Below, piece after piece: positions 1 through 64,000 of a stretch of 64,000 nt of DNA. The position numbers and the translations under genes were made by a program. The stretch comes from Acidimicrobiales bacterium (GTDB lineage Bacteria > Actinomycetota > Acidimicrobiia > Acidimicrobiales > Aldehydirespiratoraceae). The stretch spans positions 1,679 to 65,678 of the forward strand of contig JAQWLJ010000032.1 in the NCBI GenBank assembly GCA_029247365.1. The letters are read 5' to 3'. The notes beneath the pieces were generated by a model that was not told where the DNA came from, made no database searches, and saw nothing but the letters and a program-made list of their open reading frames with translations. Each line of letters starts with the position of its first letter. The stretch's first letter is position 1.

Positions 1-201
1 CAACGCCTTGCCGGTGGTCGACTTGCCGCAGCCAGACTCGCCGACAAGACCGAGCGTCTCACCTTTGACGATGTCGAAGCTAATGCCACTCACCGCGTGA
101 ACAACACGGTCGCGCCCAATGGGAAATTCGACGGTGAGGTCCTCGACGCGCAGGAGCGCTTCGTTGCCAGTACGCAGATGTGCGGTGCCGGATCCAGCCA
201 T
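1..201 (-). CDS. Peptide/nickel ABC transporter ATP-binding subunit (OppF/DppF-like), runs off the window edge
   Basis: Read manually: [26 protein letters not shown]...[12 protein letters not shown] (Walker A). ATG overlaps the upstream stop as TGATG. Confidence 0.9.
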
Positions 202-1358
202 CAGCCTGCCCAACCGGTCGAGTTGTCTTCCGAAGCGGTGAGGCGACCGGCCACCACGAGCGTCTGTGGCAAACCCTCGGCGAGGTTGGTCTCGAATGCT
301 TCCTTCGCCGCTGGACTTCCGACGGGCGTGTGACACGCGAACTGATGACCGCTGCTACCGGCGGCCTGTAATTGCGGCTCTTCTTCGTGGCACTTCGCGC
401 GGGCGTACGGGCATCGTGGCGCGAACGAGCAACCCTTCGGAGGGTTGATCAGATCCGGCGGACGCCCCGTGATTGCACTCAAGCGCGTGTGTTTCGGCTT
501 GGTGGTCTGCGGGATGCTGTTGAGCAGCGCTTCAGTGTAAGGGTGCCGCATTTCGCTAAAGAGGGTTGCGGTGGGTGCCTGTTCGACGACCTTGCCGGCG
601 TACATCACGGCGATTTCGTCGGCACGGCCAGCCACAACCCCTAGGTCGTGGGTGACAAGGATCATCGCCATGTTGCGATCGCGCTGTTGCCCTGCGAGTA
701 AGTTGAGGATCTGGTGTTGCACCGTCACATCGAGTGCAGTGGTTGGCTCGTCGGCAAACAGCACTTCAGGGCTGCAGGCAAGCGCCATGGCGATGCAGAC
801 GCGCTGGCGCATACCACCCGACATCTCGTGTGGGTAGACGTCGAAACGTTCCTCAGCCTCAGGGATCTTGACCGAGTGCAAGAGCTCGGTACCGATCGAC
901 TGTGCCTTGGCCTTCGAGACGCCGAGGTGAGCCCGGACATGCTCGGTGAGCTGACGCCCGATCTTGACGACTGGGTTGAGCGAGGTCATCGGATCTTGAA
1001 ACACCATCGCCATGTCTCTGCCCCACAACGCCTTCATCTCCTTGGATGAGCGGCCGACAAGTTCCTTGCCCTCGTACTGGACCGAACCGGTGGTGACTGC
1101 GTTGCCGGCGACGTTCAGCCCCATAATCGAACGCGAAAGAACCGTCTTACCGGAGCCAGACTCACCTACAACGCCGAGCGTCTTGCCGCGTTCGAGCGTC
1201 AGAGAGACACCATCAACCGCCTTCACGGCGCCCGCAGGCACCGTGAAGTGGGTCTTCAGGTCGTTGACGACGAGCGCCGGTTGACCATCGGAGACAGCCG
1301 CCATCAGATCCTGATCTCCACTGTCACATCTCCACGAAGCGTCTGTGTCCGGCGTCAC
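201..1358 (-). CDS. Peptide/nickel ABC transporter ATP-binding subunit (OppD/DppD-like)
   Basis: [27 protein letters not shown]-terminal HPYT...GCSFAPRC oligo_HPY domain. Confidence 0.93.
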
Positions 1359-1403
1359 ACCAAGTCTCGCACCTTAGTCCAAGTTTGTGGCATTGGGACC
1401 AAC

Positions 1404-2306
1404 TCAAGACCGGAAAAGGTCAAACACTTCTTCGAAGGCCTTCAGTTGTCCCCCATTGACAGACGACGGGACCAGAATCGGGGTACGTAGACCGGCATCA
1501 CACCACTCCTTGAGCCCCTCCCTAACCTCATCTGCGGGTCCGTGGAGTGTGCAGTCTTGGAGCCACGCATTAGACATGAGCTCCGGAACCGCAGCGTGGT
1601 CGCCGGCGTCCTGGGCAACTTCGATCGCTTCCATCTCGTTGCCGTACCCGGCCTGTTTCCAGTAGTTGCGGTAGTTCGGCAGCCCGACGTACATGGTGAG
1701 TGTTTTTCGCATCACCGCTGCGGCCGCCTCGCGGTCATCACTGATACAGGTGGGAATCATGCCGCCGAGGAAAAAATCAGCATCGCGCTCAGGGCATCGC
1801 TCGAGGGTGTGCGCGAAGTCACTGCGGGCTGCGTTGGCGAAGACCATCCCATCGGCGATTTCGACGGCGAGCGCGCACATCTTGTCGCGCATGGCAGCAA
1901 GCACGATCGGGGGCATCTCCCCCACCCGCCGCTGCGATTGGAACGCTTCAACGAAGTCGCGAATGTCGGCGAGTGGACGACCAGCAGTAAGACCAAGCCG
2001 GTCGTTAATCGGTGAGTGCGAGACCCCGACACCGAATTGGAAGCGACCTTCGGACACCTCGTGGATCAACGACGCGGTTTCCGCATAGTCGGCGACATGG
2101 CGCGTGTACATGTTCACGATCGAGGTCCCAAACTCGATGGTGTCGGTCACCTGCCCGATCGCCTGACAGAGGCCAAGACCGTCCCCAAACGATGGGCAGT
2201 AGATCCCGGCAAAGCCGCGCGCCTCGATCTCACGGGCGAGGTCGAGTGTGGCCGCCCGCCGGCCGGGCACGGCAATCAACGACAGGGCGGGCAATGACGT
2301 GTTCAT
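1404..2306 (-). CDS. LLM-class (luciferase-like) flavin/F420-dependent oxidoreductase
   Basis: EFGTSIVN, GRFQFGVGVSH, PPIVLAAM..EIADG pattern typical of the LLM fold. Confidence 0.85.
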   Translation of the reverse strand: MNTSLPALSLIAVPGRRAATLDLAREIEARGFAGIYCPSFGDGLGLCQAIGQVTDTIEFGTSIVNMYTRHVADYAETASLIHEVSEGRFQFGVGVSHSPINDRLGLTAGRPLADIRDFVEAFQSQRRVGEMPPIVLAAMRDKMCALAVEIADGMVFANAARSDFAHTLERCPERDADFFLGGMIPTCISDDREAAAAVMRKTLTMYVGLPNYRNYWKQAGYGNEMEAIEVAQDAGDHAAVPELMSNAWLQDCTLHGPADEVREGLKEWCDAGLRTPILVPSSVNGGQLKAFEEVFDLFRS

Positions 2307-3406
2307 GAAGTGAGTCCTTCAGGAAGTCCACCGGGGTTGGCAGCGAGATGATCGAACACGCCCACAGGACGCGTTCGTCGGTACTCAGCGACGATGAGTT
2401 CAAGTTCGGACGGGCTCGCGCCATGCAGGATCACGCCGTCACAGCCAAGTTCGAACTGGCCATGAATCGCCTTCACGCACTGTGCCGGCGTGCCGGTTGC
2501 GGCAGAAGCAAGCCACTCATCAGGGATGAGTGTCGCGACATGTTCGAGTTCCGCGGTCGTAGCCGAATGATCTAGCGCCCCATCGAAGCCGTTCACAAAT
2601 GGATCTCGGCGAAAGCGCTCGAGCACCGCCGGATCCCAGTCGTTGGTCCGCACCAGGAGGTCACCGTAGGCTTGGAGATAGGTCGCCATTCGGCCGACGG
2701 TCTTCTTCAACCGCAATGCCGCCGGGAGATGATCGCCGATGGTTGCGAAGCATGACCAGACCCGAACGTGGTCGGGATCTCGCCCCACCTGCTCGGCCGC
2801 CGCCTTCGCCGCTGCCACCGAGCGAACGGTCGTCTCGTCCGTGAAGAACGTATGCAGTACCACGGCGTCGAAACAGCGGCCTGCGAGCGACAGCGAGTTT
2901 GGCCCAAAGGCGGTCAATGTCATCGGGATGTGCGCCGGCTCAATCCCCCGCATCGCGAGCACCGGATAGCGACCTGCGGGCCCGTCATGGCCAATGACCA
3001 CCTCGCCAGCCCACACCCGTCGCATGAGACCGACGAAATCTTCCATCTGCGCTGTGGTGATCGCGCCCAAGCCGAACGCCTTCGATACCCGCTCGATGCC
3101 CCGACCGAGTCCAAGGGAATACCGGCCGCCCGTCAGGTGATGCATAGTCATCGCGTGTGCGGCAGTGACCATCGGGTGACGGGTGTTGTGGTTCGTCGCA
3201 GCGGTTGCGATGCCGATACGCTCTGACGCCGCGCCGACTGCGCCGCATACCGTTGCGGCTTCCTTGACGTTCAGCCGCTCACTGACAAAGCAGCCACCGA
3301 TGCCCATCGCCTCGGCACTCCGAACCTCGTCGATGAGGTCGCTAGTACGGTCGGGAGCTCCAGCGAGCGTGTAGAACGCCAGTTCGTTCATTGAATCGGA
3401 CGACAT
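2303..3406 (-). CDS. LLM-class F420-dependent oxidoreductase (TIGR03857-like)
   Basis: NELAFYTLAG, SERLNVKEA, ATAATNHNTRHP, LHTFFTDE. Start placed at ATG 3406 after the TACGGT -10 box. Confidence 0.85.
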   Translation of the reverse strand: MSSDSMNELAFYTLAGAPDRTSDLIDEVRSAEAMGIGGCFVSERLNVKEAATVCGAVGAASERIGIATAATNHNTRHPMVTAAHAMTMHHLTGGRYSLGLGRGIERVSKAFGLGAITTAQMEDFVGLMRRVWAGEVVIGHDGPAGRYPVLAMRGIEPAHIPMTLTAFGPNSLSLAGRCFDAVVLHTFFTDETTVRSVAAAKAAAEQVGRDPDHVRVWSCFATIGDHLPAALRLKKTVGRMATYLQAYGDLLVRTNDWDPAVLERFRRDPFVNGFDGALDHSATTAELEHVATLIPDEWLASAATGTPAQCVKAIHGQFELGCDGVILHGASPSELELIVAEYRRTRPVGVFDHLAANPGGLPEGLTS

Positions 3407-3447
3407 CGCCGGCGACCGTACCCTGTTCGATTCCTTTGGCGGCAAGT

Positions 3448-4431
3448 TCATGCGTAATGGCAGGCAACGAACTGGCCGACAGCCACTTCGCGAAGCTCAG
3501 GTTCCTCCACGGCACACCTGTTAGTCGCCAATGGGCAGCGGGTCCGGAACCGACAACCGCTTGGAGGTTCGATCGGAGACGGAAGTTCACCCGAGATCAA
3601 CGTGCTCGCATCGGAAAGCCCTAGCTCGTGGCCGGGGATCGACGCGAGGAGGGCTCGCGTGTAGGGGTGTGCCGGCGTGTCGAAGAGTGGCTGTGTGTCC
3701 GCCACCTCACAGACCTTGCCGAGATACATCACCATGACCCGGTCGCTGACATTTCGCACCACCGCCAGATCGTGCGACACGAATACCATCGTGAGACCGA
3801 AATCCGCCTTCAGGTCTTCGAGCAGGTTGAGGATTTGGGCCTGCACCGACACGTCCAGGGCCGACACCGGCTCGTCGAGGATCAAGACCTCGGGATCCAT
3901 CACGAGCGCTCGAGCAATACAGATCCGCTGACACTGGCCGCCGGAGAACTCGTGCGGGCGCCGCTCCCCCACGCCCTCGCCGCCGAGTCCGACCGCCTCC
4001 ATGATCTCCTCCACCCGGGCATCGGTGAACGGGCCAGGCTGACTCCCCCAGATCTCGAGCCCTTCCCTAACGAGGTCGCGGACCCGTCGCCGAGGATTAA
4101 GCGAGCTCACCGGGTCCTGGAAAATCATCTGCATGTCGCGGCGCTTCCTCGCCAGCTCCGATCCCTCGAGCCCAGTCAGCTCGTGGTCACGGAACTCGAC
4201 CGATCCGGACCGAGCGTCCTGAAGGCGCATCACTGCCCGTCCAAGTGTGGTCTTGCCGCAGCCCGACTCGCCGACGACCCCCAACGTCTCGCCTTGAGCC
4301 ACGTCGACGCTGACGCCGGAGACCGCGTGCACTACCTGGCCCTTTCCCGCCGGAAACTCGACCACGAGATCCCTCACCCGCAGCACGATGTCGTCGCCGG
4401 TACGGAGGTGAGCGCTGCCGGTACCGGCCAT
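3448..4431 (-). CDS. Peptide/nickel ABC transporter ATP-binding subunit (OppF-like)
   Basis: GESGCGKT, FSGGQCQR, LDEPVSALD, HPYT...GCRFRTRC. Start at MAGTGSAHLR, overlapping the upstream TGA. Confidence 0.92.
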   Translation of the reverse strand: MAGTGSAHLRTGDDIVLRVRDLVVEFPAGKGQVVHAVSGVSVDVAQGETLGVVGESGCGKTTLGRAVMRLQDARSGSVEFRDHELTGLEGSELARKRRDMQMIFQDPVSSLNPRRRVRDLVREGLEIWGSQPGPFTDARVEEIMEAVGLGGEGVGERRPHEFSGGQCQRICIARALVMDPEVLILDEPVSALDVSVQAQILNLLEDLKADFGLTMVFVSHDLAVVRNVSDRVMVMYLGKVCEVADTQPLFDTPAHPYTRALLASIPGHELGLSDASTLISGELPSPIEPPSGCRFRTRCPLATNRCAVEEPELREVAVGQFVACHYA

Positions 4432-6335
4432 CAGCGCGCCTCGCCTTGGCCGGGGTGCCAGCACCGGAATTCGACCGATCCGAGACGCTCGAGCACCGGC
4501 ACCTCGGATCGGCATCGCTCGTCTGCACCCGCGCAGCGGTCGGCGAAGCGGCAGCCCGCCGGTGGTGCGACGAGTGACGGCGGCTGGCCTTCGATGGCTG
4601 CCAGCCGACTGTGGATCGGAAGGTCGAGTCGGGGCGTCGACTCGAGAAGTGCCTGCGTGTAGCGATGCTGGGGGTCGCCGAACACGGCGCTGGTCGGGCC
4701 CGACTCGACGATCTGCCCCCCGTACATGACCGCCACGTCATCGGCCCATCCCCGTACCACCGAGAGGTCGTGCGTCACTAACACCACCGCCATGTTGTAT
4801 TCGTCGCCAAGAGAGGCCAGCAGTCGCAGTATCTGGTCCTGGATCGTGACGTCGAGCGCGGTGGTCGGTTCGTCAGCGAGCAACAGGCGCGGCTCATTCG
4901 CAAGCGCTATGGCGATCGTTACCCGCTGCTGCATACCTCCAGAAAGCTGATGGGGATACATGTCGACGCGACGACCGGGTCGCGGAATGCCGACCTGCTC
5001 GAGGAGTTCGATCGCGCGGGCCCGGGCCGCAGCCTTCGAGATGGCTCGGTGGACCCGCATGACCTCGACGAGCTGTGAGCCAACCGTACGGACCGGGTTG
5101 AGGGCGCTCAAGGGGTTCTGTGAAATGACCCCGATCTCGTTGCCCAGCATCGCTGACCGGCTGGCAGGCGACGCCGAGAGAAGGTCCGTGCCATCCACAA
5201 CGACTCGTCCCTCGCGCTGCACCCCGACTACCGGGAACGCGCCGGTGATCGAGCGGAGGAGCATGGTCTTCCCGCTTCCGGATTCGCCGACGACCCCGAG
5301 TGTACGACCGGTCCGAACATCGAGCGACACGCCGTCGACCGCCGTCACGACGCCACCAGGCGTCGGAAAGGACGTCCGAAGATCGCGGATGCTGAGCAAT
5401 GCGTCAGATGCGCTGGCCGTAGTCGGCCGAGGACCATCCGCCCTGCGCTTGCGGCCAACGACAATGGGACGCGGGTCGATCAGCTCGCGCACCCCATCAC
5501 CTACATAGTTGAACGCCATGATCGTAAGGAACATCGCCGTGGCGGGGATGAGGGCAAGGTGAGGCGCCTCCCGGATCAAGCCCTGTCCACCGGCGATCAG
5601 GCTGCCCCAGGTGCGCTGCTCGAGACCGAGGCCAAGGAAGGCCAAAGCACCCTCAGTCGCAATCACGAGGCCGAATCCGAGAAAGCCGAACGCGATCGCC
5701 GGGAGCGCAACGAGCGGCAGAAGCTCCTTGATCACAACGCGCGACTGGCTCGCTCCCATAGCTCGAGCTGCATCGACAAAGTCGCGTTCGGCGACGGCAA
5801 TCGTGACCCCGCGAACGATACGGGCATAGCTAGGTACAGCAAGGACTGCCATGACGGGAATCAGGATCGCCATAGTGATGCCCCAGATCGCGCCCACTGC
5901 GAACAGCAGCACAATTGCCGGAAAGGCAAACATGATTTCAGCAATCCCCATGATGACGGCGTCGGTGCGGCCGCGGACGTAGCCGGCCACGACACCGATG
6001 AGCACGCCGAGAGAGCCGCCGATAAGCGTGACTGCAGCCGATAGAACCATCGCCGGCCGAGCACCGTGGACGATCTGAGCGAAGAGGTCACGGCCCTGCC
6101 CGTCACCACCGAACCAGGCATTTACTCCCGGCGATTCGAAGCGCTGAATCTCACCCGTACGAATGCCCAGCGCGTCCGGGTCACGAAGGGGAAGCAGGTC
6201 GGCGAGTACCGCTGCAGCTATGACAAGCAGGATCCAGCTCACCGATGTCCAGAAAACGACTCCCATCTTCGGTCGTTCTGGCGCGAACGATTTCGCCTCA
6301 GGAATCGGTGCCGCGTTGGTTTCAACGGTTGCCAT
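4431..6335 (-). CDS. Fused ABC permease (OppC-like) plus ATP-binding domain (OppD-like)
   Basis: N-terminal TM segments with WFGGDGQGRD and FVDAARAMGAS (EAA-like motif), then [25 protein letters not shown]. Confidence 0.9.
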   Translation of the reverse strand: MATVETNAAPIPEAKSFAPERPKMGVVFWTSVSWILLVIAAAVLADLLPLRDPDALGIRTGEIQRFESPGVNAWFGGDGQGRDLFAQIVHGARPAMVLSAAVTLIGGSLGVLIGVVAGYVRGRTDAVIMGIAEIMFAFPAIVLLFAVGAIWGITMAILIPVMAVLAVPSYARIVRGVTIAVAERDFVDAARAMGASQSRVVIKELLPLVALPAIAFGFLGFGLVIATEGALAFLGLGLEQRTWGSLIAGGQGLIREAPHLALIPATAMFLTIMAFNYVGDGVRELIDPRPIVVGRKRRADGPRPTTASASDALLSIRDLRTSFPTPGGVVTAVDGVSLDVRTGRTLGVVGESGSGKTMLLRSITGAFPVVGVQREGRVVVDGTDLLSASPASRSAMLGNEIGVISQNPLSALNPVRTVGSQLVEVMRVHRAISKAAARARAIELLEQVGIPRPGRRVDMYPHQLSGGMQQRVTIAIALANEPRLLLADEPTTALDVTIQDQILRLLASLGDEYNMAVVLVTHDLSVVRGWADDVAVMYGGQIVESGPTSAVFGDPQHRYTQALLESTPRLDLPIHSRLAAIEGQPPSLVAPPAGCRFADRCAGADERCRSEVPVLERLGSVEFRCWHPGQGEAR

Positions 6336-7275
6336 GGCGAACCCTCGGATCAAGTACGGCGTAGAGGGCGTCGACGATGAAGTTGGCGATAACGAACGCA
6401 AGACTGAGCAGCAGCACCACGCCCATCACGACGTCGTAGTCCTCGGTGAAGATGGCGGTGACGGCGAGCCGACCCATGCCGGGCACAGCAAACAGCGTCT
6501 CAGCGATGAGCGCACCACCCAGCAGCCCGGCGGTGGCGAGCCCTGCTGCGGTGAGCAGGCTGAATGCACTGGGGCGAAAGGCATGACGCCACAGCACTCG
6601 TCGGCGGGAGTAGCCCCGCGACTGAGCCATCAGCACAAAGTCCTGCTGCAACGTCTCGATCAGGTCTGTGCGAAGCAATCGCACGTAAATGGCAATCATC
6701 CCGGCTGCCAGCGTCAGCGCTGGCAGGATCAACTGCCGGAGGTTCTCGACGGGATCATCGAAGGGGCCGGGGAGGTCGGTGGCAACCGCGGGCAGCCACT
6801 CGAGTCGGACCGCGAAGATGAATGCGAGATAGATGCCAAGAACGAATGCGGGGGTAGCGAGCATTCCGAACGACATCGCTCCTGTCAGCCGGTCGAACCA
6901 GCCGTTCGGACGCTGCGCCGAATAGATGCCTGCGGGGATCGAGACGGCGAGGGCGATGACCTGCGCAAGGATCATGAGCTCAACCGTGTGTGGCATCGCA
7001 TCACCGATCAGCTTCGAAGCCGGCTGCTCGTTCAGCACCGACGTGCCGAAATCGCCTTGCACCACCCCGGTCACCCAGTCGGCGTAGCGAACATGGAAAG
7101 GGTCATTGAGGCCCAACTCCGATCGGATCTCCTCGACCCGTTCCGGCGTTGCCGCGAAGCCGGCCTTGGCGGCAGCCGGGTCGCCGGGCGCGGCTGATAG
7201 TAGCGAAAAGGTCGCGAGGCTCACCGCGATCGCGACGGCCACGAGCCGGACAATGAGGCGTCCGAGAAGTTTCAC
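6322..7275 (-). CDS. Peptide/nickel ABC transporter permease (OppB-like)
   Basis: PGDPA, GDFGTS, LILPALTL, ETLFAVPGMG, LYAVLDPRVR. Confidence 0.93.
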   Translation of the reverse strand: MKLLGRLIVRLVAVAIAVSLATFSLLSAAPGDPAAAKAGFAATPERVEEIRSELGLNDPFHVRYADWVTGVVQGDFGTSVLNEQPASKLIGDAMPHTVELMILAQVIALAVSIPAGIYSAQRPNGWFDRLTGAMSFGMLATPAFVLGIYLAFIFAVRLEWLPAVATDLPGPFDDPVENLRQLILPALTLAAGMIAIYVRLLRTDLIETLQQDFVLMAQSRGYSRRRVLWRHAFRPSAFSLLTAAGLATAGLLGGALIAETLFAVPGMGRLAVTAIFTEDYDVVMGVVLLLSLAFVIANFIVDALYAVLDPRVRHGNR

Positions 7276-7382
7276 CGGCGGTCGACCATCACGTCCCCGT
7301 CCTCGATGACCACGGCGCGCCCATCGCTGTAGGTCATCGCGCTGGTGTCGAGCACGGCGGCATTGCGTACGATCGTCCTCAC
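7272..7382 (-). pseudogene. 36-aa remnant resembling an internally deleted amidohydrolase
   Basis: GGAGGGGAG SD, then GTG: VRTIVRNAAVLDTSAMTYSDGRAVVIEDGDVMVDRR*. Stop overlaps the oppB start (GTGA). Confidence 0.55.
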
Positions 7383-7442
7383 CGGCGCTCCCCTCCTGCA
7401 GGCAACTGAGCGCCGACTGTAGTCACAAGACCGGCTTTGCCA

Positions 7443-8492
7443 TCAAAGCTGTGTCGCGGACCGGATCACCGCCACGGAGCGTTCAAGGTTCTCGATCTGC
7501 TCCGCTCCAGTGGCCCCGTTTGGGCCAAGGCGGAGCCCGCTGACGCCGGCGGCCGAGCAGGCCCGGACCCGTTGTCGAACCATGTCCTCCGTGCCGATCA
7601 GATAGGCCTGCAACACCATCTCATCGGGCACCGCAGCCGCGGCTGCGGCCTTGTCGCCCTCGACCCACATCCGCTGAACCTCCTGGGCGATGTCGGCCCA
7701 CCCAGCGCGTGAGTAGGCAGCGTTGTAGAAGTTGGTCTTCGCCGAACCCATACCGCCGAGAGTGAACGCCATGCCCTGCTTCGAACGGGCAATCAACTTG
7801 TCAACATCGTCACTCACGGCGATCTGCGCGTTGATTTGGATGTCGACATCGTCAAGGCTGCGTCCGGCCTTCGCTGCCCCGGCACGGATTGGGTCAAGGA
7901 AGACGTCGGCGGCTTCGGGGATGAAGGAGGTCCCCAACCAGCCATCGGCAAGTTCGCCGGTGAGTTCGAGCGACTTTGGGCCGAGTGTCGCCAGATAGAT
8001 CGGCAAGGCAGGGCGAGGCCGGATCGATGAGCGCAGCGCCTTGCCCTCGCCGCCTGGCCGCGGCAGCACGTAGTGCTCGCCTTCGTAGACCACCCGCTCA
8101 CCTCGCAGCACCATACGCACGATCTCGATGTACTCACGGAGGCGGCTGAGCGGTTTGGCGAACGCTTCACCGTGTAACCCCTCGACCACCTGGGGGCCAC
8201 TCACCCCGAGGCCAAGCACGAATCTGTCGTCCGAGAGCTGCGACATGGACAGGGCGGTCATCGCGGTCATGGCGGGCGTGCGAGCACTGATCTGCATAAT
8301 CCCGGGTCCGAGCTTGATGCGATCGGTAACCGCTGCGAGATAGCCAAGCGACGATACGGCCTCCATCCCCCAGGCCTCTGCCGACCAAACGGTGTCGACG
8401 CCGAGCCGCTCTGCTGCCTTGACGTACTCGACGATGTCAGCCCACCTTTCACCGTCGTAGTAGGCGCTACCGACACTCACCGAGATCTTCAT
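7443..8492 (-). CDS. LLM-class F420-dependent oxidoreductase
   Basis: VWSAEAWG, QISARTPA, LGLGVSGPQVVEGLHG, GELADGW. Start at ATG 8492 after TAGCGT. Confidence 0.9.
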   Translation of the reverse strand: MKISVSVGSAYYDGERWADIVEYVKAAERLGVDTVWSAEAWGMEAVSSLGYLAAVTDRIKLGPGIMQISARTPAMTAMTALSMSQLSDDRFVLGLGVSGPQVVEGLHGEAFAKPLSRLREYIEIVRMVLRGERVVYEGEHYVLPRPGGEGKALRSSIRPRPALPIYLATLGPKSLELTGELADGWLGTSFIPEAADVFLDPIRAGAAKAGRSLDDVDIQINAQIAVSDDVDKLIARSKQGMAFTLGGMGSAKTNFYNAAYSRAGWADIAQEVQRMWVEGDKAAAAAAVPDEMVLQAYLIGTEDMVRQRVRACSAAGVSGLRLGPNGATGAEQIENLERSVAVIRSATQL

Positions 8493-8502
8493 CGGGCTGA
8501 CG

Positions 8503-9660
8503 CTAGGCCACGGCGTCGACGACACGGAGCAGGTTCTCACCCCAGATGCTGGCGATCGCACCGCTGGAGTAGCCACGCGCAACCAACGCGTGGGTCACGT
8601 TCGGGGCATCGTGGGCCTCCTGGTAGCCGGAGATGCCGCCGCCGTGGTTGAAGTCGGTGCCGATCCCCACGTGCTCGATTCCGACCCGCTCGACGATGTG
8701 GTCGAGGTGGTCCACCATCGTCTCGACGGTCGCCTTTCCAAGGTGGCCCCGGACCGTGCGAAGAAAATCGTTTCGCTCTTCGGGGTCGGGAAGCTCCCAG
8801 TACAACTCGAACGGGTACAGGTACTCGGCGGGCAGGCCGGCCGCCACACGAGCCGAGCGGACGTTCGCCACAAGTACCTCGTCGGTTGAGTCGAACAGAT
8901 AGCCGAGAAACGGCGTCACGCAGACCACACCGCTTAGCGCGGCAATGCCGTCGATTTCTCGATCGCTGAGGTTACGGCTCACGTCACAGCGGGACCGGGC
9001 ATTCGAGTGGCTGGCGATCACCGGCGCATCGCTGATGTCGAGGACCTGCAGCGTTGCGTTCTCCGACAGCTGACTGACATCGAGAACGCCACCAAATCCG
9101 TTGATTCGCTTGACCGCTTCTCGCCCGAGCGCCGATAGGCCACCATGTTCCTCCCGAGGCTCGTGTTGGCCGGTAGTGCTGTCGAAGTTGGGTCGGGAGG
9201 AGTCAGCGAACTCGTTGTGCCCGATGTGGGTCAGAGCGAAGATCCGACAGCCGGCCGAGTGGAAGTCCGCGATTGCGTCGAGATCGGTGCCCACCATCTG
9301 GGTGTTTTGCCAGCCGAGCATGATCGAACGACGATTGGCCGCGTGAGCCCGCCGAACGTCGGCGGCACTGCGCGCAAGATCGACGGCGGGGTCTTCGGCC
9401 ACGAGGTCGAGTGCGGCGGCGAGCTTCCGGTCGGCGAGGCGCCGGGCGGACGCCACGCCTGCATCGTTGCGCCGCCCTGGCCCCACTGCCACGGCCATGA
9501 CCGTGCAGTCCACACCGCCTCGCGCCATTTTGTTGGGGGTTACCTTCGAATGGCCATCGCGCCCGCAGTAGGCCGAGGGCTTGTCAGGTAGTTCGATGTC
9601 GGCGTGGGCGTCGATGACGATGATGCCGTGATGGATCTGATCAGATTCTGACGAAGCCAT
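8503..9660 (-). CDS. Membrane dipeptidase (peptidase M19) family protein
   Basis: IDAHAD, LTHIGHN, DVSQLS, PVIASHSN, HVGIGTDF. Confidence 0.88.
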   Translation of the reverse strand: MASSESDQIHHGIIVIDAHADIELPDKPSAYCGRDGHSKVTPNKMARGGVDCTVMAVAVGPGRRNDAGVASARRLADRKLAAALDLVAEDPAVDLARSAADVRRAHAANRRSIMLGWQNTQMVGTDLDAIADFHSAGCRIFALTHIGHNEFADSSRPNFDSTTGQHEPREEHGGLSALGREAVKRINGFGGVLDVSQLSENATLQVLDISDAPVIASHSNARSRCDVSRNLSDREIDGIAALSGVVCVTPFLGYLFDSTDEVLVANVRSARVAAGLPAEYLYPFELYWELPDPEERNDFLRTVRGHLGKATVETMVDHLDHIVERVGIEHVGIGTDFNHGGGISGYQEAHDAPNVTHALVARGYSSGAIASIWGENLLRVVDAVA

Positions 9661-9683
9661 CGGCAAATCGTAGTGTCCGTGCG

Positions 9684-10643
9684 ATGACCGAGATCCTGCG
9701 GACCGACGAGCGCCATTTCGACGCACTGCCTGATTGGCCGTACGAGCCCCGCTATCACCACTGGAAGGACGTCCGGATCCACTACGTCGACGAGGGCCCG
9801 ACGGACGGCCCCGTGATGTTGCTTATGCACGGCATGCCAACGTGGGGCTATCTCTATCGGGCCATGATCCCGGTCTACGTGGCCGCCGGCTTCCGCTGCA
9901 TTGTGCCTGACCACGCCGGTTTCGGCCGCTCCGATAAGCCCACCGACCCCGCGTGGTACTCGATCGCCCGGCACACAGAGATCCTCACATCGCTCATCAC
10001 GTCGCTCGACCTGCAGAACGTGACGCTGCATGTGCAGGACTGGGGCGGCCCTATTGGTCTCGCCCAAGCGGCCACCATGCCCGAGCGCTTCGACCGCCTC
10101 GTCATCATGAACACGTGGCTGCACCATCCGGCGTTCGAGTATTCACCGGCAATCAAGAACTGGATTGCCGGTTGGCACGAGGGCGGGCCATTCTTCCGTG
10201 AGCGGCCCAACCTGGGCCTGATTCCGCTAATGGCGGGTGGTCTGATCGATCCCCCAACAGCCTTCGGTCACCTAACCGACGGTACCCAACCCGAGCTTGT
10301 GGGTGAGCTGGCGGCGAACTACGCCGCATGGTCAGCACCGTGGCGGGATCTTGGGGCCGAGGCCTTCAATGGGGCTAGATGGTTTCCGTTGTCGATCCCA
10401 CACAACGACTACGACTCGGGCAACGGGGCAGCCCAGACCTCCCATTTCCTCGCGCTGATGCACTGGGACAAGCCGGTCCGCTTCATCTGGGGCGGATCCG
10501 ACAGCATTTTCACCAGTGCCTGGGGCCAGTCCTGGGCCCAACAGATGCAGGCCTCGTTCGACGAGATCCCTGACGCAGGCCACTTTCTGCAGGACACGCA
10601 CGGTGCCCAGATCGCCGAGATGGTGCTCGACGGCGTCGGCTAG
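9684..10643 (+). CDS. Haloalkane dehalogenase-like alpha/beta hydrolase
   Basis: LRTDERHFDALPDWPYEP, HGMPTWGYLYR, GFGRSDKP, nucleophile motif VQDWGG, AGHFLQD. Confidence 0.85.
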   Translation: MTEILRTDERHFDALPDWPYEPRYHHWKDVRIHYVDEGPTDGPVMLLMHGMPTWGYLYRAMIPVYVAAGFRCIVPDHAGFGRSDKPTDPAWYSIARHTEILTSLITSLDLQNVTLHVQDWGGPIGLAQAATMPERFDRLVIMNTWLHHPAFEYSPAIKNWIAGWHEGGPFFRERPNLGLIPLMAGGLIDPPTAFGHLTDGTQPELVGELAANYAAWSAPWRDLGAEAFNGARWFPLSIPHNDYDSGNGAAQTSHFLALMHWDKPVRFIWGGSDSIFTSAWGQSWAQQMQASFDEIPDAGHFLQDTHGAQIAEMVLDGVG

Positions 10644-10649
10644 CCGCTC

Positions 10650-12443
10650 TCAGGCGTGCTCGCCGAGACCGCTGACCCACGCGGCATACAGGCTGGCGTA
10701 CTGACCGCCTGCAGCGACGAGATCGTCGTGGGTGCCGAGTTCAGCGAGTCGCCCATCGGCGACCACCGCAACCCGATCGCAGCGCTGGGATGTCGACAGC
10801 CTATGCGCAATCGCAATGACCGTGCGGCCCTGCATGAGGGTCTCCATCGCCGTCTCGACAATTGCCTCGGTCCCGGGATCGACCGAGGAGGTCGCCTCGT
10901 CAAGGATCAGTACCGACGGGTCGGCCAAAGCAGCACGGGCCAGAGACACGAGCTGCTTCTCCCCCGCCGAGAGACGACTACCGCGTTCCTCGACCTCAGT
11001 GTCGAGTCCGGCCGGGAGCGTCTCGAACCGTTCGAGGACACCGATGCGATCGAGGGCGTCGCGCACCTCGGCCTCGGATGCCTCGGGCCGGGCGACGCGA
11101 ATGTTCTCGGCGACGCTCCCCGAGAACAGGTAGCCCTCCTGGGGAACGACCACGATCTCACTGCGCAACGCCCGCACCGAGATGTCACGAAGATCGGTGT
11201 CACCCAGGCGGATGGAACCTGCCGTGGGGTCGTAAAACCGTGCGATCAGTTTCGCAAGTGTCGACTTGCCAGCCCCGGTTGGGCCGACGAACGCGACGCG
11301 CTCACCAGCAGCGATCTGGAGGTCGACGTCGGACAACACCGGGCCGCCGCCCACATACGAAAACCCGACGCCCTCGATGGTGATCGGCGAGCGGCCATCG
11401 GCGACGACGGCGTTGGGGCGATCGGCCACGAGCACCGGTTCGTCGAGCAGTGTGTACAGCTTGTTGAGCGAGGCTGTCGCTGACTGCACCATGTTGAAGA
11501 GCTGGCTGAGTTGCTGCACCGGCTCGAACAACGAGCTGAGGAGGAGAATGAACGCGACGATCGTGCCGATCGTCATCGCGTCTTCGCTCACCATCCATCC
11601 TCCGACTCCGAGCGCGACCGCAGTGGTCGCAGCGCCTGCGAACTCAACGATTGGGAGGTACCAGCACTGGATCCGGACAGCCGCCATGTGGGTGCGATAC
11701 AGATCATGGTTGGCTTGGGAGAAGCGGGCTGACTCGACGTGTTCACGGGCGAAGGCCTGCACGACCCGAACACCACTCAGCCCTTCCTGCAGCCCCGATA
11801 GCGTGTCGGCGATGCGGTCGCGAACCAGAAGGTACGCCTCGTTCGAGTCCCGCTGGAACTTGAAGCTTGCGGCCGCCACCATCGGCATGGCCACCAGACA
11901 GAGGAGCATCAACTTCCAGGAGAGAAGGAACAGAAGGATTGTCGTTCCGGCGAGGAGCAACGCTGCGCTCGTGAACATGATCAAACCGAACTGGATCAAC
12001 TCTTGCAGGGAGTCGACGTCGGACGTCATGCGGCTGACTAACACGCCGGCCTTCTCGCGATCGAAGAAGGCCATCGACTGGTGGAGCAGCTTGTCGAAAA
12101 CTCGCGTTCGCATGTCTCGCAGGAACGCCTCGCCGACCTTTGCGAGCTGAAGGATGGCAAACCGGAACGACGCGTAGCTCACAAACGCCAGCACCACGTA
12201 CATGACGATTGCGAGGTTCAGCTGCCCGCTGTCGCCTTTGACAATGCCCTCGTCAATTCCGTGACGAACGAGCAACGGACCGCCCAGGAGCGTGAGCGTC
12301 CACAGCACGAGCAACCCGACCGCAGCGACCCCGGCGCGACGATAAGCGCGGGCGTAGCCAAACGTCCGTCTGAGTACCGCTCCCGTTCCTGCCACGCCGA
12401 GGCGAGCGTCATCGGTCGTGCCGTGGGTCATGGACCAGCCCAT
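10650..12443 (-). CDS. ABC exporter, fused TMD-NBD (consensus Walker B half of a heterodimer)
   Basis: TM domain plus GPTGAGKST, LSAGEKQ, LILDEATS, IAHRLST. Confidence 0.92.
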   Translation of the reverse strand: MGWSMTHGTTDDARLGVAGTGAVLRRTFGYARAYRRAGVAAVGLLVLWTLTLLGGPLLVRHGIDEGIVKGDSGQLNLAIVMYVVLAFVSYASFRFAILQLAKVGEAFLRDMRTRVFDKLLHQSMAFFDREKAGVLVSRMTSDVDSLQELIQFGLIMFTSAALLLAGTTILLFLLSWKLMLLCLVAMPMVAAASFKFQRDSNEAYLLVRDRIADTLSGLQEGLSGVRVVQAFAREHVESARFSQANHDLYRTHMAAVRIQCWYLPIVEFAGAATTAVALGVGGWMVSEDAMTIGTIVAFILLLSSLFEPVQQLSQLFNMVQSATASLNKLYTLLDEPVLVADRPNAVVADGRSPITIEGVGFSYVGGGPVLSDVDLQIAAGERVAFVGPTGAGKSTLAKLIARFYDPTAGSIRLGDTDLRDISVRALRSEIVVVPQEGYLFSGSVAENIRVARPEASEAEVRDALDRIGVLERFETLPAGLDTEVEERGSRLSAGEKQLVSLARAALADPSVLILDEATSSVDPGTEAIVETAMETLMQGRTVIAIAHRLSTSQRCDRVAVVADGRLAELGTHDDLVAAGGQYASLYAAWVSGLGEHA

Positions 12444-14347
12444 CAGACAGCCCCTCCATCCTCGGCGTCGCGGTCGGCGGCCAAGACCTCGCGATAGCGA
12501 CTACTTGATGCGAGCAGCTCCTCGTGTGTGCCCGAAGCGACGATGCAGCCCTCGACGAGGAGGACCACCCGGTCGGCGAGCGCTATGGTTGCTGGGCGGT
12601 GAGCGATCACGATCGTTGTCCGCCGCTCCATGACTTCACCCAGCGCGTCGCGGATCTCGTGTTCCTTGGTCGGATCGACTGCCGACGTCGCGTCGTCGAG
12701 TACCAACACCCGTGGATCGGCGAGAATCGCTCGGGCGATGGCGATGCGCTGGCGCTGCCCACCCGACAGAGAGAAACCGCGCTCGCCGATTTCGGTGTCG
12801 TACCCCTCGGGAAGCTCCCGGATGAATTCGTCGGCTCCAGCTAATGCTGCCGCCCCGACGACGGCGTCGAGATCGGCCTCGGGGTCGGCGAAGGCGATGT
12901 TGTCGCGGATCGATGACGAGAAGAGGAAGGTCTCCTCGAAGACAATCGAGACGGCCTTGCGTAACTCGCGGCGTTGGATCTTCTGGATGTCGACGCCGTC
13001 GATCATGATCGATCCGCCATCAGCCTCGTAAAACCGGGGCAGCAGCCGGGCGATGGTCGACTTGCCTGAGCCGGTCGGACCCACCAGCGCCACGGACTCA
13101 CCCGGCTCGATCGTGAGCGACAGCCCCCGCAGCACTCCTGCGCCGGTGGCGCCGGGGTGGTAGTCGAAGTCGACGTTGCGGAGTTCGACGCGCCCGAGGG
13201 CTCCGGTGCGGGGCAGAGGCGTCGGCGTGGCGGGGTCGGTGATCGCGGGCGCGGTTTCCAGTACCTCCGCAATTCGCACACCAGCAGCCGAAGCCCGCTG
13301 ACCGTTGGCGACGATCATGCCAAGCATCCGCAGTGGCTGGATCAGCATGATCACGTAGATGTTGAAGCTGACGAGTTCGCCCACGGTCATTTCGCCGTCG
13401 AGTACCAGGTGGCCGCCGTAGCCAAGCACCGTGATGAGTCCGATTGAGGGGAGGAGTTCCATGCCGGGGAGGTAGCGGGCTCGAATCGCCGACGATGCCA
13501 GCGCTGCGTCGTGAACGTCGTCGGCCTCGTTCGCCAGCTTCTCGGCCTGGACTGGCTCCGAACCGAAACCTTTGACGACTCGGACGCCCGACACCGACTC
13601 CTCGACCACGGTGGCGAGTTCGGCGGACTCTTGCTGAACGCGCATGATTGCCGGGTTGAGTTCTTGGGCGAACTTCCGGCCGAGGACGTTGACCAAGGGC
13701 AGCGACGCCAGCGCCAGAAGCGCCAAGAGCGGTTGCAGGATCAACATGATGATCGTGACGGTGACGACGATCAAAAAGTTGCCGAACGTCAGTGGTACCA
13801 GGGTCACGAAGTTCTGGAAGTGCTGGAGGTCGGTGTTACCCCGGCTCATGAGTTCGCCGGTGGCGTTGGCATCGTGAAACGAAAAGTGCAGACGCTGGAC
13901 GTGGGCGAAGATCCGGTCGCGAAGCCGGGCTTCGATGATGCGGGCGTTGCGGAACGCAAGATAGCGCCGGAAGCCGAGGAAGGTGGCGGAGAACAAGCCG
14001 GCCCCGACAATGGCGAGGCTCCATGGCAGCAGCGGACCACCCTCCTGCACACCCCGGTCGAGCCCGAGCTGGATCAGGAGCGGCACAGCGACGCGGCCAG
14101 CGGTGTAGAGCAGGCCAGCAAGCATGCCAAGGGCGATGCCGACCCACTCCTCGCGGGCGGTCGTGGCGATGAGGGACCACCCACGCCGACTTGACCCGTG
14201 GACACCATCGGCTGACGATCTCAGCCGGTCACCCTTGTCCTGTCTGGCACCCGGTGTCATCATCGTCAGCGTGACCGCCCCCTTTCGCGCCCCAACTTCA
14301 CACGCGCAAACCGGCTCGTCCAACCAGATTCGTGTCCAATGCGTCAC
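12443..14347 (-). CDS. ABC exporter, fused TMD-NBD (degenerate Walker B half); true start probably about 14263
   Basis: TM domain plus GPTGSGKST, LSGGQRQR, LVLDDATS (D in place of the catalytic E, typical of heterodimeric exporters). Confidence 0.9.
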   Translation of the reverse strand: MTHWTRIWLDEPVCACEVGARKGAVTLTMMTPGARQDKGDRLRSSADGVHGSSRRGWSLIATTAREEWVGIALGMLAGLLYTAGRVAVPLLIQLGLDRGVQEGGPLLPWSLAIVGAGLFSATFLGFRRYLAFRNARIIEARLRDRIFAHVQRLHFSFHDANATGELMSRGNTDLQHFQNFVTLVPLTFGNFLIVVTVTIIMLILQPLLALLALASLPLVNVLGRKFAQELNPAIMRVQQESAELATVVEESVSGVRVVKGFGSEPVQAEKLANEADDVHDAALASSAIRARYLPGMELLPSIGLITVLGYGGHLVLDGEMTVGELVSFNIYVIMLIQPLRMLGMIVANGQRASAAGVRIAEVLETAPAITDPATPTPLPRTGALGRVELRNVDFDYHPGATGAGVLRGLSLTIEPGESVALVGPTGSGKSTIARLLPRFYEADGGSIMIDGVDIQKIQRRELRKAVSIVFEETFLFSSSIRDNIAFADPEADLDAVVGAAALAGADEFIRELPEGYDTEIGERGFSLSGGQRQRIAIARAILADPRVLVLDDATSAVDPTKEHEIRDALGEVMERRTTIVIAHRPATIALADRVVLLVEGCIVASGTHEELLASSSRYREVLAADRDAEDGGAV

Positions 14348-15942
14348 ACCCGACGCAGAACCTGCCCGGCGTGTTCGGGGCGGCGTATGCCCTCGTGAAA
14401 CGCAGTAACACCGTTGACCCAGACATGCTCGATCCCGTCGGCATAGATCGTTGCATTCTCGAACGACGAATTGTCGCGGATCGCCCCAAGCTCGAGCACC
14501 ACGACATCGGCCGCTGCCCCTGGCCGCAGGTAACCACGGTCGACGAGACCAAGCCGATCCGCCGGTAGGCCCGACAGACGACGGATACCGTCCTCGAGCG
14601 ACAGCACCTGCTCGTCACGGACGTAGTGGCCCAGGAAGCGGGCCACCCAGTTGTAGCCGAGCATGCTGAACATACGGCCCGCAAGCGGACCATCGTTGGC
14701 CATTGCCATGGTGTCGGACTCGACCGCGCACATCGGATGTTCAAGTGCGAGTCGGTTGTCGGACTCGGCAAACGCCTCACTGGTGAGGAGCATGCCTTTG
14801 AGCCGCGGCCCTTCGTCGATCAGGAGGTCGAAGAGCGTGTCCCAGCCGTCGGCGGTGTTTCGTTCGACGCCGATGTACTCCATGGTCTTGCCCACGAGGT
14901 CGCGGTTGGCTGCGCAGTCGAGGAGACGGATGCGATCCCACTGTCCCTCAACCGCCAACTGCCACATCGGGAGCGGGTTATCGCGAAGCCGCCGGCGGCC
15001 GTCTTTCGACGCCAACGTGGCGAGCAAATCGTCGATCGAAAGCCCAAACGACCAGGTCGGCAGCAAGGCGGTTGCGCCGGTGTGGTTCCAGTTGGTCGGC
15101 ATCATGTCCATCGCAACATCGACACCCTCAGCCCGAGTCCATTCGATCATCTGCAACGTGTTGCGGAGCGCATCGTCGGGACGACCGTGCTTGGGGTTGA
15201 TGTGGCTGATCTGCAGCCGCACACCAGTGTCGCGGGCAACGTCGAGCGCCTCGCCGAACCCAACGAAGTAGCGCTTGTCGCGGTTGCGAGCGTGGGTGGC
15301 GTACAGCGCGCTGGCGTCGGCGGTGACCGCGCAGAGTGCCCGAACTTCGTCGTAGGTTGCCATTTTGCCAGGGTGGTACTCGAGGCCAGTGGTGAAGCCA
15401 AAGGCGCCCTCCTCGAGTGACTGTTCGAGGAGTCGGACCATCTCGGCAATCTCGGCATCGTCAGCGGGGCGCGGCTGATCAGCACCCATCACCGCAGTGC
15501 GTACCGCACCGTGGCCAACGAACCCAACCACATTCGTGGCGATGCTCGCCGAATCCATCTCGGCGAGCAGCTCGCCATAGGTGTGCCAGTGACCGCGCTC
15601 CTGGGAGCCCATCGCCTTGAAGACCTCCGGCCGGCTCTCGGCCGTGCACGGCGCAAGGCTGATTCCGCACTGGCCGATTGCTTCGGTCGTCACCCCTTGC
15701 CGGATCTGACTCTCGGCGCGCGGGTCGATCAGATGGGCGAGATCACTGTGGGTGTGAATGTCAATGAACCCAGGTGCCACGATCTTGCCCCTGGCGTCGA
15801 CAACCTCTGGCGCAATCGCGGCGGCCAGATCGTCGAGCAAGGCAACCCGACCATCGACGATCCCCACGTCGGTGACGCAGGCCCGCCCACCGGTCCCGTC
15901 GATGACCGTGCCGCCACGGATGATCGTGTCGAAGGCAGCCAC
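14344..15942 (-). CDS. N-acyl-D-amino-acid deacylase (D-aminoacylase family amidohydrolase)
   Basis: IIRGGTVIDGTG, PGFIDIHTHSD, GVTTEAIGQCG, LQISH, RGYLRPGAAADVVV. Confidence 0.88.
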   Translation of the reverse strand: MAAFDTIIRGGTVIDGTGGRACVTDVGIVDGRVALLDDLAAAIAPEVVDARGKIVAPGFIDIHTHSDLAHLIDPRAESQIRQGVTTEAIGQCGISLAPCTAESRPEVFKAMGSQERGHWHTYGELLAEMDSASIATNVVGFVGHGAVRTAVMGADQPRPADDAEIAEMVRLLEQSLEEGAFGFTTGLEYHPGKMATYDEVRALCAVTADASALYATHARNRDKRYFVGFGEALDVARDTGVRLQISHINPKHGRPDDALRNTLQMIEWTRAEGVDVAMDMMPTNWNHTGATALLPTWSFGLSIDDLLATLASKDGRRRLRDNPLPMWQLAVEGQWDRIRLLDCAANRDLVGKTMEYIGVERNTADGWDTLFDLLIDEGPRLKGMLLTSEAFAESDNRLALEHPMCAVESDTMAMANDGPLAGRMFSMLGYNWVARFLGHYVRDEQVLSLEDGIRRLSGLPADRLGLVDRGYLRPGAAADVVVLELGAIRDNSSFENATIYADGIEHVWVNGVTAFHEGIRRPEHAGQVLRRV

Positions 15943-15943
15943 C

Positions 15944-17554
15944 TCAAGCGAACGTCACGCCGGGGAAGCCCTCGGCGATCAGCGAGTCGACAAGGCGGTT
16001 GTATCGGGGTGCCCCTCCGAAGTACGCCTGATATCGGATCGTTCCTTCCTGGTGCCCGGCCACGTTCGAGTTGTAGCCGGTGAACCAGCCCTTGCTGTCG
16101 CGTATCAACAGTCGCTCCTGATACTTTTTGACCTCGTCGACCCACTCGGCTTCTGCCTCTGCCTCTGCTTCAATGCGCGTGTGGCCATTCGCGTATGCCT
16201 GCCTGAGTAGCTCGGCCATCACATCGACGCTGCCTTCGATCGCTCGGGGGAAGTTGGTCGATCCGGAGACGCTCTGCGGGCCGGCCACCATGATCACGTT
16301 CGGAAACCCGTGGCTCAGGACGCCGACGAACGTGCTGGGACTGTCGCGCCACCGGTCGGCGAGTGTTTGCCCGCCGACTCCCTCGATTCGTATCCGGTCA
16401 TAGGCGCCGGTGATGGCGTCAAACCCCGTTGCGTAGACGATCAGGTCAAGGTCGTGGTGGCGTGCAGCCGTCTGGATTCCCGTTGCCGTGACCCGCTCGA
16501 TCGGATTCTCCTTGACATCAACCAGGTGCACGTGGGGACGGTTGTAGGCCTCGAAGTAGCCACTCTCGAGTGGAAGCCGCTGAAGCGCGAATCCATGGTC
16601 ACGCGGGATGAGCTTCTCGGCCGTCTCCGGGTCGTCGACACGGGCGCGGATCCGGTCTGCGATGTAGTCGGATAGTTCCTGATTGGCCTTCTCGTCGAAG
16701 TAGATCTCGGCGTAATTGGCTCCGGTGATCGCGAAACCGGGTTCCTGGTAGAGCTCGTCCCACAACGTGCGGCGCTCCTCAGGGGTGTCGTCCCAAAATC
16801 CCCATCTCGGCACGTGTTCGAAACCGCCTGGCGTCGCTGCACAGTTTGCGAAAATCGTGTCGTAGCGAGAGCGGATATCGGCCATCTCCTCCTCACTGAT
16901 CAGCCGATTGTTAAGAGGCGAGCTCCAGTTGGGTCGCCGCTGAAACACCGTGAGGTCTCCGACCTTGTCGCAAATTGCCCCAATGATCTGGATTGCGGTG
17001 GCACCGGTGCCCACGATCCCCACCTGCTTCCCCGAGAGATCGACCGGCTCGTCGGGCCAACTATGGGTGTGCCACCAGTCGCCTTCGAATTCGTCACGAC
17101 CCTCGAAGTCCGGCACGGTCGGCATTGACAGTGGACCGATGCTCGGGACCACGAAACGGCTAACGAACACTGTGCCATCAACGAGGCGCAGCCGCCAGAC
17201 ATGAGCGTCGTCGTCCCACACCATCCGCTCGACGCGGGAATCGAAGCGCATGTGCCGCCGCAGGTCGAACGTGTCGGCGACAAAGTTCAAATAGCGGAGA
17301 TTTTCGGGCTGGCCGGAGAACAACTCCTTCCAGTGCCACGCGTCGAGAATCTCCTGAGACCACGAGTACCCGTAGGTATAGCTCTCGGAGTCGAAGCGAC
17401 ATCCGGGGTAGCGGTTGCGGTACCACGTTCCCCCCAAGTCGGCGTCGGCTTCGAGCACGATGGCGTCGAGCCCAAGGTCGGTGAGGCGTTTGATCCCGTA
17501 GATCCCAGAGACACCGGCGCCGAGGATGACTGCGTCGTGTACGTGCTCGCTCAC
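15944..17554 (-). CDS. Baeyer-Villiger monooxygenase (cyclohexanone monooxygenase family)
   Basis: GAGVSG, GGTWYRNRYPGCRFDSES, BVMO fingerprint FEGDWWHTHSWP, GTGATAIQ, ATGFDA. Confidence 0.92.
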   Translation of the reverse strand: MSEHVHDAVILGAGVSGIYGIKRLTDLGLDAIVLEADADLGGTWYRNRYPGCRFDSESYTYGYSWSQEILDAWHWKELFSGQPENLRYLNFVADTFDLRRHMRFDSRVERMVWDDDAHVWRLRLVDGTVFVSRFVVPSIGPLSMPTVPDFEGRDEFEGDWWHTHSWPDEPVDLSGKQVGIVGTGATAIQIIGAICDKVGDLTVFQRRPNWSSPLNNRLISEEEMADIRSRYDTIFANCAATPGGFEHVPRWGFWDDTPEERRTLWDELYQEPGFAITGANYAEIYFDEKANQELSDYIADRIRARVDDPETAEKLIPRDHGFALQRLPLESGYFEAYNRPHVHLVDVKENPIERVTATGIQTAARHHDLDLIVYATGFDAITGAYDRIRIEGVGGQTLADRWRDSPSTFVGVLSHGFPNVIMVAGPQSVSGSTNFPRAIEGSVDVMAELLRQAYANGHTRIEAEAEAEAEWVDEVKKYQERLLIRDSKGWFTGYNSNVAGHQEGTIRYQAYFGGAPRYNRLVDSLIAEGFPGVTFA

Positions 17555-17622
17555 GAGGCCCGACCTTAGATCGCAGCAAACAGCTGCAAGGCATTCACGC
17601 GTTTGGACTTCCGTGCGAAAGA

Positions 17623-18954
17623 ATGGAACCTATGAGCGATACCACGACCGAACGCGGCGACGTCCTCCCCGTCATCCAGCGCACGCCCGAGACCGAGATG
17701 GTCGAGAAGGGTGCCAATGTCGGCGCGGCCTCCGACCTCGCGCTCGCCGACATCAACCCCCTCAATGCGCACCTGTTCCGAGAAAACCGGTTCCAGGATC
17801 ATTTCGCCCGGCTGCGAGCCGAAGACCCGGTCCATTTCAACGAGCTCGAAACCTCGGGCCGGTACTGGTCGGTCACCAAGTATGACGACGTACGTGCGGT
17901 CGACGGCGACCACAAGACCTTCTCGTCGGCATCGGGCATCACGCTCGGCCTCGATCCCAACCGAATGCGAGAGGAGAACGACCCCGGGATCATGTCCTTC
18001 ATCGCTATGGATCCCCCGACCCATACCGATCAGCGGAAAACCGTCCGCGCGGTGTCGGCGCCCAGCAGCCTCCGCAACCTCGAGCCCACGATTCGTGAAC
18101 GCACGATCAACGTCCTCGACTCCCTCCCCGACGGGGAGACGTTCGACTGGGTCGACACGGTATCGATCGAGCTCACCACGCTTTTGCTCGCCTCCCTTTT
18201 CGACTTTCCCCTCGAGGATCGCCGCAAGCTCACCCTCTGGTCCGACATCACCTTCGCCGTGCCGCAGCCCGGCGGGATCATCGAGACGGTGGAAGAGCGC
18301 CGAGACCACTTCATGGAGATGGTCGCCTACTTCGATCGGCTCTGGGCCGAGCGGCGAGGCGGCGACGGATTCGATCTCGTCACGATGCTCGCGAACGGTG
18401 AATCGACCAAAGAAATACCGACCTTCAAGCACCTAGGCAACCTGCTGCTGTTGATCGTCGGCGGCAACGACACCACCCGCAACACGATGTCAGGCAGCGT
18501 CTTTGGCCTCAACCAGTTCCCCGATCAGTACGACAAACTCAAAGCCAATCCTGAGCTCGTCGCCAACATGGTCCCCGAAATCATCCGCTGGCAGACCCCG
18601 CTGTCATACATGCGCCGCACGGCCACGCGCGACACCGAACTGGGCGACAAGCAGATTCTCGAAGGGGACCAGGTGCTGATGTGGTACGTGTCGGCCAACG
18701 CCGATGAAGACGTGTTCGAAGACGCCGAGCGCCTCAATATCGAGCGCCACAACGCCGACCGCCATCTCTCATTCGGCTACGGCATCCATTTCTGCATGGG
18801 CAGCCGACTCGCCGAACTGCAGCTCCGTGTGCTGTGGGAGGAGATCCTCAACCGCTTCGAGCACGTGGAGGTCGTCGGCAAGGAAGAGCGCACGCTGTCG
18901 TCGTTCGTCCACGGCTACACCCACCTTCCAGTGCAGGTGCATCGCAAGAAGTAG
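17623..18954 (+). CDS. Cytochrome P450, CYP153-like
   Basis: FIAMDPP, LLIVGGNDTTRN, EIIRWQTPL, heme motif HLSFGYGIHFCMG. Confidence 0.92.
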   Translation: MEPMSDTTTERGDVLPVIQRTPETEMVEKGANVGAASDLALADINPLNAHLFRENRFQDHFARLRAEDPVHFNELETSGRYWSVTKYDDVRAVDGDHKTFSSASGITLGLDPNRMREENDPGIMSFIAMDPPTHTDQRKTVRAVSAPSSLRNLEPTIRERTINVLDSLPDGETFDWVDTVSIELTTLLLASLFDFPLEDRRKLTLWSDITFAVPQPGGIIETVEERRDHFMEMVAYFDRLWAERRGGDGFDLVTMLANGESTKEIPTFKHLGNLLLLIVGGNDTTRNTMSGSVFGLNQFPDQYDKLKANPELVANMVPEIIRWQTPLSYMRRTATRDTELGDKQILEGDQVLMWYVSANADEDVFEDAERLNIERHNADRHLSFGYGIHFCMGSRLAELQLRVLWEEILNRFEHVEVVGKEERTLSSFVHGYTHLPVQVHRKK

Positions 18955-19125
18955 GCCAATGTCGCCAACATGATCGAGGCGATGACGACTGAGGCAGTGC
19001 CGCCCCTGAACGACTGATTGCGTCGCCAACATGAGACCCAGCGGCGCGTGCCGAGAGCAGGACCGAGCAGTCCTCGCGCCGGCCGAATCGGTGCGGCGCC
19101 GACCCATCGTGTAGCAACGGCAGCG

Positions 19126-20358
19126 ATGCCGTCACCCATCACGTGGATCCGCGGGAACCAAGAACTCATCGTCTTGTGCAGTGCGACCTTCCTCGTGATG
19201 GCCGGCCAAGGCGTGGTGTCGCCGATCCTCCCGCTCTACGCCAGCGACTTCGGCGTGAGCGCCACGATGGTTGGCCTCACGCTCACCGTCTTCGCGTTCG
19301 CCCGGCTCATCCTCAACGTGCCGGCCGGACTCATCGCCGACCGCTACGGACGGCGAGTCCTGCTTGTGGGCGGGCCGCTCCTCACTGCAGTCGGCATGTT
19401 TGGGTCGGGTCAGGCCGACACCATTTGGGTCTTGCTCGCATGGCGGTTCGTAGCTGGGGCGGGATCGGCGTTCTACATGTCGGGCGCCATGACCTATCTC
19501 ATCGATATCGCGCCACCCGAGAAACGAACTCGCTACGTCGCGACCAACCAGTGGGCACTCAGTGTCGGCGTCGCACTCGGGCCTGGGGTCGGCGGGATGA
19601 TCGCCGACGCCTACAACCTGAGCACGCCGTTCACGGTCGTAGCGGTGCTAGCCGTGCTCACCGCGATCTACGCCGCGATGCGCCTCCCCGAGACGCGCGA
19701 GCGTGCGCTCGAGGAACAGGCTGCGGCAGCACAGAACGCGCCCCCGGTAAGCACGTGGTCATTCGTTCGGAGTGCACCCTTCTTGCTGATCGCGTTGTCG
19801 ACGATGACCATCTTCATGACTCGGGCCGGCGCGCGCGGCACGATGATGCCATTGCACGCAAGCGAGGCCCTCGACTGGGGGCCGGCCGAAGTCGGGCTTG
19901 TGTTCACGCTCACCGGCCTCATCACGCTGACAACGCTCATGCCGGCGGCGTGGGCCGCCGATCACATCGGTCGTCGAAACGTGATCCTCTTCTCCGGGGT
20001 TTTCGCAGGGCTGGGCGCGCTCCTCGCCGGTTCGATCGCAACCCCAGCGGGTTTCGTCATGGGCAACATCATCATGTCGCTTGGCACCGGCACCGCCGGG
20101 CCCGCCCCGGCTGCTTATGTCGCAGACATTGCGCCGCCGGGTCGACGGGGACTGGCGATTGCCATGTATCGCTCAGCGGGCGACATCGGGTTCCTGGCTG
20201 CTCCCCCACTGCTCGGCCTGTTGAGTGAGATGACCTCGATCCGCTTCACCCTCGGCGTCGGTGGCGCGCTTGCGGCGGTAGGCGGTGCCGTGTTCTTCTT
20301 CGGCTCGCTGGGCGACGACCGTGCGGGCCGCAGCCCCCTCGTCGCGCCCGCAGGCTGA
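19126..20358 (+). CDS. MFS transporter
   Basis: About 12 hydrophobic segments with motif A GLIADRYGRR and its repeat AADHIGRR. Confidence 0.88.
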   Translation: MPSPITWIRGNQELIVLCSATFLVMAGQGVVSPILPLYASDFGVSATMVGLTLTVFAFARLILNVPAGLIADRYGRRVLLVGGPLLTAVGMFGSGQADTIWVLLAWRFVAGAGSAFYMSGAMTYLIDIAPPEKRTRYVATNQWALSVGVALGPGVGGMIADAYNLSTPFTVVAVLAVLTAIYAAMRLPETRERALEEQAAAAQNAPPVSTWSFVRSAPFLLIALSTMTIFMTRAGARGTMMPLHASEALDWGPAEVGLVFTLTGLITLTTLMPAAWAADHIGRRNVILFSGVFAGLGALLAGSIATPAGFVMGNIIMSLGTGTAGPAPAAYVADIAPPGRRGLAIAMYRSAGDIGFLAAPPLLGLLSEMTSIRFTLGVGGALAAVGGAVFFFGSLGDDRAGRSPLVAPAG

Positions 20359-20409
20359 GGGCCCGATGCACCGGCGCCGATATCAACGTGCTCCGGTAAG
20401 GTCGCGCCG

Positions 20410-21069
20410 ATGAAGCGTCAAGCGAAAGCCGACCGCATCGGCGAGATCCTCGACGACCTCTACCCGAAGCCGCCCATCCCCCTTGACCACACCGACCCGT
20501 ACACGCTGCTCGTTGCGGTCGCCCTATCTGCGCAGACGACCGACAAGAAGGTCAACCAGGTCACACCAGCGCTGTTCGCCGCAGCCAGCAGCCCCGAGGA
20601 GATGGCGACCCTCCCGCCTGACGAAATCCTCGGATACATCAAAGAGGTCGGGCTCGCGCCGACGAAGGCCCGGAACCTGTCGACGATGGCGCACCAGATT
20701 CTCGACGGCCCTGGTGAAGTCATTCCCGACTGGGAGTTCCTCGAGTCGCTCGCTGGGGTGGGGCACAAGACGGCGAGTGTCGTGATGGCGCAGTCGTTCG
20801 GCGTGCCGTCATTCCCCGTCGACACACACATCCACCGCCTGGCCTCGCGATGGGGGCTCTCGGCGGCCAAAAACGTTGAGCAGACCGAGCGCGACCTCAA
20901 GGCGGTGTTCCCCAAAGACACCTGGAATCGCCGCCATCTCCAAATCATCTTCTTCGGTCGCGACTACTGCCCCGCCCGACGACACGACCTTGCCGGGTGC
21001 GAGATCTGCTCGTGGTCGGCGACGAAGCGACGCATAGCCGACGAAGCAAAGCCGGCCAACAGGACGTAA
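20410..21069 (+). CDS. nth: Endonuclease III
   Basis: LLVAVALSAQTTDKKVN, HhH LAGVGHKTA, FPVDTHIHR, C-terminal Cys motif. Confidence 0.93.
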   Translation: MKRQAKADRIGEILDDLYPKPPIPLDHTDPYTLLVAVALSAQTTDKKVNQVTPALFAAASSPEEMATLPPDEILGYIKEVGLAPTKARNLSTMAHQILDGPGEVIPDWEFLESLAGVGHKTASVVMAQSFGVPSFPVDTHIHRLASRWGLSAAKNVEQTERDLKAVFPKDTWNRRHLQIIFFGRDYCPARRHDLAGCEICSWSATKRRIADEAKPANRT

Positions 21070-21314
21070 CCGCCGTCAGGACCGTCTCGCCGACAAAGCG
21101 ACGATCAGCCGTCGTATTGGACCGATCGCTCTCCAGGGCCACGTCGGTCTGCGAACCCGGCCTGCCGAGATGCCGTTTCGCTGAGTCGACGACACCCAGC
21201 CCGGGCCAGCCTCTTTGGTGTGGTCACATCGTCACAATCCAGCTTCGAGTCGTCCCGCCTCACAGCGACCCTGGCGCCAAGCAGGGCCACCCGGTAAAGG
21301 CAGTTCGACCTCGC

Positions 21315-24300
21315 TCAGCGGCGATCAGCCGACGGGACCAACCGACTCGGGTGGGTAGCGATGCGAGTGGCATGCTCGATCCACTCGCACACGTAGCGAC
21401 GGGTGTCGCGTGGGTCGATCAATTCCTCGACCTCGAACCGGTTGAGTGGACCCATTGGACCGCGGGCGCTCTCGATTCGTCGCATCAGTTCGGCTCGAAA
21501 CGCCACCGGGTCCTCGGCTTCGGCCAGCTGCCGCTTGTAGGCGGCTTCGATTCCACCCTCTGGAGGGATCCCGCCCATGTCGGCCGCCGGCCAAATGACC
21601 CGCATGTCGGCGTCGGAACGAGGTGCGGCAAAGTTATTGCCAGCGACACCAAAGCTCCGCCGCAAAATCACCGTGAAGAGCGGCACGGAGATTCGAGCAA
21701 AGGCGAGCATCCATTCTGCGCCCTTCCGGATGGTCCCCTTGATCTCGTGGTCGAGACCGACCGCGAAGCCTGGATTGTCCACCAGGTTCAGCACCGGAAT
21801 ATTGAAGAGGTTGCACAACTCAAGGTGCCGGGTGATCTTGTCGCAACCATCAGCGGTGAGCGCGCCGCCGTTGACGTGTTGCGAATCCGAGGCAACCACA
21901 CCGATGACCCGGCCTCGGCAACGGGCCAGCCCAACGACCTGATCGGTTCCCCAGTGCGGCCCAATCTCGAAGAATGAGCCAAGGTCCACAATGAGCCCGA
22001 TGGTGCGCCGCACGTCGAAGGTGGTGGTTCGGCTCCGCGGGACCAGGGCAAGCAGTTCATCGACCCGGTCGACACCTCGATCGGATACCGGCTCGACCGG
22101 GGCGGGCTCGTAGACACTCGTCGGCAGGTACGACAGAAAGCGCCGTGTCTGAGCAGCTGCATCGTCCTCGTCTTCGGCGAGATTGTCGACCGAGCCGTTC
22201 CGGCAGTGGATGTGCCAGCCGCCGAGCTCCTCCTTCGTGATGTCTTGGCCAGTGGCCTGAACCACAACTGGTGGGCCCGCCACGAACAGTTGCGCTGTCT
22301 CGCGCAACATCACTGAAAAGTGGCCGAGCACCGCCTTTGCGGCGCCCAACCCAACCACACTGCCGAGGAGCATGTTGACGACCGGCACCGTGTCGAGTTG
22401 CTTGGCATACATCGACGAGCCGAGATGCGACGGCAGAAAGGACCCTCCCGGTCCGGTGACCCGCGGCTTGCCGGCGTCGATCGCCCCCGTGCTCTCCTTC
22501 GCCGTGCTCGTCCCCGACGTCTGCTGCGCCGGAACCATCGACGCGACACTGCCGCCGCCGGACGACCCGTCAAGCAGACGGACCGACGGCATGCGGAGGT
22601 TGAGCGACAGTCGGTCGAGGTAGATCGCCTTTGAACCGATCGAGCCGTCGGAATGTCCGCCTCGCGACGTGAAGTCGTCGGCGCACACGATGCTCGCGCG
22701 GCCCTCCATCGTGCCCTGACCACCAACATGGTTCGATGGCGTAAACGCCGCCACGTTTCCATCGTCGTCATAGCTGCTGAACCCGGCGAGGCTGCCGATC
22801 TCGCGGAATGATCCCTCGTCGAGCAGGAGGTCAATCCTCTCGCGACAGGTCAACTTGTTACGGCTCCGCTGACGAACCACGCCGGGATCGCTTGAACCGG
22901 AGGCCAGTCGCTCGTGAGCAAGGCTTCGCAGTTCGTCAGCCTGGGCCAGATCCGGCGCCCATCCTTTGCCGTTGCGCGTTGTTCCTTCACCAGCACCACT
23001 TCCTTCGCCAGGCTCGATCAAGGCGATCACTTCGTCCTGGTGGACGACGTCTCCGGCCGTGAGGGGAAGCAGATCGACAACCGAGCCCGAGCACGGTGCG
23101 CTCAGCACCGTCTCCATCTTCATCGCCGAACAGACCACGATCGCCTGGCCCTCATCGACGCGGTCGCCGCTGGCGACAAGGATTTCGACGACCGTCGATC
23201 CAACCGGGCTCACCACCGCAGCGACGCTGCCATCGGCAACAAGCCGCTGCGCAAACACCGGCCCTCCGCCTGCCGTCGAGTCCCTCGCCTCGCGGAACAG
23301 TTCGAGCGCCGCCGACCCGTAGGCACCGTCAGTAGTCGGCGACCCGTCGATCAGGGTCGTGCGGGCGTCACCGCCGCGCACCCGATCGTCAGCCAGCAGC
23401 GACACAAGCTGACCAAGATTGGTGGCAACACCATCGATCTGGAACTCTCCGAGGGCGCGGTCGAGCCGGTCCAGCGCGGCACCGTGCCACGCTGCCGATG
23501 CGACCACCTTTGCGATGAGCGGATCGAAAACGGCCGACACCTCAAATCCCGCATACGCAAATCCATCGACGCGGATCCCGGGGCCTGAGGGCTCTCGGTA
23601 GCCAGCGATGCGGCCTGCCGATGCCAAGACCACACGTGCCTGCACAGCCGTACCCCGAGGGGGGCCGATGTCAACGAGTCCCGCCTCGGCAAGCGTCGCG
23701 CCAGCAGCGATCAACAGCTGGCTCTGCACAAGATCTCGGCCAATGATCTCCTCAGTGACTGTGTGCTCTACCTGTATCCGAGGGTTTGCCTCAATGAACC
23801 AGTGCATCCCCGCAACCGGATCCACCAGGAACTCAACCGTTCCGGCATTGGCGTATTTACCGGCATGGGCAAGGCGTACCGCATCGAGCAGCAGCGCGTC
23901 GCGAAGGACCGGATCGAGCGACGGGGCCGGCGCGACCTCAATGACCTTCTGGTTTCGCTGCTGCACCGAGCAGTCTCGCTCCCACAGGTGCACGACGGCA
24001 CCTGCGTGATCGCCAAACACCTGCACTTCGATGTGGCGGGGGTCGATGATCAGCTTCTCAACCAGCATCGCGCTATCGCCGAACGCCGCCTCGGCTTCTC
24101 GGACAGCGCTCTCGAACGCCTCGGGTAGACCGGCTGTGTCGTCGACCCGTCGCATGCCCCGACCGCCCCCGCCCGCTGCCGCCTTCAGCATCACCGGGTA
24201 GCCGATCTCGGAGGCCACGGCCAACGCTGCAGCGACGGACTCGACGGCACCGTCGCTGCCGGGAACGATCGAGATGCCTTGATCGGCGGCCAGCGACCGC

Positions 24301-24665
24301 GCCGCAGCCTTGTCGCCGAACAACTCGAGTGCCTCTGTTGATGGGCCCACGAAGGTAATGCCAGCCGCAGCACACGCCCGCGCAAACGGCGCACTCTCGG
24401 AGAGAAATCCGTAGCCAGGGTGAATCGCATCGCAGCCCGTATCAACGGCGGCCGCCACGACCCTCTCGATGTCGAGATAGGCCCCGATCGGTTCGCCCAC
24501 AAGCTCGATGGCCTGGTCAGTCACCCTCGTGTGAAGCGACTGGGCGTCGGCGGTGGAGTAGATGGCGACCGTCTCCGAGCCGAGTTCGGCTGCAGCGCGG
24601 GCGATACGAACGGCGATCTCACCCCGGTTGGCAATCAGGACACGGCGAAAGGATTCGAGCGGCAC
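21315..24665 (-). CDS. Single-chain acyl-CoA carboxylase (biotin carboxylase-BCCP-carboxyltransferase)
   Basis: LIANRGEIA, HPGYGFLSE, GGGGRGMR, RDCSVQ, NPRIQVEH, biotin site AMKM, C-terminal CT domain. GTG start after TAGGGT. Confidence 0.9.
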   Translation of the reverse strand: MPLESFRRVLIANRGEIAVRIARAAAELGSETVAIYSTADAQSLHTRVTDQAIELVGEPIGAYLDIERVVAAAVDTGCDAIHPGYGFLSESAPFARACAAAGITFVGPSTEALELFGDKAAARSLAADQGISIVPGSDGAVESVAAALAVASEIGYPVMLKAAAGGGGRGMRRVDDTAGLPEAFESAVREAEAAFGDSAMLVEKLIIDPRHIEVQVFGDHAGAVVHLWERDCSVQQRNQKVIEVAPAPSLDPVLRDALLLDAVRLAHAGKYANAGTVEFLVDPVAGMHWFIEANPRIQVEHTVTEEIIGRDLVQSQLLIAAGATLAEAGLVDIGPPRGTAVQARVVLASAGRIAGYREPSGPGIRVDGFAYAGFEVSAVFDPLIAKVVASAAWHGAALDRLDRALGEFQIDGVATNLGQLVSLLADDRVRGGDARTTLIDGSPTTDGAYGSAALELFREARDSTAGGGPVFAQRLVADGSVAAVVSPVGSTVVEILVASGDRVDEGQAIVVCSAMKMETVLSAPCSGSVVDLLPLTAGDVVHQDEVIALIEPGEGSGAGEGTTRNGKGWAPDLAQADELRSLAHERLASGSSDPGVVRQRSRNKLTCRERIDLLLDEGSFREIGSLAGFSSYDDDGNVAAFTPSNHVGGQGTMEGRASIVCADDFTSRGGHSDGSIGSKAIYLDRLSLNLRMPSVRLLDGSSGGGSVASMVPAQQTSGTSTAKESTGAIDAGKPRVTGPGGSFLPSHLGSSMYAKQLDTVPVVNMLLGSVVGLGAAKAVLGHFSVMLRETAQLFVAGPPVVVQATGQDITKEELGGWHIHCRNGSVDNLAEDEDDAAAQTRRFLSYLPTSVYEPAPVEPVSDRGVDRVDELLALVPRSRTTTFDVRRTIGLIVDLGSFFEIGPHWGTDQVVGLARCRGRVIGVVASDSQHVNGGALTADGCDKITRHLELCNLFNIPVLNLVDNPGFAVGLDHEIKGTIRKGAEWMLAFARISVPLFTVILRRSFGVAGNNFAAPRSDADMRVIWPAADMGGIPPEGGIEAAYKRQLAEAEDPVAFRAELMRRIESARGPMGPLNRFEVEELIDPRDTRRYVCEWIEHATRIATHPSRLVPSADRR

Positions 24666-24747
24666 GGCGGCGACCCTAGTTGCCCCCATCGCCGGGCTCG
24701 AAGGGCGCCCATCGCAGGGAGTCGAGAATTCCGTAGGCTCCAGCCCC

Positions 24748-25596
24748 ATGCCGGACCAGGTGCAGCGGCTGATCAACCGCCTCGATCTCGACGAAACCTC
24801 CCCCGACGAGTACGCCGGGGGCAGTGGTCCTGGGGGGAAAGGCTTCCGCGAACGCCTCTACGGCGGGCTGGTGGCTGCGCAGGCGTACGTGGCTGCGGCA
24901 CGCACAACCACAGTTGGTCCCATCCATTCCTTGCACCTGTACTTTCTGCGTCCAGGCGAGACCGGTAGGCCCATTCGCTACGAAGTCGACCGAATCAAGG
25001 AGGGCCGGAACTTCCAGGTTCGCGAGGTGCGGGCCTTCCAGGACGACCGCCGGATTTTCCAGATGATGGCAAGCTTCGCCGCCAACCCGGCTGGCGCTGA
25101 TCACCAGGACGTGATGCCGGCAGTCGAACCGCCGGACAACCTCCCCAACCGCGACCAGGCCCGCAACCGGCCGGGCTGGGAGGACCAGCCCATCGATATC
25201 AGGACCGACGATCCCCGCGGCGAACGACCGGAGCCCGACCATTGGGTCTGGATGCGACCGATCCATCCGGTCCTGCCCGCTGACCCGATCGTCCACGCAG
25301 CGGCGCTGATCTTCGCAACCGATCGCGTCTTCATGCGCACGGCAGCACTCCCGCACATCCCTGAACGGGGCGAGTTGGCCGGGGCAAGCCTCGACCACAC
25401 GATCTGGTTTCACGAGCCCATCGATTTCAACAACTGGCACCTGCACGCCATGCACAGTCCGGTGGCCCGCTACGAGCGAGGTCTCACCCTCGGCTCTATC
25501 TACGCCGCTGACGGCCTTCGCGTCGCCACCACCGCTCAGGAAGGATCGCTGCGCTTCAACTCCACCGGTGACGGACTCGAGCGATGTCGTGGTTGA
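24748..25596 (+). CDS. tesB: Acyl-CoA thioesterase II
   Basis: RLYGGLVAAQA, HSLHLYFLRPG, ASLDHTIWFH, TTAQEG. Confidence 0.85.
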   Translation: MPDQVQRLINRLDLDETSPDEYAGGSGPGGKGFRERLYGGLVAAQAYVAAARTTTVGPIHSLHLYFLRPGETGRPIRYEVDRIKEGRNFQVREVRAFQDDRRIFQMMASFAANPAGADHQDVMPAVEPPDNLPNRDQARNRPGWEDQPIDIRTDDPRGERPEPDHWVWMRPIHPVLPADPIVHAAALIFATDRVFMRTAALPHIPERGELAGASLDHTIWFHEPIDFNNWHLHAMHSPVARYERGLTLGSIYAADGLRVATTAQEGSLRFNSTGDGLERCRG

Positions 25597-25621
25597 GCCC
25601 GCTAGCAGCCGTCAACCACGT

Positions 25622-27784
25622 TCATGACCGCCGGTAGCCAGCGAAGCGTCGGAGTCGCAGGCTGTTGCTCACCACGAAGACCGACGACAGCCCCATTGCT
25701 CCCGCCGCAACCATCGGATTGAGTACGCCGGACGCAGCCAAGGGTATAGCTGCCGCGTTGTAGGCAAAGGCCCAGAAAAGGTTGCCCTTAATAACGGTGA
25801 GCGTGTGCCGAGAGAGTGCGATCGCATCGGCAACAGCACGGAGATCACCGGACACAACCGTGAGGTCCGACGCTTCGATCGCGACGTCGGTGCCGGTGCC
25901 GACCGCAATGCCGAGGTCGGCCTGGGCGAGCGCCGGCGCATCGTTAACGCCATCACCGACCATCGCAACCCGATGGCCCTCGGCCTGCATTCGGGCGACG
26001 ACCTCGGCCTTGCCCGCAGGCAGAACCTCAGCGATGACCTCGTCGCCGACGCGCGTGCCAATGCCGACTGCGCGGGCGACCGCCGCCGCCGTGCGCTGAT
26101 TGTCCCCAGTGAGCAACGTCACCGAAAGGCCCTGGTCATGCAGTGCGGTAACCGCTGCTGCGGAAGTGTGCTTCACTTCGTCATTCACCACGAACACGAG
26201 CTCGGCCGTTGTCCCGCGGCCGGCCAGCACGACTGTGGCCCCTAACTCCTCGGCGGTAGCCGCTGCGGATTCGACCGACGCTGGAACGTCGTCGAACAGC
26301 AATCGCCTCCCAACCCGGACCGGACCACCATCGACCATCGCAACAATGCCCAAGCCTGGTCGGTTTTCGAATGCTTCGATATCGCCGGTTCCGGGATAGG
26401 CCTCGGCGATCGCAGCAGCGATGGGGTGCTCGGAACGTCGTTCGGCTGCGCCAGCAAGTCGGGCGACCTGCTCAGCCGAGGTCTCATCGAGTTCCGGCGC
26501 GACTCGTTCGGAGACGATCATGGCCGCCTTGGTCAGTGTTCCCGTCTTGTCGACGACAACGGCGTCGATGGCGCGGGTGTCCTCCAGGATCTCTCCACCC
26601 TTGATGATCACGCCGAGCTGCGCACCTCGGCCGGTGCCGACCATGATGCCGAGCGGGGTCGCCAGGCCCAGGGCGCAGGGGCAGGCAATGATCAGCACCG
26701 CAACCGCAGCAGTGAACGCCTCGCTCGCCGGCTGGCCGGTGGCGAGCCACACAGCAAGTGTCGCGAACGCCGTGACGATCGCCAGTGGAACAAAAACGGC
26801 CGCGACGCGGTCGGCCAGCCGTTGGACCTCGGCGCGGCTCCCCTGCGCGTCGTCAACGAGGCGGATGATTTGCGCGAGTGCGGTGTCGGACCCGACACGC
26901 GTGGCCTCGACAGTGAGCGAGCCACTGGTGTTGAGCGTGGCGCCGATGACCTCCGCGCCAACCCCAACCTCCACCGGCACCGGCTCACCCGTGACCATCG
27001 ACGCGTCAACCGCGGACGCACCGTCTACCACGACGCCATCGGTGGCAATCTTCTCGCCCGGGCGCACCATGAAGCGCATGCCCACGGCGAGGTCGTCGAG
27101 GCTGACCTCACGTCCGTCTTCGAGCATGGCGGTCTTCGCCCCGAGACCAGCGAGCGCCCGAATGGCATCACCAGAGCGGCGCTTCGCCCGCACTTCGAAC
27201 CACTTGCCGAGCAAAATCAGCGTGACAATCACTGCGCCGGTCTCGAAGTAGACGTGGCCATCGCCAACCTCCGCGAGCAGCACGACCAATGACCACCCGA
27301 GCGCCGCAAGCGAACCCATCGACACGAGGGTGTCCATTGTGGTCGCCCGGCGGCGAAGGTTGATCGCTGCGGCACGATGAAACGGCCATCCCGACCAGAG
27401 GATCACTGGGATCGAGAGTCCGGCGACCACCCACTCCCAGCCGACGAACTGCAACCCCATCAACATCGAGATCAACATCGCTGGCATCGCGAGTGCTGCG
27501 GCGACCATCAGTCGGCGCCGCAGTTCGCGCTCACGGGCGTCTTCGGCACGCTCGCCTTCGTCACGACCGACGACCGAGTAGCCGAGCGACTCGACCGTGC
27601 TGGTGATCGCATCGCTGTCGATCGAGTTGTCGTGGCGGACGGTGGCCCGTCCCGTAGCGAAGTTGACTTGTGCCGTGTCGACGCCCTCGAGGTCGTCAAG
27701 CTGGCTCTGGATGCGGGCAGCACAGCCACCGCACGTCATGCCGGCGATGGTGAGTTCCGCCTCAAGCGTGGCATTGATGGACAT
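25622..27784 (-). CDS. copA: Heavy-metal P1B-type ATPase, Cu(I)-type
   Basis: GMTCGGC metal-binding domain, [31 protein letters not shown] and MGLSS Cu(I) TM ligands. Confidence 0.9.
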
Positions 27785-27790
27785 AACCCC

Positions 27791-27822
27791 ACGATAGAGC
27801 TTCCATCGGGCTGGAAGGTCAA
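27791..27822 (-). promoter_or_regulatory. MerR-type promoter/operator of copA
   Basis: TTGACC (27822-27817), 20-nt spacer containing CTTCCA-N6-TGGAAG, TATCGT (27796-27791), then 6 nt to ATG 27784. Confidence 0.8.
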
Positions 27823-28235
27823 GGCTCGGTTCGGGCCTCCACGATGACCTGACAGCGATTCGGGTCGGTGCAGTGCGAAGGATTCAGCTTCCGGCCTCGC
27901 TCGGCGAGCATCACCAGTTCTTCTCGAGCGACAGCGAGATGTGCGATCTGAGCATCGATCGAGGCCACATGTGCATCGATGAGCGCCATCGTGTGCCCAC
28001 ACGACCGCTTCCCAGCACCCTTCAACTCCAGCACCGATGCAATCTCAGCGAGGGTCAGACCACTCGACTGGGCTTCGCGAATGAACCGAAGCCGCTCAAC
28101 CGAGCCATCGCCGTAATCGCGGTAGCCATTCGCGGTACGCCTCGGTTCGTCAATGAGTCCAATCGACTCGTAGTACCGGATGGTCTTGGCCGACACGCCG
28201 CAGCGTTCTCCGAGTTGACCGGTCTTCATCGCCAC
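27819..28235 (-). CDS. MerR-family heavy-metal-responsive regulator
   Basis: [29 protein letters not shown], Cys in RSCGH and HCTDPNRC. Confidence 0.92.
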
Positions 28236-28236
28236 A

Positions 28237-29157
28237 TCATGCCAGCGCTCGCTTGGCCGCCTCTGCGACCTGGGTCACCGCAGCCCTGCCCTTGTCGATA
28301 ATCGGTCCGAGCTGGAAGAAGATGTGCACCATCCCGGCATAGTTCGTGTATTCCGTCGGCACGCCGGCGGCGGAGAGCACCGTGGCGTACTCCGCGCCCT
28401 GATCACGCAACGGGTCGAACTCGGCGGTGATCACGAGCGCCGGCGCCAAACCAGCGTGTGACTCGGAGCGGATAGGCGAGGCCCGCACGTCGGCGGGATC
28501 GGGCTGATACTGGGTGTTGAACCAGTCCATCGTTTCTCGCGTCAGCACGTACCCCTCGCCGTTCTCGGTCATCGACGCGCTCTCGTCGTCGACCCGCACC
28601 GCCGGGTACACGAGCAATTGTGCCGCGAGGTCGAGTCCGGCATCGCGCGCCTTCAGCGCCATCACGGCGGAGATGTTGCCCCCTGCGGAGTCGCCACCGA
28701 CGACCACCTTGGCGTCGCCGCTCCCGCCGTACTTCACCCGGTTAGCGGCGATGTGACGGAGCGCAGACCATGAGTCCTCGATTCCGGCCGGAAATGGTTC
28801 CTCAGGCGCGAGCGCATAATCGATCGCCACCACCGTCGCCTCCGACTCGAGCGCAAGCTGTCGACAAACCTCGTCATGGCTGTCGAGGTCACCAATCGTG
28901 TAGCCACCTCCGTGGTAGAAGACGAAGATCCCGTGAGCTCCTTCGTTGCGGTAGATGCGTGCGGCAATGTCGCCGGCTCTCCCCGGCACACGCTCATCGT
29001 GCACGTGGTCGAGTTGGGGTCCATTCCCCGCAACCGCGCAAAGCGCACGATAGGACCGCCGCCGCATCTCCACGGTCTGCTCCTCGATTGGCGGGGCGTC
29101 GGCGGCCGCTGCGTTGACGGCATCGACAATGGGCGCAATTTGCGGATCGACCGGCAT
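28237..29157 (-). CDS. HSL-family esterase/lipase (alpha/beta hydrolase fold-3)
   Basis: HGGGY, GDSAGG, FDPLRD, HIFF. Confidence 0.92.
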   Translation of the reverse strand: MPVDPQIAPIVDAVNAAAADAPPIEEQTVEMRRRSYRALCAVAGNGPQLDHVHDERVPGRAGDIAARIYRNEGAHGIFVFYHGGGYTIGDLDSHDEVCRQLALESEATVVAIDYALAPEEPFPAGIEDSWSALRHIAANRVKYGGSGDAKVVVGGDSAGGNISAVMALKARDAGLDLAAQLLVYPAVRVDDESASMTENGEGYVLTRETMDWFNTQYQPDPADVRASPIRSESHAGLAPALVITAEFDPLRDQGAEYATVLSAAGVPTEYTNYAGMVHIFFQLGPIIDKGRAAVTQVAEAAKRALA

Positions 29158-29271
29158 GGGGCAGACCGTAGCCCCGGGGCCAAGTTGCGTCAGACCCAAC
29201 GTCGGGACCACTCCGCAGGCGAGCAATGCTCAGCGAGACAACGCTGGCTTGTGCGCGTTGATCTGCGCGCG

Positions 29272-30441
29272 TCAGCCAAAGCCTCGGTTCCCGAGGAAGG
29301 CATCGATGTTGCCGGCATAGAACGCATCGAGCCCTGCCTGATCAACGCCTTCCATTGTCGCTTCAAACTTGCCGATCGGATCCCGGCTCCCCTCGGGGTG
29401 CGGATAATCGGATGCGAAACAGAGCATGTCTGGCCCGAGCTGCTCAATGATCCATCCGACCGGCTCGCCGGCGAAGGGGGCGAACCGCACCCGCTCTCGG
29501 GCAATGTCGGAGGCCTTGCGATCGCGAGGGGCGACCCTGCGGGTGGTGCGTTCGACGAAATCGAGTTTGTGAAGCCAGCCCGGCACCCACGACGCACCGT
29601 GCTCGAGGGAGAGGGCGCGCAGTCCGTCATGGCGCTCAAAAACGTCATCAAGGATCAGAGCCGACAAGAACAGCTCGACAGAATTGTTCATGGCGACGAG
29701 ACCCAGGCTCGAGTCGGGGGCATCGCCGCCGACCGCTGTGCTCCCTCTTCCGTTGTTTCGGAAACTGGGCGAAACCGGGTCGTAGTGACCGTTCACCGCA
29801 ATATGCAGAATGACCGGCACGTCGCGTTCGGCGAACCGGGCCCACACCGGGTCGAAGTCGGGGTGGGTGAACGACCGGGCCTCCGGGTCTGCCTCATTCG
29901 TGTCGACCATGACGGTGAAGCAGCCGTCGGCGAAAGCATCGTCGATGAGTGCCCCCGCCGTCTCAGGGCCGAGAGACAATGGCACGTAGCCGCCGGCGAG
30001 CAAGCGTTCGTCGTGGAGGCAAAACCGACCCATCGCCCGGTTATGGACCCGTGCACCAACTTCAAGGGCCGCAGGATCCTGTTGATGAGCAACCTGATGG
30101 AACGAGAAGGTGCCGAGCACGATCTGGGCGTCAAACCCCAAGATGTCGAGGGCGTAGGAACGCTCTGCGGGGTCGAAGGCGCCAAGCCGCGACCAGGGGC
30201 TACGCGTGATATCGAACATACTCGCTTCGAACGTTGCCATCAGCTCGGGGTCGGCGTTTCGTCGTTCGAGGTGCAGCCGTCCCTTCTCGATTGCCTCAAG
30301 CGAGACCGGTAGCTCAGTCTGACTGTCCATCGGCTGGAGAAGAGCCCGTTCTTCGCCGGTAGCAACCGACGACAAGAAGTCGTCGAGCTCGAACAGGTGG
30401 CTGTCGACATCGATGATCCGGCGTTCGCCTGCGTAGGTCAT
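29272..30441 (-). CDS. Amidohydrolase_2 family protein
   Basis: IIDVDSH, ILHIA, LEHGASWVP, FASDYPHPEG. Confidence 0.88.
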   Translation of the reverse strand: MTYAGERRIIDVDSHLFELDDFLSSVATGEERALLQPMDSQTELPVSLEAIEKGRLHLERRNADPELMATFEASMFDITRSPWSRLGAFDPAERSYALDILGFDAQIVLGTFSFHQVAHQQDPAALEVGARVHNRAMGRFCLHDERLLAGGYVPLSLGPETAGALIDDAFADGCFTVMVDTNEADPEARSFTHPDFDPVWARFAERDVPVILHIAVNGHYDPVSPSFRNNGRGSTAVGGDAPDSSLGLVAMNNSVELFLSALILDDVFERHDGLRALSLEHGASWVPGWLHKLDFVERTTRRVAPRDRKASDIARERVRFAPFAGEPVGWIIEQLGPDMLCFASDYPHPEGSRDPIGKFEATMEGVDQAGLDAFYAGNIDAFLGNRGFG

Positions 30442-30514
30442 GCGCGCTCCATGGGTGTGATCTCAATCTATTTGAGTCGAGACAAACAGTGATGTCAAAC
30501 GCTAACGTAGGGCT

Positions 30515-31120
30515 ATGGCTGGCCTCCGCCTCTCGCCCGAACATCGTCGGACCCAGCTCCTCGATGTCGCCAAAACGATCATGGAACGAGACGGTGTTGG
30601 CAGCTGCACGATCGACCGAGTGAGCGCCGAGGCGCAGGTGACCGCACAGCTCGTGCACAAGTACTTCGGGACCCGCACGTCGCTCCTGCATGCGCTCTTC
30701 GCTCGCGAGGACGACGCCTACGAAACCGAGATTGCACGCCGCCTCGAAGCGGCCCAATCATTCGAGGACGTGGTCCGCCTGTTCGTCACCGCGAACGTCG
30801 ACCTCCTCTCCCCTGCAACCGCAATCGGCCAGCTCCGTGGACTTCCCGAGTTCGGTGCGGCTCGTGCCGAGCGTGAACGATCGAGTCGGGCGAGCGCCCA
30901 GAAGGTGCTCACCCGATCGTTTCGCCTTGAGCACCGCACGACCGACCACATGATGGAATTCGTACTTCGACTCGGTTCGGCCGCCTCGGTCGAAGCGGCG
31001 ACCATTACCGCCCAGCGAGGCAACGGCGAGCGCACCGCCCACATTGAGCGTACGGTTCGGTTCATCCTCGCCGGCATCCGTGAGCTGGCCAATGAGCCCA
31101 TAGACGTCAACCGGGCCTGA
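30515..31120 (+). CDS. TetR/AcrR family regulator
   Basis: N-terminal HTH RRTQLLDVA...TIDRVSAEAQVTAQLVHKYFGTR. Confidence 0.88.
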   Translation: MAGLRLSPEHRRTQLLDVAKTIMERDGVGSCTIDRVSAEAQVTAQLVHKYFGTRTSLLHALFAREDDAYETEIARRLEAAQSFEDVVRLFVTANVDLLSPATAIGQLRGLPEFGAARAERERSSRASAQKVLTRSFRLEHRTTDHMMEFVLRLGSAASVEAATITAQRGNGERTAHIERTVRFILAGIRELANEPIDVNRA

Positions 31121-31127
31121 CGGACAG

Positions 31128-32303
31128 ATGAGCGAACCAATCGACCCGCAACCGACCCGCCTCGATCACGCAGCCATCTTGGCCGACTACGCCACTAATC
31201 GTCAGGCCGCCATCGACGCCATCGGGGTCAGAGGCCCCCTCGAGCTCGACGACTCCGGTCAGCTGAGCCCGTCAATCTTGGCCGCATACCGAACCCACGG
31301 CTTCTACATCTTCGAGAACGTGGTTTCCGAAGAAGAGGTCGCCGAACTCCGGGCAGCCACCGAGGATGTCATTGACCGGGCACCGACGCGACCCGGCTCC
31401 GCTGTCGACTCCTGGGGAAGGCCAGCGATCGGACGAGACCACGCCATCAATCCCTTCATGCTCACCTCACCGATGTCCGACCCCTGGGGTGGCACCACCA
31501 AGCTCGCCGGCCGCCACCCCACCCAGATGAGCCAACCCGTCGCCGAAGCCGACGCACCTGACTACATCGTCCACCTCATCTTCGGGATGTGTTCGCTCAT
31601 GCCCGAGGCATTGCGCCTGTACGGCCACCCGGGCCTCCTCGCCACAGCTGCTTCGATCAACGGCGACGACTTTGTGCCATACAACGACGCGATCTTCGTG
31701 AAAAAGCCGGGCCTCGGTGCCTCGGTCGGCTGGCACCAAGACGGCGCTACCCATTGGGATAGCCCCGAATGGCACCGCGACATCCATGGCTTCAACTTCC
31801 AGGTGCAGCTCTTCCCCACCAGCGCAGCGAACGCCCTATGGGTCGTTCCTGGTAGCCACAGCGACGGCAAGGCCGATATCAAGGGCATGGTCGCCGCCAA
31901 CCAGGGCAGCGAGATGCTCCCGCACGCCGTACCGCTCGTCTGTAAGGCCGGGGACGTAACAATCGCGAACCGCCAGATCATTCACGGCTCGTTCGCCAAC
32001 AGCTCCCCCGATCCGCGAATTTCGATCACGTTCGGTTTCCACCTCCGTTCGTCGGTCCTCGGTGTCGCCGGCAAGTTGCGACTCAACGCATCCGATACCC
32101 CCGACCCCGTCTACGACGACGAGCGAATCCGTCGCCGGTCGGCAGTTGTGCAGCTTGCGATCGACGCTCGGCGGCGGCACTTCTCCTCCGAAGAGCCGTT
32201 CGTCTACCGCCCATTCATGGGCCGCGAGCACGAGTACCCGTACGCCGGTGATGCCATCACTGCGGTGCTGGCCAACTACCCGATCCACGATCTCGCGATC
32301 TGA
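31128..32303 (+). CDS. Phytanoyl-CoA dioxygenase (PhyH) family Fe/2OG enzyme
   Basis: FVKKPG, WHQDG (HxD), LWVVPGSH, IIHGS, R of PRIS. Confidence 0.85.
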   Translation: MSEPIDPQPTRLDHAAILADYATNRQAAIDAIGVRGPLELDDSGQLSPSILAAYRTHGFYIFENVVSEEEVAELRAATEDVIDRAPTRPGSAVDSWGRPAIGRDHAINPFMLTSPMSDPWGGTTKLAGRHPTQMSQPVAEADAPDYIVHLIFGMCSLMPEALRLYGHPGLLATAASINGDDFVPYNDAIFVKKPGLGASVGWHQDGATHWDSPEWHRDIHGFNFQVQLFPTSAANALWVVPGSHSDGKADIKGMVAANQGSEMLPHAVPLVCKAGDVTIANRQIIHGSFANSSPDPRISITFGFHLRSSVLGVAGKLRLNASDTPDPVYDDERIRRRSAVVQLAIDARRRHFSSEEPFVYRPFMGREHEYPYAGDAITAVLANYPIHDLAI

Positions 32304-32388
32304 TCACCCAGGCCCAGCGGGCCGACTCCCATCCGCGTTGAAGAACGCACCACAATAAGGTTGAGGTGCTCGGATCAGTCCCCGCAAC

Positions 32389-32408
32389 GGCAGCTCGAGC
32401 GAGCTGCC
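32389..32408 (-). terminator. GC-rich hairpin just downstream of the thiolase stop, between convergent genes
   Basis: GGCAGCTC-N4-GAGCTGCC perfect 8-bp stem, no clear U-tract. Confidence 0.45.
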
Positions 32409-32412
32409 AGGG

Positions 32413-33585
32413 TCAGTAGATCTCGATCAGGCCAGCTGCGCCTTGACCGCCACCGATGCACATCGTGACGACGCCGTACTTGGCTCCGCGGCGCTTGCCT
32501 TCCTGCAGCAAGTGGCCAGCGCAACGGCTGCCAGTCATACCAAAGGGGTGGCCGATGGCAATCGAGCCGCCATTGACGTTGTACTTCTCAGGATCGATCC
32601 CGAGGCGATCGCGGCTGTAGAGGCACTGACTCGCAAACGCCTCGTTGAGCTCCCAGATGTCGATGTCGTCGACGGTGAGCCCGTGCCGCTCGAGCAGCTT
32701 CGGCACTGCGAAGACCGGACCGATACCCATCTCGTCGGGCTCGCACCCTGCGACAGCCCAACCCTTGAAGGCACCCATCGGCTCGATGTCTCGCTTGGCG
32801 GCCTCCGTATCCGACATCATCACTACCGCAGCGGCGCCATCAGAAAGCTGACTCGCGTTGCCTGCGGTGATGTAGTTCCCCTCGCCGCGAACCGGCTGCA
32901 ACTTTGCCAACCCCTCCAGTGTCGTGCTGGGACGGTTGCACTCGTCGCGATCAACGGTGTAGTCGACGATCGACTCTTCGCCGGTCTCCTTGTTGACGAG
33001 CTTCATTTTGGTGTCCATCGGGACGATCTCGTCCTCGAACAGACCGTTTTCTTGGGCGGCCGCCATGCGCATTTGTGACGCGTAGCTGTACTCGTCCTGC
33101 GACTCGCGCGTCACGTTGTAGCGATCGGCGACGATGTCGGCAGTTTCGATCATCGCCATGTAGATCGCCGGGTACTGCGCCTCAAGCTGAGGGTCCATGT
33201 TGATGGATCCACCCATACCGGGGTTCTTGATCGAGATCGACTCGACGCCGGCGGCGACAACGCAGTCGGCCCCGTCGGCCTTGATGTAGTTCGCGGCCAC
33301 GGCGATCGAGTTCAGGCCCGACGAACAGTGGCGCTGGATGGTGTTGCCGCCGGTGGTGACCGGCAGACCTGCGAGAAGGCTCGACAGGCGGCCGAGGTTG
33401 CCGGAGCCGTGGGCACCGTTGCCGAGCGCGACGTCCTCGACGGCCTCTGCCTCAACGCCAGACTTTTCAACCGCACTGCTGATGGCGTGCGCAGCCATCG
33501 ACATCGCGGGGGTCATGTTGAAGCCGCCACGGCCGGCCTTGGCCATGCCGGTGCGGGCGTAAGAAACGAACACTGCTTCGGTCAT
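32413..33585 (-). CDS. Acetyl-CoA C-acyltransferase (thiolase)
   Basis: RHCSSGL, NASQLSDGA, ELNEAFA, GGSIAIGHP, TMCIGGGQG. SD CAGGAG before ATG 33585. Confidence 0.94.
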   Translation of the reverse strand: MTEAVFVSYARTGMAKAGRGGFNMTPAMSMAAHAISSAVEKSGVEAEAVEDVALGNGAHGSGNLGRLSSLLAGLPVTTGGNTIQRHCSSGLNSIAVAANYIKADGADCVVAAGVESISIKNPGMGGSINMDPQLEAQYPAIYMAMIETADIVADRYNVTRESQDEYSYASQMRMAAAQENGLFEDEIVPMDTKMKLVNKETGEESIVDYTVDRDECNRPSTTLEGLAKLQPVRGEGNYITAGNASQLSDGAAAVVMMSDTEAAKRDIEPMGAFKGWAVAGCEPDEMGIGPVFAVPKLLERHGLTVDDIDIWELNEAFASQCLYSRDRLGIDPEKYNVNGGSIAIGHPFGMTGSRCAGHLLQEGKRRGAKYGVVTMCIGGGQGAAGLIEIY

Positions 33586-33692
33586 TGAGGACTCCTGGGA
33601 GGGGTGTCTGTGCCGGCGCAAGGCTAGTGGGGGCAGCTCCGCCATGCGTCATCCGTAGGGGACGCGACGGTCCCGTGTGCCATGGTGCACTC

Positions 33693-34715
33693 ATGCCTGA
33701 ACGTCCCGTCATGCTGGAGTGGTCGGAGCTACTCGCAGAGGAAATCCTCGACCCAAACCGTCCCATCGTCGACCCGCATCATCATCTGTGGCCGCCGGGC
33801 CGTGGCTTGTCCTACGGCCTCGATGATCTCCACGCCGACACCGGTGCCGGCCACAATGTGGTGAAGACCGTGTTCGTCGAATGCCACGCTGCCTACCGCG
33901 ATGAGGGCCCCGACCACCTGCGCCCAGTCGGCGAAACGGTGTTCGTAGCTGCGAATGCAGCCGAAAGTGCCCGCCGTGCGGGGCACGCCACCATCGCCGG
34001 CATCGTCGCTCACGCCGACTTACAGAGCGAGCACCTCGACGAGGTGCTCGATGCCCACGCCGCCGCAGCCGATGGCCTGTTCGTCGGCATCCGCGACGCA
34101 GGCGCCTCGGCGCTTGAGCCGGACGCACTCACCATTGCGGGCCGAGCTCCTGCCGATCTCTACTCGCGCCCAGCGTTTCGAGCGGGGGTGGCCCGCCTCG
34201 GTGAGCGCGGCCTCACCTACGACACCTGGCACTACCACCATCAGAACGAAGCCTTCTGCGAGCTCGCAGCTGCGGTTCCCGAGACGACGATGATCCTCGA
34301 CCACTTCGGCACCCCTGTCGGTGTCGGACGTTTTGCCGGGAAGCGGGAATCGATCTTCAAGCAGTGGGAAGACGACATCTCGTCCATCGCCGAAAACCCA
34401 AACGTTGTCGCCAAACTCGGCGGTCTCGCCATGCCCGACAACGGATTCGGTTGGCACGTCACCGATGCCGACAGCGCAGCGTCGCCCGTCTCGAGCGATC
34501 GGTTTGTTGAGGAACAGGGGGCGTACTACCACCACACAATCGAGTGCTTTGGCCCCAACCGGTGCATGTTCGAAAGCAACTTTCCGGTCGACCGCTGGTC
34601 ACTCAGCTACGCCGTGTTCTGGAATGCGTGCAAGAAAGTCGCAGCCGACTACACCGAAGCGGAGCAGGACGCCATGTTCTCGGGCACCGCGAAACGCGTC
34701 TACGGCTTGGGTTAA
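33693..34715 (+). CDS. Amidohydrolase_2 family protein (lactonase-like)
   Basis: IVDPHHHLW, KTVFVEC, ILDHFG, KLGGL, MFESNFPVD. Confidence 0.88.
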   Translation: MPERPVMLEWSELLAEEILDPNRPIVDPHHHLWPPGRGLSYGLDDLHADTGAGHNVVKTVFVECHAAYRDEGPDHLRPVGETVFVAANAAESARRAGHATIAGIVAHADLQSEHLDEVLDAHAAAADGLFVGIRDAGASALEPDALTIAGRAPADLYSRPAFRAGVARLGERGLTYDTWHYHHQNEAFCELAAAVPETTMILDHFGTPVGVGRFAGKRESIFKQWEDDISSIAENPNVVAKLGGLAMPDNGFGWHVTDADSAASPVSSDRFVEEQGAYYHHTIECFGPNRCMFESNFPVDRWSLSYAVFWNACKKVAADYTEAEQDAMFSGTAKRVYGLG

Positions 34716-34719
34716 CGGG

Positions 34720-35364
34720 TCAGGCCAGGTTCCACGGCTCGTCGAGTTCCCACGGCTCTGGTTCGTACGGCGTGTCCTTGGACGTCACTCGTGGCTCGGC
34801 GAGCGCCCTCGAAGCGATCACGCCTCCGACCAGCCCAAACAGATGGCCTTCCCACGAGATCGCTTCCTGGGGTACGAGACCGGCGATAAGGCTGCTGTAG
34901 AAGCCGAGTGCGATCAGAGCCGCCCCGAGGGCGCGGATGCGGCGCTCGAAGATCGCAGCGCCGAGAATCGCGCCGAAGTACCCGAAGACCACCCCGCTGG
35001 CGCCGATATGGATGCCGTCACCCGCAAGCAGCCACGTCAGGCCGCCACCGAGCAGGATCGCAGCGCAGGTCACCCAACCCCAATACCGCCTTCCCCGCGC
35101 CGCCACGAGCCCACCGAGCACCAGCAACGGGACGGAGTTCGAGGCGACGTGGCCGTAGTCTGAATGAAGGAACGGCGCCCACGCGATGCCGTCGAGTCCG
35201 TCGCGATGCCGGGGACGCAGACCGTTGCGCTGCAGCGCTTCGTCGAGCACAACCGAGTCGGCAACCTCGATTCCCCACATCGCTGCGAGTGCAAGCGCCA
35301 TAAACCCAATCGGCGTGAGCAGGAGTCGCGCTCGCGACGTCTTCGTTTCGACCGGGGCCGTCAT
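34720..35364 (-). CDS. Rhomboid family intramembrane serine protease
   Basis: APFLH...HVASN, HIGASGVVFG, SWEGHLFG. Confidence 0.9.
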   Translation of the reverse strand: MTAPVETKTSRARLLLTPIGFMALALAAMWGIEVADSVVLDEALQRNGLRPRHRDGLDGIAWAPFLHSDYGHVASNSVPLLVLGGLVAARGRRYWGWVTCAAILLGGGLTWLLAGDGIHIGASGVVFGYFGAILGAAIFERRIRALGAALIALGFYSSLIAGLVPQEAISWEGHLFGLVGGVIASRALAEPRVTSKDTPYEPEPWELDEPWNLA

Positions 35365-35567
35365 GACATCACGCTAGGTCGTGAGTACGGGCTCGGTCCG
35401 AAACAGTCGAATCGGCCGACTCGATCGTGGTCCGGTCAGGTCGCCCAATTCCCACGATCAGGAGCCACACGAACTGCCGTGCTCGGGCGGCAACGGCGCC
35501 AAACTGTTGTCCTCGCCGGCAACCAGCGACCCCTGAGCCGGCCATCGCCGGGCACTACGGTGCCCGA

Positions 35568-36413
35568 GTGCCCTACGCCAGCAACGAAGACGTCCGCATT
35601 TACTACGAGGACATGGGCGGCCACGCCGACGCGCCCACAATGCTTCTCATCAATGGCCTCGGGAGCCAGTGCATCAACTACTCCGAAACGTGGTGTTCCC
35701 TGCTCGTGGCTCGCGGCCTCCGGGTGATCCGTTTCGACAATCGTGACGTAGGGCTCAGCAGCCACGTCGGGGACCGTGACCCTGGCGATAACGACGCCTG
35801 GTACTCGATCAGCGCCATGGTCGATGACGCCCTTGCGGTCCTTGACGCCGTTGAAGCGCAGCGAGCCCACGTCGTGGGATTGTCCATGGGCGGAATGATC
35901 GCCCAGATGCTCGCAATCACGGCGAGCGAGCGTGTGATCAGTCTTTGCTCGGTGATGTCGTCAACCGGGGAGCCTGAACACATGCACCGCTCACCTGCGG
36001 CAGCCGCGCAGTTCGGCGCACGACCTCCTCACGATTTGGAAAGTCATTGCGAAGCGTGGGCGGCCGGCCTGCGAGTTTGGGGGAGCCCCGAGTTCGCCGA
36101 CAAGGCGCGTTGGCGCCAAGAAGCCGAACGCTCCTACGAGCGCAGCTTCGACCCGGCCGGCTCGACGCGACAGGCGATGGCGATCATGACCGCTCCTCCG
36201 CGAGCAGATGCTCTCCGAGCCCTCGATATCCCAACACTCGTCGTCCACGGCTCCCACGACACACTCATCGGCCCGGATGCCGGCCGACGAACGGCCGAAC
36301 TCATCCCCAATGCACGGTTCGAGTTGATCGACGGCATGGGCCATGACTACCCGCCCCAGCTGTGGGAGCAGCTCAGCACACTGTTCGCCGACCACGCTCT
36401 CGGCGTGTCCTGA
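35568..36413 (+). CDS. Alpha/beta hydrolase
   Basis: RFDNRDVGLS, GLSMGG, HGSHD, GMGHD. GTG start after TACGGT. Confidence 0.88.
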   Translation: MPYASNEDVRIYYEDMGGHADAPTMLLINGLGSQCINYSETWCSLLVARGLRVIRFDNRDVGLSSHVGDRDPGDNDAWYSISAMVDDALAVLDAVEAQRAHVVGLSMGGMIAQMLAITASERVISLCSVMSSTGEPEHMHRSPAAAAQFGARPPHDLESHCEAWAAGLRVWGSPEFADKARWRQEAERSYERSFDPAGSTRQAMAIMTAPPRADALRALDIPTLVVHGSHDTLIGPDAGRRTAELIPNARFELIDGMGHDYPPQLWEQLSTLFADHALGVS

Positions 36414-36415
36414 CC

Positions 36416-37318
36416 ATGGCCAAACCAACCGTCACCATTATCGGCCCGGGAGCGATCGGCGGCGCGCTGGCCGCCGCGATCGTCAGTGGGGGTGGGGAGC
36501 CGATCCTCGTCGCCAGAACACCGTTCGACCGGTTGCGGGTCGAGTGGCCCGATGGGTCAATCAACGTCGACGCGGATTGCCACACCGGGGTTGGCGATCT
36601 CACCCCATCCGATGTCGTGATCGTCGCTACGAAGGCGACCCATAATCCTTCGATTTTGCCCCACCTCGAGGCCTGTCTGGGCCCGGAATCGAGGCTCGTC
36701 ATCGCTCAGAACGGAGTCGATCACCTCGAACGCTTCGATCCGAGCATTGTTGGTGATGCAGAGGTCATTCCGGCGGTGGTATTTCTTCCTGCCGAGCGAC
36801 CAGGTCCGGGGCATGTGGTGGTGGGGAAGGCGGGACGTCTCGTGGTGCCGAGCAGCCCGGGTGCCGGCGTCGTTGCGTCCCTCTTCGCAGACACCTTCGT
36901 CCAGGTCGATCAGACCGACGACTGGATCACCGCCGCGTGGCGCAAGCTCGTGATGAACGCCCCGTCCGGAGCGATCTCGGTGCTGGCCCGGCGCGGCCCA
37001 GAGATCTACGCCGACAACGCGACCCGAGAGCTTCTGAGGGCGCTGATGGACGAGGTGATGATCGTGGCCGCAGCCGAGGGTGCTCGATTGGAACCCGATC
37101 TGCCAGAAAAGTATGGGCGGTGCTTCGAGGCGAACGCAGGCGGCCACACGCCATCGATCGTGTTCGACCGTTTGGCCGGCGTCACGACCGAGTGGCGCGA
37201 GCGCAACGCGGCCGTCGGCCGAATTGCGGCGAGGCACGGCATCGACGTTCCACTGAACAACGCCCTTACAACCCTGATCCGCCTGGGGGAGCCGGACTTC
37301 GGGGCGATTGACGGCTAG
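36416..37318 (+). CDS. 2-dehydropantoate 2-reductase (ApbA/PanE) family oxidoreductase
   Basis: IIGPGAIGG, ATKA, AQNG, WRKLVMN, PSIVFDRLAG..TE..ERN. Confidence 0.82.
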   Translation: MAKPTVTIIGPGAIGGALAAAIVSGGGEPILVARTPFDRLRVEWPDGSINVDADCHTGVGDLTPSDVVIVATKATHNPSILPHLEACLGPESRLVIAQNGVDHLERFDPSIVGDAEVIPAVVFLPAERPGPGHVVVGKAGRLVVPSSPGAGVVASLFADTFVQVDQTDDWITAAWRKLVMNAPSGAISVLARRGPEIYADNATRELLRALMDEVMIVAAAEGARLEPDLPEKYGRCFEANAGGHTPSIVFDRLAGVTTEWRERNAAVGRIAARHGIDVPLNNALTTLIRLGEPDFGAIDG

Positions 37319-37352
37319 GCGGTCCGAGACACGATGAATCTAAACTCCGTGC

Positions 37353-38369
37353 ATGAGTCGCCTCATCTTTCGTCAGGAAGAACTCCTCGGCAATCACGAC
37401 TACGCCGAGCAGCACATCGTGCTCGGTGAACGACTGCATGGTGGCCTCCTCGCCGACGGCACCTACCAGCCCCCGCGAGCGCTCGTTCGCGAACCTGCCC
37501 TCGATGCTTGGGAGGCGGCTCTGCGGGAACGGGGTGGCGAGCCGTTCAGGGCCACTTCGCAGCTCCTTGAAGGGTTGCGGATGCCGACTGCCGAACAGCA
37601 ACTGGTGTTGCTTCGCAATGGTCTCGGCGAGTCATTTTGGAACTCGCTGACCATCACCGGGAAGATCGAGGCCCGAGGCCGCCTCCTTGCCGAGATGACG
37701 TTCCCCGACCTCCAAGACGGCATCGTCGAGGACATCTCCGAGATGGCGATCGGCCACCTCAAGAAAGGTCTGCTCCTCGCTCACGGCATCGATGAGGGTG
37801 GTGAACCAGACAATGGCATCGGTGGCCATGACGCGATGTGGTTCGCCGCCCGCGATCTTGCGTTCGGTGCCGAAGCGTTCCCTGATGTCGACCCGCCGGA
37901 AAACATTGGTCGCCCGGACGCCGGTACCCGCCGGGTCCCCGAGGTGCCGTCAGAGATCGAGGGCATGGTCTCGTTTCTTGCCAACCTGTTGATCATCGAG
38001 TTTCGAGCTGAGCTCGGGTTCGCCGACAGCCAGCACATTCTTCGCACCTCCGAGGTGTTCCGTGACCGACGCGAGGGCGCTGAGCTCGCCGCGGACATCA
38101 TCGGTCGTATCCGCATCGATGAAGCGATCCACGTCCGGTCACTCAACATCTACCTCGGTGAGCTGCGTTCGGTCACCTTCCGGTCGATCGACGGCGGCAC
38201 GGTGAGCGGCGCCGAGTTGATCGATCGGTTCTGGGCCGGTCTCGTCCGCTGGGCAACGGTCGAGCAGCCGAAGCTGGCAGCGGCCGAGCAACGTCAGGTG
38301 CTCGAGGATCGCATCGCGAAGCACGGTGAGGCCGAGCGGGTGCTGGCCGAGTTCGACGCCGCGGCCTGA
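37353..38369 (+). CDS. Conserved hypothetical protein, probable ferritin-like diiron fold
   Basis: Helical protein with HGIDE..GH, IEFRAE and IRIDEAIH (DExxH) motifs. Confidence 0.6.
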   Translation: MSRLIFRQEELLGNHDYAEQHIVLGERLHGGLLADGTYQPPRALVREPALDAWEAALRERGGEPFRATSQLLEGLRMPTAEQQLVLLRNGLGESFWNSLTITGKIEARGRLLAEMTFPDLQDGIVEDISEMAIGHLKKGLLLAHGIDEGGEPDNGIGGHDAMWFAARDLAFGAEAFPDVDPPENIGRPDAGTRRVPEVPSEIEGMVSFLANLLIIEFRAELGFADSQHILRTSEVFRDRREGAELAADIIGRIRIDEAIHVRSLNIYLGELRSVTFRSIDGGTVSGAELIDRFWAGLVRWATVEQPKLAAAEQRQVLEDRIAKHGEAERVLAEFDAAA

Positions 38370-38379
38370 CGCGACCCGC

Positions 38380-38859
38380 TCAGCAGGCGTTGTCGCCGGC
38401 GACGATCGGCCGGCGATACGTGATGCCGGTCGGTCGCTCGTAGCCCGCGTGAGCCGTGCGGTCGACCTCGCGAAACCCGAGCGCCTCGAACGTGCGCTGG
38501 TTGTCGCGCAGTTCGATACGGACCTCGAGTTCGAGCCATTGGAGGCCGAGCTCGACGGCCCGTGCCTCGGCGTGGTCCATCAGCGCCCGCGCCAGTCCCT
38601 CGCCCTGCCGACCCGCGGCGACGGCGAGCTTTCCGATGTAGAGCGAGTCGGACCGCGGCGTGAGCACCACACAGGCCCCGATCGGGTCGTCGATCACCCA
38701 GGCCTCGCCGGGTCCCGCCGCCAGCTGTGCCACGGTCAGCCGGTGCACCGACGACGGCGGGTCGATCACGCCATCCATGTACGCGAACGCTTCCCGGATC
38801 AGCTCGTACATGGCGGCGAGCTCCGGTTCGTCTGCTGCCGTGAGGCGTCTGGGCTTCAC
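38380..38859 (-). CDS. GNAT family N-acetyltransferase
   Basis: LYIGKLAV..RQGEGLARAL, N..TFEALGF. Confidence 0.88.
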   Translation of the reverse strand: MKPRRLTAADEPELAAMYELIREAFAYMDGVIDPPSSVHRLTVAQLAAGPGEAWVIDDPIGACVVLTPRSDSLYIGKLAVAAGRQGEGLARALMDHAEARAVELGLQWLELEVRIELRDNQRTFEALGFREVDRTAHAGYERPTGITYRRPIVAGDNAC

Positions 38860-38889
38860 GATCGGGAGTGTAGATCCGGGTGCCGGAGG

Positions 38890-39948
38890 TCAGGCCGGGG
38901 CGTCGATGCGAAAGAGCTGCGCCGGATTGCCGACGATGAGCGTCCGTACGTCTTCATCACTGAGCCCCCGCTCTCGGAGCCGCGGCACCACATTGGTGAT
39001 GAGGTGGTCGTACCCGAGTCCCCCGTACGCGTGCAACCGGTGCTTGGTAGCGATGTCGTGCGAGAGCAGCGCCTGCTCCTCCAAGCCGTTTTCGAAGTGC
39101 CAGAGAACGACGTCCATCCGCTCCGCGTCCGACGGCATGTCGACCTTCGGGTTGGGCGGGTACCAGGAGCTCTCGTTGCCGAAGAGGTCGTACTCGAGCG
39201 ACACGCCGGTCGAGGCCAGTTCGGCGAGCCACCCCCGATCGATGCACGTCCGGTCGATGTGGCAGATCGTGGTTCGAGTCAGGTCGCCGCCCTCCTCGGC
39301 GACGATCTCCGCGATCTCGACGGGTGAGTCCGGGTCGCGTCCCGGATGGACCATGAGCGCCGCGCCGGTCGCCCGTTGCGCGGCGACAGCGGCGCGCAGG
39401 CTCTTCTTCTCGTTCGGGAGCCACGGATACGTACATCCGATCTCGCCGATGAGACCCGCCCGAACCCCGGAGTCGCCGATCCCGACCGTGAGGTCGCGGA
39501 TGATCTCTGCGGCGATGTCATCGACCGACCGCTCGGCCATGTCGCTTGGATGGGTGCCCCCGAGGTAGTACCCCGCACCGATGAGGATGTTCACGCCGCT
39601 GGCCTCGGCGATTCGCGCCAACGGCGCCGGATCCCGCCCGAGGCCGTTGTTGGTGGGGTCGATCACCGTCCGCCCACCGGCGGCGGCGAAGCGTTTGAGC
39701 TCGCGGATCGCGAGTTCCTCGGAGTCGAGTTGCACGTTGTGGTGGTTCGACGTCCAGTGGTAGGCGACCCAACCGCGGTTCTCGAGGGTGATCTCCTCGT
39801 CGGCGAGGGGTTGGTCGGCTGCCGTCGGCGGATCGACGTACATGAACGAGCCGTCCATCAAGACGTGGTCGTGCGCGAGCGTGATCCCCAACTCGGCGAC
39901 CGGGACGGGCCCGAGCACCGTTTGCGCAACGCCCTGGTGACTGCTCAG
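38890..39948 (-). CDS. Phosphotriesterase-related (PTER-like) amidohydrolase; start uncertain, probably CTG at 39948
   Basis: QTVLGP, TLAHDH, GLIGEIG, VHPGR, CHIDR, LEYDLFG, SHDIATK, YGGLGY, NP. Confidence 0.88.
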   Translation of the reverse strand: MSSHQGVAQTVLGPVPVAELGITLAHDHVLMDGSFMYVDPPTAADQPLADEEITLENRGWVAYHWTSNHHNVQLDSEELAIRELKRFAAAGGRTVIDPTNNGLGRDPAPLARIAEASGVNILIGAGYYLGGTHPSDMAERSVDDIAAEIIRDLTVGIGDSGVRAGLIGEIGCTYPWLPNEKKSLRAAVAAQRATGAALMVHPGRDPDSPVEIAEIVAEEGGDLTRTTICHIDRTCIDRGWLAELASTGVSLEYDLFGNESSWYPPNPKVDMPSDAERMDVVLWHFENGLEEQALLSHDIATKHRLHAYGGLGYDHLITNVVPRLRERGLSDEDVRTLIVGNPAQLFRIDAPA

Positions 39949-40337
39949 GACAGCACCACCCGTGCGCTGATCTCGACGAGGAGGCCCTCGAACGCGAGAT
40001 CGACACCGCCGACGACCGTGGCCGACGGGCCCGGAGCGTTGAAGAACTCCTGGCGGGCCTGGCCGGCGGCCGGCCGGTAGCGAATGTCGGTCAGGAAGAT
40101 GTCGAGCGACACGACGTCGTCGAGCGTGCCGCCCGCGGCTGTCACGTAGCTCTCGATGTGCTGGAGGCACTGGCGGCACTGCTCGAGCGGATCGTTGGGT
40201 CCGACGAGCTCGCCGTCGTCCATCGAGATCTGACCGGAGATGAACAGCAGGTCGCCCTTCCGGATGCACTGCGACCCGGCCCGCGGATCCGGCGGCTCAC
40301 CGACGTTGGGAATCGAGATGTTCTCGCGGGTCGCCAT
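39945..40337 (-). CDS. Rid (RidA/YjgF/YER057c/UK114) family protein
   Basis: LLFISGQI, AGGTLDDVV, RQEFF..PGPSATVV, LLVEISA. SD GAGGAG. Confidence 0.88.
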   Translation of the reverse strand: MATRENISIPNVGEPPDPRAGSQCIRKGDLLFISGQISMDDGELVGPNDPLEQCRQCLQHIESYVTAAGGTLDDVVSLDIFLTDIRYRPAAGQARQEFFNAPGPSATVVGGVDLAFEGLLVEISARVVLS

Positions 40338-40349
40338 GATGGGTTCTCC

Positions 40350-41516
40350 TCAGCCTGCCGAATCCGGTCCGATCACGTGATCGAGAACGTAGTTGGAGAA
40401 CTCGTGCACGGTCCGCTCCTCGCTGGGCGAGTAGCGCGCGAGGCTCGGCAGCCGGCCTCGGAGTCCTCGCTGCACGACCTCGCAGATGCCCTTGTCCTCC
40501 GCCAGGAACAGATCCATCGATGGGTAGTACCGCTTGTCGGCGTCGGTCTCGAAGTTCGGCAGATCGATCGTCGACTGCGGGAAGCAACACCACGAGACGA
40601 TGCGGGTCCACTCGGGTCCATCGGGGAAGTACTGGTGGAACGTGATCCGGTCGGGCGGAACGTTCAGCAGCAGGTGCGGGTAGTGGATCATGAAGTGCGT
40701 GGTCTCTCGATCCTCCTCGGAGAGCCCTACGACGAACGGCAACGTCGCATTGCGGGGCACGTACAAGCCGTTCTCGTTGTCGCTGCTGCTGCACGCCCAC
40801 ACCATCGGCTCACCCATCGGCCGAAAGGCGCTCCGGACCGCACCCGGATAGAAGGTGTCGAGCGACTCGCGATGCACGGTGCGGACGTGGTAGCCCTCGC
40901 GGGAGTTCTCGACCCAGATCTTCCAGTTGGCGTTGAAGCGGTTCTCCCACTTCTTCGTGACCTTCATTTCCTCCATGCGGTAGGGGGCGAGGCGTTCGAC
41001 GAGCGAGCCGAGCGATGTGAGCAGCGGCACGGCATCAGCGTCGAAGTTGATGAACACGAAGCCAGCCCAGGTCTCGACCCGCACCGACGGCAGGCCGTGG
41101 TCGGCCTTGTTGAAGTCGAGCGCGTCGTTCATCGACGGCGCGGCGCGGAGCGCTCCGTCGAGGCCGTAGGTCCAGGCGTGGTACGGACAGGTGATGTTGC
41201 GACAGTTCCCGCTACCCGTGAGGAGCTCGGAGCCGCGGTGGCGACACGAGTTAGAGAGAGCCCGTATCTCGCCGTCGTCGCCGCGGATGATCACGAGCGG
41301 CTCCCCGATGATGTTCAGCTGGACGTAGTCGCCCGGGTTCGGGAGTTCCTCCTCTCGGGTGGCGACGAGCCATCCCGTGCGAAAGATCGTGTCGATCTCG
41401 CGGTCGTACCAGTCCTGCGAGAAGTAGACCTCGGGCGGGAGTGGCGAGGCTTCCTCGATCGGCAGCCGCGTCGCGGCGTATCGCTCCGGCGAGAAGATGT
41501 CGGTATCGGCAGCCAT
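40350..41516 (-). CDS. Rieske non-heme iron oxygenase alpha subunit (choline/carnitine/betaine monooxygenase-like)
   Basis: CRHRG...CPYHAW Rieske motif, NWKIWVENSREGYHVRTVH Fe site, ED...CE.VQRGL. Confidence 0.9.
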   Translation of the reverse strand: MAADTDIFSPERYAATRLPIEEASPLPPEVYFSQDWYDREIDTIFRTGWLVATREEELPNPGDYVQLNIIGEPLVIIRGDDGEIRALSNSCRHRGSELLTGSGNCRNITCPYHAWTYGLDGALRAAPSMNDALDFNKADHGLPSVRVETWAGFVFINFDADAVPLLTSLGSLVERLAPYRMEEMKVTKKWENRFNANWKIWVENSREGYHVRTVHRESLDTFYPGAVRSAFRPMGEPMVWACSSSDNENGLYVPRNATLPFVVGLSEEDRETTHFMIHYPHLLLNVPPDRITFHQYFPDGPEWTRIVSWCCFPQSTIDLPNFETDADKRYYPSMDLFLAEDKGICEVVQRGLRGRLPSLARYSPSEERTVHEFSNYVLDHVIGPDSAG

Positions 41517-41550
41517 GAGCCCTCCCGGCTCGATAGTAGTGGGGCATCTG

Positions 41551-42885
41551 TCAGCCCATCCCGGCCGTCACGCCGGGGATCCACGATGTCCCCGCAAGCG
41601 GCACCTTGGCCATCGCGGCCGCCTCGACCGTTAATGCGGCGAGGTCCTCCGGTTCGAGATTGTGTACGTGTGACTTGCCGTTGGCCCGAGCCAAGGTTTG
41701 GACCTCAAGCGTCAGGACCTGCAGATAGTTGGCCAGCCGCCGCCCGGCGATCTCTGGATCGAGCCGCTTGGCCAGCATCGGGTCCTGCGTGGTGATGCCC
41801 GCAGGGTCGTTGCCCGCCTGGTAGTCCTCCCACATGCCGGCTGCGCTACCGACCGACCGGTACCCGTCGTCGTGACGGGGCGCATTGTCGCCGAGTGCGA
41901 TGAGGGCGGCCGTGCCGATGGACACTGCATCGGCACCGAGCGCGATTGCCTTGGCGACATCGGCCCCCGAACGAATACCGCCGGCTGCGATCAGCTTGAT
42001 CTCACGATGGACACCGAGGTCCTTCAGGGCTCTCACTGCCTCGGGAATGGCGGCGATGGTCGGAATGCCGACGTGTTCGATGAAGACTTCCTGAGTAGCT
42101 GCGGTTCCGCCCTGCATGCCATCGACCACCACGCAGTCGGCGCCGGCTTTCACCGCAAGTGCGGTGTCGTAATACGGCCGCGCTGCGCCGACTTTCACAT
42201 AGATGGGTACTTCCCAGTCGACGACCTCGCGGAGTTCGAGGATCTTGATCTCGAGGTCGTCGGGCCCCGTCCAGTCCGGGTGCCGGCAGGCCGACCGCTG
42301 ATCGATGCCCTCGGGCAGCGCTCGCATGCGAGCAACCCGCTCCGTGATCTTCTGCCCGAGCAGCATGCCACCACCGCCCGGCTTCGCCCCCTGTCCGACA
42401 ACAACCTCGATCGCGTCGGCCTTGCGAAGGTCGTCGGGGTTCATGCCGTAACGCGACGGAAGGTACTGGTAGACGAGCGTCTTGGAGTGGCCGCGCTCCT
42501 CAACGGTCATGCCGCCGTCACCGGTGGTCGTGGACGTTCCAGCTGCGTTGGCACCGCGACCGAGCGCCTCCTTCGCCTGTGCCGAAAGCGATCCGAAGCT
42601 CATTCCAGCGATCGTGATCGGGATTTCGAGGTGAACGGGGCGTTCGGCGCGACCTTCCCCAATCACGACGTCGGTGGCACACGCCTCGCGGTAGCCCTCA
42701 AGGGGGTAGCGCGACATCGACGCACCAAGCAGCACGAGATCGTCGAACGTCGGGAGTTGCCGCTTCGCCCCGAATCCGCGAATCCGGTAAATGCCTGTGT
42801 TCGCGGCCCGCTGGATCTCTGCGATCGTGTTGCGGTCGAACGTATAGGACTCGCGATGATGCCACTGCTGCTCGTCCATCGTCAT
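41551..42885 (-). CDS. mgsC: N-methylglutamate synthase FMN-binding subunit (GlxD/MgsC)
   Basis: GASMSRYPLEGYRE, AGMSFG, GQGAKPGGGGMLLGQK, DQRSACRHPDWTGPDDL, DPAGITTQDP. Confidence 0.9.
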   Translation of the reverse strand: MTMDEQQWHHRESYTFDRNTIAEIQRAANTGIYRIRGFGAKRQLPTFDDLVLLGASMSRYPLEGYREACATDVVIGEGRAERPVHLEIPITIAGMSFGSLSAQAKEALGRGANAAGTSTTTGDGGMTVEERGHSKTLVYQYLPSRYGMNPDDLRKADAIEVVVGQGAKPGGGGMLLGQKITERVARMRALPEGIDQRSACRHPDWTGPDDLEIKILELREVVDWEVPIYVKVGAARPYYDTALAVKAGADCVVVDGMQGGTAATQEVFIEHVGIPTIAAIPEAVRALKDLGVHREIKLIAAGGIRSGADVAKAIALGADAVSIGTAALIALGDNAPRHDDGYRSVGSAAGMWEDYQAGNDPAGITTQDPMLAKRLDPEIAGRRLANYLQVLTLEVQTLARANGKSHVHNLEPEDLAALTVEAAAMAKVPLAGTSWIPGVTAGMG

Positions 42886-43571
42886 ACTCCTTTCGCCTGC
42901 TCGGCTGCGATGTCGTCGACGTGGAAGGTGTACAGGTTTCGGTCCGAGCCGTAGCGGCGAAACTCGCCGGCCGATCCGCCGAGGCCGGCTGCATCGAGCA
43001 AGCCGTTGAGCACCTCGACGTGCTCTGGCCGCATCTCCTTCTCGACACAGTCAGCGCCGAGCGACGCGACACTGCCCCGCACGAAGATGCGGGTCTCGTA
43101 GAGCGAGTCACCGAGGTCGTGATCGGCATCGCCCAGCACCACCAGGTTGCCGGCCTGCCCCATGAAACCGCTCATGTGACCGACATTGCCTCCGACGACG
43201 ATGTCCACCCCTTTCATGGAGATCCCGCAGCGGGCCCCCGCGTTACCTTCGATGACGAGGAGGCCACCACAACCGGTCGCTCCCGCGGACATCGTGGCGT
43301 TGCCGGTGAGCCGCACTGTCCCCGACATGATGTTTTCCGCGAATCCGGTGCTGGCGTTGCCGCTGAGGCGAATCGTGCCCTTCTGGTGCATGCCGGCGCA
43401 GTAGTAGCCGACGGAACCGTGGATCTCGACGTCGATGTCTGCGTCGATCCCGGCGGCGACCGCATGGGCACCGCGTGGATTGTGCACTTCGTAGTGGGCG
43501 TCGCGAGGCCGGTGGAGTTCTGCGTTGAGCTCCCGCACGGTGCACTCCGCCAGGTCGAAGGTCGTGGTCAT
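42882..43571 (-). CDS. mgsB: N-methylglutamate synthase GXGXG subunit (GlxC/MgsB)
   Basis: GSVGYYCAGM, RCGISMKG, GHMSGFMGQAG, GDSLYE, SLGADC, YGSDRNLY. Confidence 0.9.
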   Translation of the reverse strand: MTTTFDLAECTVRELNAELHRPRDAHYEVHNPRGAHAVAAGIDADIDVEIHGSVGYYCAGMHQKGTIRLSGNASTGFAENIMSGTVRLTGNATMSAGATGCGGLLVIEGNAGARCGISMKGVDIVVGGNVGHMSGFMGQAGNLVVLGDADHDLGDSLYETRIFVRGSVASLGADCVEKEMRPEHVEVLNGLLDAAGLGGSAGEFRRYGSDRNLYTFHVDDIAAEQAKGV

Positions 43572-44467
43572 GACGCCAAGCTCCAGGTGTAGACGCGGGC
43601 TGGTTCGGGCTCAAAGATCTCGGCGTCGTCGACGCCGGGAAGGCGAGCGATGGCCCGATACTCCGACGACATCGCCACCCAGTCATCGGTTTCGGCAACG
43701 ACCGCCGGTTTGCAGGAGATCGGATCACGCAAGATCGCGAATCCGCTCTCGATGCCGATGGCGAAGGTGTAGAAGCCGTCGAGGTCGACCAAGGAACGCT
43801 CGAGCGCTTCGTCGAGTGTGTCGCCCTCGGCGAGCCGCCATGCGAGGAACCCGGCGGCGACCTCCGTGTCATTCTCGGTCTGGAACGACTCTCCGTGGCG
43901 GACGAGTCGTTCGCGAAGTTGGTTGTGGTTGGAGAGCGAACCATTGTGCACGAGGCAGGTGTCGGCGCCCGTAGCGAACGGGTGTGAGCCGTTGGTAGTG
44001 ATTGCGGACTCGGTCGCCATGCGGGTGTGGGCGATGGCATGAGTGCCCGTGCGCGCTGCAAGGTCGTAGCGCGTTGCGACGAGGTCGGGATCACCCACCG
44101 ACTTGTACAACTCGATCTGACGGCCGTAGCTCAACACGTCAAGCCCGCCACCATTGTCGATCAACCACTGGCGGGCGAGGCGGCCGTCGCCGGTGGTCTC
44201 GAAGACCGCGTGGTCGAGCACCGGTCGGGCTACGACTTCGGCATCGAGGTACGCGGCTAGGACGTCGGCCGTCTTGTTCCAGTCAGGCTGGTGCCCCTCG
44301 GCCAGCGCCGTGATTCGCGTGCGGCCCGGCGTTCCCTCGTCATAGACTGCGAAGCCGGCGCTATCGGGGCCGCGCTCGCGCATCTCGTGGAGCATGACCG
44401 CGGTCAGGCGACCGAGTTCATGGCGATGTCGATCGGTCTTCAGAAACAATCCAACGATCCCGCACAT
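43568..44467 (-). CDS. mgsA: N-methylglutamate synthase Ntn-amidotransferase subunit (GlxB/MgsA)
   Basis: MCGIVGLF (Cys1 nucleophile), RGPDSAG, HTRMATES, HNGSLSNH, ENDTEV, DLDGFYTF. Confidence 0.9.
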   Translation of the reverse strand: MCGIVGLFLKTDRHRHELGRLTAVMLHEMRERGPDSAGFAVYDEGTPGRTRITALAEGHQPDWNKTADVLAAYLDAEVVARPVLDHAVFETTGDGRLARQWLIDNGGGLDVLSYGRQIELYKSVGDPDLVATRYDLAARTGTHAIAHTRMATESAITTNGSHPFATGADTCLVHNGSLSNHNQLRERLVRHGESFQTENDTEVAAGFLAWRLAEGDTLDEALERSLVDLDGFYTFAIGIESGFAILRDPISCKPAVVAETDDWVAMSSEYRAIARLPGVDDAEIFEPEPARVYTWSLAS

Positions 44468-44505
44468 CTTGCACACTCCTCACGACCCCGTGCCAGCAGG
44501 GGCGC

Positions 44506-44552
44506 ACCCTAGTCCGACACTTTGACATTGGTGAAGTTCCTTCACCTAGGGT
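44506..44552. promoter_or_regulatory. Divergent mgsA/gmaS promoters sharing a palindromic operator
   Basis: + strand TTGACA (44522-27), N19, TAGGGT (44547-52). - strand TAGGGT at 44511-44506. Perfect GGTGAAG-TTC-CTTCACC at 44530-44546. Confidence 0.7.
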
Positions 44553-44606
44553 AGAGATGGTCTCGTCAGCTTCGGTGAGGGACACGAACGCAGGAGGGAA
44601 CTGTAC

Positions 44607-45968
44607 GTGGGGGACTACGAAGACATCAGGGCACGAATCGAGGCCGACGGCGTCGAGTACATCTATGCGATGTTCGTCGAGATGCACGGGAAGCCGTGCG
44701 CCAAACTCGTGCCAGTCGAGGCGCTCGATGACCTCATGAGCGACGGCGCCGGGTTCGCCGGGTTCGCGGCGGGCCCCATCGGCCAGGATCCGTCTCACCC
44801 CGACATCCTCGCTATCCCTGACCCGGCCTCGTACACGCAGTTCCCCTGGCAGCCCAATGTCGCAGCGATGCAGTGCGATCCCACCGTCGATGGAGCGCTG
44901 TGGCCCTACGCGCCGCGCGTCATCCTTCGGCAAGCGCTCGAGCGACTCGAGGCCGACCGCAACCTTGTGTTGAAGACCGGTGTCGAAGCCGAGTACTCAC
45001 TGGTCGTTCGAAATGAGGACGGGTCACTCGCAGTCGCCGACGAACGCGACGTTGACGCGCTCCCCTGCTACGACGCTCGGGCCCTTACCCGAATGCTGCC
45101 GCATCTCACCGAGGTCTCCAAGAACCTCAATGCCATGGGCTGGGGTAACTACGCCAACGATCACGAGGACGCCAACGGGCAGTTCGAGCAGAACTGGCGC
45201 TATGCCGACGCGCTCACCACCGCCGATCGCCTGATCGTATTCCGGCTCATGATTCACACGATGGCGCAGCGCGACGGTCGCTATGCGACCTTTATGCCAA
45301 AGCCGTTCACCGACAAGACCGGCAACGGCCTGCACGCGCACCTCAGCCTCTGGACGGCTGATACTGACGAACCGTTGTTTATCGGTGGCGACGACGACAG
45401 CAAAGGGCTTGGCCTCAGCGAGATGGCGTACCACTTTGCCGGCGGCCTCATCGACCACGCGCCAGGCCTGGCCGCAGTTGCGTGCCCGATCGTGAATTCG
45501 TACAAGCGCATGGGGGTAGGCGCGCCAACATCAGGCGCCACCTGGGCGCCGGCCTACGCAGCCTTCGGCGGCAACAACCGCACCCAGATGATCAGAGTTC
45601 CCGAAGCCGACCGCCTCGAGATCCGGGTAGGAGACGGGGCGGCTAATCCCTATCTCATGTTCGCAGCCATGCTGGCGTGTGGTCTTGACGGTGTCGACAA
45701 CGCCACCGACCCGGGTGAACCAAACACCGCCAATCTGTACACGCTTCCGGCCGACGAGGTCGCTCGGCGCGGGATTGTGGCGCTCCCGAGGACGCTGGTT
45801 CATGCAGCCGAAGCACTCGAGGCAAACGACGTTCTTGGCGCCGGCCTCGGCATGACGCCCGACGGGCCGTACCGCGACTACTTCGCGGAGGTGAAGCGGG
45901 ACGAGTTCTTCGCACACCATCACGAAGTCACCGCCGGCGAGGTCCAGCACTATCTCACGATGTTCTGA
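44607..45968 (+). CDS. gmaS: Gamma-glutamylmethylamide synthetase (GlnT-type glutamine synthetase homolog)
   Basis: AKLVP, GAGFAGFA, CYD, NDHEDANGQFEQN, FMPKPF, NSYKR, SGATWAP, GNNRTQMIR. Divergent from mgsABC. Confidence 0.85.
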   Translation: MGDYEDIRARIEADGVEYIYAMFVEMHGKPCAKLVPVEALDDLMSDGAGFAGFAAGPIGQDPSHPDILAIPDPASYTQFPWQPNVAAMQCDPTVDGALWPYAPRVILRQALERLEADRNLVLKTGVEAEYSLVVRNEDGSLAVADERDVDALPCYDARALTRMLPHLTEVSKNLNAMGWGNYANDHEDANGQFEQNWRYADALTTADRLIVFRLMIHTMAQRDGRYATFMPKPFTDKTGNGLHAHLSLWTADTDEPLFIGGDDDSKGLGLSEMAYHFAGGLIDHAPGLAAVACPIVNSYKRMGVGAPTSGATWAPAYAAFGGNNRTQMIRVPEADRLEIRVGDGAANPYLMFAAMLACGLDGVDNATDPGEPNTANLYTLPADEVARRGIVALPRTLVHAAEALEANDVLGAGLGMTPDGPYRDYFAEVKRDEFFAHHHEVTAGEVQHYLTMF

Positions 45969-45984
45969 GCCAGCAGCCCAAACC

Positions 45985-46593
45985 ATGACCGATGATGACA
46001 TCCCTTCGGCGCTCACTGGCGAGGACGTCTGTCGGATCGTCGGTCGGCGAGTCCGCGAGCGCCGCGCTGACCTCGGCCTGACCATGGAGCAGCTCGCCGA
46101 TGCGGCTGGCATATCGATTGGCATGCTGTCCAAGATCGAGAACGGACAGACCTCACCGAGCTTTTCGACGCTGACTGCGCTTGCCCACGCCGCCCACGTC
46201 CCATTCACCACATTCTTCCGTGGTCTCGACGAGGAACACGACGCCGTCCTCATTCGGCGGGGGCAGGGCCTTCGAATCGAGCACGAGGGTGGTGGCTCGG
46301 GGCGGACCTACGAGGATCTCGGCTCACTTCGCGGTCCACTTCGCGAGATCGAGCCGGTGTTGATCACCATCACGGAACCCGACGAGGTCTTCCCCCTCTT
46401 CCAGCACGCCGGTGTGGAGTTCCTTCACATCATCGAGGGCGTGATGGAGTACGGGTACGGCTCCAACCGCCACGTCTTGCACCCGGGTGACACCATCCAG
46501 TTTCGCGGCGATGTCGCCCACGGTCCGGTAGCACTCGTCGAGCTACCCATAAGGTTTCTTTCGCTGAAGGTTTACGCCCACCGCGAGACCTAA
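45985..46593 (+). CDS. XRE-family HTH regulator with C-terminal cupin
   Basis: LTMEQLADAAGISIGMLSKIENGQTSPS, FPLFQHAGVEF, HGP. Confidence 0.9.
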   Translation: MTDDDIPSALTGEDVCRIVGRRVRERRADLGLTMEQLADAAGISIGMLSKIENGQTSPSFSTLTALAHAAHVPFTTFFRGLDEEHDAVLIRRGQGLRIEHEGGGSGRTYEDLGSLRGPLREIEPVLITITEPDEVFPLFQHAGVEFLHIIEGVMEYGYGSNRHVLHPGDTIQFRGDVAHGPVALVELPIRFLSLKVYAHRET

Positions 46594-46611
46594 GCGGTCT
46601 CCGCTCGGCAC

Positions 46612-46964
46612 GTGAGTCTCGAGTGGGAACAGGTCACGGTCGACGCAGGCGACCCGGGAAGTCTCGGCACTGGCGGGCGAAAGCGCTCGGCTGGACGGTC
46701 GTCGACGAAGGTGCGGAGGTTGTTGAGATTCGACCAGCCCCCGACCGAACGCCGGGGATCCTCTTCCTGTTGAGCAACGACGTCAAGAAAGCCAAGAACC
46801 GACTGCATCTCGACTTCCGGCCCAACAACCAGACCGCCGAGGTCGACCGGCTTTTGGGCCTTGGGGCATCGAGGATCGACATTGATCAGGGCAGCGTTTC
46901 GTCGGTCGTGCTCGCCGATCTCGAAGGCAATGAGTTCTGCGTTTTGCGCGAGAGTTCCGACTAG
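46612..46964 (+). pseudogene. VOC/glyoxalase-like protein with a 1-nt frameshift near 46668
   Basis: GTG 46612 gives MSLEWEQVTVDAGDPGSLG. WRAKALGW...KNRLHLD...LADLEGNEFCVL continues in the -1 frame. Confidence 0.75.
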
Positions 46965-47026
46965 CAAGCGCACACAGCAGTGCGGCGCTGCGCCGTGAGT
47001 TCGACCCCCCACTATGGTCGCCGTCG

Positions 47027-48376
47027 ATGCCGTCCTCGAAGAACGTCGCAGTCATCGGCGCCGGGGCCGCAGGGTTGGTGACGGCTCGCCAGCTCAAACG
47101 GGTCGGCCTCTCCCCTGTCGTCTTCGAAGCCGAACCGGCACTCGGCGGAACCTGGACCTACACCGAAGACGTGGAGACCGACCCGCTCTCTGTTGCCCCC
47201 GATCGGGAGCGGATCCACACCTCGATGTACGCCAACCTCCACACCAACTTGCCGCGCGACCTGATGGCCTTCAGGGAATATCCTTTCGATGCTCGCGGTG
47301 GCGGGGAGGACTTCTGGCCTCGTTTTCCGGCCCACGCCCAGGTATTGACGTATCTGTCTCGCTACGCCGCCCACTTCGAGGTGAATGCCCACATCCGCTT
47401 TGACACGAAGGTGGAGTCGGTTCTCCCGCTCGGTGCCACCGGGGGGGGCGGAGCTGATAGCGAGGATCTCACAACGTGGCTGGTCCGCTCCAGCAACCCC
47501 GACACCGGTCCTCAGGAAGAACACTTCGACGCGATCGCTGTCTGCAACGGCCACTTCAGCGTTCCTAAGGTGCCGGACCTACCGGGAGCATCATCCTTTG
47601 GTGGTTTCGGGCTGCACAGTCACAACTATCGACGGCCGGAGGTGTTTGCCGAGAAAAAGGTCGTTCTTCTCGGCGGCCGGGCGTCGGGGGTCGATATTGC
47701 GATCGAAGTCGCCGAGCATGCGTCCGAGACCGTGATCTGCGCACGAGATGGCCGTACCGGCCAGTCGCTCCCCGGTTGCAGCGACATCCAGGTACGGCCT
47801 GCGATCGAGCGTTTCGACGGCGATGATGTCGTCTTGACCGATGGCGGCCGCATCGAGTCCGTCGACGTGCTTGTGTACTGCACGGGGTACCAGTACGCCC
47901 TGCCGTTCTTGGCGAACTCCAGCAGCGTCAAGGTCGACGAGGGCTGGATTCACCCGCTGTACCTCGATCTGTTTTCCTCGGTGACGCCGTCGCTCGGGTT
48001 CATTGGGCTTGGCAACATGATCATCCCGTTTCCCCAATACGAACTGCAGGCTATGGCGTTTGCCGCGGTCGTTGGCGGGACAGTTTCGCTGCCAAGTCGA
48101 GCGGAACGCGAACGCGCAACCCAGGAACACGAGGCCGTCTTACGGGGCGACAGTGTCCCGGAGCGACATTTTTTGACCCAGGGCGACGAGCAATTCGCCT
48201 ATAACGACCTGCTCGCCGATCATCTTGGAATCGAACGGATCTCGCCGAACTTTGAGGCGATATATCACGCTGTCCAGCGGGCAAGGATGCGGGACCTGAA
48301 GCGCTACCGCCTCGAACCACTGCCCTGGCTCGACCCCGAGTACGGGCGCCGCGGTCACGCTGCGCCCCCCGTTTAA
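47027..48376 (+). CDS. Flavin-containing monooxygenase (class B FMO)
   Basis: VIGAGAAG, GGTW, SMYANLHTNLPR, CNGHFSVP, FMO fingerprint FGGFGLHSHNY, GGRASGVD, YCTGY. Confidence 0.9.
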   Translation: MPSSKNVAVIGAGAAGLVTARQLKRVGLSPVVFEAEPALGGTWTYTEDVETDPLSVAPDRERIHTSMYANLHTNLPRDLMAFREYPFDARGGGEDFWPRFPAHAQVLTYLSRYAAHFEVNAHIRFDTKVESVLPLGATGGGGADSEDLTTWLVRSSNPDTGPQEEHFDAIAVCNGHFSVPKVPDLPGASSFGGFGLHSHNYRRPEVFAEKKVVLLGGRASGVDIAIEVAEHASETVICARDGRTGQSLPGCSDIQVRPAIERFDGDDVVLTDGGRIESVDVLVYCTGYQYALPFLANSSSVKVDEGWIHPLYLDLFSSVTPSLGFIGLGNMIIPFPQYELQAMAFAAVVGGTVSLPSRAERERATQEHEAVLRGDSVPERHFLTQGDEQFAYNDLLADHLGIERISPNFEAIYHAVQRARMRDLKRYRLEPLPWLDPEYGRRGHAAPPV

Positions 48377-49977
48377 CTCGGCTCGCTCGCCAACCACCGC
48401 ACAGTGGCGTTGTAGGCCATGTCGTGCCCGGACTGGAAGTAGACGAGCAGGACGGAGTCTGACTCTTGCGCGTACACCGGTGCAGGGTCATCGGGACCGA
48501 AGAAGGTCTTGACACGGCTCCAATCCTGAAGGTCACCCGCGACCACCCCGTTGCCGAAGAGGGCAACCTGTCCGGAATTGAGACGGTCCGCTGGATCGGC
48601 GAGTGAGTTGAACACGTCGGCGGCACTGCTCGTGAGCACGAATGGGTCGTTGATGCCTTGTGCAACGAAGACAGGGACCTCGTGCTCCCGTGCTGTATCG
48701 AGATAGGTGATCGGGCTGCGCTTCAGGCACTCGGCCTGGGCCGGCCCCGGGATTGTCGGGTTGCCTCCGCACGCCGTTGAGATGTGCCTTGTATAGGGGC
48801 GGCCGAACCGGGCCGAGAGCTGGTAGAACTCGATGAGGTCGTGGGTCGGCCCCCACGCCGAGACAGCGGTGACCTTCTCGGGGTGTCGTCCGGCAAGGAG
48901 AAGCGCCATCATCCCGCCACCGGAGTAGCCGACGGCATACACGCGATCGGCATCGACGCCAGCCTGTGCAACCGCGAAGTCGATCGCATCAGCAGCATCT
49001 TGGACAGCCAAATCGGACCCGACTGCGTCTGGGCTGTTGTTTCGGCCGCGGAATTCGGGTGCAATCACCGCCCAGCCGTTCTCCTGGGCCCACATCGCGT
49101 AGGGGATTCCGGCGTGCTGGGTGTAGTCGGCGCTCCACGAATGCAGGATCACGAGAACCGGTTGCTCGTGATCGTCAGTCGGGGGAAGCCAGAAAGCAGG
49201 CTGGTCAGTGCCATCTGCCGTCGACGGGATACGAATATCCTGAATGCCCGGAACTGACGACCTCCAACGGCTGGAGCCGGTGGCAACGAAGTCGCTGAAA
49301 TCCCGGATCGTGCGGAACCCGACGATCGAGTTGAACGTCTCGCATCCGGACGAATCGGGGTCGACGACGACCGCTGGTAGGCGCTTGTACCTGTGGAGGA
49401 ACGCAGCGACTTGACCCCGGGTAACGAAAGCGTCGGGTTCGAACGTCGTTTCCGAGGTCCCGAACGTGATGCGCTGCTCCAGCATCCATCCGATGGCGGT
49501 GACCTGCCAAGGCGTCACCACATCAGTGAACTGGTCCGGGGCCGGTGCGCCAGGGGTTCCTTCCAGACGGTGAAGGAATACTGCGAACTCGCCTCTCGTG
49601 AGGTCGTCATCGGGCGAGTAGGTGGTCGGGGTCGTACCGAACGTGATGCCATTGTTGAACATCCACGCCACTGCTTCCTGCTGCCAGTCGGACACGACAT
49701 CGACAAATCCATGGGTATCGCTAGGGGGAGGAGAGCCCTCCATGCGCCACAGGAACGCAGCCACCTGCCCGCGAGTGACAGGATCAGCCGGGCTGAAACA
49801 CTTCGGCGATGTTCCCATTGTGATCTCACTGTCGACCATCCATTGAACGGCCTCGGTGTAGTACCTCCCTGACGCGACATCGCCAAAGCCCGCCACGCCC
49901 GCCACCGGGGCTACCGACGTCATGCTGGTCGTCATTATCGCTAAACCAAGTGCGACAGCCAGCGTTCGACGCGTCAT
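48373..49977 (-). CDS. Secreted SLH-domain protein with C-terminal S9-like alpha/beta hydrolase
   Basis: Signal peptide, three SLH repeats (FSP...TRGQVAAFL), LHSWS, GYSGGG nucleophile, GHD. Confidence 0.85.
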   Translation of the reverse strand: MTRRTLAVALGLAIMTTSMTSVAPVAGVAGFGDVASGRYYTEAVQWMVDSEITMGTSPKCFSPADPVTRGQVAAFLWRMEGSPPPSDTHGFVDVVSDWQQEAVAWMFNNGITFGTTPTTYSPDDDLTRGEFAVFLHRLEGTPGAPAPDQFTDVVTPWQVTAIGWMLEQRITFGTSETTFEPDAFVTRGQVAAFLHRYKRLPAVVVDPDSSGCETFNSIVGFRTIRDFSDFVATGSSRWRSSVPGIQDIRIPSTADGTDQPAFWLPPTDDHEQPVLVILHSWSADYTQHAGIPYAMWAQENGWAVIAPEFRGRNNSPDAVGSDLAVQDAADAIDFAVAQAGVDADRVYAVGYSGGGMMALLLAGRHPEKVTAVSAWGPTHDLIEFYQLSARFGRPYTRHISTACGGNPTIPGPAQAECLKRSPITYLDTAREHEVPVFVAQGINDPFVLTSSAADVFNSLADPADRLNSGQVALFGNGVVAGDLQDWSRVKTFFGPDDPAPVYAQESDSVLLVYFQSGHDMAYNATVRWLASEPS

Positions 49978-50003
49978 GATGCAGCCCTCCCCGAAGCGGT
50001 CAA

Positions 50004-50594
50004 TCAGCTACCGACGGGCGACGTGGTCGTCGGCACCGGCTTCTGTGTTGTCGTTGTCGTCGTCGTGGTTGTCGTGGTGGTTGTCGTCGTGGTCGTCGTC
50101 GTGGTCGTCGGCGCTGCGGTGGTTGAGGCAGCCACGTCGGCATCAGCAACTGTCGGCGTCCAGCTGAATTGGAAGCGACACAGCTGATCACCCTGATCGG
50201 TCACGCGCACGGTGTCGCCAACCTCGAGCGTCATGGAGCTGGCCCCAGCCTCGTCGACCGGTCCTTTGATCGGGCACAACAAGCCATCGGCGAACTCAAT
50301 GCTGAGTTCGCCGGCGCTTTCCGCGACGAATCTGGCCGGCGCGGAGTACGAGCATTGCTTATCGCTGCCGTCGACCGCGGCCGCAAGACTGGTTGGCGCA
50401 GGGCCGCACTCGGGCTCGGCGTCTGCGACCGCCGGCGGTTCCCCCCCGGCAGCATCATCGAGCGTTGAATTTTCGGTGGAGGCACACGAGGCGAGCAGCA
50501 GGCCGGTCACAAGGAATCCAGCCGCCCCTGCAGTTCCCCGCATATACCGACGCCGGGTTGCGATGTCGTTCGTGGCAGTCGTTCTACGCATCAT
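50004..50594 (-). CDS. Hypothetical lipoprotein with poly-Thr tail
   Basis: TRRRY plus hydrophobic stretch and LASC lipobox, 21 consecutive Thr near the C-terminus. Confidence 0.6.
   Translation of the reverse strand: MMRRTTATNDIATRRRYMRGTAGAAGFLVTGLLLASCASTENSTLDDAAGGEPPAVADAEPECGPAPTSLAAAVDGSDKQCSYSAPARFVAESAGELSIEFADGLLCPIKGPVDEAGASSMTLEVGDTVRVTDQGDQLCRFQFSWTPTVADADVAASTTAAPTTTTTTTTTTTTTTTTTTTTTQKPVPTTTSPVGS
50046..50108 (-). repeat. (ACN)21 codon repeat encoding poly-threonine
   Basis: 21 tandem TGT/CGT/GGT triplets on the + strand. Confidence 0.9.
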
Positions 50595-51208
50595 CGACCC
50601 GTTGCATTCGGTCGAGTCTAGGGGGATTGCCCCGGGTCGACGCCGGTGCAGTCCGAAGCCGGTGCCGCGGTTCGCTCGGTGGACCGGGTGCCGCCAGCTG
50701 ACCCATCTGCGAGCTCGCCGGCGCTCTACCGGAGATACGGCAGGGCCGTTTCGGGATCGGAGCTCGACGCCAGTTCGGCTTGGTCTTCACACCCCGGCCA
50801 GGTACCAGCCCCCGGTGGCGACCTAATCGGGACCGACCGACCGGTCAGCGACAAACCGACGTGGCCGGTTGGCGCCTACGGCCGCGACCGACGCACGTCT
50901 TCATCAGCCGGATGGCAGCTCCTGGGCGACTACGTCGGTGGTCAGTTGCTCGCGCAGCTTCTACATGGCCTGCAGCCTTGTGTGTCTTCTCGATCGTCAT
51001 CTCGACCGCGCCAGGAGCGGGCCGCCATCGAGACTTGAACGAGTAACGACGTGTCGTCTGGCGCCATGGGCCGTCCTCCGCGTCTTTCAGCGGTCCCACA
51101 AGCAGAACAGAAAGCACTGCGCATACGTGGAGCTTGGGCTGCGGGGTGCGGGCCCCACGCAGAGCACACGCTCTCGACCCGGCTTCCGGCGGGGCTCAAC
51201 TGCTCTGA

Positions 51209-51661
51209 CTACGAGGCGCGCAGCCCCGCAAAGAACGCCTTGAGGCTCTGGGTGCACTCGTCACCAAGCACGTTGTGCTGTACGTCGAAGGTGTGCCGCA
51301 GCCGAGGATCGACGCCAAGGTGGTACACCGACCCCAGGGCACCTGCCTCGAGGTCAGGCGCTCCAAAGACGACCTTTTGGAGTCGGGCGTTCACCGCTGC
51401 GCCGGCACACATTGCGCACGGCTCGAGGGTGCTGACCAGGGTTGCATTGTCGAGTCGCCACGTTCCGAGGTGTTCACAGGCGTCTCGCATAGCGAGCACC
51501 TCGGCGTGCGCCGTCGGGTCAGTAGTCAGCTGCCGCTCGTTGTGACGCGATGCAATCACTTCACCGTCGACGACCACGAGTGCCCCGACAGGGACATCGC
51601 CATGGGTAATCGCGAGCTCCGCTTCGGCGATCGCCAGGCGCATCAGGTCCTCGTAGTCCAT
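51209..51661 (-). CDS. tadA: tRNA adenosine(34) deaminase
   Basis: DVPVGA, DPTAHAE, TLEPCAMC, LKAFFAGLR. Confidence 0.92.
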   Translation of the reverse strand: MDYEDLMRLAIAEAELAITHGDVPVGALVVVDGEVIASRHNERQLTTDPTAHAEVLAMRDACEHLGTWRLDNATLVSTLEPCAMCAGAAVNARLQKVVFGAPDLEAGALGSVYHLGVDPRLRHTFDVQHNVLGDECTQSLKAFFAGLRAS

Positions 51662-51884
51662 GAGGAGAAGCTAGCCCGGCACACCAGCCACGAGTCGTCT
51701 CACGACGTCCGCTCGAAGCGGTGCGTCAAGGTCAGGCGCTACGGGGACGGAGCGCCTATCAGGGTTAGCGGCCGGGGCCAGACCGCATTGAAGCGGGGTA
51801 CATCCTGAGGAAGCCGAGATATTGCAAACCGTGCCCTGCTGCCCGTTGCTCGTTGTGCGAAAAGGCCGAATGCGGGAGGTAGCG

Positions 51885-52078
51885 GTGATCTGGGGTCGTG
51901 CAATGGTGGGGTCGGTGCGCTCATGTTCCTCGGGGCAACGACTCAAGCGGACTTCATCGTCTACCGGCTCATCGCAGCCCGGGCCCGACGGGCCTGGGGG
52001 GACAGTGTCCACACCTTCTTGCAGGTATCTGGCGCGCTCGTTGTCCTCGCAGGGCTCTTCGTGGCCATCTTCAGCTGA
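51885..52078 (+). pseudogene. Small two-TM membrane protein, frameshifted in a G-run near 51909
   Basis: GGGAGG SD, GTG start MIWGRAMV, then -1 frame VGALMFLGATTQADFIVYRLIAARARRAWGDSVHTFLQVSGALVVLAGLFVAIFS*. Confidence 0.5.
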
Positions 52079-52312
52079 ACGCTCAATGGCGAAGCCTCGT
52101 TCATGCGGCCAGCGGCCGCAGCTCTCGCAAAACGGCTTGAGGCCGACGAGCTTCCCTCGGCGCTGATCGGAAACCCTCCGACATGAGGCACCGGTTCGAG
52201 CAGGGCACCGGCCCGCCAATTCGCCTTGCTCAGAAGAACGTCGGACGCAAGCGTCGCGTTGGAAAATCCACTCCGTCAGGTGTACGTGCCGATTGCGGGT
52301 GAGATCAGCCCG

Positions 52313-52999
52313 TTACGTGCCGACCTGGTCGGCAAGTTCTGCGAGGACGTCGCCGTGGCAGAGCTTTGGTGCGCACCAGCACCCGAGGCGGAGTCCACGA
52401 AGTTCTGCGAGCGCGCCCATCAATTCGGGCTGTTCGAGAACCCACGTTCGGTACTCAACGATGACTCGTCTGCGCTCTTCATCGCTGTCGTCGGCAAGCA
52501 CAATCGGGTTCCCCCATTTGCTGGCTTCCAACCCGGCCTCAGGCACAGCTCGGCCGATGTACACGTCGTACTCGTCGTGCTGGTTGTGCACCACTGCGGT
52601 TTTGGTGCCAGATGGAACCTTTCGGACATTCGGTGCATTGAGGAGGTCGGCAATCCATTCCGTCGCCTGCGAGTACGCATCGATAAAGACCGCTGGCTCG
52701 GCGCCGAGGACGTGGCCACCGTGCTCGAGACCACCGGGCACGTACCAACCATCGCCTGGCCCGATTTCGCGTGTCTCATCACCGACCGTCAAGAGCAAGC
52801 GGCCAGACAGCAGCAGGCTGAACTGTTCCTGCGGGTGACTGTGCATCTCATACTCGGCACCCGGAAGAACAACTGCGCGGGCGAAATGCATATGTTCGCC
52901 ATCCAGTAGTTGGAAGACAGCGCTCCCGCGCAGATAGGTCTCTTGATCTCTCCAGCGAAAGATTCGTTGACTGGTTGCACTGACCCCATGGTCACTCAT
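52313..52999 (-). CDS. Cupin-DUF4326 fusion protein
   Basis: HSHPQEQ...GRLLLTVG...PGGLEHG cupin, then DVYIGR..SKWGNP...LRGLRLGCWCAPKLCHGDVLAELA. Confidence 0.8.
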   Translation of the reverse strand: MSDHGVSATSQRIFRWRDQETYLRGSAVFQLLDGEHMHFARAVVLPGAEYEMHSHPQEQFSLLLSGRLLLTVGDETREIGPGDGWYVPGGLEHGGHVLGAEPAVFIDAYSQATEWIADLLNAPNVRKVPSGTKTAVVHNQHDEYDVYIGRAVPEAGLEASKWGNPIVLADDSDEERRRVIVEYRTWVLEQPELMGALAELRGLRLGCWCAPKLCHGDVLAELADQVGT

Positions 53000-53239
53000 G
53001 CCGCTACACCGCCGAACTGTCGGGCTTTGTCGCCGGTGCAGGGCTGCCGTTGCCTTTGCATTGCCATCCGTTCGGGACGCTGTAGAGGGCCTTGGGGGCC
53101 TCTCCACCATCGAAATTGTCACTCAAGTGCGACAGGTGCGGTGTCATAGTTTTCATCATCTCACGCCGGTCACCATCGGGTCGGGGTGCCACTACGGCCA
53201 CCGTCGGTGATGGCCAGGCGAACAACTCGGCTGCCACCT

Positions 53240-53505
53240 GCAAGCCTGAGAAGTCACCACCTGTGAAGTCCAGGTGGAACAGCTGCATTCGGGAGAACTT
53301 GGCGTCGTGCAAAACCATGCAGCGAACGGTCGCGAATGTCAGATCGACCTGTGTAAGGGATGCCGCTGTGAGGTCAGCATTAGTCAAATCGGTTCCAAGA
53401 GGATGACGTCCAGAATGCGCGTCTCGTGAAGCCTTGCTTGAGTCAGGTCAGCTCCGGTGAGAAACGTGTTCTCAATAACGCTGCGAGAAAAGTCGACGCG
53501 CAGCG
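53240..53505 (-). pseudogene. Pentapeptide-repeat protein fragment, frameshifted near 53400
   Basis: VDFSR SVIEN TFLTG ADLTQ ARLHE, then another frame TDLTN ADLTA ASLTQ VDLTF...GDFSG. No start or RBS found. Confidence 0.65.
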
Positions 53506-53545
53506 CTCGACGCCGAGGCAGTGACTGCAGCTGCGACGACAGCCC

Positions 53546-54607
53546 TCAACGAAGCGCAGCCAGCCGGTCGTGAGGTATCGCGTGCACCACCCGGCCCTGA
53601 TGCCCGGTCATCGTCTCGGCTGCACAGAGCGCATTCCAGATCGACTCCTCAACCGCTTCTGCGGCGGCGTTGAACAAGGGTGTCATCGCGCCCGCCGGCA
53701 GGGTGGATACCGACGTCGGTTTCGTTGCGTGCAGCGGCACGCGGTTCCCAGTCGAGAACGCGAGAAAGATGTCGCCGCTCCCGTTGCCTCCGGTGCCGCC
53801 CACCCGAGCGAGCCCGACGGTTGCCCGACGAGCCAGTCGCTTGCATTGATCGGCCAGCAGCGGGGCATCGGTGGCGATGACGACGATAATCGAGCCCGCA
53901 TCGGCAACGCTCGGGTCAGTCGGGAGGGGGGTGACCGCGGCGTCGATCAGACGTCCAACGGGCCGACCGTCGAGACGGAGCAGTTCTCGCGACCCGTAGT
54001 TCGCCTGAACGAGCACACCCACTGTGTAGGTGTCTGACTCCAATTCGACCCGCCGAGACGAGGTCCCAATACCACCCTTGAACTGATGACAGACCATGCC
54101 GGTTCCGCTCCCGACGTTGCCCTCTTGCACGACACCACCAGGGCAGGTGTCTGCGTCAACCAACGCGGCGCGGACATCGGCCGCGGTCAGGGAGAACGCG
54201 TCGATGTCGTTCAGGAAACCGTCGTAGGTCTCGGCCACAACGGGCAGACACCACGAGGCGTCGGGGTCTCGCTCGACTTCAGCTGCGACCAGTTCATCGC
54301 GCACCAGGCCAACCTGATGCGTGTTGGTTAACCCGATCGGACCGCTGAGCAGCCCTGACTCCTCGAGCCAGTGCGCGCCGGTCATCTCACCATTGCCGTT
54401 GAACGAGAAGTAGCCCCCGAAACAGAGATCGGACCGCTCCCCGACCGGGCGGGTGTTGACGACGGTCACACCAGTTCGAACAGCGGTCGGCTTGTCATCG
54501 AGAACCGTCTGATGCCCAACGCAAATACCGGCGACGTCCGTGATTGCGTTGTGACTCCCTGTCGGACTACTGCCGATCACGAAGCCGAGGTCTCGGAGAC
54601 GCACCAT
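53546..54607 (-). CDS. DmpA / peptidase family S58 (P1) aminopeptidase
   Basis: NAITDVAG, RTGVT, NGNGEMTG, PVVAETYD, FKGGIGTSSR, autoprocessing site GSIIVVIATDAP, GSGDIF. Confidence 0.92.
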   Translation of the reverse strand: MVRLRDLGFVIGSSPTGSHNAITDVAGICVGHQTVLDDKPTAVRTGVTVVNTRPVGERSDLCFGGYFSFNGNGEMTGAHWLEESGLLSGPIGLTNTHQVGLVRDELVAAEVERDPDASWCLPVVAETYDGFLNDIDAFSLTAADVRAALVDADTCPGGVVQEGNVGSGTGMVCHQFKGGIGTSSRRVELESDTYTVGVLVQANYGSRELLRLDGRPVGRLIDAAVTPLPTDPSVADAGSIIVVIATDAPLLADQCKRLARRATVGLARVGGTGGNGSGDIFLAFSTGNRVPLHATKPTSVSTLPAGAMTPLFNAAAEAVEESIWNALCAAETMTGHQGRVVHAIPHDRLAALR

Positions 54608-54791
54608 CACCTGACACTAGGCGGTGCAGAGCCTCGCCCAGCACGCCGCACTCCCCGATTCCGGTTCGTTTGGTGGCGCAGGCCCAACCTCGAGGCGCGC
54701 GCCGGTTGTATCCAGCAACCGACTGATTTCGACCGTGCGAAGTGGTCGCTGAACGTCATCTGGTCGTCGGGCGGGCCGGTAGCGTCGACCA

Positions 54792-55706
54792 ATGGCCCCT
54801 TTGCCCGAGACGCCTATCTGGCAGCGAGACAGCTCGCATGCTCAGGTGCTCGATTACCACCTGAGCATGCTGCTCGACACCAAACGGCTCGACGCTTTCC
54901 GACAGGCGATCGACACAACGGTGTCACCGGGTGATGTGGTGGTTGATGTCGGTTGCGGCACCGGGATCCTCTCGTTCATGGCATGCGAGGCTGGTGCCCG
55001 ACGGGTGTATGCCATCGAGGGCGCCCCGATCCTGGAGGTCGCCCGGGAGCTTGCGACAGCGAACGGTTTCGCAGACCGCGTTGAGTTCATCGAGGGCTGG
55101 TCGAGCGATGTTGACCTTCCGGAACCGGCGGACGTGCTGATCACCGAGACGATCGGAAGTGCCGGGCTCGACGAGGGCATCGTGGCCTGGGCCGCCGACG
55201 CCCGGACCCGCCTCCTGAAGCCAACGGCAACGATCGTCCCTTCGCGGCTCAGGCTCTGGGTGTGTGGCGCACAGATGGCGGAGGACCACAGCCTCATCAC
55301 CGACTGGTTCGAAACCGGACTCCCGTATGACCTGAGCGCTGCTCACCGCCGCGCCGCTCACAGTCTCTGGTTTACCCATCTCTCGCCAAATCACCTTCTG
55401 GGACAGCCGGAGTTGGCGGTCGACGTTGACCTCGCAACCAGTGCGAGTCGAGCGATGATGGCGTCAGGCACAATGCGGGTCGAGCACGAAGGCACACTGC
55501 ATGGACTTGCCTGCTGGTTCGATTGCCTCCTCGCCCCCGGCGTCACCGTCGACAACGTGCCGGCAGATGCGCAGTCGAGTTGGGGCCACGGCTTCATGCC
55601 GCTTGAGGAGCCGCGGTCCGTGCGTCAGGGCGAGGCGCTGACCTGGTCGTTGTCGGTCTCGGCCGACGGGCATCACTGGACCTGGGATGTCGGTGTGCTC
55701 GGCTAA
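54792..55706 (+). CDS. Protein-arginine-methyltransferase (PRMT)-like SAM-dependent methyltransferase
   Basis: YHLSMLLD..R, VVDVGCGTGILS, VYAIE, double-E loop ITETIGSAGLDEG, LKP...IVP, HGLACWFD, SSW at the THW-loop position. Confidence 0.75.
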   Translation: MAPLPETPIWQRDSSHAQVLDYHLSMLLDTKRLDAFRQAIDTTVSPGDVVVDVGCGTGILSFMACEAGARRVYAIEGAPILEVARELATANGFADRVEFIEGWSSDVDLPEPADVLITETIGSAGLDEGIVAWAADARTRLLKPTATIVPSRLRLWVCGAQMAEDHSLITDWFETGLPYDLSAAHRRAAHSLWFTHLSPNHLLGQPELAVDVDLATSASRAMMASGTMRVEHEGTLHGLACWFDCLLAPGVTVDNVPADAQSSWGHGFMPLEEPRSVRQGEALTWSLSVSADGHHWTWDVGVLG

Positions 55707-55727
55707 CACCCGTCCGACCGGGTTGGA

Positions 55728-57410
55728 TCAGACGAGCGGATTGAATCGGGCCTCGATGTCAGCAGCCCCACCGGCAAGGCCTGCGGGGCTGCCATCGGCC
55801 CGCCAGCACGCGGCACCCGTCATGAGGCCGGTATCGAGGTCGACCTGCACTCCGTTCATACCCCCGGCGACGTTTGGCACCATCGTGATGTCATGACCAA
55901 GTGCGGCGAGCGAGCCGCGAAGCAACGGCGCAAAACCGGCCTCGAGTTCAACCGTCTGGCCCTGGGTCCAAAGCCGGGGGGCCTCGACGGCCTCCTGCAG
56001 CGACATGCCGTGATCGATCACGTTGAGCAATGCCTGAAAGACCGCAGGAAAAATGCGCACCCCACCCGGAGTTCCGAGGCCAAGCCACGGACGGCCGTCA
56101 CAACGCACGATCACGGGTGCTGTGCTGCTGACAACGCGCTTGTGCGGTGCCACCGAATTGGGGTGACCAGGGTGCGGGTCGAACATCGCCTGGGTGTTGT
56201 TGAGCAGGAGTCCAGTGCCCGGCACCATCACCTTCGACCCGAACAGCTCGTTGATGGTCTGGGTCATCGACACAATATTGCCGTCGGCGTCAGCGGTTGT
56301 GAGGTGCGTTGTGTGCGCGGATCCCGCGTCGAGTGCGCCGGCCTGGGCCGTCGAAGCTCGCTGCGGATCGATGTCGACGCGTCGGTTGACGGCATATTCC
56401 TTCGAGGTCATCCAGTCGAGCGGGATGTCAACTGTCGACGGATCGCCAAGGTAGGCGAACCGATCCGCAAACGCGATCTTGAGCACCTCGACGAGGAGGT
56501 GGCTCGTCTCAACGGTGCCGAAACCCATGTTCTTGATGTCGTAGCCCTCGAGAATGTTCAGCATCTCGATGATCAGGGTGATGCCGCTGTTCCCCGGCGG
56601 TGGACCGGTGATCTCGTACCCTCGATAGGTGCCTCGCACCGGGTCGGTGTTGCGGGTGCGGTAGGCCAACAGGTCATCCATAGTGATAAGCCCGCCATTG
56701 GCCGCCATATCGTCGACGATCGCTCGGCCGAGCTCACCGCCATACACCGCACCGGACCGCTCGGTTGCGATCAGTTCGAGTGAGGCGGCGGCGTCGGACT
56801 GGACGATCAGATCACCGGGCTGGACGGTGTGCCCGCCTGGTTGAAAGATCGCCGCTGTCGCGTCGAAGCGGGCGATGTCGTCGGCGTTGTCTGCGGCGAG
56901 ACGGCTCAGGTATTCGCTGCACTGGAAGCCAGACCTCGCATGGCGAATCGACGGCGACAGAATCGCTTCCCACGAGAGGCGGCCGAAGCGCTCGTGGACC
57001 TCGTCCCACGCCTTGAGGTTGCCGGGGACGCCGACGGCGAGGTGGCCAACCTGGTTGGCCCGACCCTCGGTCAGGAGATAGTCCGGCCACTCGTCGGAGA
57101 TGGGCCAGTACATCTCGGGTGTCGCCGCGCTCGGTGCCAGCGTGTAGTTGTCGACGCAGTTCGACGTGCCGTCGGCCATGGCGATGTTGATATAGCCGCC
57201 GCCGAGCGGTCCGACCATCATCGGCTCGACAACGCTCAGCGCGAAGATCGCGGCGATGGCGGCGTCGATCGCGTTTCCCCCCATCGCTAGCATCTCGAGC
57301 CCTGCCGCGGAACCGAGCGGGTGGTTGGCCGAGACCATGCCCTGCGACCCTGTCGCAGGCTGCTTGGAGGTTTGGAAGGTCGTTCCGGCTCGGGTTCGCC
57401 AATCGCTCAT
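55728..57410 (-). CDS. ggt: Gamma-glutamyltransferase (no signal peptide)
   Basis: GGNAIDAA, VGVPG, AFADR, nucleophile HTTH, TQTIN..FGS, LLNN, GTPGG. Confidence 0.92.
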   Translation of the reverse strand: MSDWRTRAGTTFQTSKQPATGSQGMVSANHPLGSAAGLEMLAMGGNAIDAAIAAIFALSVVEPMMVGPLGGGYINIAMADGTSNCVDNYTLAPSAATPEMYWPISDEWPDYLLTEGRANQVGHLAVGVPGNLKAWDEVHERFGRLSWEAILSPSIRHARSGFQCSEYLSRLAADNADDIARFDATAAIFQPGGHTVQPGDLIVQSDAAASLELIATERSGAVYGGELGRAIVDDMAANGGLITMDDLLAYRTRNTDPVRGTYRGYEITGPPPGNSGITLIIEMLNILEGYDIKNMGFGTVETSHLLVEVLKIAFADRFAYLGDPSTVDIPLDWMTSKEYAVNRRVDIDPQRASTAQAGALDAGSAHTTHLTTADADGNIVSMTQTINELFGSKVMVPGTGLLLNNTQAMFDPHPGHPNSVAPHKRVVSSTAPVIVRCDGRPWLGLGTPGGVRIFPAVFQALLNVIDHGMSLQEAVEAPRLWTQGQTVELEAGFAPLLRGSLAALGHDITMVPNVAGGMNGVQVDLDTGLMTGAACWRADGSPAGLAGGAADIEARFNPLV

Positions 57411-57453
57411 CGCCCGACGTTAGCGAGGTACGTCTCGGCGCAAGTCAGAGTCC

Positions 57454-58551
57454 TCAGTTCGAGCAGTCGTCGAGTGCCTGATCGAAGCGGCGGAGACCCT
57501 CCGCAATATTGAACGGTTCTCCCCCGAACCCCAGTCGGAAGAAGCGGTTGTCGACGCCGAAATACTTTCCTGGGATCGTCATCGTGCCGTACTGCTCGAT
57601 CAATCGCTCGTAGAGCGCATCGGGGTCGTGAACTTGGTCGGCGAGACGGCCCAGGCCCACCACACCGGCGGTTGGCGCTACCCAATCGACCAAGTCCTGT
57701 CCATCGATCCACTCGGCCATGATTGCCTTGTTCGCCGTGACCCGGTCCTTGGCTGCCGAGAGGTACCGGTGCTTGTCACTCAACACGTGGAGCGCAATGC
57801 GTTCGCCGAGCGCAGTGTTCGTGATCGTGACGTACTCACGAACACACAGGACTCTTTCGATCAGTGAACGATTCTGAGTCGCCATCCAGCCGATGCGAAT
57901 GCCGGGCAACCCGTAGCACTTCGACATCGTGGACAAACTGACTGCACTCGGCGACAACGACGCAGCCGGCGGCAAGGCCGCCTCGAAGCCCATCTCGCGG
58001 TAGGTCTCATCCGAGAGCAGCACAATTCCCCTCTGTTCGCACAGCTCGACGATCTTGCGAAGGGTGTCCTCTGAGATCGTTGATCCGGTCGGGTTGTGCG
58101 GGTGGGTGATGCACAGCAGCCGAGTGTCGTCGGTCAGACTTGCAGCCAACCGCTCGACGTCTGGCACGAAACCTTCGTCATAGTCGAGGGGAAAGCGAAC
58201 CACCTCGCACCCAATGGTCTCGGGGATCTCGTACAACGACGGATAGTTCGGGTGTTCCACGACGATGCGGTCATTGGGTTCGAGAAGGCCGTTGTACAGA
58301 CCGAAAATGGCTTCGCTACCCCCGTTGGTCACGATCACGTCCTCGGCGGTTAGGCCTGGGTAGTCGGCCGCGATCACCTCCCGAAGCTCGGGACTGCCGG
58401 CGTGGTGCCCGTAGCGAAGAGCGACGTCATCCAGCGACACCGCAAGGTCGTTGAGGTGAGAGAACTGCACCGCGCTTTCGCAAAGTTCAATCTCTCGAAC
58501 GAACTGGTGCCGGTCGAACCAATCTTCGAGCTCCATACGAACGAATGTCAT
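57454..58551 (-). CDS. PLP-dependent aminotransferase class I/II-fold enzyme
   Basis: VTNGGSEA, PHNPTG, SDETY, PLP lysine STMSKCYGLPGIRIGW, FRLGFG. Confidence 0.88.
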   Translation of the reverse strand: MTFVRMELEDWFDRHQFVREIELCESAVQFSHLNDLAVSLDDVALRYGHHAGSPELREVIAADYPGLTAEDVIVTNGGSEAIFGLYNGLLEPNDRIVVEHPNYPSLYEIPETIGCEVVRFPLDYDEGFVPDVERLAASLTDDTRLLCITHPHNPTGSTISEDTLRKIVELCEQRGIVLLSDETYREMGFEAALPPAASLSPSAVSLSTMSKCYGLPGIRIGWMATQNRSLIERVLCVREYVTITNTALGERIALHVLSDKHRYLSAAKDRVTANKAIMAEWIDGQDLVDWVAPTAGVVGLGRLADQVHDPDALYERLIEQYGTMTIPGKYFGVDNRFFRLGFGGEPFNIAEGLRRFDQALDDCSN

Positions 58552-58568
58552 GTTCAGACTCCTGGCCG

Positions 58569-59669
58569 CTAGGCCTTTGCGATGGTCAAGTAAACGTGGA
58601 CGTAGTCCATGGCGTGACCCTCTGGGGCTTCGCGGACCATGGCTTCGTAGGTGCCGTAGAAGGCATCGATGATCCGGTCGCGTTCGGCGTCTGACCGGTT
58701 AGGGCTGAGACCGTTGCGGAACGTTGCTGCACTCCACGACCGCAGCGTCGGCACGTAGTCGGCCGCGAACCGGGCTGCGTCACCATGGGCCTGGAAGTCT
58801 GCGGCGTACGGGCACGGCACGACTCGGGTCTCACAGTGTTCGACGCTCAGCCCGGCCTTCCGTACCTCGCTGCTGGCGTCGTCGAGCGGAGCACGGAACT
58901 CGTCGACCGTCTTGTAGTACTGCGGCAGTGTCATCTCTTCGTACTCAGCTTCGGTGACAGTGCCATCGGCGACGAATCCTCGCCAGGTTTCGTTGAAGGT
59001 GTCGAACATGTTCACACCGCCGGTGTTGCCGAGGTAGCGACCTTCCTCGTCGACTCCGAAGTTCACCATCACGAGACGCCCGCCTGCCGCCAGCTCTCTC
59101 GCACGGCAGAGCAGGATCGCTTCCCAGTCCTGCGCCGCCTGCGCCTGGAACGCGACCAAGCTCTCGCCGCTTGCGCCAACCGCTTGGACGTGGTCGGGGA
59201 TGTCACAGGGCTTACGAGATAACCAGTGCATCGCGGTGGCGGAGAACCCGAGATCGAGCGCGCCGTTCGGAAGGATTGGCTCGTAGAACGAGGTTGCCGA
59301 TGCCAAGACCTGGACGTTGTCGAAGCGGTCGAGGTAGCTCGACTGGCCGGTGAGGCCATGCACCATTTGGAAGATCGCGTTGTAGTCGTTCCGAGGCTGG
59401 TCGGTGTAGACGATCTGCACGTCACGTTGGGGGAAACGGACACGGATCGCAGCGATCGCGTCGCCGATCATGCCGAGCGACGTTCCTCCATCGGCCGTCC
59501 CCATGTCGGAGAACGTGAAGGCGCTGCCCGCCCGGTCAGGAATCTGTTCGATCGCGTCGCGCACGAGTGGCCACGCACCATCGATGACATGTTTCGCGCC
59601 GAGCGTCGCCAACGAATAGGCCCCACCCCTCGTCATTGCCACATGTGTCTTGTCGTCTGATGACATCAC
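58569..59669 (-). CDS. SABATH-type (Methyltransf_7) SAM-dependent methyltransferase
   Basis: MTRGGAYS, DMGTADGGTS, YTDQPRNDYNAIF, SFYEPILP, FSATAMHWLS, QAAQDW..IL..RARELAAGG. Confidence 0.85.
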   Translation of the reverse strand: MMSSDDKTHVAMTRGGAYSLATLGAKHVIDGAWPLVRDAIEQIPDRAGSAFTFSDMGTADGGTSLGMIGDAIAAIRVRFPQRDVQIVYTDQPRNDYNAIFQMVHGLTGQSSYLDRFDNVQVLASATSFYEPILPNGALDLGFSATAMHWLSRKPCDIPDHVQAVGASGESLVAFQAQAAQDWEAILLCRARELAAGGRLVMVNFGVDEEGRYLGNTGGVNMFDTFNETWRGFVADGTVTEAEYEEMTLPQYYKTVDEFRAPLDDASSEVRKAGLSVEHCETRVVPCPYAADFQAHGDAARFAADYVPTLRSWSAATFRNGLSPNRSDAERDRIIDAFYGTYEAMVREAPEGHAMDYVHVYLTIAKA

Positions 59670-59675
59670 TCGCTC

Positions 59676-60641
59676 CTATGTGGGTTCAGAGATGTTGGCG
59701 ATCGGAAAGATACGGCGCCAAGCCTTGAGTTGGTACAACTCGCAGCTATCGGCATTGGGATCATCCACTGCGCCGTTCAGTATTGGTTTGATTGGAGCGT
59801 CCGGCCGGGCGTAGGAAAACAGCGGAATCGAGTAGCGGTCGGTTCCTGATCGGTTGATCACGCGGTGTGGAGTCGAGGAGAACTCTCCGTTGCTCCAGAT
59901 CTGCATCATGTTGCCTAGGTTGACGACGTACGTACCAGGTATTGGCGGTGCCTCGACCCATTCGCCACTCTTGCTCTCGATCTCCAGCCCGCCGTTCTCG
60001 TCTTGCCACAGAATGGTGAAGGAGCCCTCGTCGGAGTGGGGCACGACCCCAATATCGCTCACCGCAGTCGGATTGTCTTGAGGCGGGTAGTGATTGACCT
60101 TGAGCAGCTGAGTCACCGGATTGAGCAGGTTGGGGAGAAAGTCCGCTTCTTGGCCGAGCGCAAGCGAGAAGGCACGCGCCAATACATCGGCCAAGACATT
60201 GGCCGCTTCGTGGTATGCCTCCATGGCGTTTCGCAACGCCTCGCCGTTCTCGGGCCAGACGTTGGGGCCATCAAGTCTGTTCTGGGGGTTGAGCGGGCGA
60301 TCGGGACCCATCCAATACCCCTCTTGATTGCTCTGAGCAGCGTTGTCTTCGCCTTCGTACGAGCGGTAGCGCAATGGCAGGTAGCCTCGCATCCGTTCGT
60401 CCACCTGAACGGCCTTCTTCTCGTCCATCGGGCGGGCAAAGAACTCACGAGAGGCCGCAAGCACGTTGTCGATCAAGCCTCGGTCGACGCCGTGGTTTTT
60501 GATGTACAAGAAGCCGACATCGCGGCAAGCGGCGCGAAGGGCATCGATCGTTGCCGGATCAGCGTTGCCTGTTGCGAGCTCGCAGAGGTCAATTACCGGT
60601 ATCTCGGTGAAGTCGAGTCGGCGTGAGAGTGGAATGGCCAC
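59676..60641 (-). CDS. Isopenicillin N synthase-like Fe(II)/2-oxoglutarate dioxygenase
   Basis: IPVIDL, ACRDVGFLYIKNHGV, HSD, GGLEI, VVNLG, STPHRV, RYS. Confidence 0.9.
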   Translation of the reverse strand: MAIPLSRRLDFTEIPVIDLCELATGNADPATIDALRAACRDVGFLYIKNHGVDRGLIDNVLAASREFFARPMDEKKAVQVDERMRGYLPLRYRSYEGEDNAAQSNQEGYWMGPDRPLNPQNRLDGPNVWPENGEALRNAMEAYHEAANVLADVLARAFSLALGQEADFLPNLLNPVTQLLKVNHYPPQDNPTAVSDIGVVPHSDEGSFTILWQDENGGLEIESKSGEWVEAPPIPGTYVVNLGNMMQIWSNGEFSSTPHRVINRSGTDRYSIPLFSYARPDAPIKPILNGAVDDPNADSCELYQLKAWRRIFPIANISEPT

Positions 60642-60673
60642 GGCCGTTTCCTCCTCGTGGGTTTCTGTTCGTT

Positions 60674-61657
60674 TCAGGTGCGGTCTGCAGAGCGCTGGCG
60701 TTCGCGCATCGCTGCGTGAGCTTCCGGTGTGCCGTCGTGATAGGTGCCGAGCAGCTGGTCGATGGGCGTGAGTGTGTTGCCGTAGTTACAGTCGAAGTAC
60801 CGGTGATGCAGTTGGTGGAAGTAGTCGCCTGACAGAAACGACGGGCGCCTCCGCTCGACATCACCGAGCCACACGCGTTCGAATCCGGCGTGGGTGAGGG
60901 CGGGCGACAGCAGGTTCAAGAACAGCAGAGTAAGAACCAGGACCGGATGGCCGGGAACGAACCACAGCAGCATCGGCGAGCTCATGTACACGACGTGCTC
61001 GAGCGGGTGCATCGAGATCCCCGACCAGGGACCAGGGTTTGAGTTGCGGTGATGCACCGCGTGGGCCCAGTCGTAGAGCTTGCCGACATGAAGAAGCCGA
61101 TGCGTCAGAGAGAAATGGAGGTTCCCCCAGAGGAACACGATCGCCGTGAGGACGATCAGGTACAACCAGTTCCCGGCGAAGTCGTGGTAGGGGCTGTGGC
61201 CGTTGGCGAACATCCACCAGCCAACCGCCTCGAACGCTGTCGACATCGTGACGCCGCTCACGAACGTCCACATCACGTTGTCCCACAGCTGGTTGCTGAA
61301 CGTGAATCGCGCGCTCTCTCCCGGCCACCGCTCATTGAACTTGGTGACGAGCCCCTGCCCGCGACGGCAATACAGCCACCAATGCAGACCCCCAGCCAAG
61401 ATCGTGATGAGGGCGGCATTGCGCAGCCAGATGAAGGCGACCCAACCTGGCTCAAAGCTCTCCATTGATGACAGTTCAGGGGTTGCGTATCTCCAGCACA
61501 ACCACGCCGCCCCGAGCCACGTCGCACCGCCGGGCCAGAACTGCTTCCACCCAAAGAACCACAGCACGCCCAACGGCTGGGGCGGCCAGACGAAGATCGG
61601 GGCGGCGGGAATCGGTACAGCCGGTTCCCACTGCTGCGACTGTTTGGTTGATTCCAC
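60674..61657 (-). CDS. Sterol desaturase / fatty acid hydroxylase superfamily membrane diiron enzyme
   Basis: His boxes HFSLTHRLLH, HAVHH, HAG, FHQLHHRYFDCNYG. Probable start GTG 61657. Confidence 0.88.
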   Translation of the reverse strand: MESTKQSQQWEPAVPIPAAPIFVWPPQPLGVLWFFGWKQFWPGGATWLGAAWLCWRYATPELSSMESFEPGWVAFIWLRNAALITILAGGLHWWLYCRRGQGLVTKFNERWPGESARFTFSNQLWDNVMWTFVSGVTMSTAFEAVGWWMFANGHSPYHDFAGNWLYLIVLTAIVFLWGNLHFSLTHRLLHVGKLYDWAHAVHHRNSNPGPWSGISMHPLEHVVYMSSPMLLWFVPGHPVLVLTLLFLNLLSPALTHAGFERVWLGDVERRRPSFLSGDYFHQLHHRYFDCNYGNTLTPIDQLLGTYHDGTPEAHAAMRERQRSADRT

Positions 61658-61787
61658 GGTTTCGGACGGTCTCTCCGTTTGTCGGTAGCCGCATCCTGCG
61701 GTCCACCCCAAGTTCGGTCAAGTGACAAACGTCGGGTCCGCTTGCTAAGTTTTGTCACCTATCGATGGCGGTGAAGCGGAGAGCACC

Positions 61788-62654
61788 TTGAAGTTCGACA
61801 TCGATTCCCTCCGGACCCTTCAAACCGTCGTCGACACCGGCAGCGTGCAGTCCGCCGCCGACCAACTCTGCATTTCTCGATCAGCGGTCTCGTGGAAACT
61901 GAAACGGCTACAAGAACGAACCGGCTGCAAGCTCCTTGAAAAGGAGGGCCGCCGACTCTGCCTTACCGACGACGGCGAAGAGCTCCTCACCTACGGTCGC
62001 CAGATCATCGATATTCATGATGCAGCCGTCCAACGGTTTCGGCCCGTCGGCTCGTCCGAGGTTGTGCGGATCGGAGCCACTGAAGGAGCCGGGTCTGTTG
62101 CCATCCTCGACACGGTCGCACCCTGGTTCCGCCTAGAGCAGCCTGAGGTTGAGCTAACGATCAGAGTCGAACAGCCCGCCACCGTCGACGAGTGGCTCGC
62201 CGATGGACACATCGATTTGGCGGTGACTCTCGCACTGGATGAAGACGTGTCACCTGACGACGTCGTTCTCTTCAGCGAAGGCCTTGTCTGGGCCCACAGC
62301 CACGCACTCGACATCGCGGCGCTGACGTCGATACCGCTCATCACGTGGGGCTCCCGTTCGTTCTCTGCTCGAGTTGCGGGTCGAGAACTCACTGCAAACG
62401 GAATCGAACATCATGTGGGCTACGAACTTCCGTCGAGTAGTTCGGTGTGGTCTGCGATTGCGAACGGGGCAGGCGTGACCGTGGCAGACAAAGCGGAAAT
62501 CGCCCACCTCGATATCGCCACAACCGGGCCGCCGTTGCTGCCCGATCTGCCACATATCAACTACGTGCTTCGCAAGAATCCCGCAACTGCCGACGATCGT
62601 CCGGTGCGTCTTGCCGCCGACCAGATCAAGGCCTCGTTCGGGGCTGCCGCGTAG
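61788..62654 (+). CDS. LysR-family transcriptional regulator
   Basis: FDIDSLRTL..VVDTGS...AADQL..SRSAVS..LKRL HTH, LTDDGEEL. GGAGAG SD before TTG 61788. Confidence 0.92.
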   Translation: MKFDIDSLRTLQTVVDTGSVQSAADQLCISRSAVSWKLKRLQERTGCKLLEKEGRRLCLTDDGEELLTYGRQIIDIHDAAVQRFRPVGSSEVVRIGATEGAGSVAILDTVAPWFRLEQPEVELTIRVEQPATVDEWLADGHIDLAVTLALDEDVSPDDVVLFSEGLVWAHSHALDIAALTSIPLITWGSRSFSARVAGRELTANGIEHHVGYELPSSSSVWSAIANGAGVTVADKAEIAHLDIATTGPPLLPDLPHINYVLRKNPATADDRPVRLAADQIKASFGAAA

Positions 62655-62870
62655 AGGCACCAGGCAGCAAATGGAGGTTCACAACAGATGTCGCTGGGGG
62701 CGGGCTCACTGCGCTCGCAAAGTCAAGGCCGAGGCCTAGGCCTAGGTTCGCTTAATCAGGCAGACGGGTCAAAGGCGCACTTCACCAGCCATTTGCGCGT
62801 CCCCAACGCGCGGCTCGTTGAAATCTGTCACTGTGGAGATGAACATCCGCGCAAACCCAAAAGGAAAATC

Positions 62871-63278
62871 ATGCTTGGCGATCACCTCGGAACAATTCAG
62901 GGCCCTACCTCAATGAAAGCGATGCCAGCTATTGGAGGTATGCCCACGCTCGAAACGACAGCGTCAGGTCTCACCGGAATGCTCGCTGGCGCAGAGGTCA
63001 CCAGCTTCGCGACGTACAGCGCGACAATGCGGGCGGATGGCTCGTTCTATGGCGAATGCCCGAACGCTGGCGTCGTTATGACGGCCGACGGGGTTGCGAC
63101 ATTCCGCGCAACCGGCGCTGGAAATCCAACCGCAGACGGTGGATTCGTGTTCAAAGGCGTTGTGTATTTCGAGGCTCAGGCACCTTCGCTTGGATCTCTC
63201 AACGGCAAAGCTGTGGTTTACGATTGGATTGTTGATCCCGAAGGCAACGCCACTTGGGACCTTTGGGAATGGGCCTGA
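62871..63278 (+). CDS. Hypothetical protein (Gly-rich, beta-rich)
   Basis: AAGGA SD before ATG 62871, open frame with protein-like composition ending WEWA. Confidence 0.65.
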   Translation: MLGDHLGTIQGPTSMKAMPAIGGMPTLETTASGLTGMLAGAEVTSFATYSATMRADGSFYGECPNAGVVMTADGVATFRATGAGNPTADGGFVFKGVVYFEAQAPSLGSLNGKAVVYDWIVDPEGNATWDLWEWA

Positions 63279-63375
63279 ACGACAAGTACTCGCCGAGAGC
63301 TTCTGCAAATGACGCTGGAATGGCGCTCTGCAGGTCTGCTGGCTTGCCATTGGGCTGTGGGATAGGTTCGGCGTC

Positions 63376-63723
63376 ATGCGGCAGATAATGGTGTTTGGGG
63401 TTCTGGGTCTGGCACTGATGGGTTGTGGTGGCGACTCCGCTCCTGCGTGGGAGCAAGAGTGGAGGGACTTGGTTGTCCAAAGCGACCAGGTTTTCCAAGA
63501 TCAAGATGCCTTGAGCGCTCGTTGCCAGGTATTGAACGACGGGGGCTACGTCAGTTGGCGTGGTGGCATTCCGGTCGATCTCGAGAGCGGCTTGTCAGCT
63601 TGGGAGGAAGTCCTTCAAGAGAACGGTGTTGCGTACGTCGCTTTCGGCGATAACGAGAACTTCGACCAAGCGGCGGTACGGGTCGAGGAAATCTGGTTGG
63701 AGGAACTCGAGAAGGCCTGTTAA
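63376..63723 (+). CDS. Hypothetical lipoprotein
   Basis: MRQIMVFGVLGLALMGC signal with lipobox-like LMGC. Confidence 0.6.
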   Translation: MRQIMVFGVLGLALMGCGGDSAPAWEQEWRDLVVQSDQVFQDQDALSARCQVLNDGGYVSWRGGIPVDLESGLSAWEEVLQENGVAYVAFGDNENFDQAAVRVEEIWLEELEKAC

Positions 63724-64000
63724 GGGCTTTTGGCCGCTGGCCTCCAAAATCCCGCGACCCGCAGACAAGGGGTAGGGGTCAGTCGCCGTTGTTCTCCAGC
63801 GTTCAAAAGAACCAGAGCTTTTGGTGACCAGCCGCGAAAGCGCTAGCTCGCTGTCTATCTCGCTCGCCACCTATCGGAGACATTCGTGCCCGAGCTCAGC
63901 CGCCAACCGGGAACCATCACCCCGATGTCGTGTTCGAGAAAGATCCAAAGAGACCGATTCGGCCAGCACCAGTGCATGAAGCAACAGGCCACTCGTCCCA

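Follow-up and report, generated by a model that had tools for sequence, protein, structure and literature searches.

The locus lies in a 64-kb stretch of DNA (the window) from a bacterium of the class Acidimicrobiia and consists of nine genes, all of which are present and whose domains were confirmed by Pfam and NCBIfam (Table 1); those named in a preliminary description were found where it had placed them. The gmaS gene and the gene for an XRE-cupin regulator run in the same direction, divergently from mgsABC. A consensus scan, which is uninformative for this phylum, detected no promoter in the spacer before mgsA. For mgsA, the ATG at 44467 gives an N-terminal Met-Cys and an alternative GTG is located at 44476. 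Reading of the sequence also bore out the two overlaps within mgsABC, the distance from mgsC to the Rieske gene, a gap of 12 bp between the Rieske and Rid genes and a 4-nt overlap of Rid with the PTER-type gene. At this last overlap, the PTER frame contains no ATG, GTG or TTG; instead, a CTG codon overlaps the Rid stop (CTGA), and the next canonical start is a GTG at 39918. Since orthologous PTER genes have TTG, GTG or CTG at exactly the same place, the overlapping CTG is likely to be the start. The GNAT gene is located 30 bp beyond PTER on the same strand and is flanked by an 18-nt inverted repeat. It shares the unusual base composition of the Rieske-Rid-PTER cassette, and no GNAT match was found beside the cassette at its other loci.

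Table 1. Genes and intergenic features of the gmaS-mgsABC and Rieske-Rid-PTER region, with positions in the window.
Feature	Position	Strand	Evidence or remark
XRE-type HTH + cupin regulator	45985..46593	+	Pfam HTH_3 + Cupin_2; directly 3' of gmaS
gmaS, gamma-glutamylmethylamide synthetase	44607..45968	+	TIGR03105, 563 bits (cut-off 469.6)
mgsA-gmaS divergent intergenic region, 139 bp	44468..44606	.	Sequence read
mgsA, class-II glutamine-amidotransferase-like N-methylglutamate synthase subunit	43568..44467	-	Pfam GATase_6/7
mgsB, GXGXG subunit	42882..43571	-	Pfam PF01493; 4-nt overlaps with mgsA and mgsC
mgsC, FMN glutamate-synthase-like subunit	41551..42885	-	Pfam Glu_synthase FMN domain, 310 bits
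mgsC/Rieske spacer, 34 bp; TACTAT and GGGAGG ribosome-binding site; left edge of the compositionally foreign block	41517..41550	-	Sequence
Rieske non-haem iron oxygenase, alpha-only, group-V-like, ENSREGYHV	40350..41516	-	PF00355 Rieske + PF00848 Ring_hydroxyl_A
Rid-family protein without RidA catalytic arginine	39945..40337	-	Pfam PF01042
PTER-type binuclear-metal amidohydrolase, probable CTG start over the Rid stop	38890..39948	-	PF02126 (PTE), 244 bits
GNAT acetyltransferase	38380..38859	-	Pfam Acetyltransf_1

The identities of gmaS and mgsABC were upheld by TIGR03105, Pfam and PDB matches. The best PDB matches of GmaS are the Rhodovulum enzyme RhGmaS (7cql), with E 1e-116, and a 'glutamate--methylamine ligase' (9qur), with E 5e-112; true glutamine synthetases reach only about 1e-56. 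Six of the seven methylamine-site residues named in PMC7948447 are conserved, Gln175 of RhGmaS being Ala here. In seven relatives, mgsA is 75-82% identical and the gmaS-mgsABC locus is present without the trio in every case; an XRE-cupin gene follows gmaS in three of them (L112, L114 and L118; 66-74% identity). Of the 107 genomes of the family, 64 have an mgsC orthologue of at least 83% identity, a base rate of 60%, and the copy of the gammaproteobacterial MAG G511 is 75% identical. Together, gmaS with the XRE-cupin gene and the divergent mgsABC are a resident N-methylglutamate module. Gene set, order and domain composition are those of the known gmaS-mgsABC(-mgdABCD) systems of Methylocella, Methyloversatilis and marine Roseobacter-group bacteria, the GmaS structure being from Rhodovulum sp. 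12E13 (PMC7948447), whereas the host is here a marine acidimicrobiian and mgd-type genes are on other contigs. As had been claimed, the window contains neither mgdABCD nor a Rieske reductase; both were found elsewhere in the genome, with sox/mgd-type genes on contigs C49 and C23 and an FNR-[2Fe-2S] reductase on C25. GmaS would thus ligate methylamine to glutamate and MgsABC would turn the product into N-methylglutamate, which would probably be oxidized by the sox/mgd-type genes of another contig. Methylated-amine oxidation genes do gather at the mgs locus in this family, since two of the relatives, L115 and L116, have group-V-like Rieske genes other than that of the cassette close to mgs.

The cassette and the GNAT gene are compositionally foreign in this genome. 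With the 1399 long ORFs of the genome as reference (mean GC3 0.772, sd 0.032), GC3 reaches 0.877 in the Rieske gene (99.9th percentile), 0.901 in Rid, 0.873 in PTER and 0.863 in GNAT (99.6th percentile), so that all four are at or above the 99.6th percentile; values for mgsABC, gmaS and the XRE gene are typical (0.764-0.817, with 0.780 for mgsC and 0.789 for gmaS). Seven other loci (G022, G472, G473, G488, L119, G511 and G530) carry the trio with unchanged gene order and 66-92% protein identity, L119 being a metagenome contig whose end cuts the PTER gene. At an eighth, G471 (L206), nothing but the Rieske gene is seen, at a contig end. Rieske orthologues of the eight loci are 67-77% identical. 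G511 and G530 are gammaproteobacterial MAGs; the GC content of their cassette loci is 38-40%, and a divergent LysR gene is conserved next to the cassette. In the family, the cassette was found in 6 of 107 genomes (1 of 16 in the genus), and it was absent from 400 other genomes sampled in the class and from 401 Rhodobacteraceae. About 85 homologue clusters exist at 58% identity or more.

The trio had been proposed to extend the methylamine locus, and a neighbourhood search did not bear this out. Neither mgs nor gmaS is adjacent at any of the eight other loci, six of which have 6.8-9.6 kb of upstream flank. In the five other cassette genomes of the family (G022, G471, G472, G473 and G488), mgsC is on a different contig, and G530, a MAG that may be incomplete, shows no mgsC at E 1e-150 or better and no gmaS at E 1e-60 or better. 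The neighbours differ from genome to genome: Entner-Doudoroff genes; ugp/glpD; an enoyl-CoA hydratase gene; FMO-like and molybdoenzyme genes; DinB and omega-aminotransferase genes. The extension is not supported, as the cassette stands alone at eight other loci, is missing from the gmaS-mgsABC loci of all seven relatives and has a foreign GC3, and the combined pathway is unproven because the cassette stands apart from methylamine genes in all other genomes examined. Literature searches found no paper on gmaS/mgs combined with Rieske-Rid-PTER, in agreement with the novelty that had been put forward.

The Rieske oxygenase is group-V-like by its sequence. Its best PDB match is CntA (E 1e-43) and its best NCBIfam model GbcA, but at 164 bits for a cut-off of 670. 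Like the group V enzymes CntA (carnitine), GbcA/BmoA (glycine betaine) and Stc2 (stachydrine), it is alpha-only (PMC7948474, PMC10952381), and it has in common with them the Rieske Cys/His ligands, the His-His-Asp iron site and the previously noticed bridging Glu, which aligns at the position of CntA E205. The motif reads ENSRE-G-YH where Stc2 has ENNRE-C-YH. On the other hand, identity to group V does not exceed 33-35%, and there is neither a Cys-x-x-Cys pair nor an adjacent reductase gene. A betaine substrate had been considered; this reading is weakened because the signature residue at position 203 is Ser, instead of the Tyr/Phe of clade Va or the Asn of clade Vb described in PMC7948474.

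The amidohydrolase is closest to 9efa, a 'phosphotriesterase-related protein' (E 8e-80, about 40% identity over 340 residues as counted from the alignment), followed by 3k2g (E 4e-71), with lactonase-type PTEs at about E 1e-36. From its residue numbering, 9efa appears to be the sponge PTER, whose structure is described in PMC12873775; PTER is the animal hydrolase of N-acetyltaurine and also of N-acetyl-beta-alanine. The six Zn ligands, Tyr131 and the sulfonate-binding Arg209, Arg238 and Tyr268 of the sponge enzyme are all conserved, and the helical insertion called PTER-specific in the same report aligns without a large gap. Unlike in sponge PTER, the proposed proton donor His305 is Ala and the channel residues Phe34 and Phe270 are Gly and Pro, which probably widens the access channel and changes the proton donor. 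Moreover, the gene is bacterial, and its operon partners encode an oxygenase and a Rid protein.

Alignments of the Rid protein to 3k0t and 2dyy place Pro-Ser-Ala where RidA has its catalytic arginine, the Ala is invariant in eight orthologues, and TIGR00004 scores 51.6 bits for a cut-off of 106. In the Rut pyrimidine pathway, RutA is a flavin oxygenase, RutB an amidohydrolase with an isochorismatase fold and RutC a Rid protein. The likeness is an oxygenase, an amide hydrolase and a Rid protein in one operon; however, no protein of the cassette is orthologous to its Rut counterpart, with a Rieske in place of a flavin oxygenase and a PTE in place of an isochorismatase fold. RutC is a 3-aminoacrylate deaminase (PMC8113886), and the Rid protein reaches 38 bits against the RutC model (cut-off 169). 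Imine hydrolysis by the Rid protein, a step of the earlier proposal, is doubtful because the arginine on which RidA-type enzymes depend for this reaction (PMC4433059) is replaced by Ala.

The locus is rather probably made of two units of different origin set end to end, the resident gmaS/mgs module and then a recently acquired mobile cassette that would act on a small anionic N-substituted compound. Rieske-Rid-PTER, joined here by GNAT, would be a self-contained, horizontally mobile catabolic cassette recently inserted just behind mgsC. The PTER-type enzyme may cleave the N-acyl amide of a small sulfonate- or carboxylate-bearing amine (N-acetyltaurine-like or N-acetyl-beta-alanine-like), a substrate class that rests on homology to the animal enzyme; this counts against the reading, as do the replacements of His305 and of the two channel phenylalanines. 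The Rieske oxygenase, with a reductase from elsewhere, could hydroxylate the carbon beside the nitrogen, resulting in demethylation or C-N cleavage, and the arginine-less Rid might take the carbinolamine or iminium product, without an alpha-carboxylate. Read-through from the mgs operon into the cassette is probable in this strain and would be an accident of insertion rather than a conserved pathway design. The cassette is an uncharacterised unit that is worth testing.

It had been suggested instead that the cassette attacks an N-methylated compound and frees methylamine for GmaS/MgsABC, the seven to eight genes forming one pathway here; this we consider unlikely. Substrates envisaged were a betaine, an N-methyl heterocycle or an N-methylamide; an N-acyl-N-methyltaurine would be a further example. 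The suggestion draws on the affinity of the Rieske protein to enzymes for N-methylated zwitterions and on the junction itself, where the cassette follows mgs on the same strand with its own ribosome-binding site. An RNA-library contig of run X17 spans this junction, and the library also contains fragments of the cassette, of mgs and of gmaS, but a contig is no proof of a single transcript, and the RNA library may contain DNA. The short spacer and this contig fit co-transcription with mgs and thus count against two separate units. Of the eight genomes that carry the cassette, seven have an orthologue of mgsC at some position, and together with the contig this makes a functional link to methylamine possible in this strain. 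All six cassette genomes of the family have mgsC, the overall figure being 64 of 107 (one-sided Fisher test, p 0.04; p 0.07 when this genome is left out), a test that overstates the association because four of the six belong to one genus; G511 also has mgsC, a gene present in only 5 of 41 relatives. Both observations speak against the two-unit reading, as does the gathering of methylated-amine oxidation genes at the mgs locus of the family. Against the single pathway stand the lack of adjacency at eight other cassette loci and seven other mgs loci, the cassette of G530 with no mgsC or gmaS detected at the above thresholds in this possibly incomplete MAG, the mgsC base rate, the foreign composition and the LysR gene of the gammaproteobacterial copies. 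In addition, group-Vb-type chemistry converts N-methyl groups to formaldehyde, not methylamine (PMC7948474).

The homarine operon homABCDER feeds N-methylglutamate dehydrogenase, bringing a marine N-methyl compound to the N-methylglutamate node, and is a precedent for extra catabolic modules depending on this pathway (PMC13236597). Homarine yields N-methylglutamate directly, not methylamine, and the text of that report does not contain 'Rieske', 'RidA', 'oxygenase' or 'amidohydrolase'.

Somewhat less probable still is a role in aromatic or heteroaromatic degradation unrelated to small amines, with a ring-hydroxylating oxygenase, a PTE-type lactonase and a 2-aminomuconate-deaminase-like Rid. 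The Pfam Ring_hydroxyl_A match, PDB matches of the Rieske protein to biphenyl, nitrobenzene and naphthalene dioxygenases (about E 1e-30), the 2-aminomuconate deaminase 6izh among the Rid matches (E 1e-6), the lactonases of the PTE family and a phospho-furanose lactonase model listed by NCBIfam are in its favour. Nevertheless, there is no beta-subunit gene, the bridging Glu is as in group V, naphthalene-type dioxygenases align over the N-terminal half only, and the amidohydrolase is far closer to PTER, with its anion-binding residues, than to lactonase-type PTEs. Finally, the idea that the Rieske oxygenase oxidatively demethylates N-methylglutamate or gamma-glutamylmethylamide in place of the missing MgdABCD is very improbable: the window has no mgd genes, the slot after mgsC in relatives holds N-methyl-amine oxidases (819-aa DAO-GCV_T proteins in L116 and L117, a SoxA-like protein in L118) and ENSRE resembles the ENNRE of Stc2, which demethylates N-methyl amino acids (PMC10952381), but the genome carries on C49 a SoxA-like orthologue (70% identical to that of L118) beside SoxD, with another SoxD locus on C23 and a pair of DAO-GCV_T orthologues on C43, and the cassette is present in G530, where gmaS/mgs were not found, and always travels with Rid and PTER, needless for such a role.

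At the junction, a metagenome DNA contig from runs X1 and X2, which seem to be a single data set, covers 41376-42212; this data set is possibly the source sample of the window, in which case it is not independent support. In the window and at L095 and L205, TAC-n-n-T hexamers precede the start by 16-24 nt.

The cassette of Rieske oxygenase, Rid and PTER-type amidohydrolase genes that lies behind mgsC is probably an independent unit inserted next to a resident methylamine module. ORF listing together with Pfam and NCBIfam recovered every gene named in the preliminary description, and its spacings were right: a 34-bp gap carrying TACTAT and GGGAGG precedes the Rieske gene, 12 bp precede the Rid gene and 4-nt overlaps join the mgs genes. 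Most of its part identities also stood, the doubtful points being a Rid that hydrolyses imines and the link of the Rieske protein to quaternary amines. The window has 64% G+C and belongs to a genome of 3.1 Mb in 75 contigs that is 98% complete. In a protein database search the nearest named homologues of the Rieske protein were Acidimicrobiales MAGs, and the stretch is present in marine, seawater and estuary metagenomes from 13 studies, both of which are consistent with a marine Acidimicrobiales placement.

Features of the methylamine locus, the cassette and their surroundings in the window
Feature	Position	Strand	Basis or remark
338-aa protein	37353-38369	+	
Inverted repeat, first arm	38353-38370		3' end of the 338-aa gene
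GNAT	38380-38859	-	downstream of the amidohydrolase gene, same strand
Inverted repeat, second arm	38889-38906		3' end of the PTER gene, stop codon included
PTE-family amidohydrolase (PTER-type)	38890-39948	-	ORF listing, Pfam, NCBIfam
Rid	39945-40337	-	ORF listing, Pfam, NCBIfam
Rieske oxygenase	40350-41516	-	ORF listing, Pfam, NCBIfam
mgsC	41551-42885	-	ORF listing, Pfam, NCBIfam
mgsB	42882-43571	-	ORF listing, Pfam, NCBIfam
mgsA	43568-44467	-	ORF listing, Pfam, NCBIfam
gmaS	44607-45968	+	ORF listing, Pfam, NCBIfam
XRE-cupin regulator	45985-46593	+	ORF listing, Pfam, NCBIfam
Flavin monooxygenase	47027-48376	+	directly behind the regulator
S9/alpha-beta hydrolase	48373-49977	-	three S-layer-homology repeats

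The methylamine module is a resident, ordinary and known system. Its GmaS scores 563.4 bits against the type III GS/GmaS model TIGR03105 (cut-off 469.6), and its bit score is about twice as high to GmaS structures (7cql, Rhodovulum GmaS, 394 bits; 9qur, 'glutamate--methylamine ligase', 378 bits) as to any glutamine synthetase (at most 193 bits). The accessible text of PMC7948447 gives the methylamine pocket of RhGmaS as Tyr147, Gln175, Asp177, Glu179, Glu186, Asn188 and Lys30'; read from the alignment, 6 of these 7 residues are kept and Gln175 is replaced by Ala, and the identity proposed for gmaS is borne out. Three consecutive genes beside gmaS encode a class-II GATase with an N-terminal Cys, a GXGXG protein and an FMN glutamate-synthase domain (Pfam). 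By this domain set, the 4-nt overlaps and an equivalent locus in 7 relatives, they are assigned, as proposed, to N-methylglutamate synthase (mgsABC). The divergent gmaS/mgsABC locus was present in all 7 relatives with fetched loci, at 64-89% protein identity, with the XRE-cupin gene behind gmaS in 3 of them. An mgsC orthologue of at least 83% identity occurs in 64 of 107 family genomes, and a further mgsC paralogue, about 54% identical, occurs in most of the family (G016-G021, e.g. G018:C1:2840477-2841766) but is missing from the window's genome. In relatives the slot behind mgsC is filled by DAO-FAO_M-GCV_T proteins of 819 aa (loci L116 7101-9560 and L117 13288-15747) or by a SoxA-like protein (L118 11334-14180), likely oxidisers of N-methylglutamate or sarcosine. 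This half of the locus adds only one more marine actinobacterial example.

The genes that occupy the slot here differ in composition. Third-position G+C is 0.780 in mgsC, 0.817 in mgsB, 0.793 in mgsA, 0.789 in gmaS and 0.764 in the XRE gene; it reaches 0.877 in the Rieske gene, 0.901 in Rid, 0.873 in PTER and 0.863 in the adjoining GNAT gene. Set against the genome's long ORFs (n = 1399; mean 0.772, sd 0.032), none of these four genes falls below the 99.6th percentile. Since the shift covers four genes and its break is located in the 34-bp mgsC/Rieske spacer, the block is read, from its composition, as a recent insertion behind mgsC. A repeat search for insertion scars found no direct repeats flanking 38380-41550. 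The only repeat it found is an 18-nt inverted repeat around the GNAT gene, with 17 of 18 positions complementary, possibly a scar left by recombination or a terminator that is shared. A gene for a 338-aa protein, which has a good coding signal and zero family matches in Pfam or NCBIfam, converges on the GNAT gene.

Eight further loci contain orthologues of the Rieske protein, at 67-77% identity. These comprise four genomes of another genus in the family (G022, G471, G472 and G473, the contig of G471 ending inside the Rieske gene), G488 from a third genus, the 2.4-kb metagenome contig L119, whose end truncates the PTER gene, and two gammaproteobacterial MAGs of 38-40% G+C (G511, locus L009; G530, locus L213). 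The Rieske-Rid-PTER order is kept in 7 of the 8, counting the partial PTER gene of L119. Inheritance and transfer thus involve the trio as a whole, and the cassette is compact, horizontally mobile and exchanged between phyla. Its neighbours change from place to place: LysR and Entner-Doudoroff genes in L009, LysR and ugp/glpD genes in L213, an enoyl-CoA hydratase 13 bp upstream in L204, DinB/MST with an omega-aminotransferase downstream in L095, and an FMO-like gene with a molybdoenzyme in L203 and L205. The omega-aminotransferase was rejected as a conserved neighbour, as it lies downstream only in L095 and L205, within one genus, and scores under every NCBIfam cut-off. The cassette is rare. 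Of 107 family genomes 6 carry it, as does 1 of the 16 in the genus; it was not found in a sample of 400 others from the class or in 401 sampled Rhodobacteraceae, in many of which only the top 4 candidates per genome were scored. Despite this last count, the record of an isolate, Roseovarius sp. ZX-A-9, holds a 69% Rieske homologue. The protein database contains about 85 clusters of Rieske homologues at 58% identity or more, several of them on contigs longer than 100 kb, whose named records include Acidimicrobiales, Woeseiaceae, Paracoccaceae and that isolate. By comparison, the pattern-based locus scans under-sample, each having returned one close relative (L009; L119).

The preliminary description had joined the cassette to gmaS and mgsABC as one pathway that releases methylamine from an N-methyl compound. 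No mgs or gmaS gene was found in the fetched DNA of any of the 8 other cassette loci, six of which include 6.8-9.6 kb upstream of the Rieske gene, which lends no support to the trio being an extension of the methylamine locus. In each of the other five family genomes with the cassette, mgsC and the cassette are on separate contigs. At the genome level, a test of the cassette NEVERTHELESS against the methylamine genes found an mgsC orthologue in 7 of the 8 cassette-bearing genomes. Within the family mgsC is present in 6/6 cassette carriers against 64/107 overall (Fisher one-sided p = 0.04; 0.07 without the window's genome), a test that overstates the association because 4 of the 6 carriers share one genus. 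Among 41 genomes around G511, mgsC occurs in 5 and the cassette in 2, with both in G511 (p = 0.23). In the cassette-bearing G530, whose completeness figure is not given, neither mgsC (threshold E <=1e-150) nor gmaS (threshold E <=1e-60) was found.

Transcription bears on the same question. A metagenome contig covering 41376-42212 has the same mgsC/Rieske junction (runs X1 and X2), although the two runs are apparently one data set, possibly the window's own source sample, and may not be independent support. An RNA-library run, X17, contains pieces of the cassette, mgs and gmaS. One X17 contig carries ten variant positions from 41487 to 41566, whose distance to the contig end drops from 122 to 43, from which it follows that this contig, itself absent from the pieces listed, spans the junction and ends near 41609. 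The contig fits read-through from mgs, although contigs are no proof of a single transcript and DNA can occur in RNA libraries; parts of the stretch uncovered in X17 and X20 are not readable as silence. In the window, L095 and L205, TAC-n-n-T hexamers lie 16-24 nt ahead of the start codon and would equally allow a cassette-borne promoter. A promoter and terminator consensus scan of 38000-47200 returned 0 promoters and 1 weak terminator, below shuffles, and is uninformative for a high-GC actinobacterium. The link between the cassette and the methylamine genes is not conserved across genomes, though one may exist in this genome, read-through and a cassette-borne promoter being both compatible with the data. 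A methylamine-releasing pathway made of the cassette and gmaS/mgsABC would agree with the presence of mgsC in most cassette genomes and with the X17 contig, but it is unlikely, given an adjacency unique to the window's genome and the finding for G530. The proposed seven-gene pathway rests on that adjacency. For the ecology of methylated amines, the lesson is that proximity to gmaS/mgs in a single genome does not define a pathway.

With insertion of an independent cassette as the preferred reading, its three proteins can be taken in turn. The amidohydrolase matches the PDB entries 9efa ('phosphotriesterase-related protein', E 8e-80, about 40% identity by our own count) and 3k2g from Rhodobacter. 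The residue numbering of 9efa fits the sponge PTER of PMC12873775, whose accessible text lists the metal ligands His27, His29, Glu174, His206, His235 and Asp303, the oxyanion residue Tyr131, the sulfonate-binding Arg209, Arg238 and Tyr268, the proposed proton donor His305 and the channel residues Phe34 and Phe270. The window protein resembles it in the metal and anion sites: the six zinc ligands and the tyrosine (His26, His28, Glu169, His201, His230, Asp298, Tyr128) are invariant in 7 sequences, and Arg204, Arg233 and Tyr263 correspond to the sulfonate-binding set. It differs at the proton donor and the channel, where His305 is Ala300, Phe34 is Gly33 and Phe270 is Pro265, as in the orthologues. 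Where the amidohydrolase frame overlaps the Rid gene there is no canonical start codon, and the Rid stop is overlapped by a CTG. At the place equivalent to window 39946-39948, orthologous loci read TTG, GTG or CTG, the N-TG-A overlap showing CTG in 3 of 5 actinobacterial loci and TTG and GTG in the other two (window, L095, L203, L204, L205), so a CTG start coupled to the Rid stop codon is likely; if true, gene callers may miss this kind of start. The substrate of PTER in animals was reportedly found only in 2024, and no physiological role is known to us for its relatives in bacteria; the operon context of the cassette offers a concrete route to one.

The nearest PDB match of the Rieske protein is the carnitine monooxygenase CntA (E 1e-43). 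Its best NCBIfam model, the GbcA equivalog NF058607, gave 164.4 bits against a cut-off of 670 and aligned only residues 24-222; the L009 orthologue reached 175 bits. Against CntA 6y8j, where chain and native numbering differ by 20, it has Glu at E205, His at H208 and H213 and Asp at D323, and the Rieske [2Fe-2S] ligands are present. These ligands, the His-His-Asp site and the bridging Glu are invariant in 8 orthologues, which upholds the bridging Glu noted earlier, and the motif ENSREGYHV is similar to ENNRECYHC of the stachydrine demethylase Stc2. In the accessible text of PMC7948474, Tyr or Phe at position 203 marks clade Va and Asn clade Vb; the window protein and 7-8 orthologues have Ser there. 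The Cys-x-x-Cys pair that lies beside the iron site in some group V members only, according to the accessible text of PMC10952381, is absent, its places being Gly and Val; these traits too are unchanged across eight orthologues. By these residues the protein is group-V-like and falls outside every characterised clade. A quaternary-amine substrate is thus not assumable, and the betaine reading loses ground. The genome holds 13 matches to the protein, itself included (e.g. four at C68:3359-21893 and others on C2, C23, C26, C40 and C46), and one FAD-NAD-[2Fe-2S] reductase was found (C25:14417-15721), which may be common to many oxygenases.

The Rid protein scores 73.3 bits against Pfam PF01042 (gathering score 27.3) and 51.6 bits against TIGR00004 (cut-off 106). 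According to the accessible text of PMC4433059, a conserved Arg (Arg105 of TdcF/RidA) binds the substrate carboxylate and is essential for imine hydrolysis in the RidA and Rid1-3 type, and Rid4-7 are functionally unknown subfamilies without it. Opposite this Arg in 3k0t and 2dyy the window protein has Ala, and Pro-Ser-Ala is invariant at this place in 8 orthologues, which makes a role as imine hydrolase doubtful. Distant group-V-like Rieske genes (about 30-35% identity, under the GbcA cut-off) are accompanied by a Rid gene in 7 of the 79 loci from genomes and in 5 of the 79 from metagenomes. It is directly downstream in six (L020, L037, L057, L064, L143, L153) and beside the Rieske gene in L015, L026, L050, L126, L131 and L139. 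The Arg is absent from all 9 of these twelve Rids that were aligned, with Pro-Val-Ser/Cys-Thr-Gly in its place. This recurrence supports a real partnership and points to a general pairing of Rieske oxygenases with arginine-less Rids. To our knowledge no activity is known for arginine-less Rid proteins, and the pairing gives a testable hypothesis for them.

In the independent cassette the Rieske enzyme would hydroxylate a carbon adjoining nitrogen, with electrons from a reductase encoded elsewhere, the C25 protein being the only one found. Rid may handle a carbinolamine or iminium product without an alpha-carboxylate, and the PTER-type enzyme would split the amide bond of an N-acylated small amine that carries an anionic group. 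A bolder version holds that the cassette encodes an undescribed mobile marine pathway whose substrates are N-substituted omega-amino sulfonates or carboxylates (N-acetyl- or N-methyl-taurine or beta-alanine type), combining group-V-like Rieske C-N cleavage with a new arginine-less Rid subfamily as dedicated partner, captured here behind mgsC so that released methylamine is assimilated on the spot. This version is distinctly unlikely; if true, it would also hint at the role that PTER had ancestrally in bacteria. Aromatic or lactone catabolism by the cassette is decidedly improbable, the amidohydrolase being much nearer 9efa and 3k2g than organophosphate hydrolases or lactonases. That the cassette replaces Mgd is barely credible: orthologues of the relatives' post-mgsC genes (68-70% identity) lie on other contigs of the same genome (C43:82870-85314, C43:90486-92903, C49:33136-35973), with two DAO-GCV_T genes on C43, a 70% identical SoxA-like gene adjoining a SoxD gene on C49 and a second SoxD gene on C23, so the methylamine pathway is completable without the trio.

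No paper on a Rieske-Rid-PTER cassette was found in the literature, supplementary files lying outside the search, and the homarine, trigonelline and N-methyltaurine literature yielded no described pathway with these three families. The homarine operon differs in having none of them. The useful result is the cassette, in which a bacterial PTER orthologue, a Rieske oxygenase and an unusual Rid are combined in a compact unit.

Beyond the regulator, the flavin monooxygenase gene has a place that is not conserved in relatives; its best model is trimethylamine monooxygenase (Tmm), an identity rejected at 170 bits against a cut-off of 675. Next to it is the hydrolase gene with S-layer-homology repeats, and a similar SLH protein is encoded close to the cassette in G022 (L095 12482-14563).

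Follow-up and report, generated by a model that had tools for sequence, protein, structure and literature searches.

Ornithine-lipid hydroxylase OlsE and the sterol and sphingolipid hydroxylases act on membrane lipids or head groups. In the VioC/VioD and OrfP/OrfR systems, a PLP enzyme acting as capreomycidine or streptolidine cyclase is associated with an arginine hydroxylase, VioC or OrfP, which is a 2-oxoglutarate (2OG) oxygenase of the clavaminate-synthase/TauD type. In the guanitoxin system, the transmembrane arginine hydroxylase GntB and the PLP cyclodehydratase GntC lead to L-enduracididine (GntC preprint). GntC, VioD, and OrfR have in common an N-terminal Glu and a Ser-Ser pair, in addition to the PLP lysine, as set out in section 9 of the GntC preprint. 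In plant carboxyl methyltransferases, the carboxylate clamp consists of Gln25 and of the Trp of the '..MWLS' motif, printed as residue 115 in PMC10193983. Here, we compare these systems with a LysR-linked operon present in a 64,000-nucleotide stretch of DNA, designated the window.

Gene arrangement

The ORF list and direct reading of the sequence placed five genes, FAH, DOX, SAB, PLP, and GGT, in a minus-strand run divergent from a plus-strand LysR gene.

55728..57410, minus strand: GGT, Ntn hydrolase of the GGT family (PF01019, 462 bits; TIGR00066, 435.3 bits), fifth gene of the operon
57454..58551, minus strand: PLP, fold-type I PLP enzyme of the GntC/VioD/PRK07324 neighbourhood, 365 residues (PF00155)
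58569..59669, minus strand: SAB, bacterial SABATH-family SAM-dependent methyltransferase, 366 residues (PF03492, Methyltransf_7)
59676..60641, minus strand: DOX, IPNS/DOXC-type Fe(II)/2OG oxygenase, 321 residues (DIOX_N and 2OG-FeII_Oxy)
60674..61711, minus strand: FAH, member of the FA_hydroxylase ('sterol desaturase') family, 345 residues (PF04116), first gene of the operon
61722..61758, no strand: 8-bp inverted repeat, GTGACAAA-N21-TTTGTCAC, in the LysR/FAH intergenic region
61752..62654, plus strand: LysR-family regulator (HTH_1, 59.8 bits; LysR_substrate, 56.5 bits)

The original prediction of four packed, co-oriented genes divergent from LysR was confirmed, with gaps of 32 bp (FAH/DOX), 6 bp (DOX/SAB), and 17 bp (SAB/PLP) and with AGGAG-type Shine-Dalgarno sequences (GAGGAGG ahead of DOX, TAGGAGCGA ahead of SAB, and CCAGGAG ahead of PLP). 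GGT, which starts 43 bp from the end of PLP, is co-oriented and belongs to the same run, and no terminator-like site was detected in any gap of the operon. The regulator contains both the N-terminal HTH_1 domain and the LysR substrate-binding domain. The called start codons of LysR and FAH are 40 bp apart, that of FAH being a TTG codon and its true start uncertain. The inverted repeat, read directly in the sequence, overlaps the called LysR start and is a candidate operator.

Metagenome DNA contigs from three studies (ca. 98% identity) span the LysR/FAH, FAH/DOX, DOX/SAB, SAB/PLP, and PLP/GGT junctions. Thus, the gene arrangement is not an assembly artefact, and the five-gene operon is real in one marine bacterial population. 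Contigs from an RNA library span three of the four operon junctions (PLP/GGT, SAB/DOX, and DOX/FAH), an observation that is compatible with DNA carry-over and does not prove a single transcript. The operon is probably expressed.

The absence of a neighbouring scaffold synthase held true, as the ORFs scanned from 41.5 kb to the contig end were free of NRPS, PKS, and terpene-cyclase domains. These ORFs also contained no peptide synthetase, ligase, or exporter for a product. FMO-like, glutamine-synthetase-like, and NMG-synthase-like genes are located in the window 10 to 16 kb from the GGT end of the operon, and a PRMT-like methyltransferase gene and a methylated-amine catabolism cluster are located nearby. 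Genes for a transporter, a ureohydrolase, MttB, or a GMC protein are absent from the operon itself; the missing transporter counts against the explanation preferred below.

Enzymes encoded by the operon

All Pfam matches exceed the gathering scores, in agreement with the gene families as first read, and the family assignments and catalytic motifs of the operon proteins are intact according to Pfam, NCBIfam, and residue inspection.

FAH matches PF04116 (79.6 bits, for a gathering score of 31) and contains the histidine boxes H199-x4-H204, H217-x2-HH, H235-x3-H, and H299-x2-HH, with hydrophobic peaks at approximately residues 91–109, 178–203, and 247–275. It is predicted from its sequence to be an integral-membrane di-iron oxygenase. 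FAH matched no NCBIfam model (E ≤ 0.01) and no PDB entry, and the FAH clusters are labelled 'sterol desaturase family' in Atlas. The GntB model, NF041365, does not match FAH; within the same genome, it matches C23 and, with 93 bits, the FA_desaturase (PF00487) protein of C64, but not C45. More distant relatives of FAH are found in three kinds of operon: OpuAC-ABC-FAH-arginase-family operons, which have a betaine-type ABC system and, close by, genes for MttB, LysR, and a DAO/GCV_T dehydrogenase; TRAP-FAH-DMFA2_C-GMC operons; and FMO-GMC-GMC-LacI-PanB-like-FAH operons. These relatives are only 35–47% identical to FAH of the operon and, when grouped at 90% identity, represent no more than about four lineages. 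FAH paralogs of the same genome adjoin an MFS transporter gene and a PLP paralog, the latter accompanied by genes for an ectoine-synthase-like protein, a metallo-beta-lactamase-fold protein, and an acyl-CoA dehydrogenase; on contig C15, 3.3 kb separate a FAH paralog from a PLP paralog.

DOX matches DIOX_N (97.1 bits) and 2OG-FeII_Oxy (92.7 bits), and its iron triad (H202-x-D204 and H259) and 2OG site (R269-x-S271) place it in the IPNS/DOXC type. The top PDB match, 9ovh (E = 3e-53), is named ethylene/succinate-forming enzyme. The entries for natural Pseudomonas ethylene-forming enzymes (EFE) match DOX only at E values of about 4e-10, and 9ovh is, we presume, possibly a reconstructed ancestor. 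The match to 9ovh is therefore uninformative on the use of arginine by DOX.

SAB matches PF03492 with 112.8 bits (gathering score of 29.8) over profile positions 14–333 of 335. Its top PDB match is 5f2k (E = 3.4e-31), the fatty-acid O-methyltransferase (FAMT) of Mycobacterium marinum, to which the similarity is only local (alignment residues 43–335). SABATH relatives of SAB are encoded by at least 535 species-level bacterial genomes, mostly in unrelated contexts. Since the family is this common in bacteria and the best solved relative is mycobacterial, the qualification of the enzyme as plant-like was abandoned. Alignment with SAMT (1m6e) revealed that SAB has kept the clamp Trp (H148-W149) and has Ala25 in place of Gln25, which does not settle the nature of the methyl acceptor. 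The clamp Trp is residue 151 in SAMT numbering. All 20 aligned relatives share W149, and Lys26, located beside Ala25, is also invariant.

PLP matches Aminotran_1_2 (PF00155) with 167.8 bits and contains the motifs S210-K211, N153-PTG, and D181, K211 being the PLP lysine. The three best NCBIfam matches are GntC (257.4 bits), VioD (249.8 bits), and PRK07324 (249 bits), the next family scoring 151 bits. The analogy with VioC/VioD proposed in the original prediction has some basis in this ranking, but the scores are lower than the equivalog cut-offs of 415 for GntC (NF041364) and 390.9 for VioD (TIGR03947), and the PRK07324 score is likewise lower than the cut-off of that model. NF041364 is unspecific: PLP is outscored on it by three further aminotransferases encoded in this genome (269–307 bits). 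PDB matches included 3op7 (1.5e-50), GntC 8fft (7e-43), and OrfR 4m2j (6e-39), the latter two ahead of aspartate aminotransferases, and the nearest named families are arginine-derived cyclases. The alignment with OrfR spans residues 8–355 of PLP, with conservation of the cyclase Glu9. The 'SSS' motif of OrfR is aligned with C24-E25-S26, one conserved Ser being kept and the first Ser position being occupied by Glu. The alignment with GntC starts at residue 37 and does not cover the N-terminal Glu and Ser positions. Relatives of PLP (34–45% identity) have no neighbours in common.

GGT exceeds the TIGR00066 cut-off (435.3 versus 357.85) and has no signal peptide obvious by eye.

Conservation of the gene set

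Outside the window's own population, the full FAH-DOX-SAB-PLP set was present in none of 80 SABATH-anchored loci and none of 66 FAH-anchored loci, indicating that the four genes may not form one pathway. By the refutation criterion set out with the original prediction, the coherent four-enzyme pathway initially proposed gave way to recurrent pairs followed by variable third genes. Metagenome locus L099 encodes a LysR regulator (82% identity) divergent from FAH (85%). FAH (94%) and DOX (95%) are followed by Creatinase_N/M24 in L158, whereas FAH (94%) and DOX (79%) are followed by a class I methyltransferase in L157. In L001 and L004, DOX (72–73%) and SAB (82% and 71%, respectively) precede a HalD-like gene with an HxD triad. 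Since a methyltransferase of another fold fills the same slot in L157, methylation following two oxidations may be functional. No PLP-like neighbour was detected in the 66 FAH-family loci, the closest FAH-DOX relatives lack a PLP gene, and two genomes of the same family (G167 and G271) have no relatives of SAB or PLP at the thresholds used. Judged by the loci surveyed, the genes form a mosaic specific to one population and not a conserved pathway.

Interpretation

The best explanation, to which we assign a probability of roughly 45%, is a LysR-linked mosaic operon comprising a conserved LysR-FAH-DOX core and an exchangeable tail, here SAB, PLP, and the GGT-type amidase, with a scheme of oxidation and methylation. 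We infer an inducible modular operon acting on a small, polar, nitrogen-containing compound that is possibly an amino acid of the basic or guanidino kind; this compound would be oxidised and then methylated or deaminated. Bearing on this substrate class are the gene contexts of the FAH relatives and paralogs, the arginine-derived cyclases nearest to PLP, and the PRMT-like gene and methylated-amine cluster in the vicinity. LysR would be activated by an effector, which is probably the substrate. FAH would hydroxylate the compound, most likely an amino-acid-type solute, at the membrane, and DOX would then oxidise it again, by hydroxylating, desaturating, or oxidatively demethylating it. Once the amino acid is oxidised, PLP might handle its alpha-amino centre by transamination or by a VioD/OrfR/GntC-like elimination or cyclisation. 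SAB would methylate the carboxylate or, less likely, a heteroatom, and the GGT-type hydrolase would cleave an amide or gamma-glutamyl bond.

With respect to direction, there is about an even chance that an imported solute is catabolised or remodelled, and the formation of an amino acid that is both modified and methylated may be proposed tentatively. The former is at least as likely as the latter because FAH relatives are found in transporter and catabolic operons; for the same reason, a clearly biosynthetic role is no longer retained. Catabolic routes do not usually include a SAM-dependent methyltransferase, and the presence of one here counts against the catabolic reading.

Alternatively, the operon might direct the synthesis of a guanidino amino acid that is cyclic or hydroxylated, as a non-homologous analogue of the guanitoxin GntB/GntC steps. 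FAH would then hydroxylate free arginine or a relative, PLP would cyclodehydrate the product into an enduracididine- or capreomycidine-like ring, DOX would hydroxylate this ring product, and SAB would make the methyl ester. This is consistent with GntC and VioD as the top NCBIfam matches of PLP, the ranking of 8fft and 4m2j ahead of aspartate aminotransferases, the conservation of Glu9, the proximity of the FAH and PLP paralogs on C15, and the HalD-like free-amino-acid hydroxylase alongside DOX-SAB in L001 and L004. GntB provides a precedent for a transmembrane hydroxylase feeding a PLP cyclase (GntC preprint). We nevertheless regard this synthesis as unlikely: the GntB model misses FAH and matches an FA_desaturase-family protein elsewhere in the genome, PLP is below both curated cut-offs and outscored by three aminotransferases of the genome, the first conserved cyclase Ser is replaced by Glu, PLP-like genes are missing from the FAH loci, including the closest FAH-DOX relatives, and no peptide synthetase, ligase, or exporter is available to use the product.

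LysR-FAH-DOX could also be one unit, next to which unrelated SAB, PLP, and GGT genes have landed in a variable spot, with merely a transcript in common. In keeping with such a juxtaposition, the region following DOX is different in each of the relatives found, with SAB-PLP-GGT in the window, a creatinase-like gene in L158, and a class I methyltransferase gene in L157, the SAB family mostly occurs in unrelated contexts, including 25 of the 80 SABATH loci in which the gene directly follows lpxB, and the PLP family has no conserved neighbours. However, the gaps of 6 and 17 bp and the ribosome-binding sites point to selection for co-expression, DOX and SAB are again adjacent in L001 and L004 (71–82% identity), a GGT gene (29% identity) directly follows SABATH in four distant loci of the 80, and L157 has a methyltransferase of another fold at the same position, making chance association doubtful.

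A lipid-modifying system, in which FAH would hydroxylate a membrane lipid or head group and SAB would methyl-esterify fatty acids in the manner of mycobacterial FAMT, agrees with the FA_hydroxylase family and integral-membrane character of FAH and with the best solved relative of SAB, but is very improbable given that FAH relatives are flanked by genes for transporters and enzymes acting on water-soluble compounds rather than by lipid genes, that no role in lipid modification is obvious for a cytosolic 2OG oxygenase, an amino-acid enzyme of the PLP type, or a GGT hydrolase, and that the similarity of SAB to FAMT is only local (E = 3e-31).

Comparison with known systems

The components of the proposed mosaic operon resemble several described systems. 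DOX shares DIOX_N and 2OG-FeII_Oxy domains and HxD...H and RxS motifs with the ethylene-forming and IPNS-family 2OG oxygenases. SAB and M. marinum FAMT (5f2k) have in common the SAM-binding core and the '..WLS' tryptophan, although the clade to which SAB belongs is separate and very widespread, comprising environmental Proteobacteria and others. As in VioC/VioD and OrfP/OrfR, one operon encodes a 2OG oxygenase together with a PLP enzyme resembling VioD and OrfR; in contrast to these systems, DOX is of the IPNS/DOXC type (DIOX_N), NRPS context is absent, and the VioD score is 250 versus 391.

As for GntB/GntC, a membrane histidine-box iron oxygenase is encoded with a fold-type I PLP enzyme. The logic of the guanitoxin pair is that a free amino acid is hydroxylated and the hydroxyl is then used by PLP chemistry (GntC preprint). 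Unlike GntB, whose model picks an FA_desaturase (PF00487) in this genome, FAH is an FA_hydroxylase (PF04116); PLP is far below the GntC cut-off (257 versus 415 bits), and other gnt-like genes are absent.

Marine operons for the catabolism of osmolytes and methylated amines, with OpuAC-type ABC or TRAP transporters, MttB, GMC, and ureohydrolases, normally have no SAM methyltransferase, in contrast to the operon described here. Distant relatives of FAH are embedded in these catabolic operons, and the LysR regulator is a further likeness to them.

Results

The predicted operon consists of four co-oriented enzyme genes, which encode an FA_hydroxylase-family ('sterol desaturase') membrane oxygenase (FAH), an IPNS/DOXC-type 2-oxoglutarate oxygenase (DOX), a bacterial SABATH methyltransferase (SAB), and a fold-type I PLP enzyme (PLP). 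A fifth co-oriented gene encodes a GGT-family hydrolase (GGT).

61752-62654, plus strand: divergent LysR gene, separated by 40 bp from the FAH start as called
60674-61711, minus strand: FAH, open reading frame of 345 aa
59676-60641, minus strand: DOX, open reading frame of 321 aa
58569-59669, minus strand: SAB, open reading frame of 366 aa
57454-58551, minus strand: PLP, open reading frame of 365 aa
55728-57410, minus strand: GGT-family hydrolase, fifth co-oriented gene, starting 43 bp past PLP
54792-55706, plus strand: PRMT-like methyltransferase (PrmA, PRMT_C, and PRMT5_C matches), convergent with the GGT gene
53546-54610, minus strand: peptidase S58 (DmpA-type), beyond the PRMT-like gene

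The layout was as originally predicted. The four enzyme genes are tightly packed on the minus strand (intergenic distances of 32, 6, and 17 bp across FAH/DOX/SAB/PLP), AGGAG-type sites were read in the sequence 5' of all three internal genes, and the LysR gene is divergent on the plus strand. A terminator scan detected no terminator-like sites in the operon gaps, its count of 10 not being above chance (6.8 ± 2.7), and a scan for sigma-70-like promoters returned 0 sites versus 2.0 expected from shuffles. A perfect 8-bp inverted repeat, GTGACAAA-N21-TTTGTCAC, is present at positions 61722-61758, in the region separating the FAH start from the LysR start as called. This repeat is a possible operator, and its position suggests that the LysR start codon may be located further downstream. 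The PRMT-like and S58 peptidase genes, though outside the operon, could belong to the same metabolism. Upstream in the window, positions 41551-48376 harbor genes typical of methylated-amine catabolism, comprising an NMG-synthase-like trio on the minus strand (Glu_synthase-like, GXGXG, and GATase genes) and genes for a glutamine-synthetase-like protein, an HTH-cupin regulator, and an FMO-like monooxygenase. In the protein encoded at 48373-49977 (minus strand), an S9/alpha-beta hydrolase domain is joined to three S-layer-homology (SLH) repeats, which are unexpected for such a genome.

All junctions were bridged, at about 98% identity, by Logan contigs of three DNA studies (X1 record 4, 57144-58874; X7 record 27, 57587-60032; X4 record 24, 59124-62700). 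Contigs of the RNA-seq metatranscriptome set X18 bridged the GGT/PLP (57161-57838), SAB/DOX (59286-59771), and DOX/FAH (60468-60770) junctions and partly covered LysR. At the PLP/SAB junction, an RNA-library contig with 20 letters on one side was left out of the bridging count. The X18 contigs are weak evidence that transcription runs through the bridged junctions, since RNA libraries can contain DNA, and do not demonstrate single transcripts. Clustered at 90%, the PLP protein belongs to a group of 29 members from many contigs, indicating a population that is repeatedly present in public data. We conclude that the locus is genuine and that it is probably expressed.

All proteins matched Pfam families above gathering thresholds: FA_hydroxylase (FAH), DIOX_N and 2OG-FeII_Oxy (DOX), Methyltransf_7 (SABATH; SAB), Aminotran_1_2 (PLP), LysR, and G_glu_transpept (GGT). 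The histidine boxes of FAH and its hydrophobic segments are in place, as are the catalytic residues of DOX (H202-x-D204, H259, and R269-x-S271) and, in PLP, the SK lysine, the NPTG motif, and the aspartate of DETY. The enzymes look functional. A search of structures placed PLP closest to 3op7, GntC (8fft), and OrfR (4m2j), ahead of aspartate aminotransferases, and SAB closest to a mycobacterial fatty-acid O-methyltransferase (5f2k), followed by plant SABATH enzymes; for FAH, it returned no solved relative. DOX was related to 9ovh and to many plant and fungal DOXC enzymes. The match to 9ovh was considered as a clue to the use of arginine by DOX and dropped because natural ethylene-forming enzymes (EFEs) match weakly, the Pseudomonas EFE at about 1e-10. 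The enzyme families are all known, and these particular clades are without an assigned substrate.

The NCBIfam search returned no match for FAH, DOX, or SAB. For PLP, it returned the models for GntC (257 bits), VioD (250 bits), and PRK07324 (249 bits), all below their cut-offs, the next family scoring 151 bits. According to the GntC preprint, the PLP cyclase GntC of guanitoxin synthesis is supplied by the transmembrane hydroxylase GntB. Homology of FAH to GntB was rejected, the GntB model NF041365 (NF041363 being that of GntD) matching an FA_desaturase-family protein on another contig and not FAH. A GntC-specific reading of PLP was weakened, as three other aminotransferases of the genome outscore PLP on the GntC model. 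On this equivalog model, NF041364, eight aminotransferase genes of the genome that look ordinary scored 220-307 bits, and all 14 control genomes had matches below the cut-off. The model is unspecific in this genome, and a sub-threshold GntC top match is no sign of cyclase function. In an alignment of PLP with the related cyclase OrfR, Glu9 is kept, whereas Glu25-Ser26 of PLP occupies the Ser-Ser position. FAH and PLP are not members of the GntB and GntC families.

Alignment of SAB with the plant carboxyl methyltransferase SAMT (1m6e) indicated that the tryptophan is kept (W149) and that Gln25 is replaced by Ala, beside an invariant lysine (Lys26). With residue roles taken from PMC10193983, a paper on a non-SABATH family, a carboxylate is a plausible acceptor for SAB. 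The notion of SABATH as an essentially plant family is contradicted by a widespread bacterial clade: when each species was represented by one genome, at least 535 species-level bacterial genomes held a relative of SAB. Many of these are metagenome-assembled genomes (MAGs) of marine or symbiont origin.

To examine gene context, we used the best 80 SAB loci of these at least 535 genomes, 49 of which had at least 3 kb on either side. DOX (72-73% identical) adjoined SAB in two of the 80 (L001 and L004), within a DOX-SAB-HalD-like operon whose HalD-like protein has the HxD triad and thus looks like a hydroxylase. The genomes carrying these two loci have FAH paralogs of 39-43% identity only and no close PLP relative (best 32%). 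One genome with the DOX-SAB-HalD-like operon, G672, harbors three FAH-family paralogs in tandem (contig C6, 305210-308381). An FAH relative (42%) was convergent with SAB at one locus (L003), and GGT (29%) directly followed SAB at four, the gene order being SDR-SAB-GGT in four alphaproteobacterial loci. Neither PLP nor LysR was found near SAB at any of the 80 loci. The lipid-A disaccharide synthase gene lpxB was directly upstream from SAB at 25 of the 80 (L007, L008, and 23 others), mostly in gammaproteobacterial MAGs and symbionts.

Anchoring on FAH recovered 66 metagenome loci, of which three were close: FAH (85%) with a divergent LysR (82%) at the contig end (L099); FAH (94%)-DOX (95%)-Creatinase_N/Peptidase_M24, then a gene of no known kind and a subtilase (L158); and FAH (94%)-DOX (79%)-class I methyltransferase (L157). 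None of the 66 had a SAB or PLP-like neighbor of FAH. Nine PLP relatives (34-45% identity; three from Chloroflexota and six from the window's phylum) were inspected over up to about 10 kb per side as contigs allowed: FAH, DOX, SAB, and GGT were absent from all nine neighborhoods, and no neighbor was common across genera. Counting the window's own genome, seven of the 301 class genomes had an FAH relative (E ≤ 1e-40; best 47-48% identical) and seven of the 401 phylum genomes a PLP relative (E ≤ 1e-60; 34-39%). DOX (E ≤ 1e-70) matched only the window's own genome, with none in the 400 other phylum genomes sampled, and two same-family genomes had neither SAB (1e-10) nor a PLP relative (1e-30). 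The closest relatives overall were 77-86% (SAB) and 64-82% (PLP) identical. Conservation of the four-gene set was thus not borne out among the 80 best SAB and 66 FAH loci. The DOX-SAB and SAB-GGT linkages recur elsewhere, and the comparisons point to LysR-FAH-DOX as a conserved core with an exchangeable tail. What had been proposed as a plant-like pathway of four enzymes is a mosaic of bacterial modules that is specific to one population.

FAH relatives of 35-47% identity fell into three recurrent operon types of marine bacteria (metagenome loci L129-L140, L105-L108, and L109-L128, respectively). The first combines an OpuAC-type binding protein, an ABC ATPase, and a permease with FAH and an arginase-family ureohydrolase; a DegT-type aminotransferase is sometimes interposed, and MttB, LysR, and a DAO/FAO_M/GCV_T dehydrogenase are close by. 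The second comprises TRAP DctPQM, FAH, a DMFA2_C protein, and a GMC oxidoreductase; the third, FMO, GMC, an MR/MLE enzyme, GMC, LacI, a PanB-like protein, and FAH. Without exception, these contexts, which represent only about four lineages at 90% identity and hence few independent cases, speak for nitrogen compounds that are water-soluble and imported, and not for lipids. Our literature search found no account of sterol-desaturase/FA-hydroxylase enzymes in a betaine, guanidino, or MttB setting. The window's own genome has two further FAH paralogs (40-41% identical) on contig C15 (19665-20597 and 34236-39660; L089 and L090), one match containing a TGA. One paralog has an MFS transporter and a class II aldolase as neighbors. 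The other is 3.3 kb from a PLP paralog (32-35%), and the interval holds genes for an acyl-CoA dehydrogenase, a metallo-beta-lactamase-fold protein, and an ectoine-synthase-like/glyoxalase fusion.

Discussion

In the best-supported reading, the operon is inducible, and FAH and DOX oxidatively convert a small, polar nitrogen compound; PLP-dependent chemistry on an amino acid, methylation, and hydrolysis of an amide would follow. Our leading, though weak, guess for the substrate is a basic or guanidino amino acid; the operon may degrade, remodel, or build the compound. In a bolder reading, the FAH clade, composed of 'sterol desaturase family' proteins from marine bacteria, may consist of membrane-anchored di-iron oxygenases that are not lipid enzymes and that hydroxylate or demethylate water-soluble nitrogen compounds, for example betaines, free basic amino acids, or guanidino compounds. 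In the window, FAH would act with DOX, the GntC/VioD-like PLP, and SAB to make or convert a hydroxylated, possibly cyclized, methylated amino acid. We regard this proposal as tentative, with a probability of roughly three in ten.

The recurrence of the FAH clade with betaine-type ABC/TRAP importers, ureohydrolases, MttB, and GMC oxidoreductases hints at an unrecognized oxidative step in the turnover of marine dissolved organic nitrogen. The bacterial SABATH clade, for its part, is a large pool of candidate small-molecule methyltransferases. The window's operon brings both clades together in a compact test bed, in which the regulator could reveal the substrate. By analogy, its mode of action may resemble that of GntB and GntC. 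If the proposed role of the FAH clade is correct, the kind of reaction that the desaturase-type GntB carries out on arginine would have been invented a second time, independently, in this clade.
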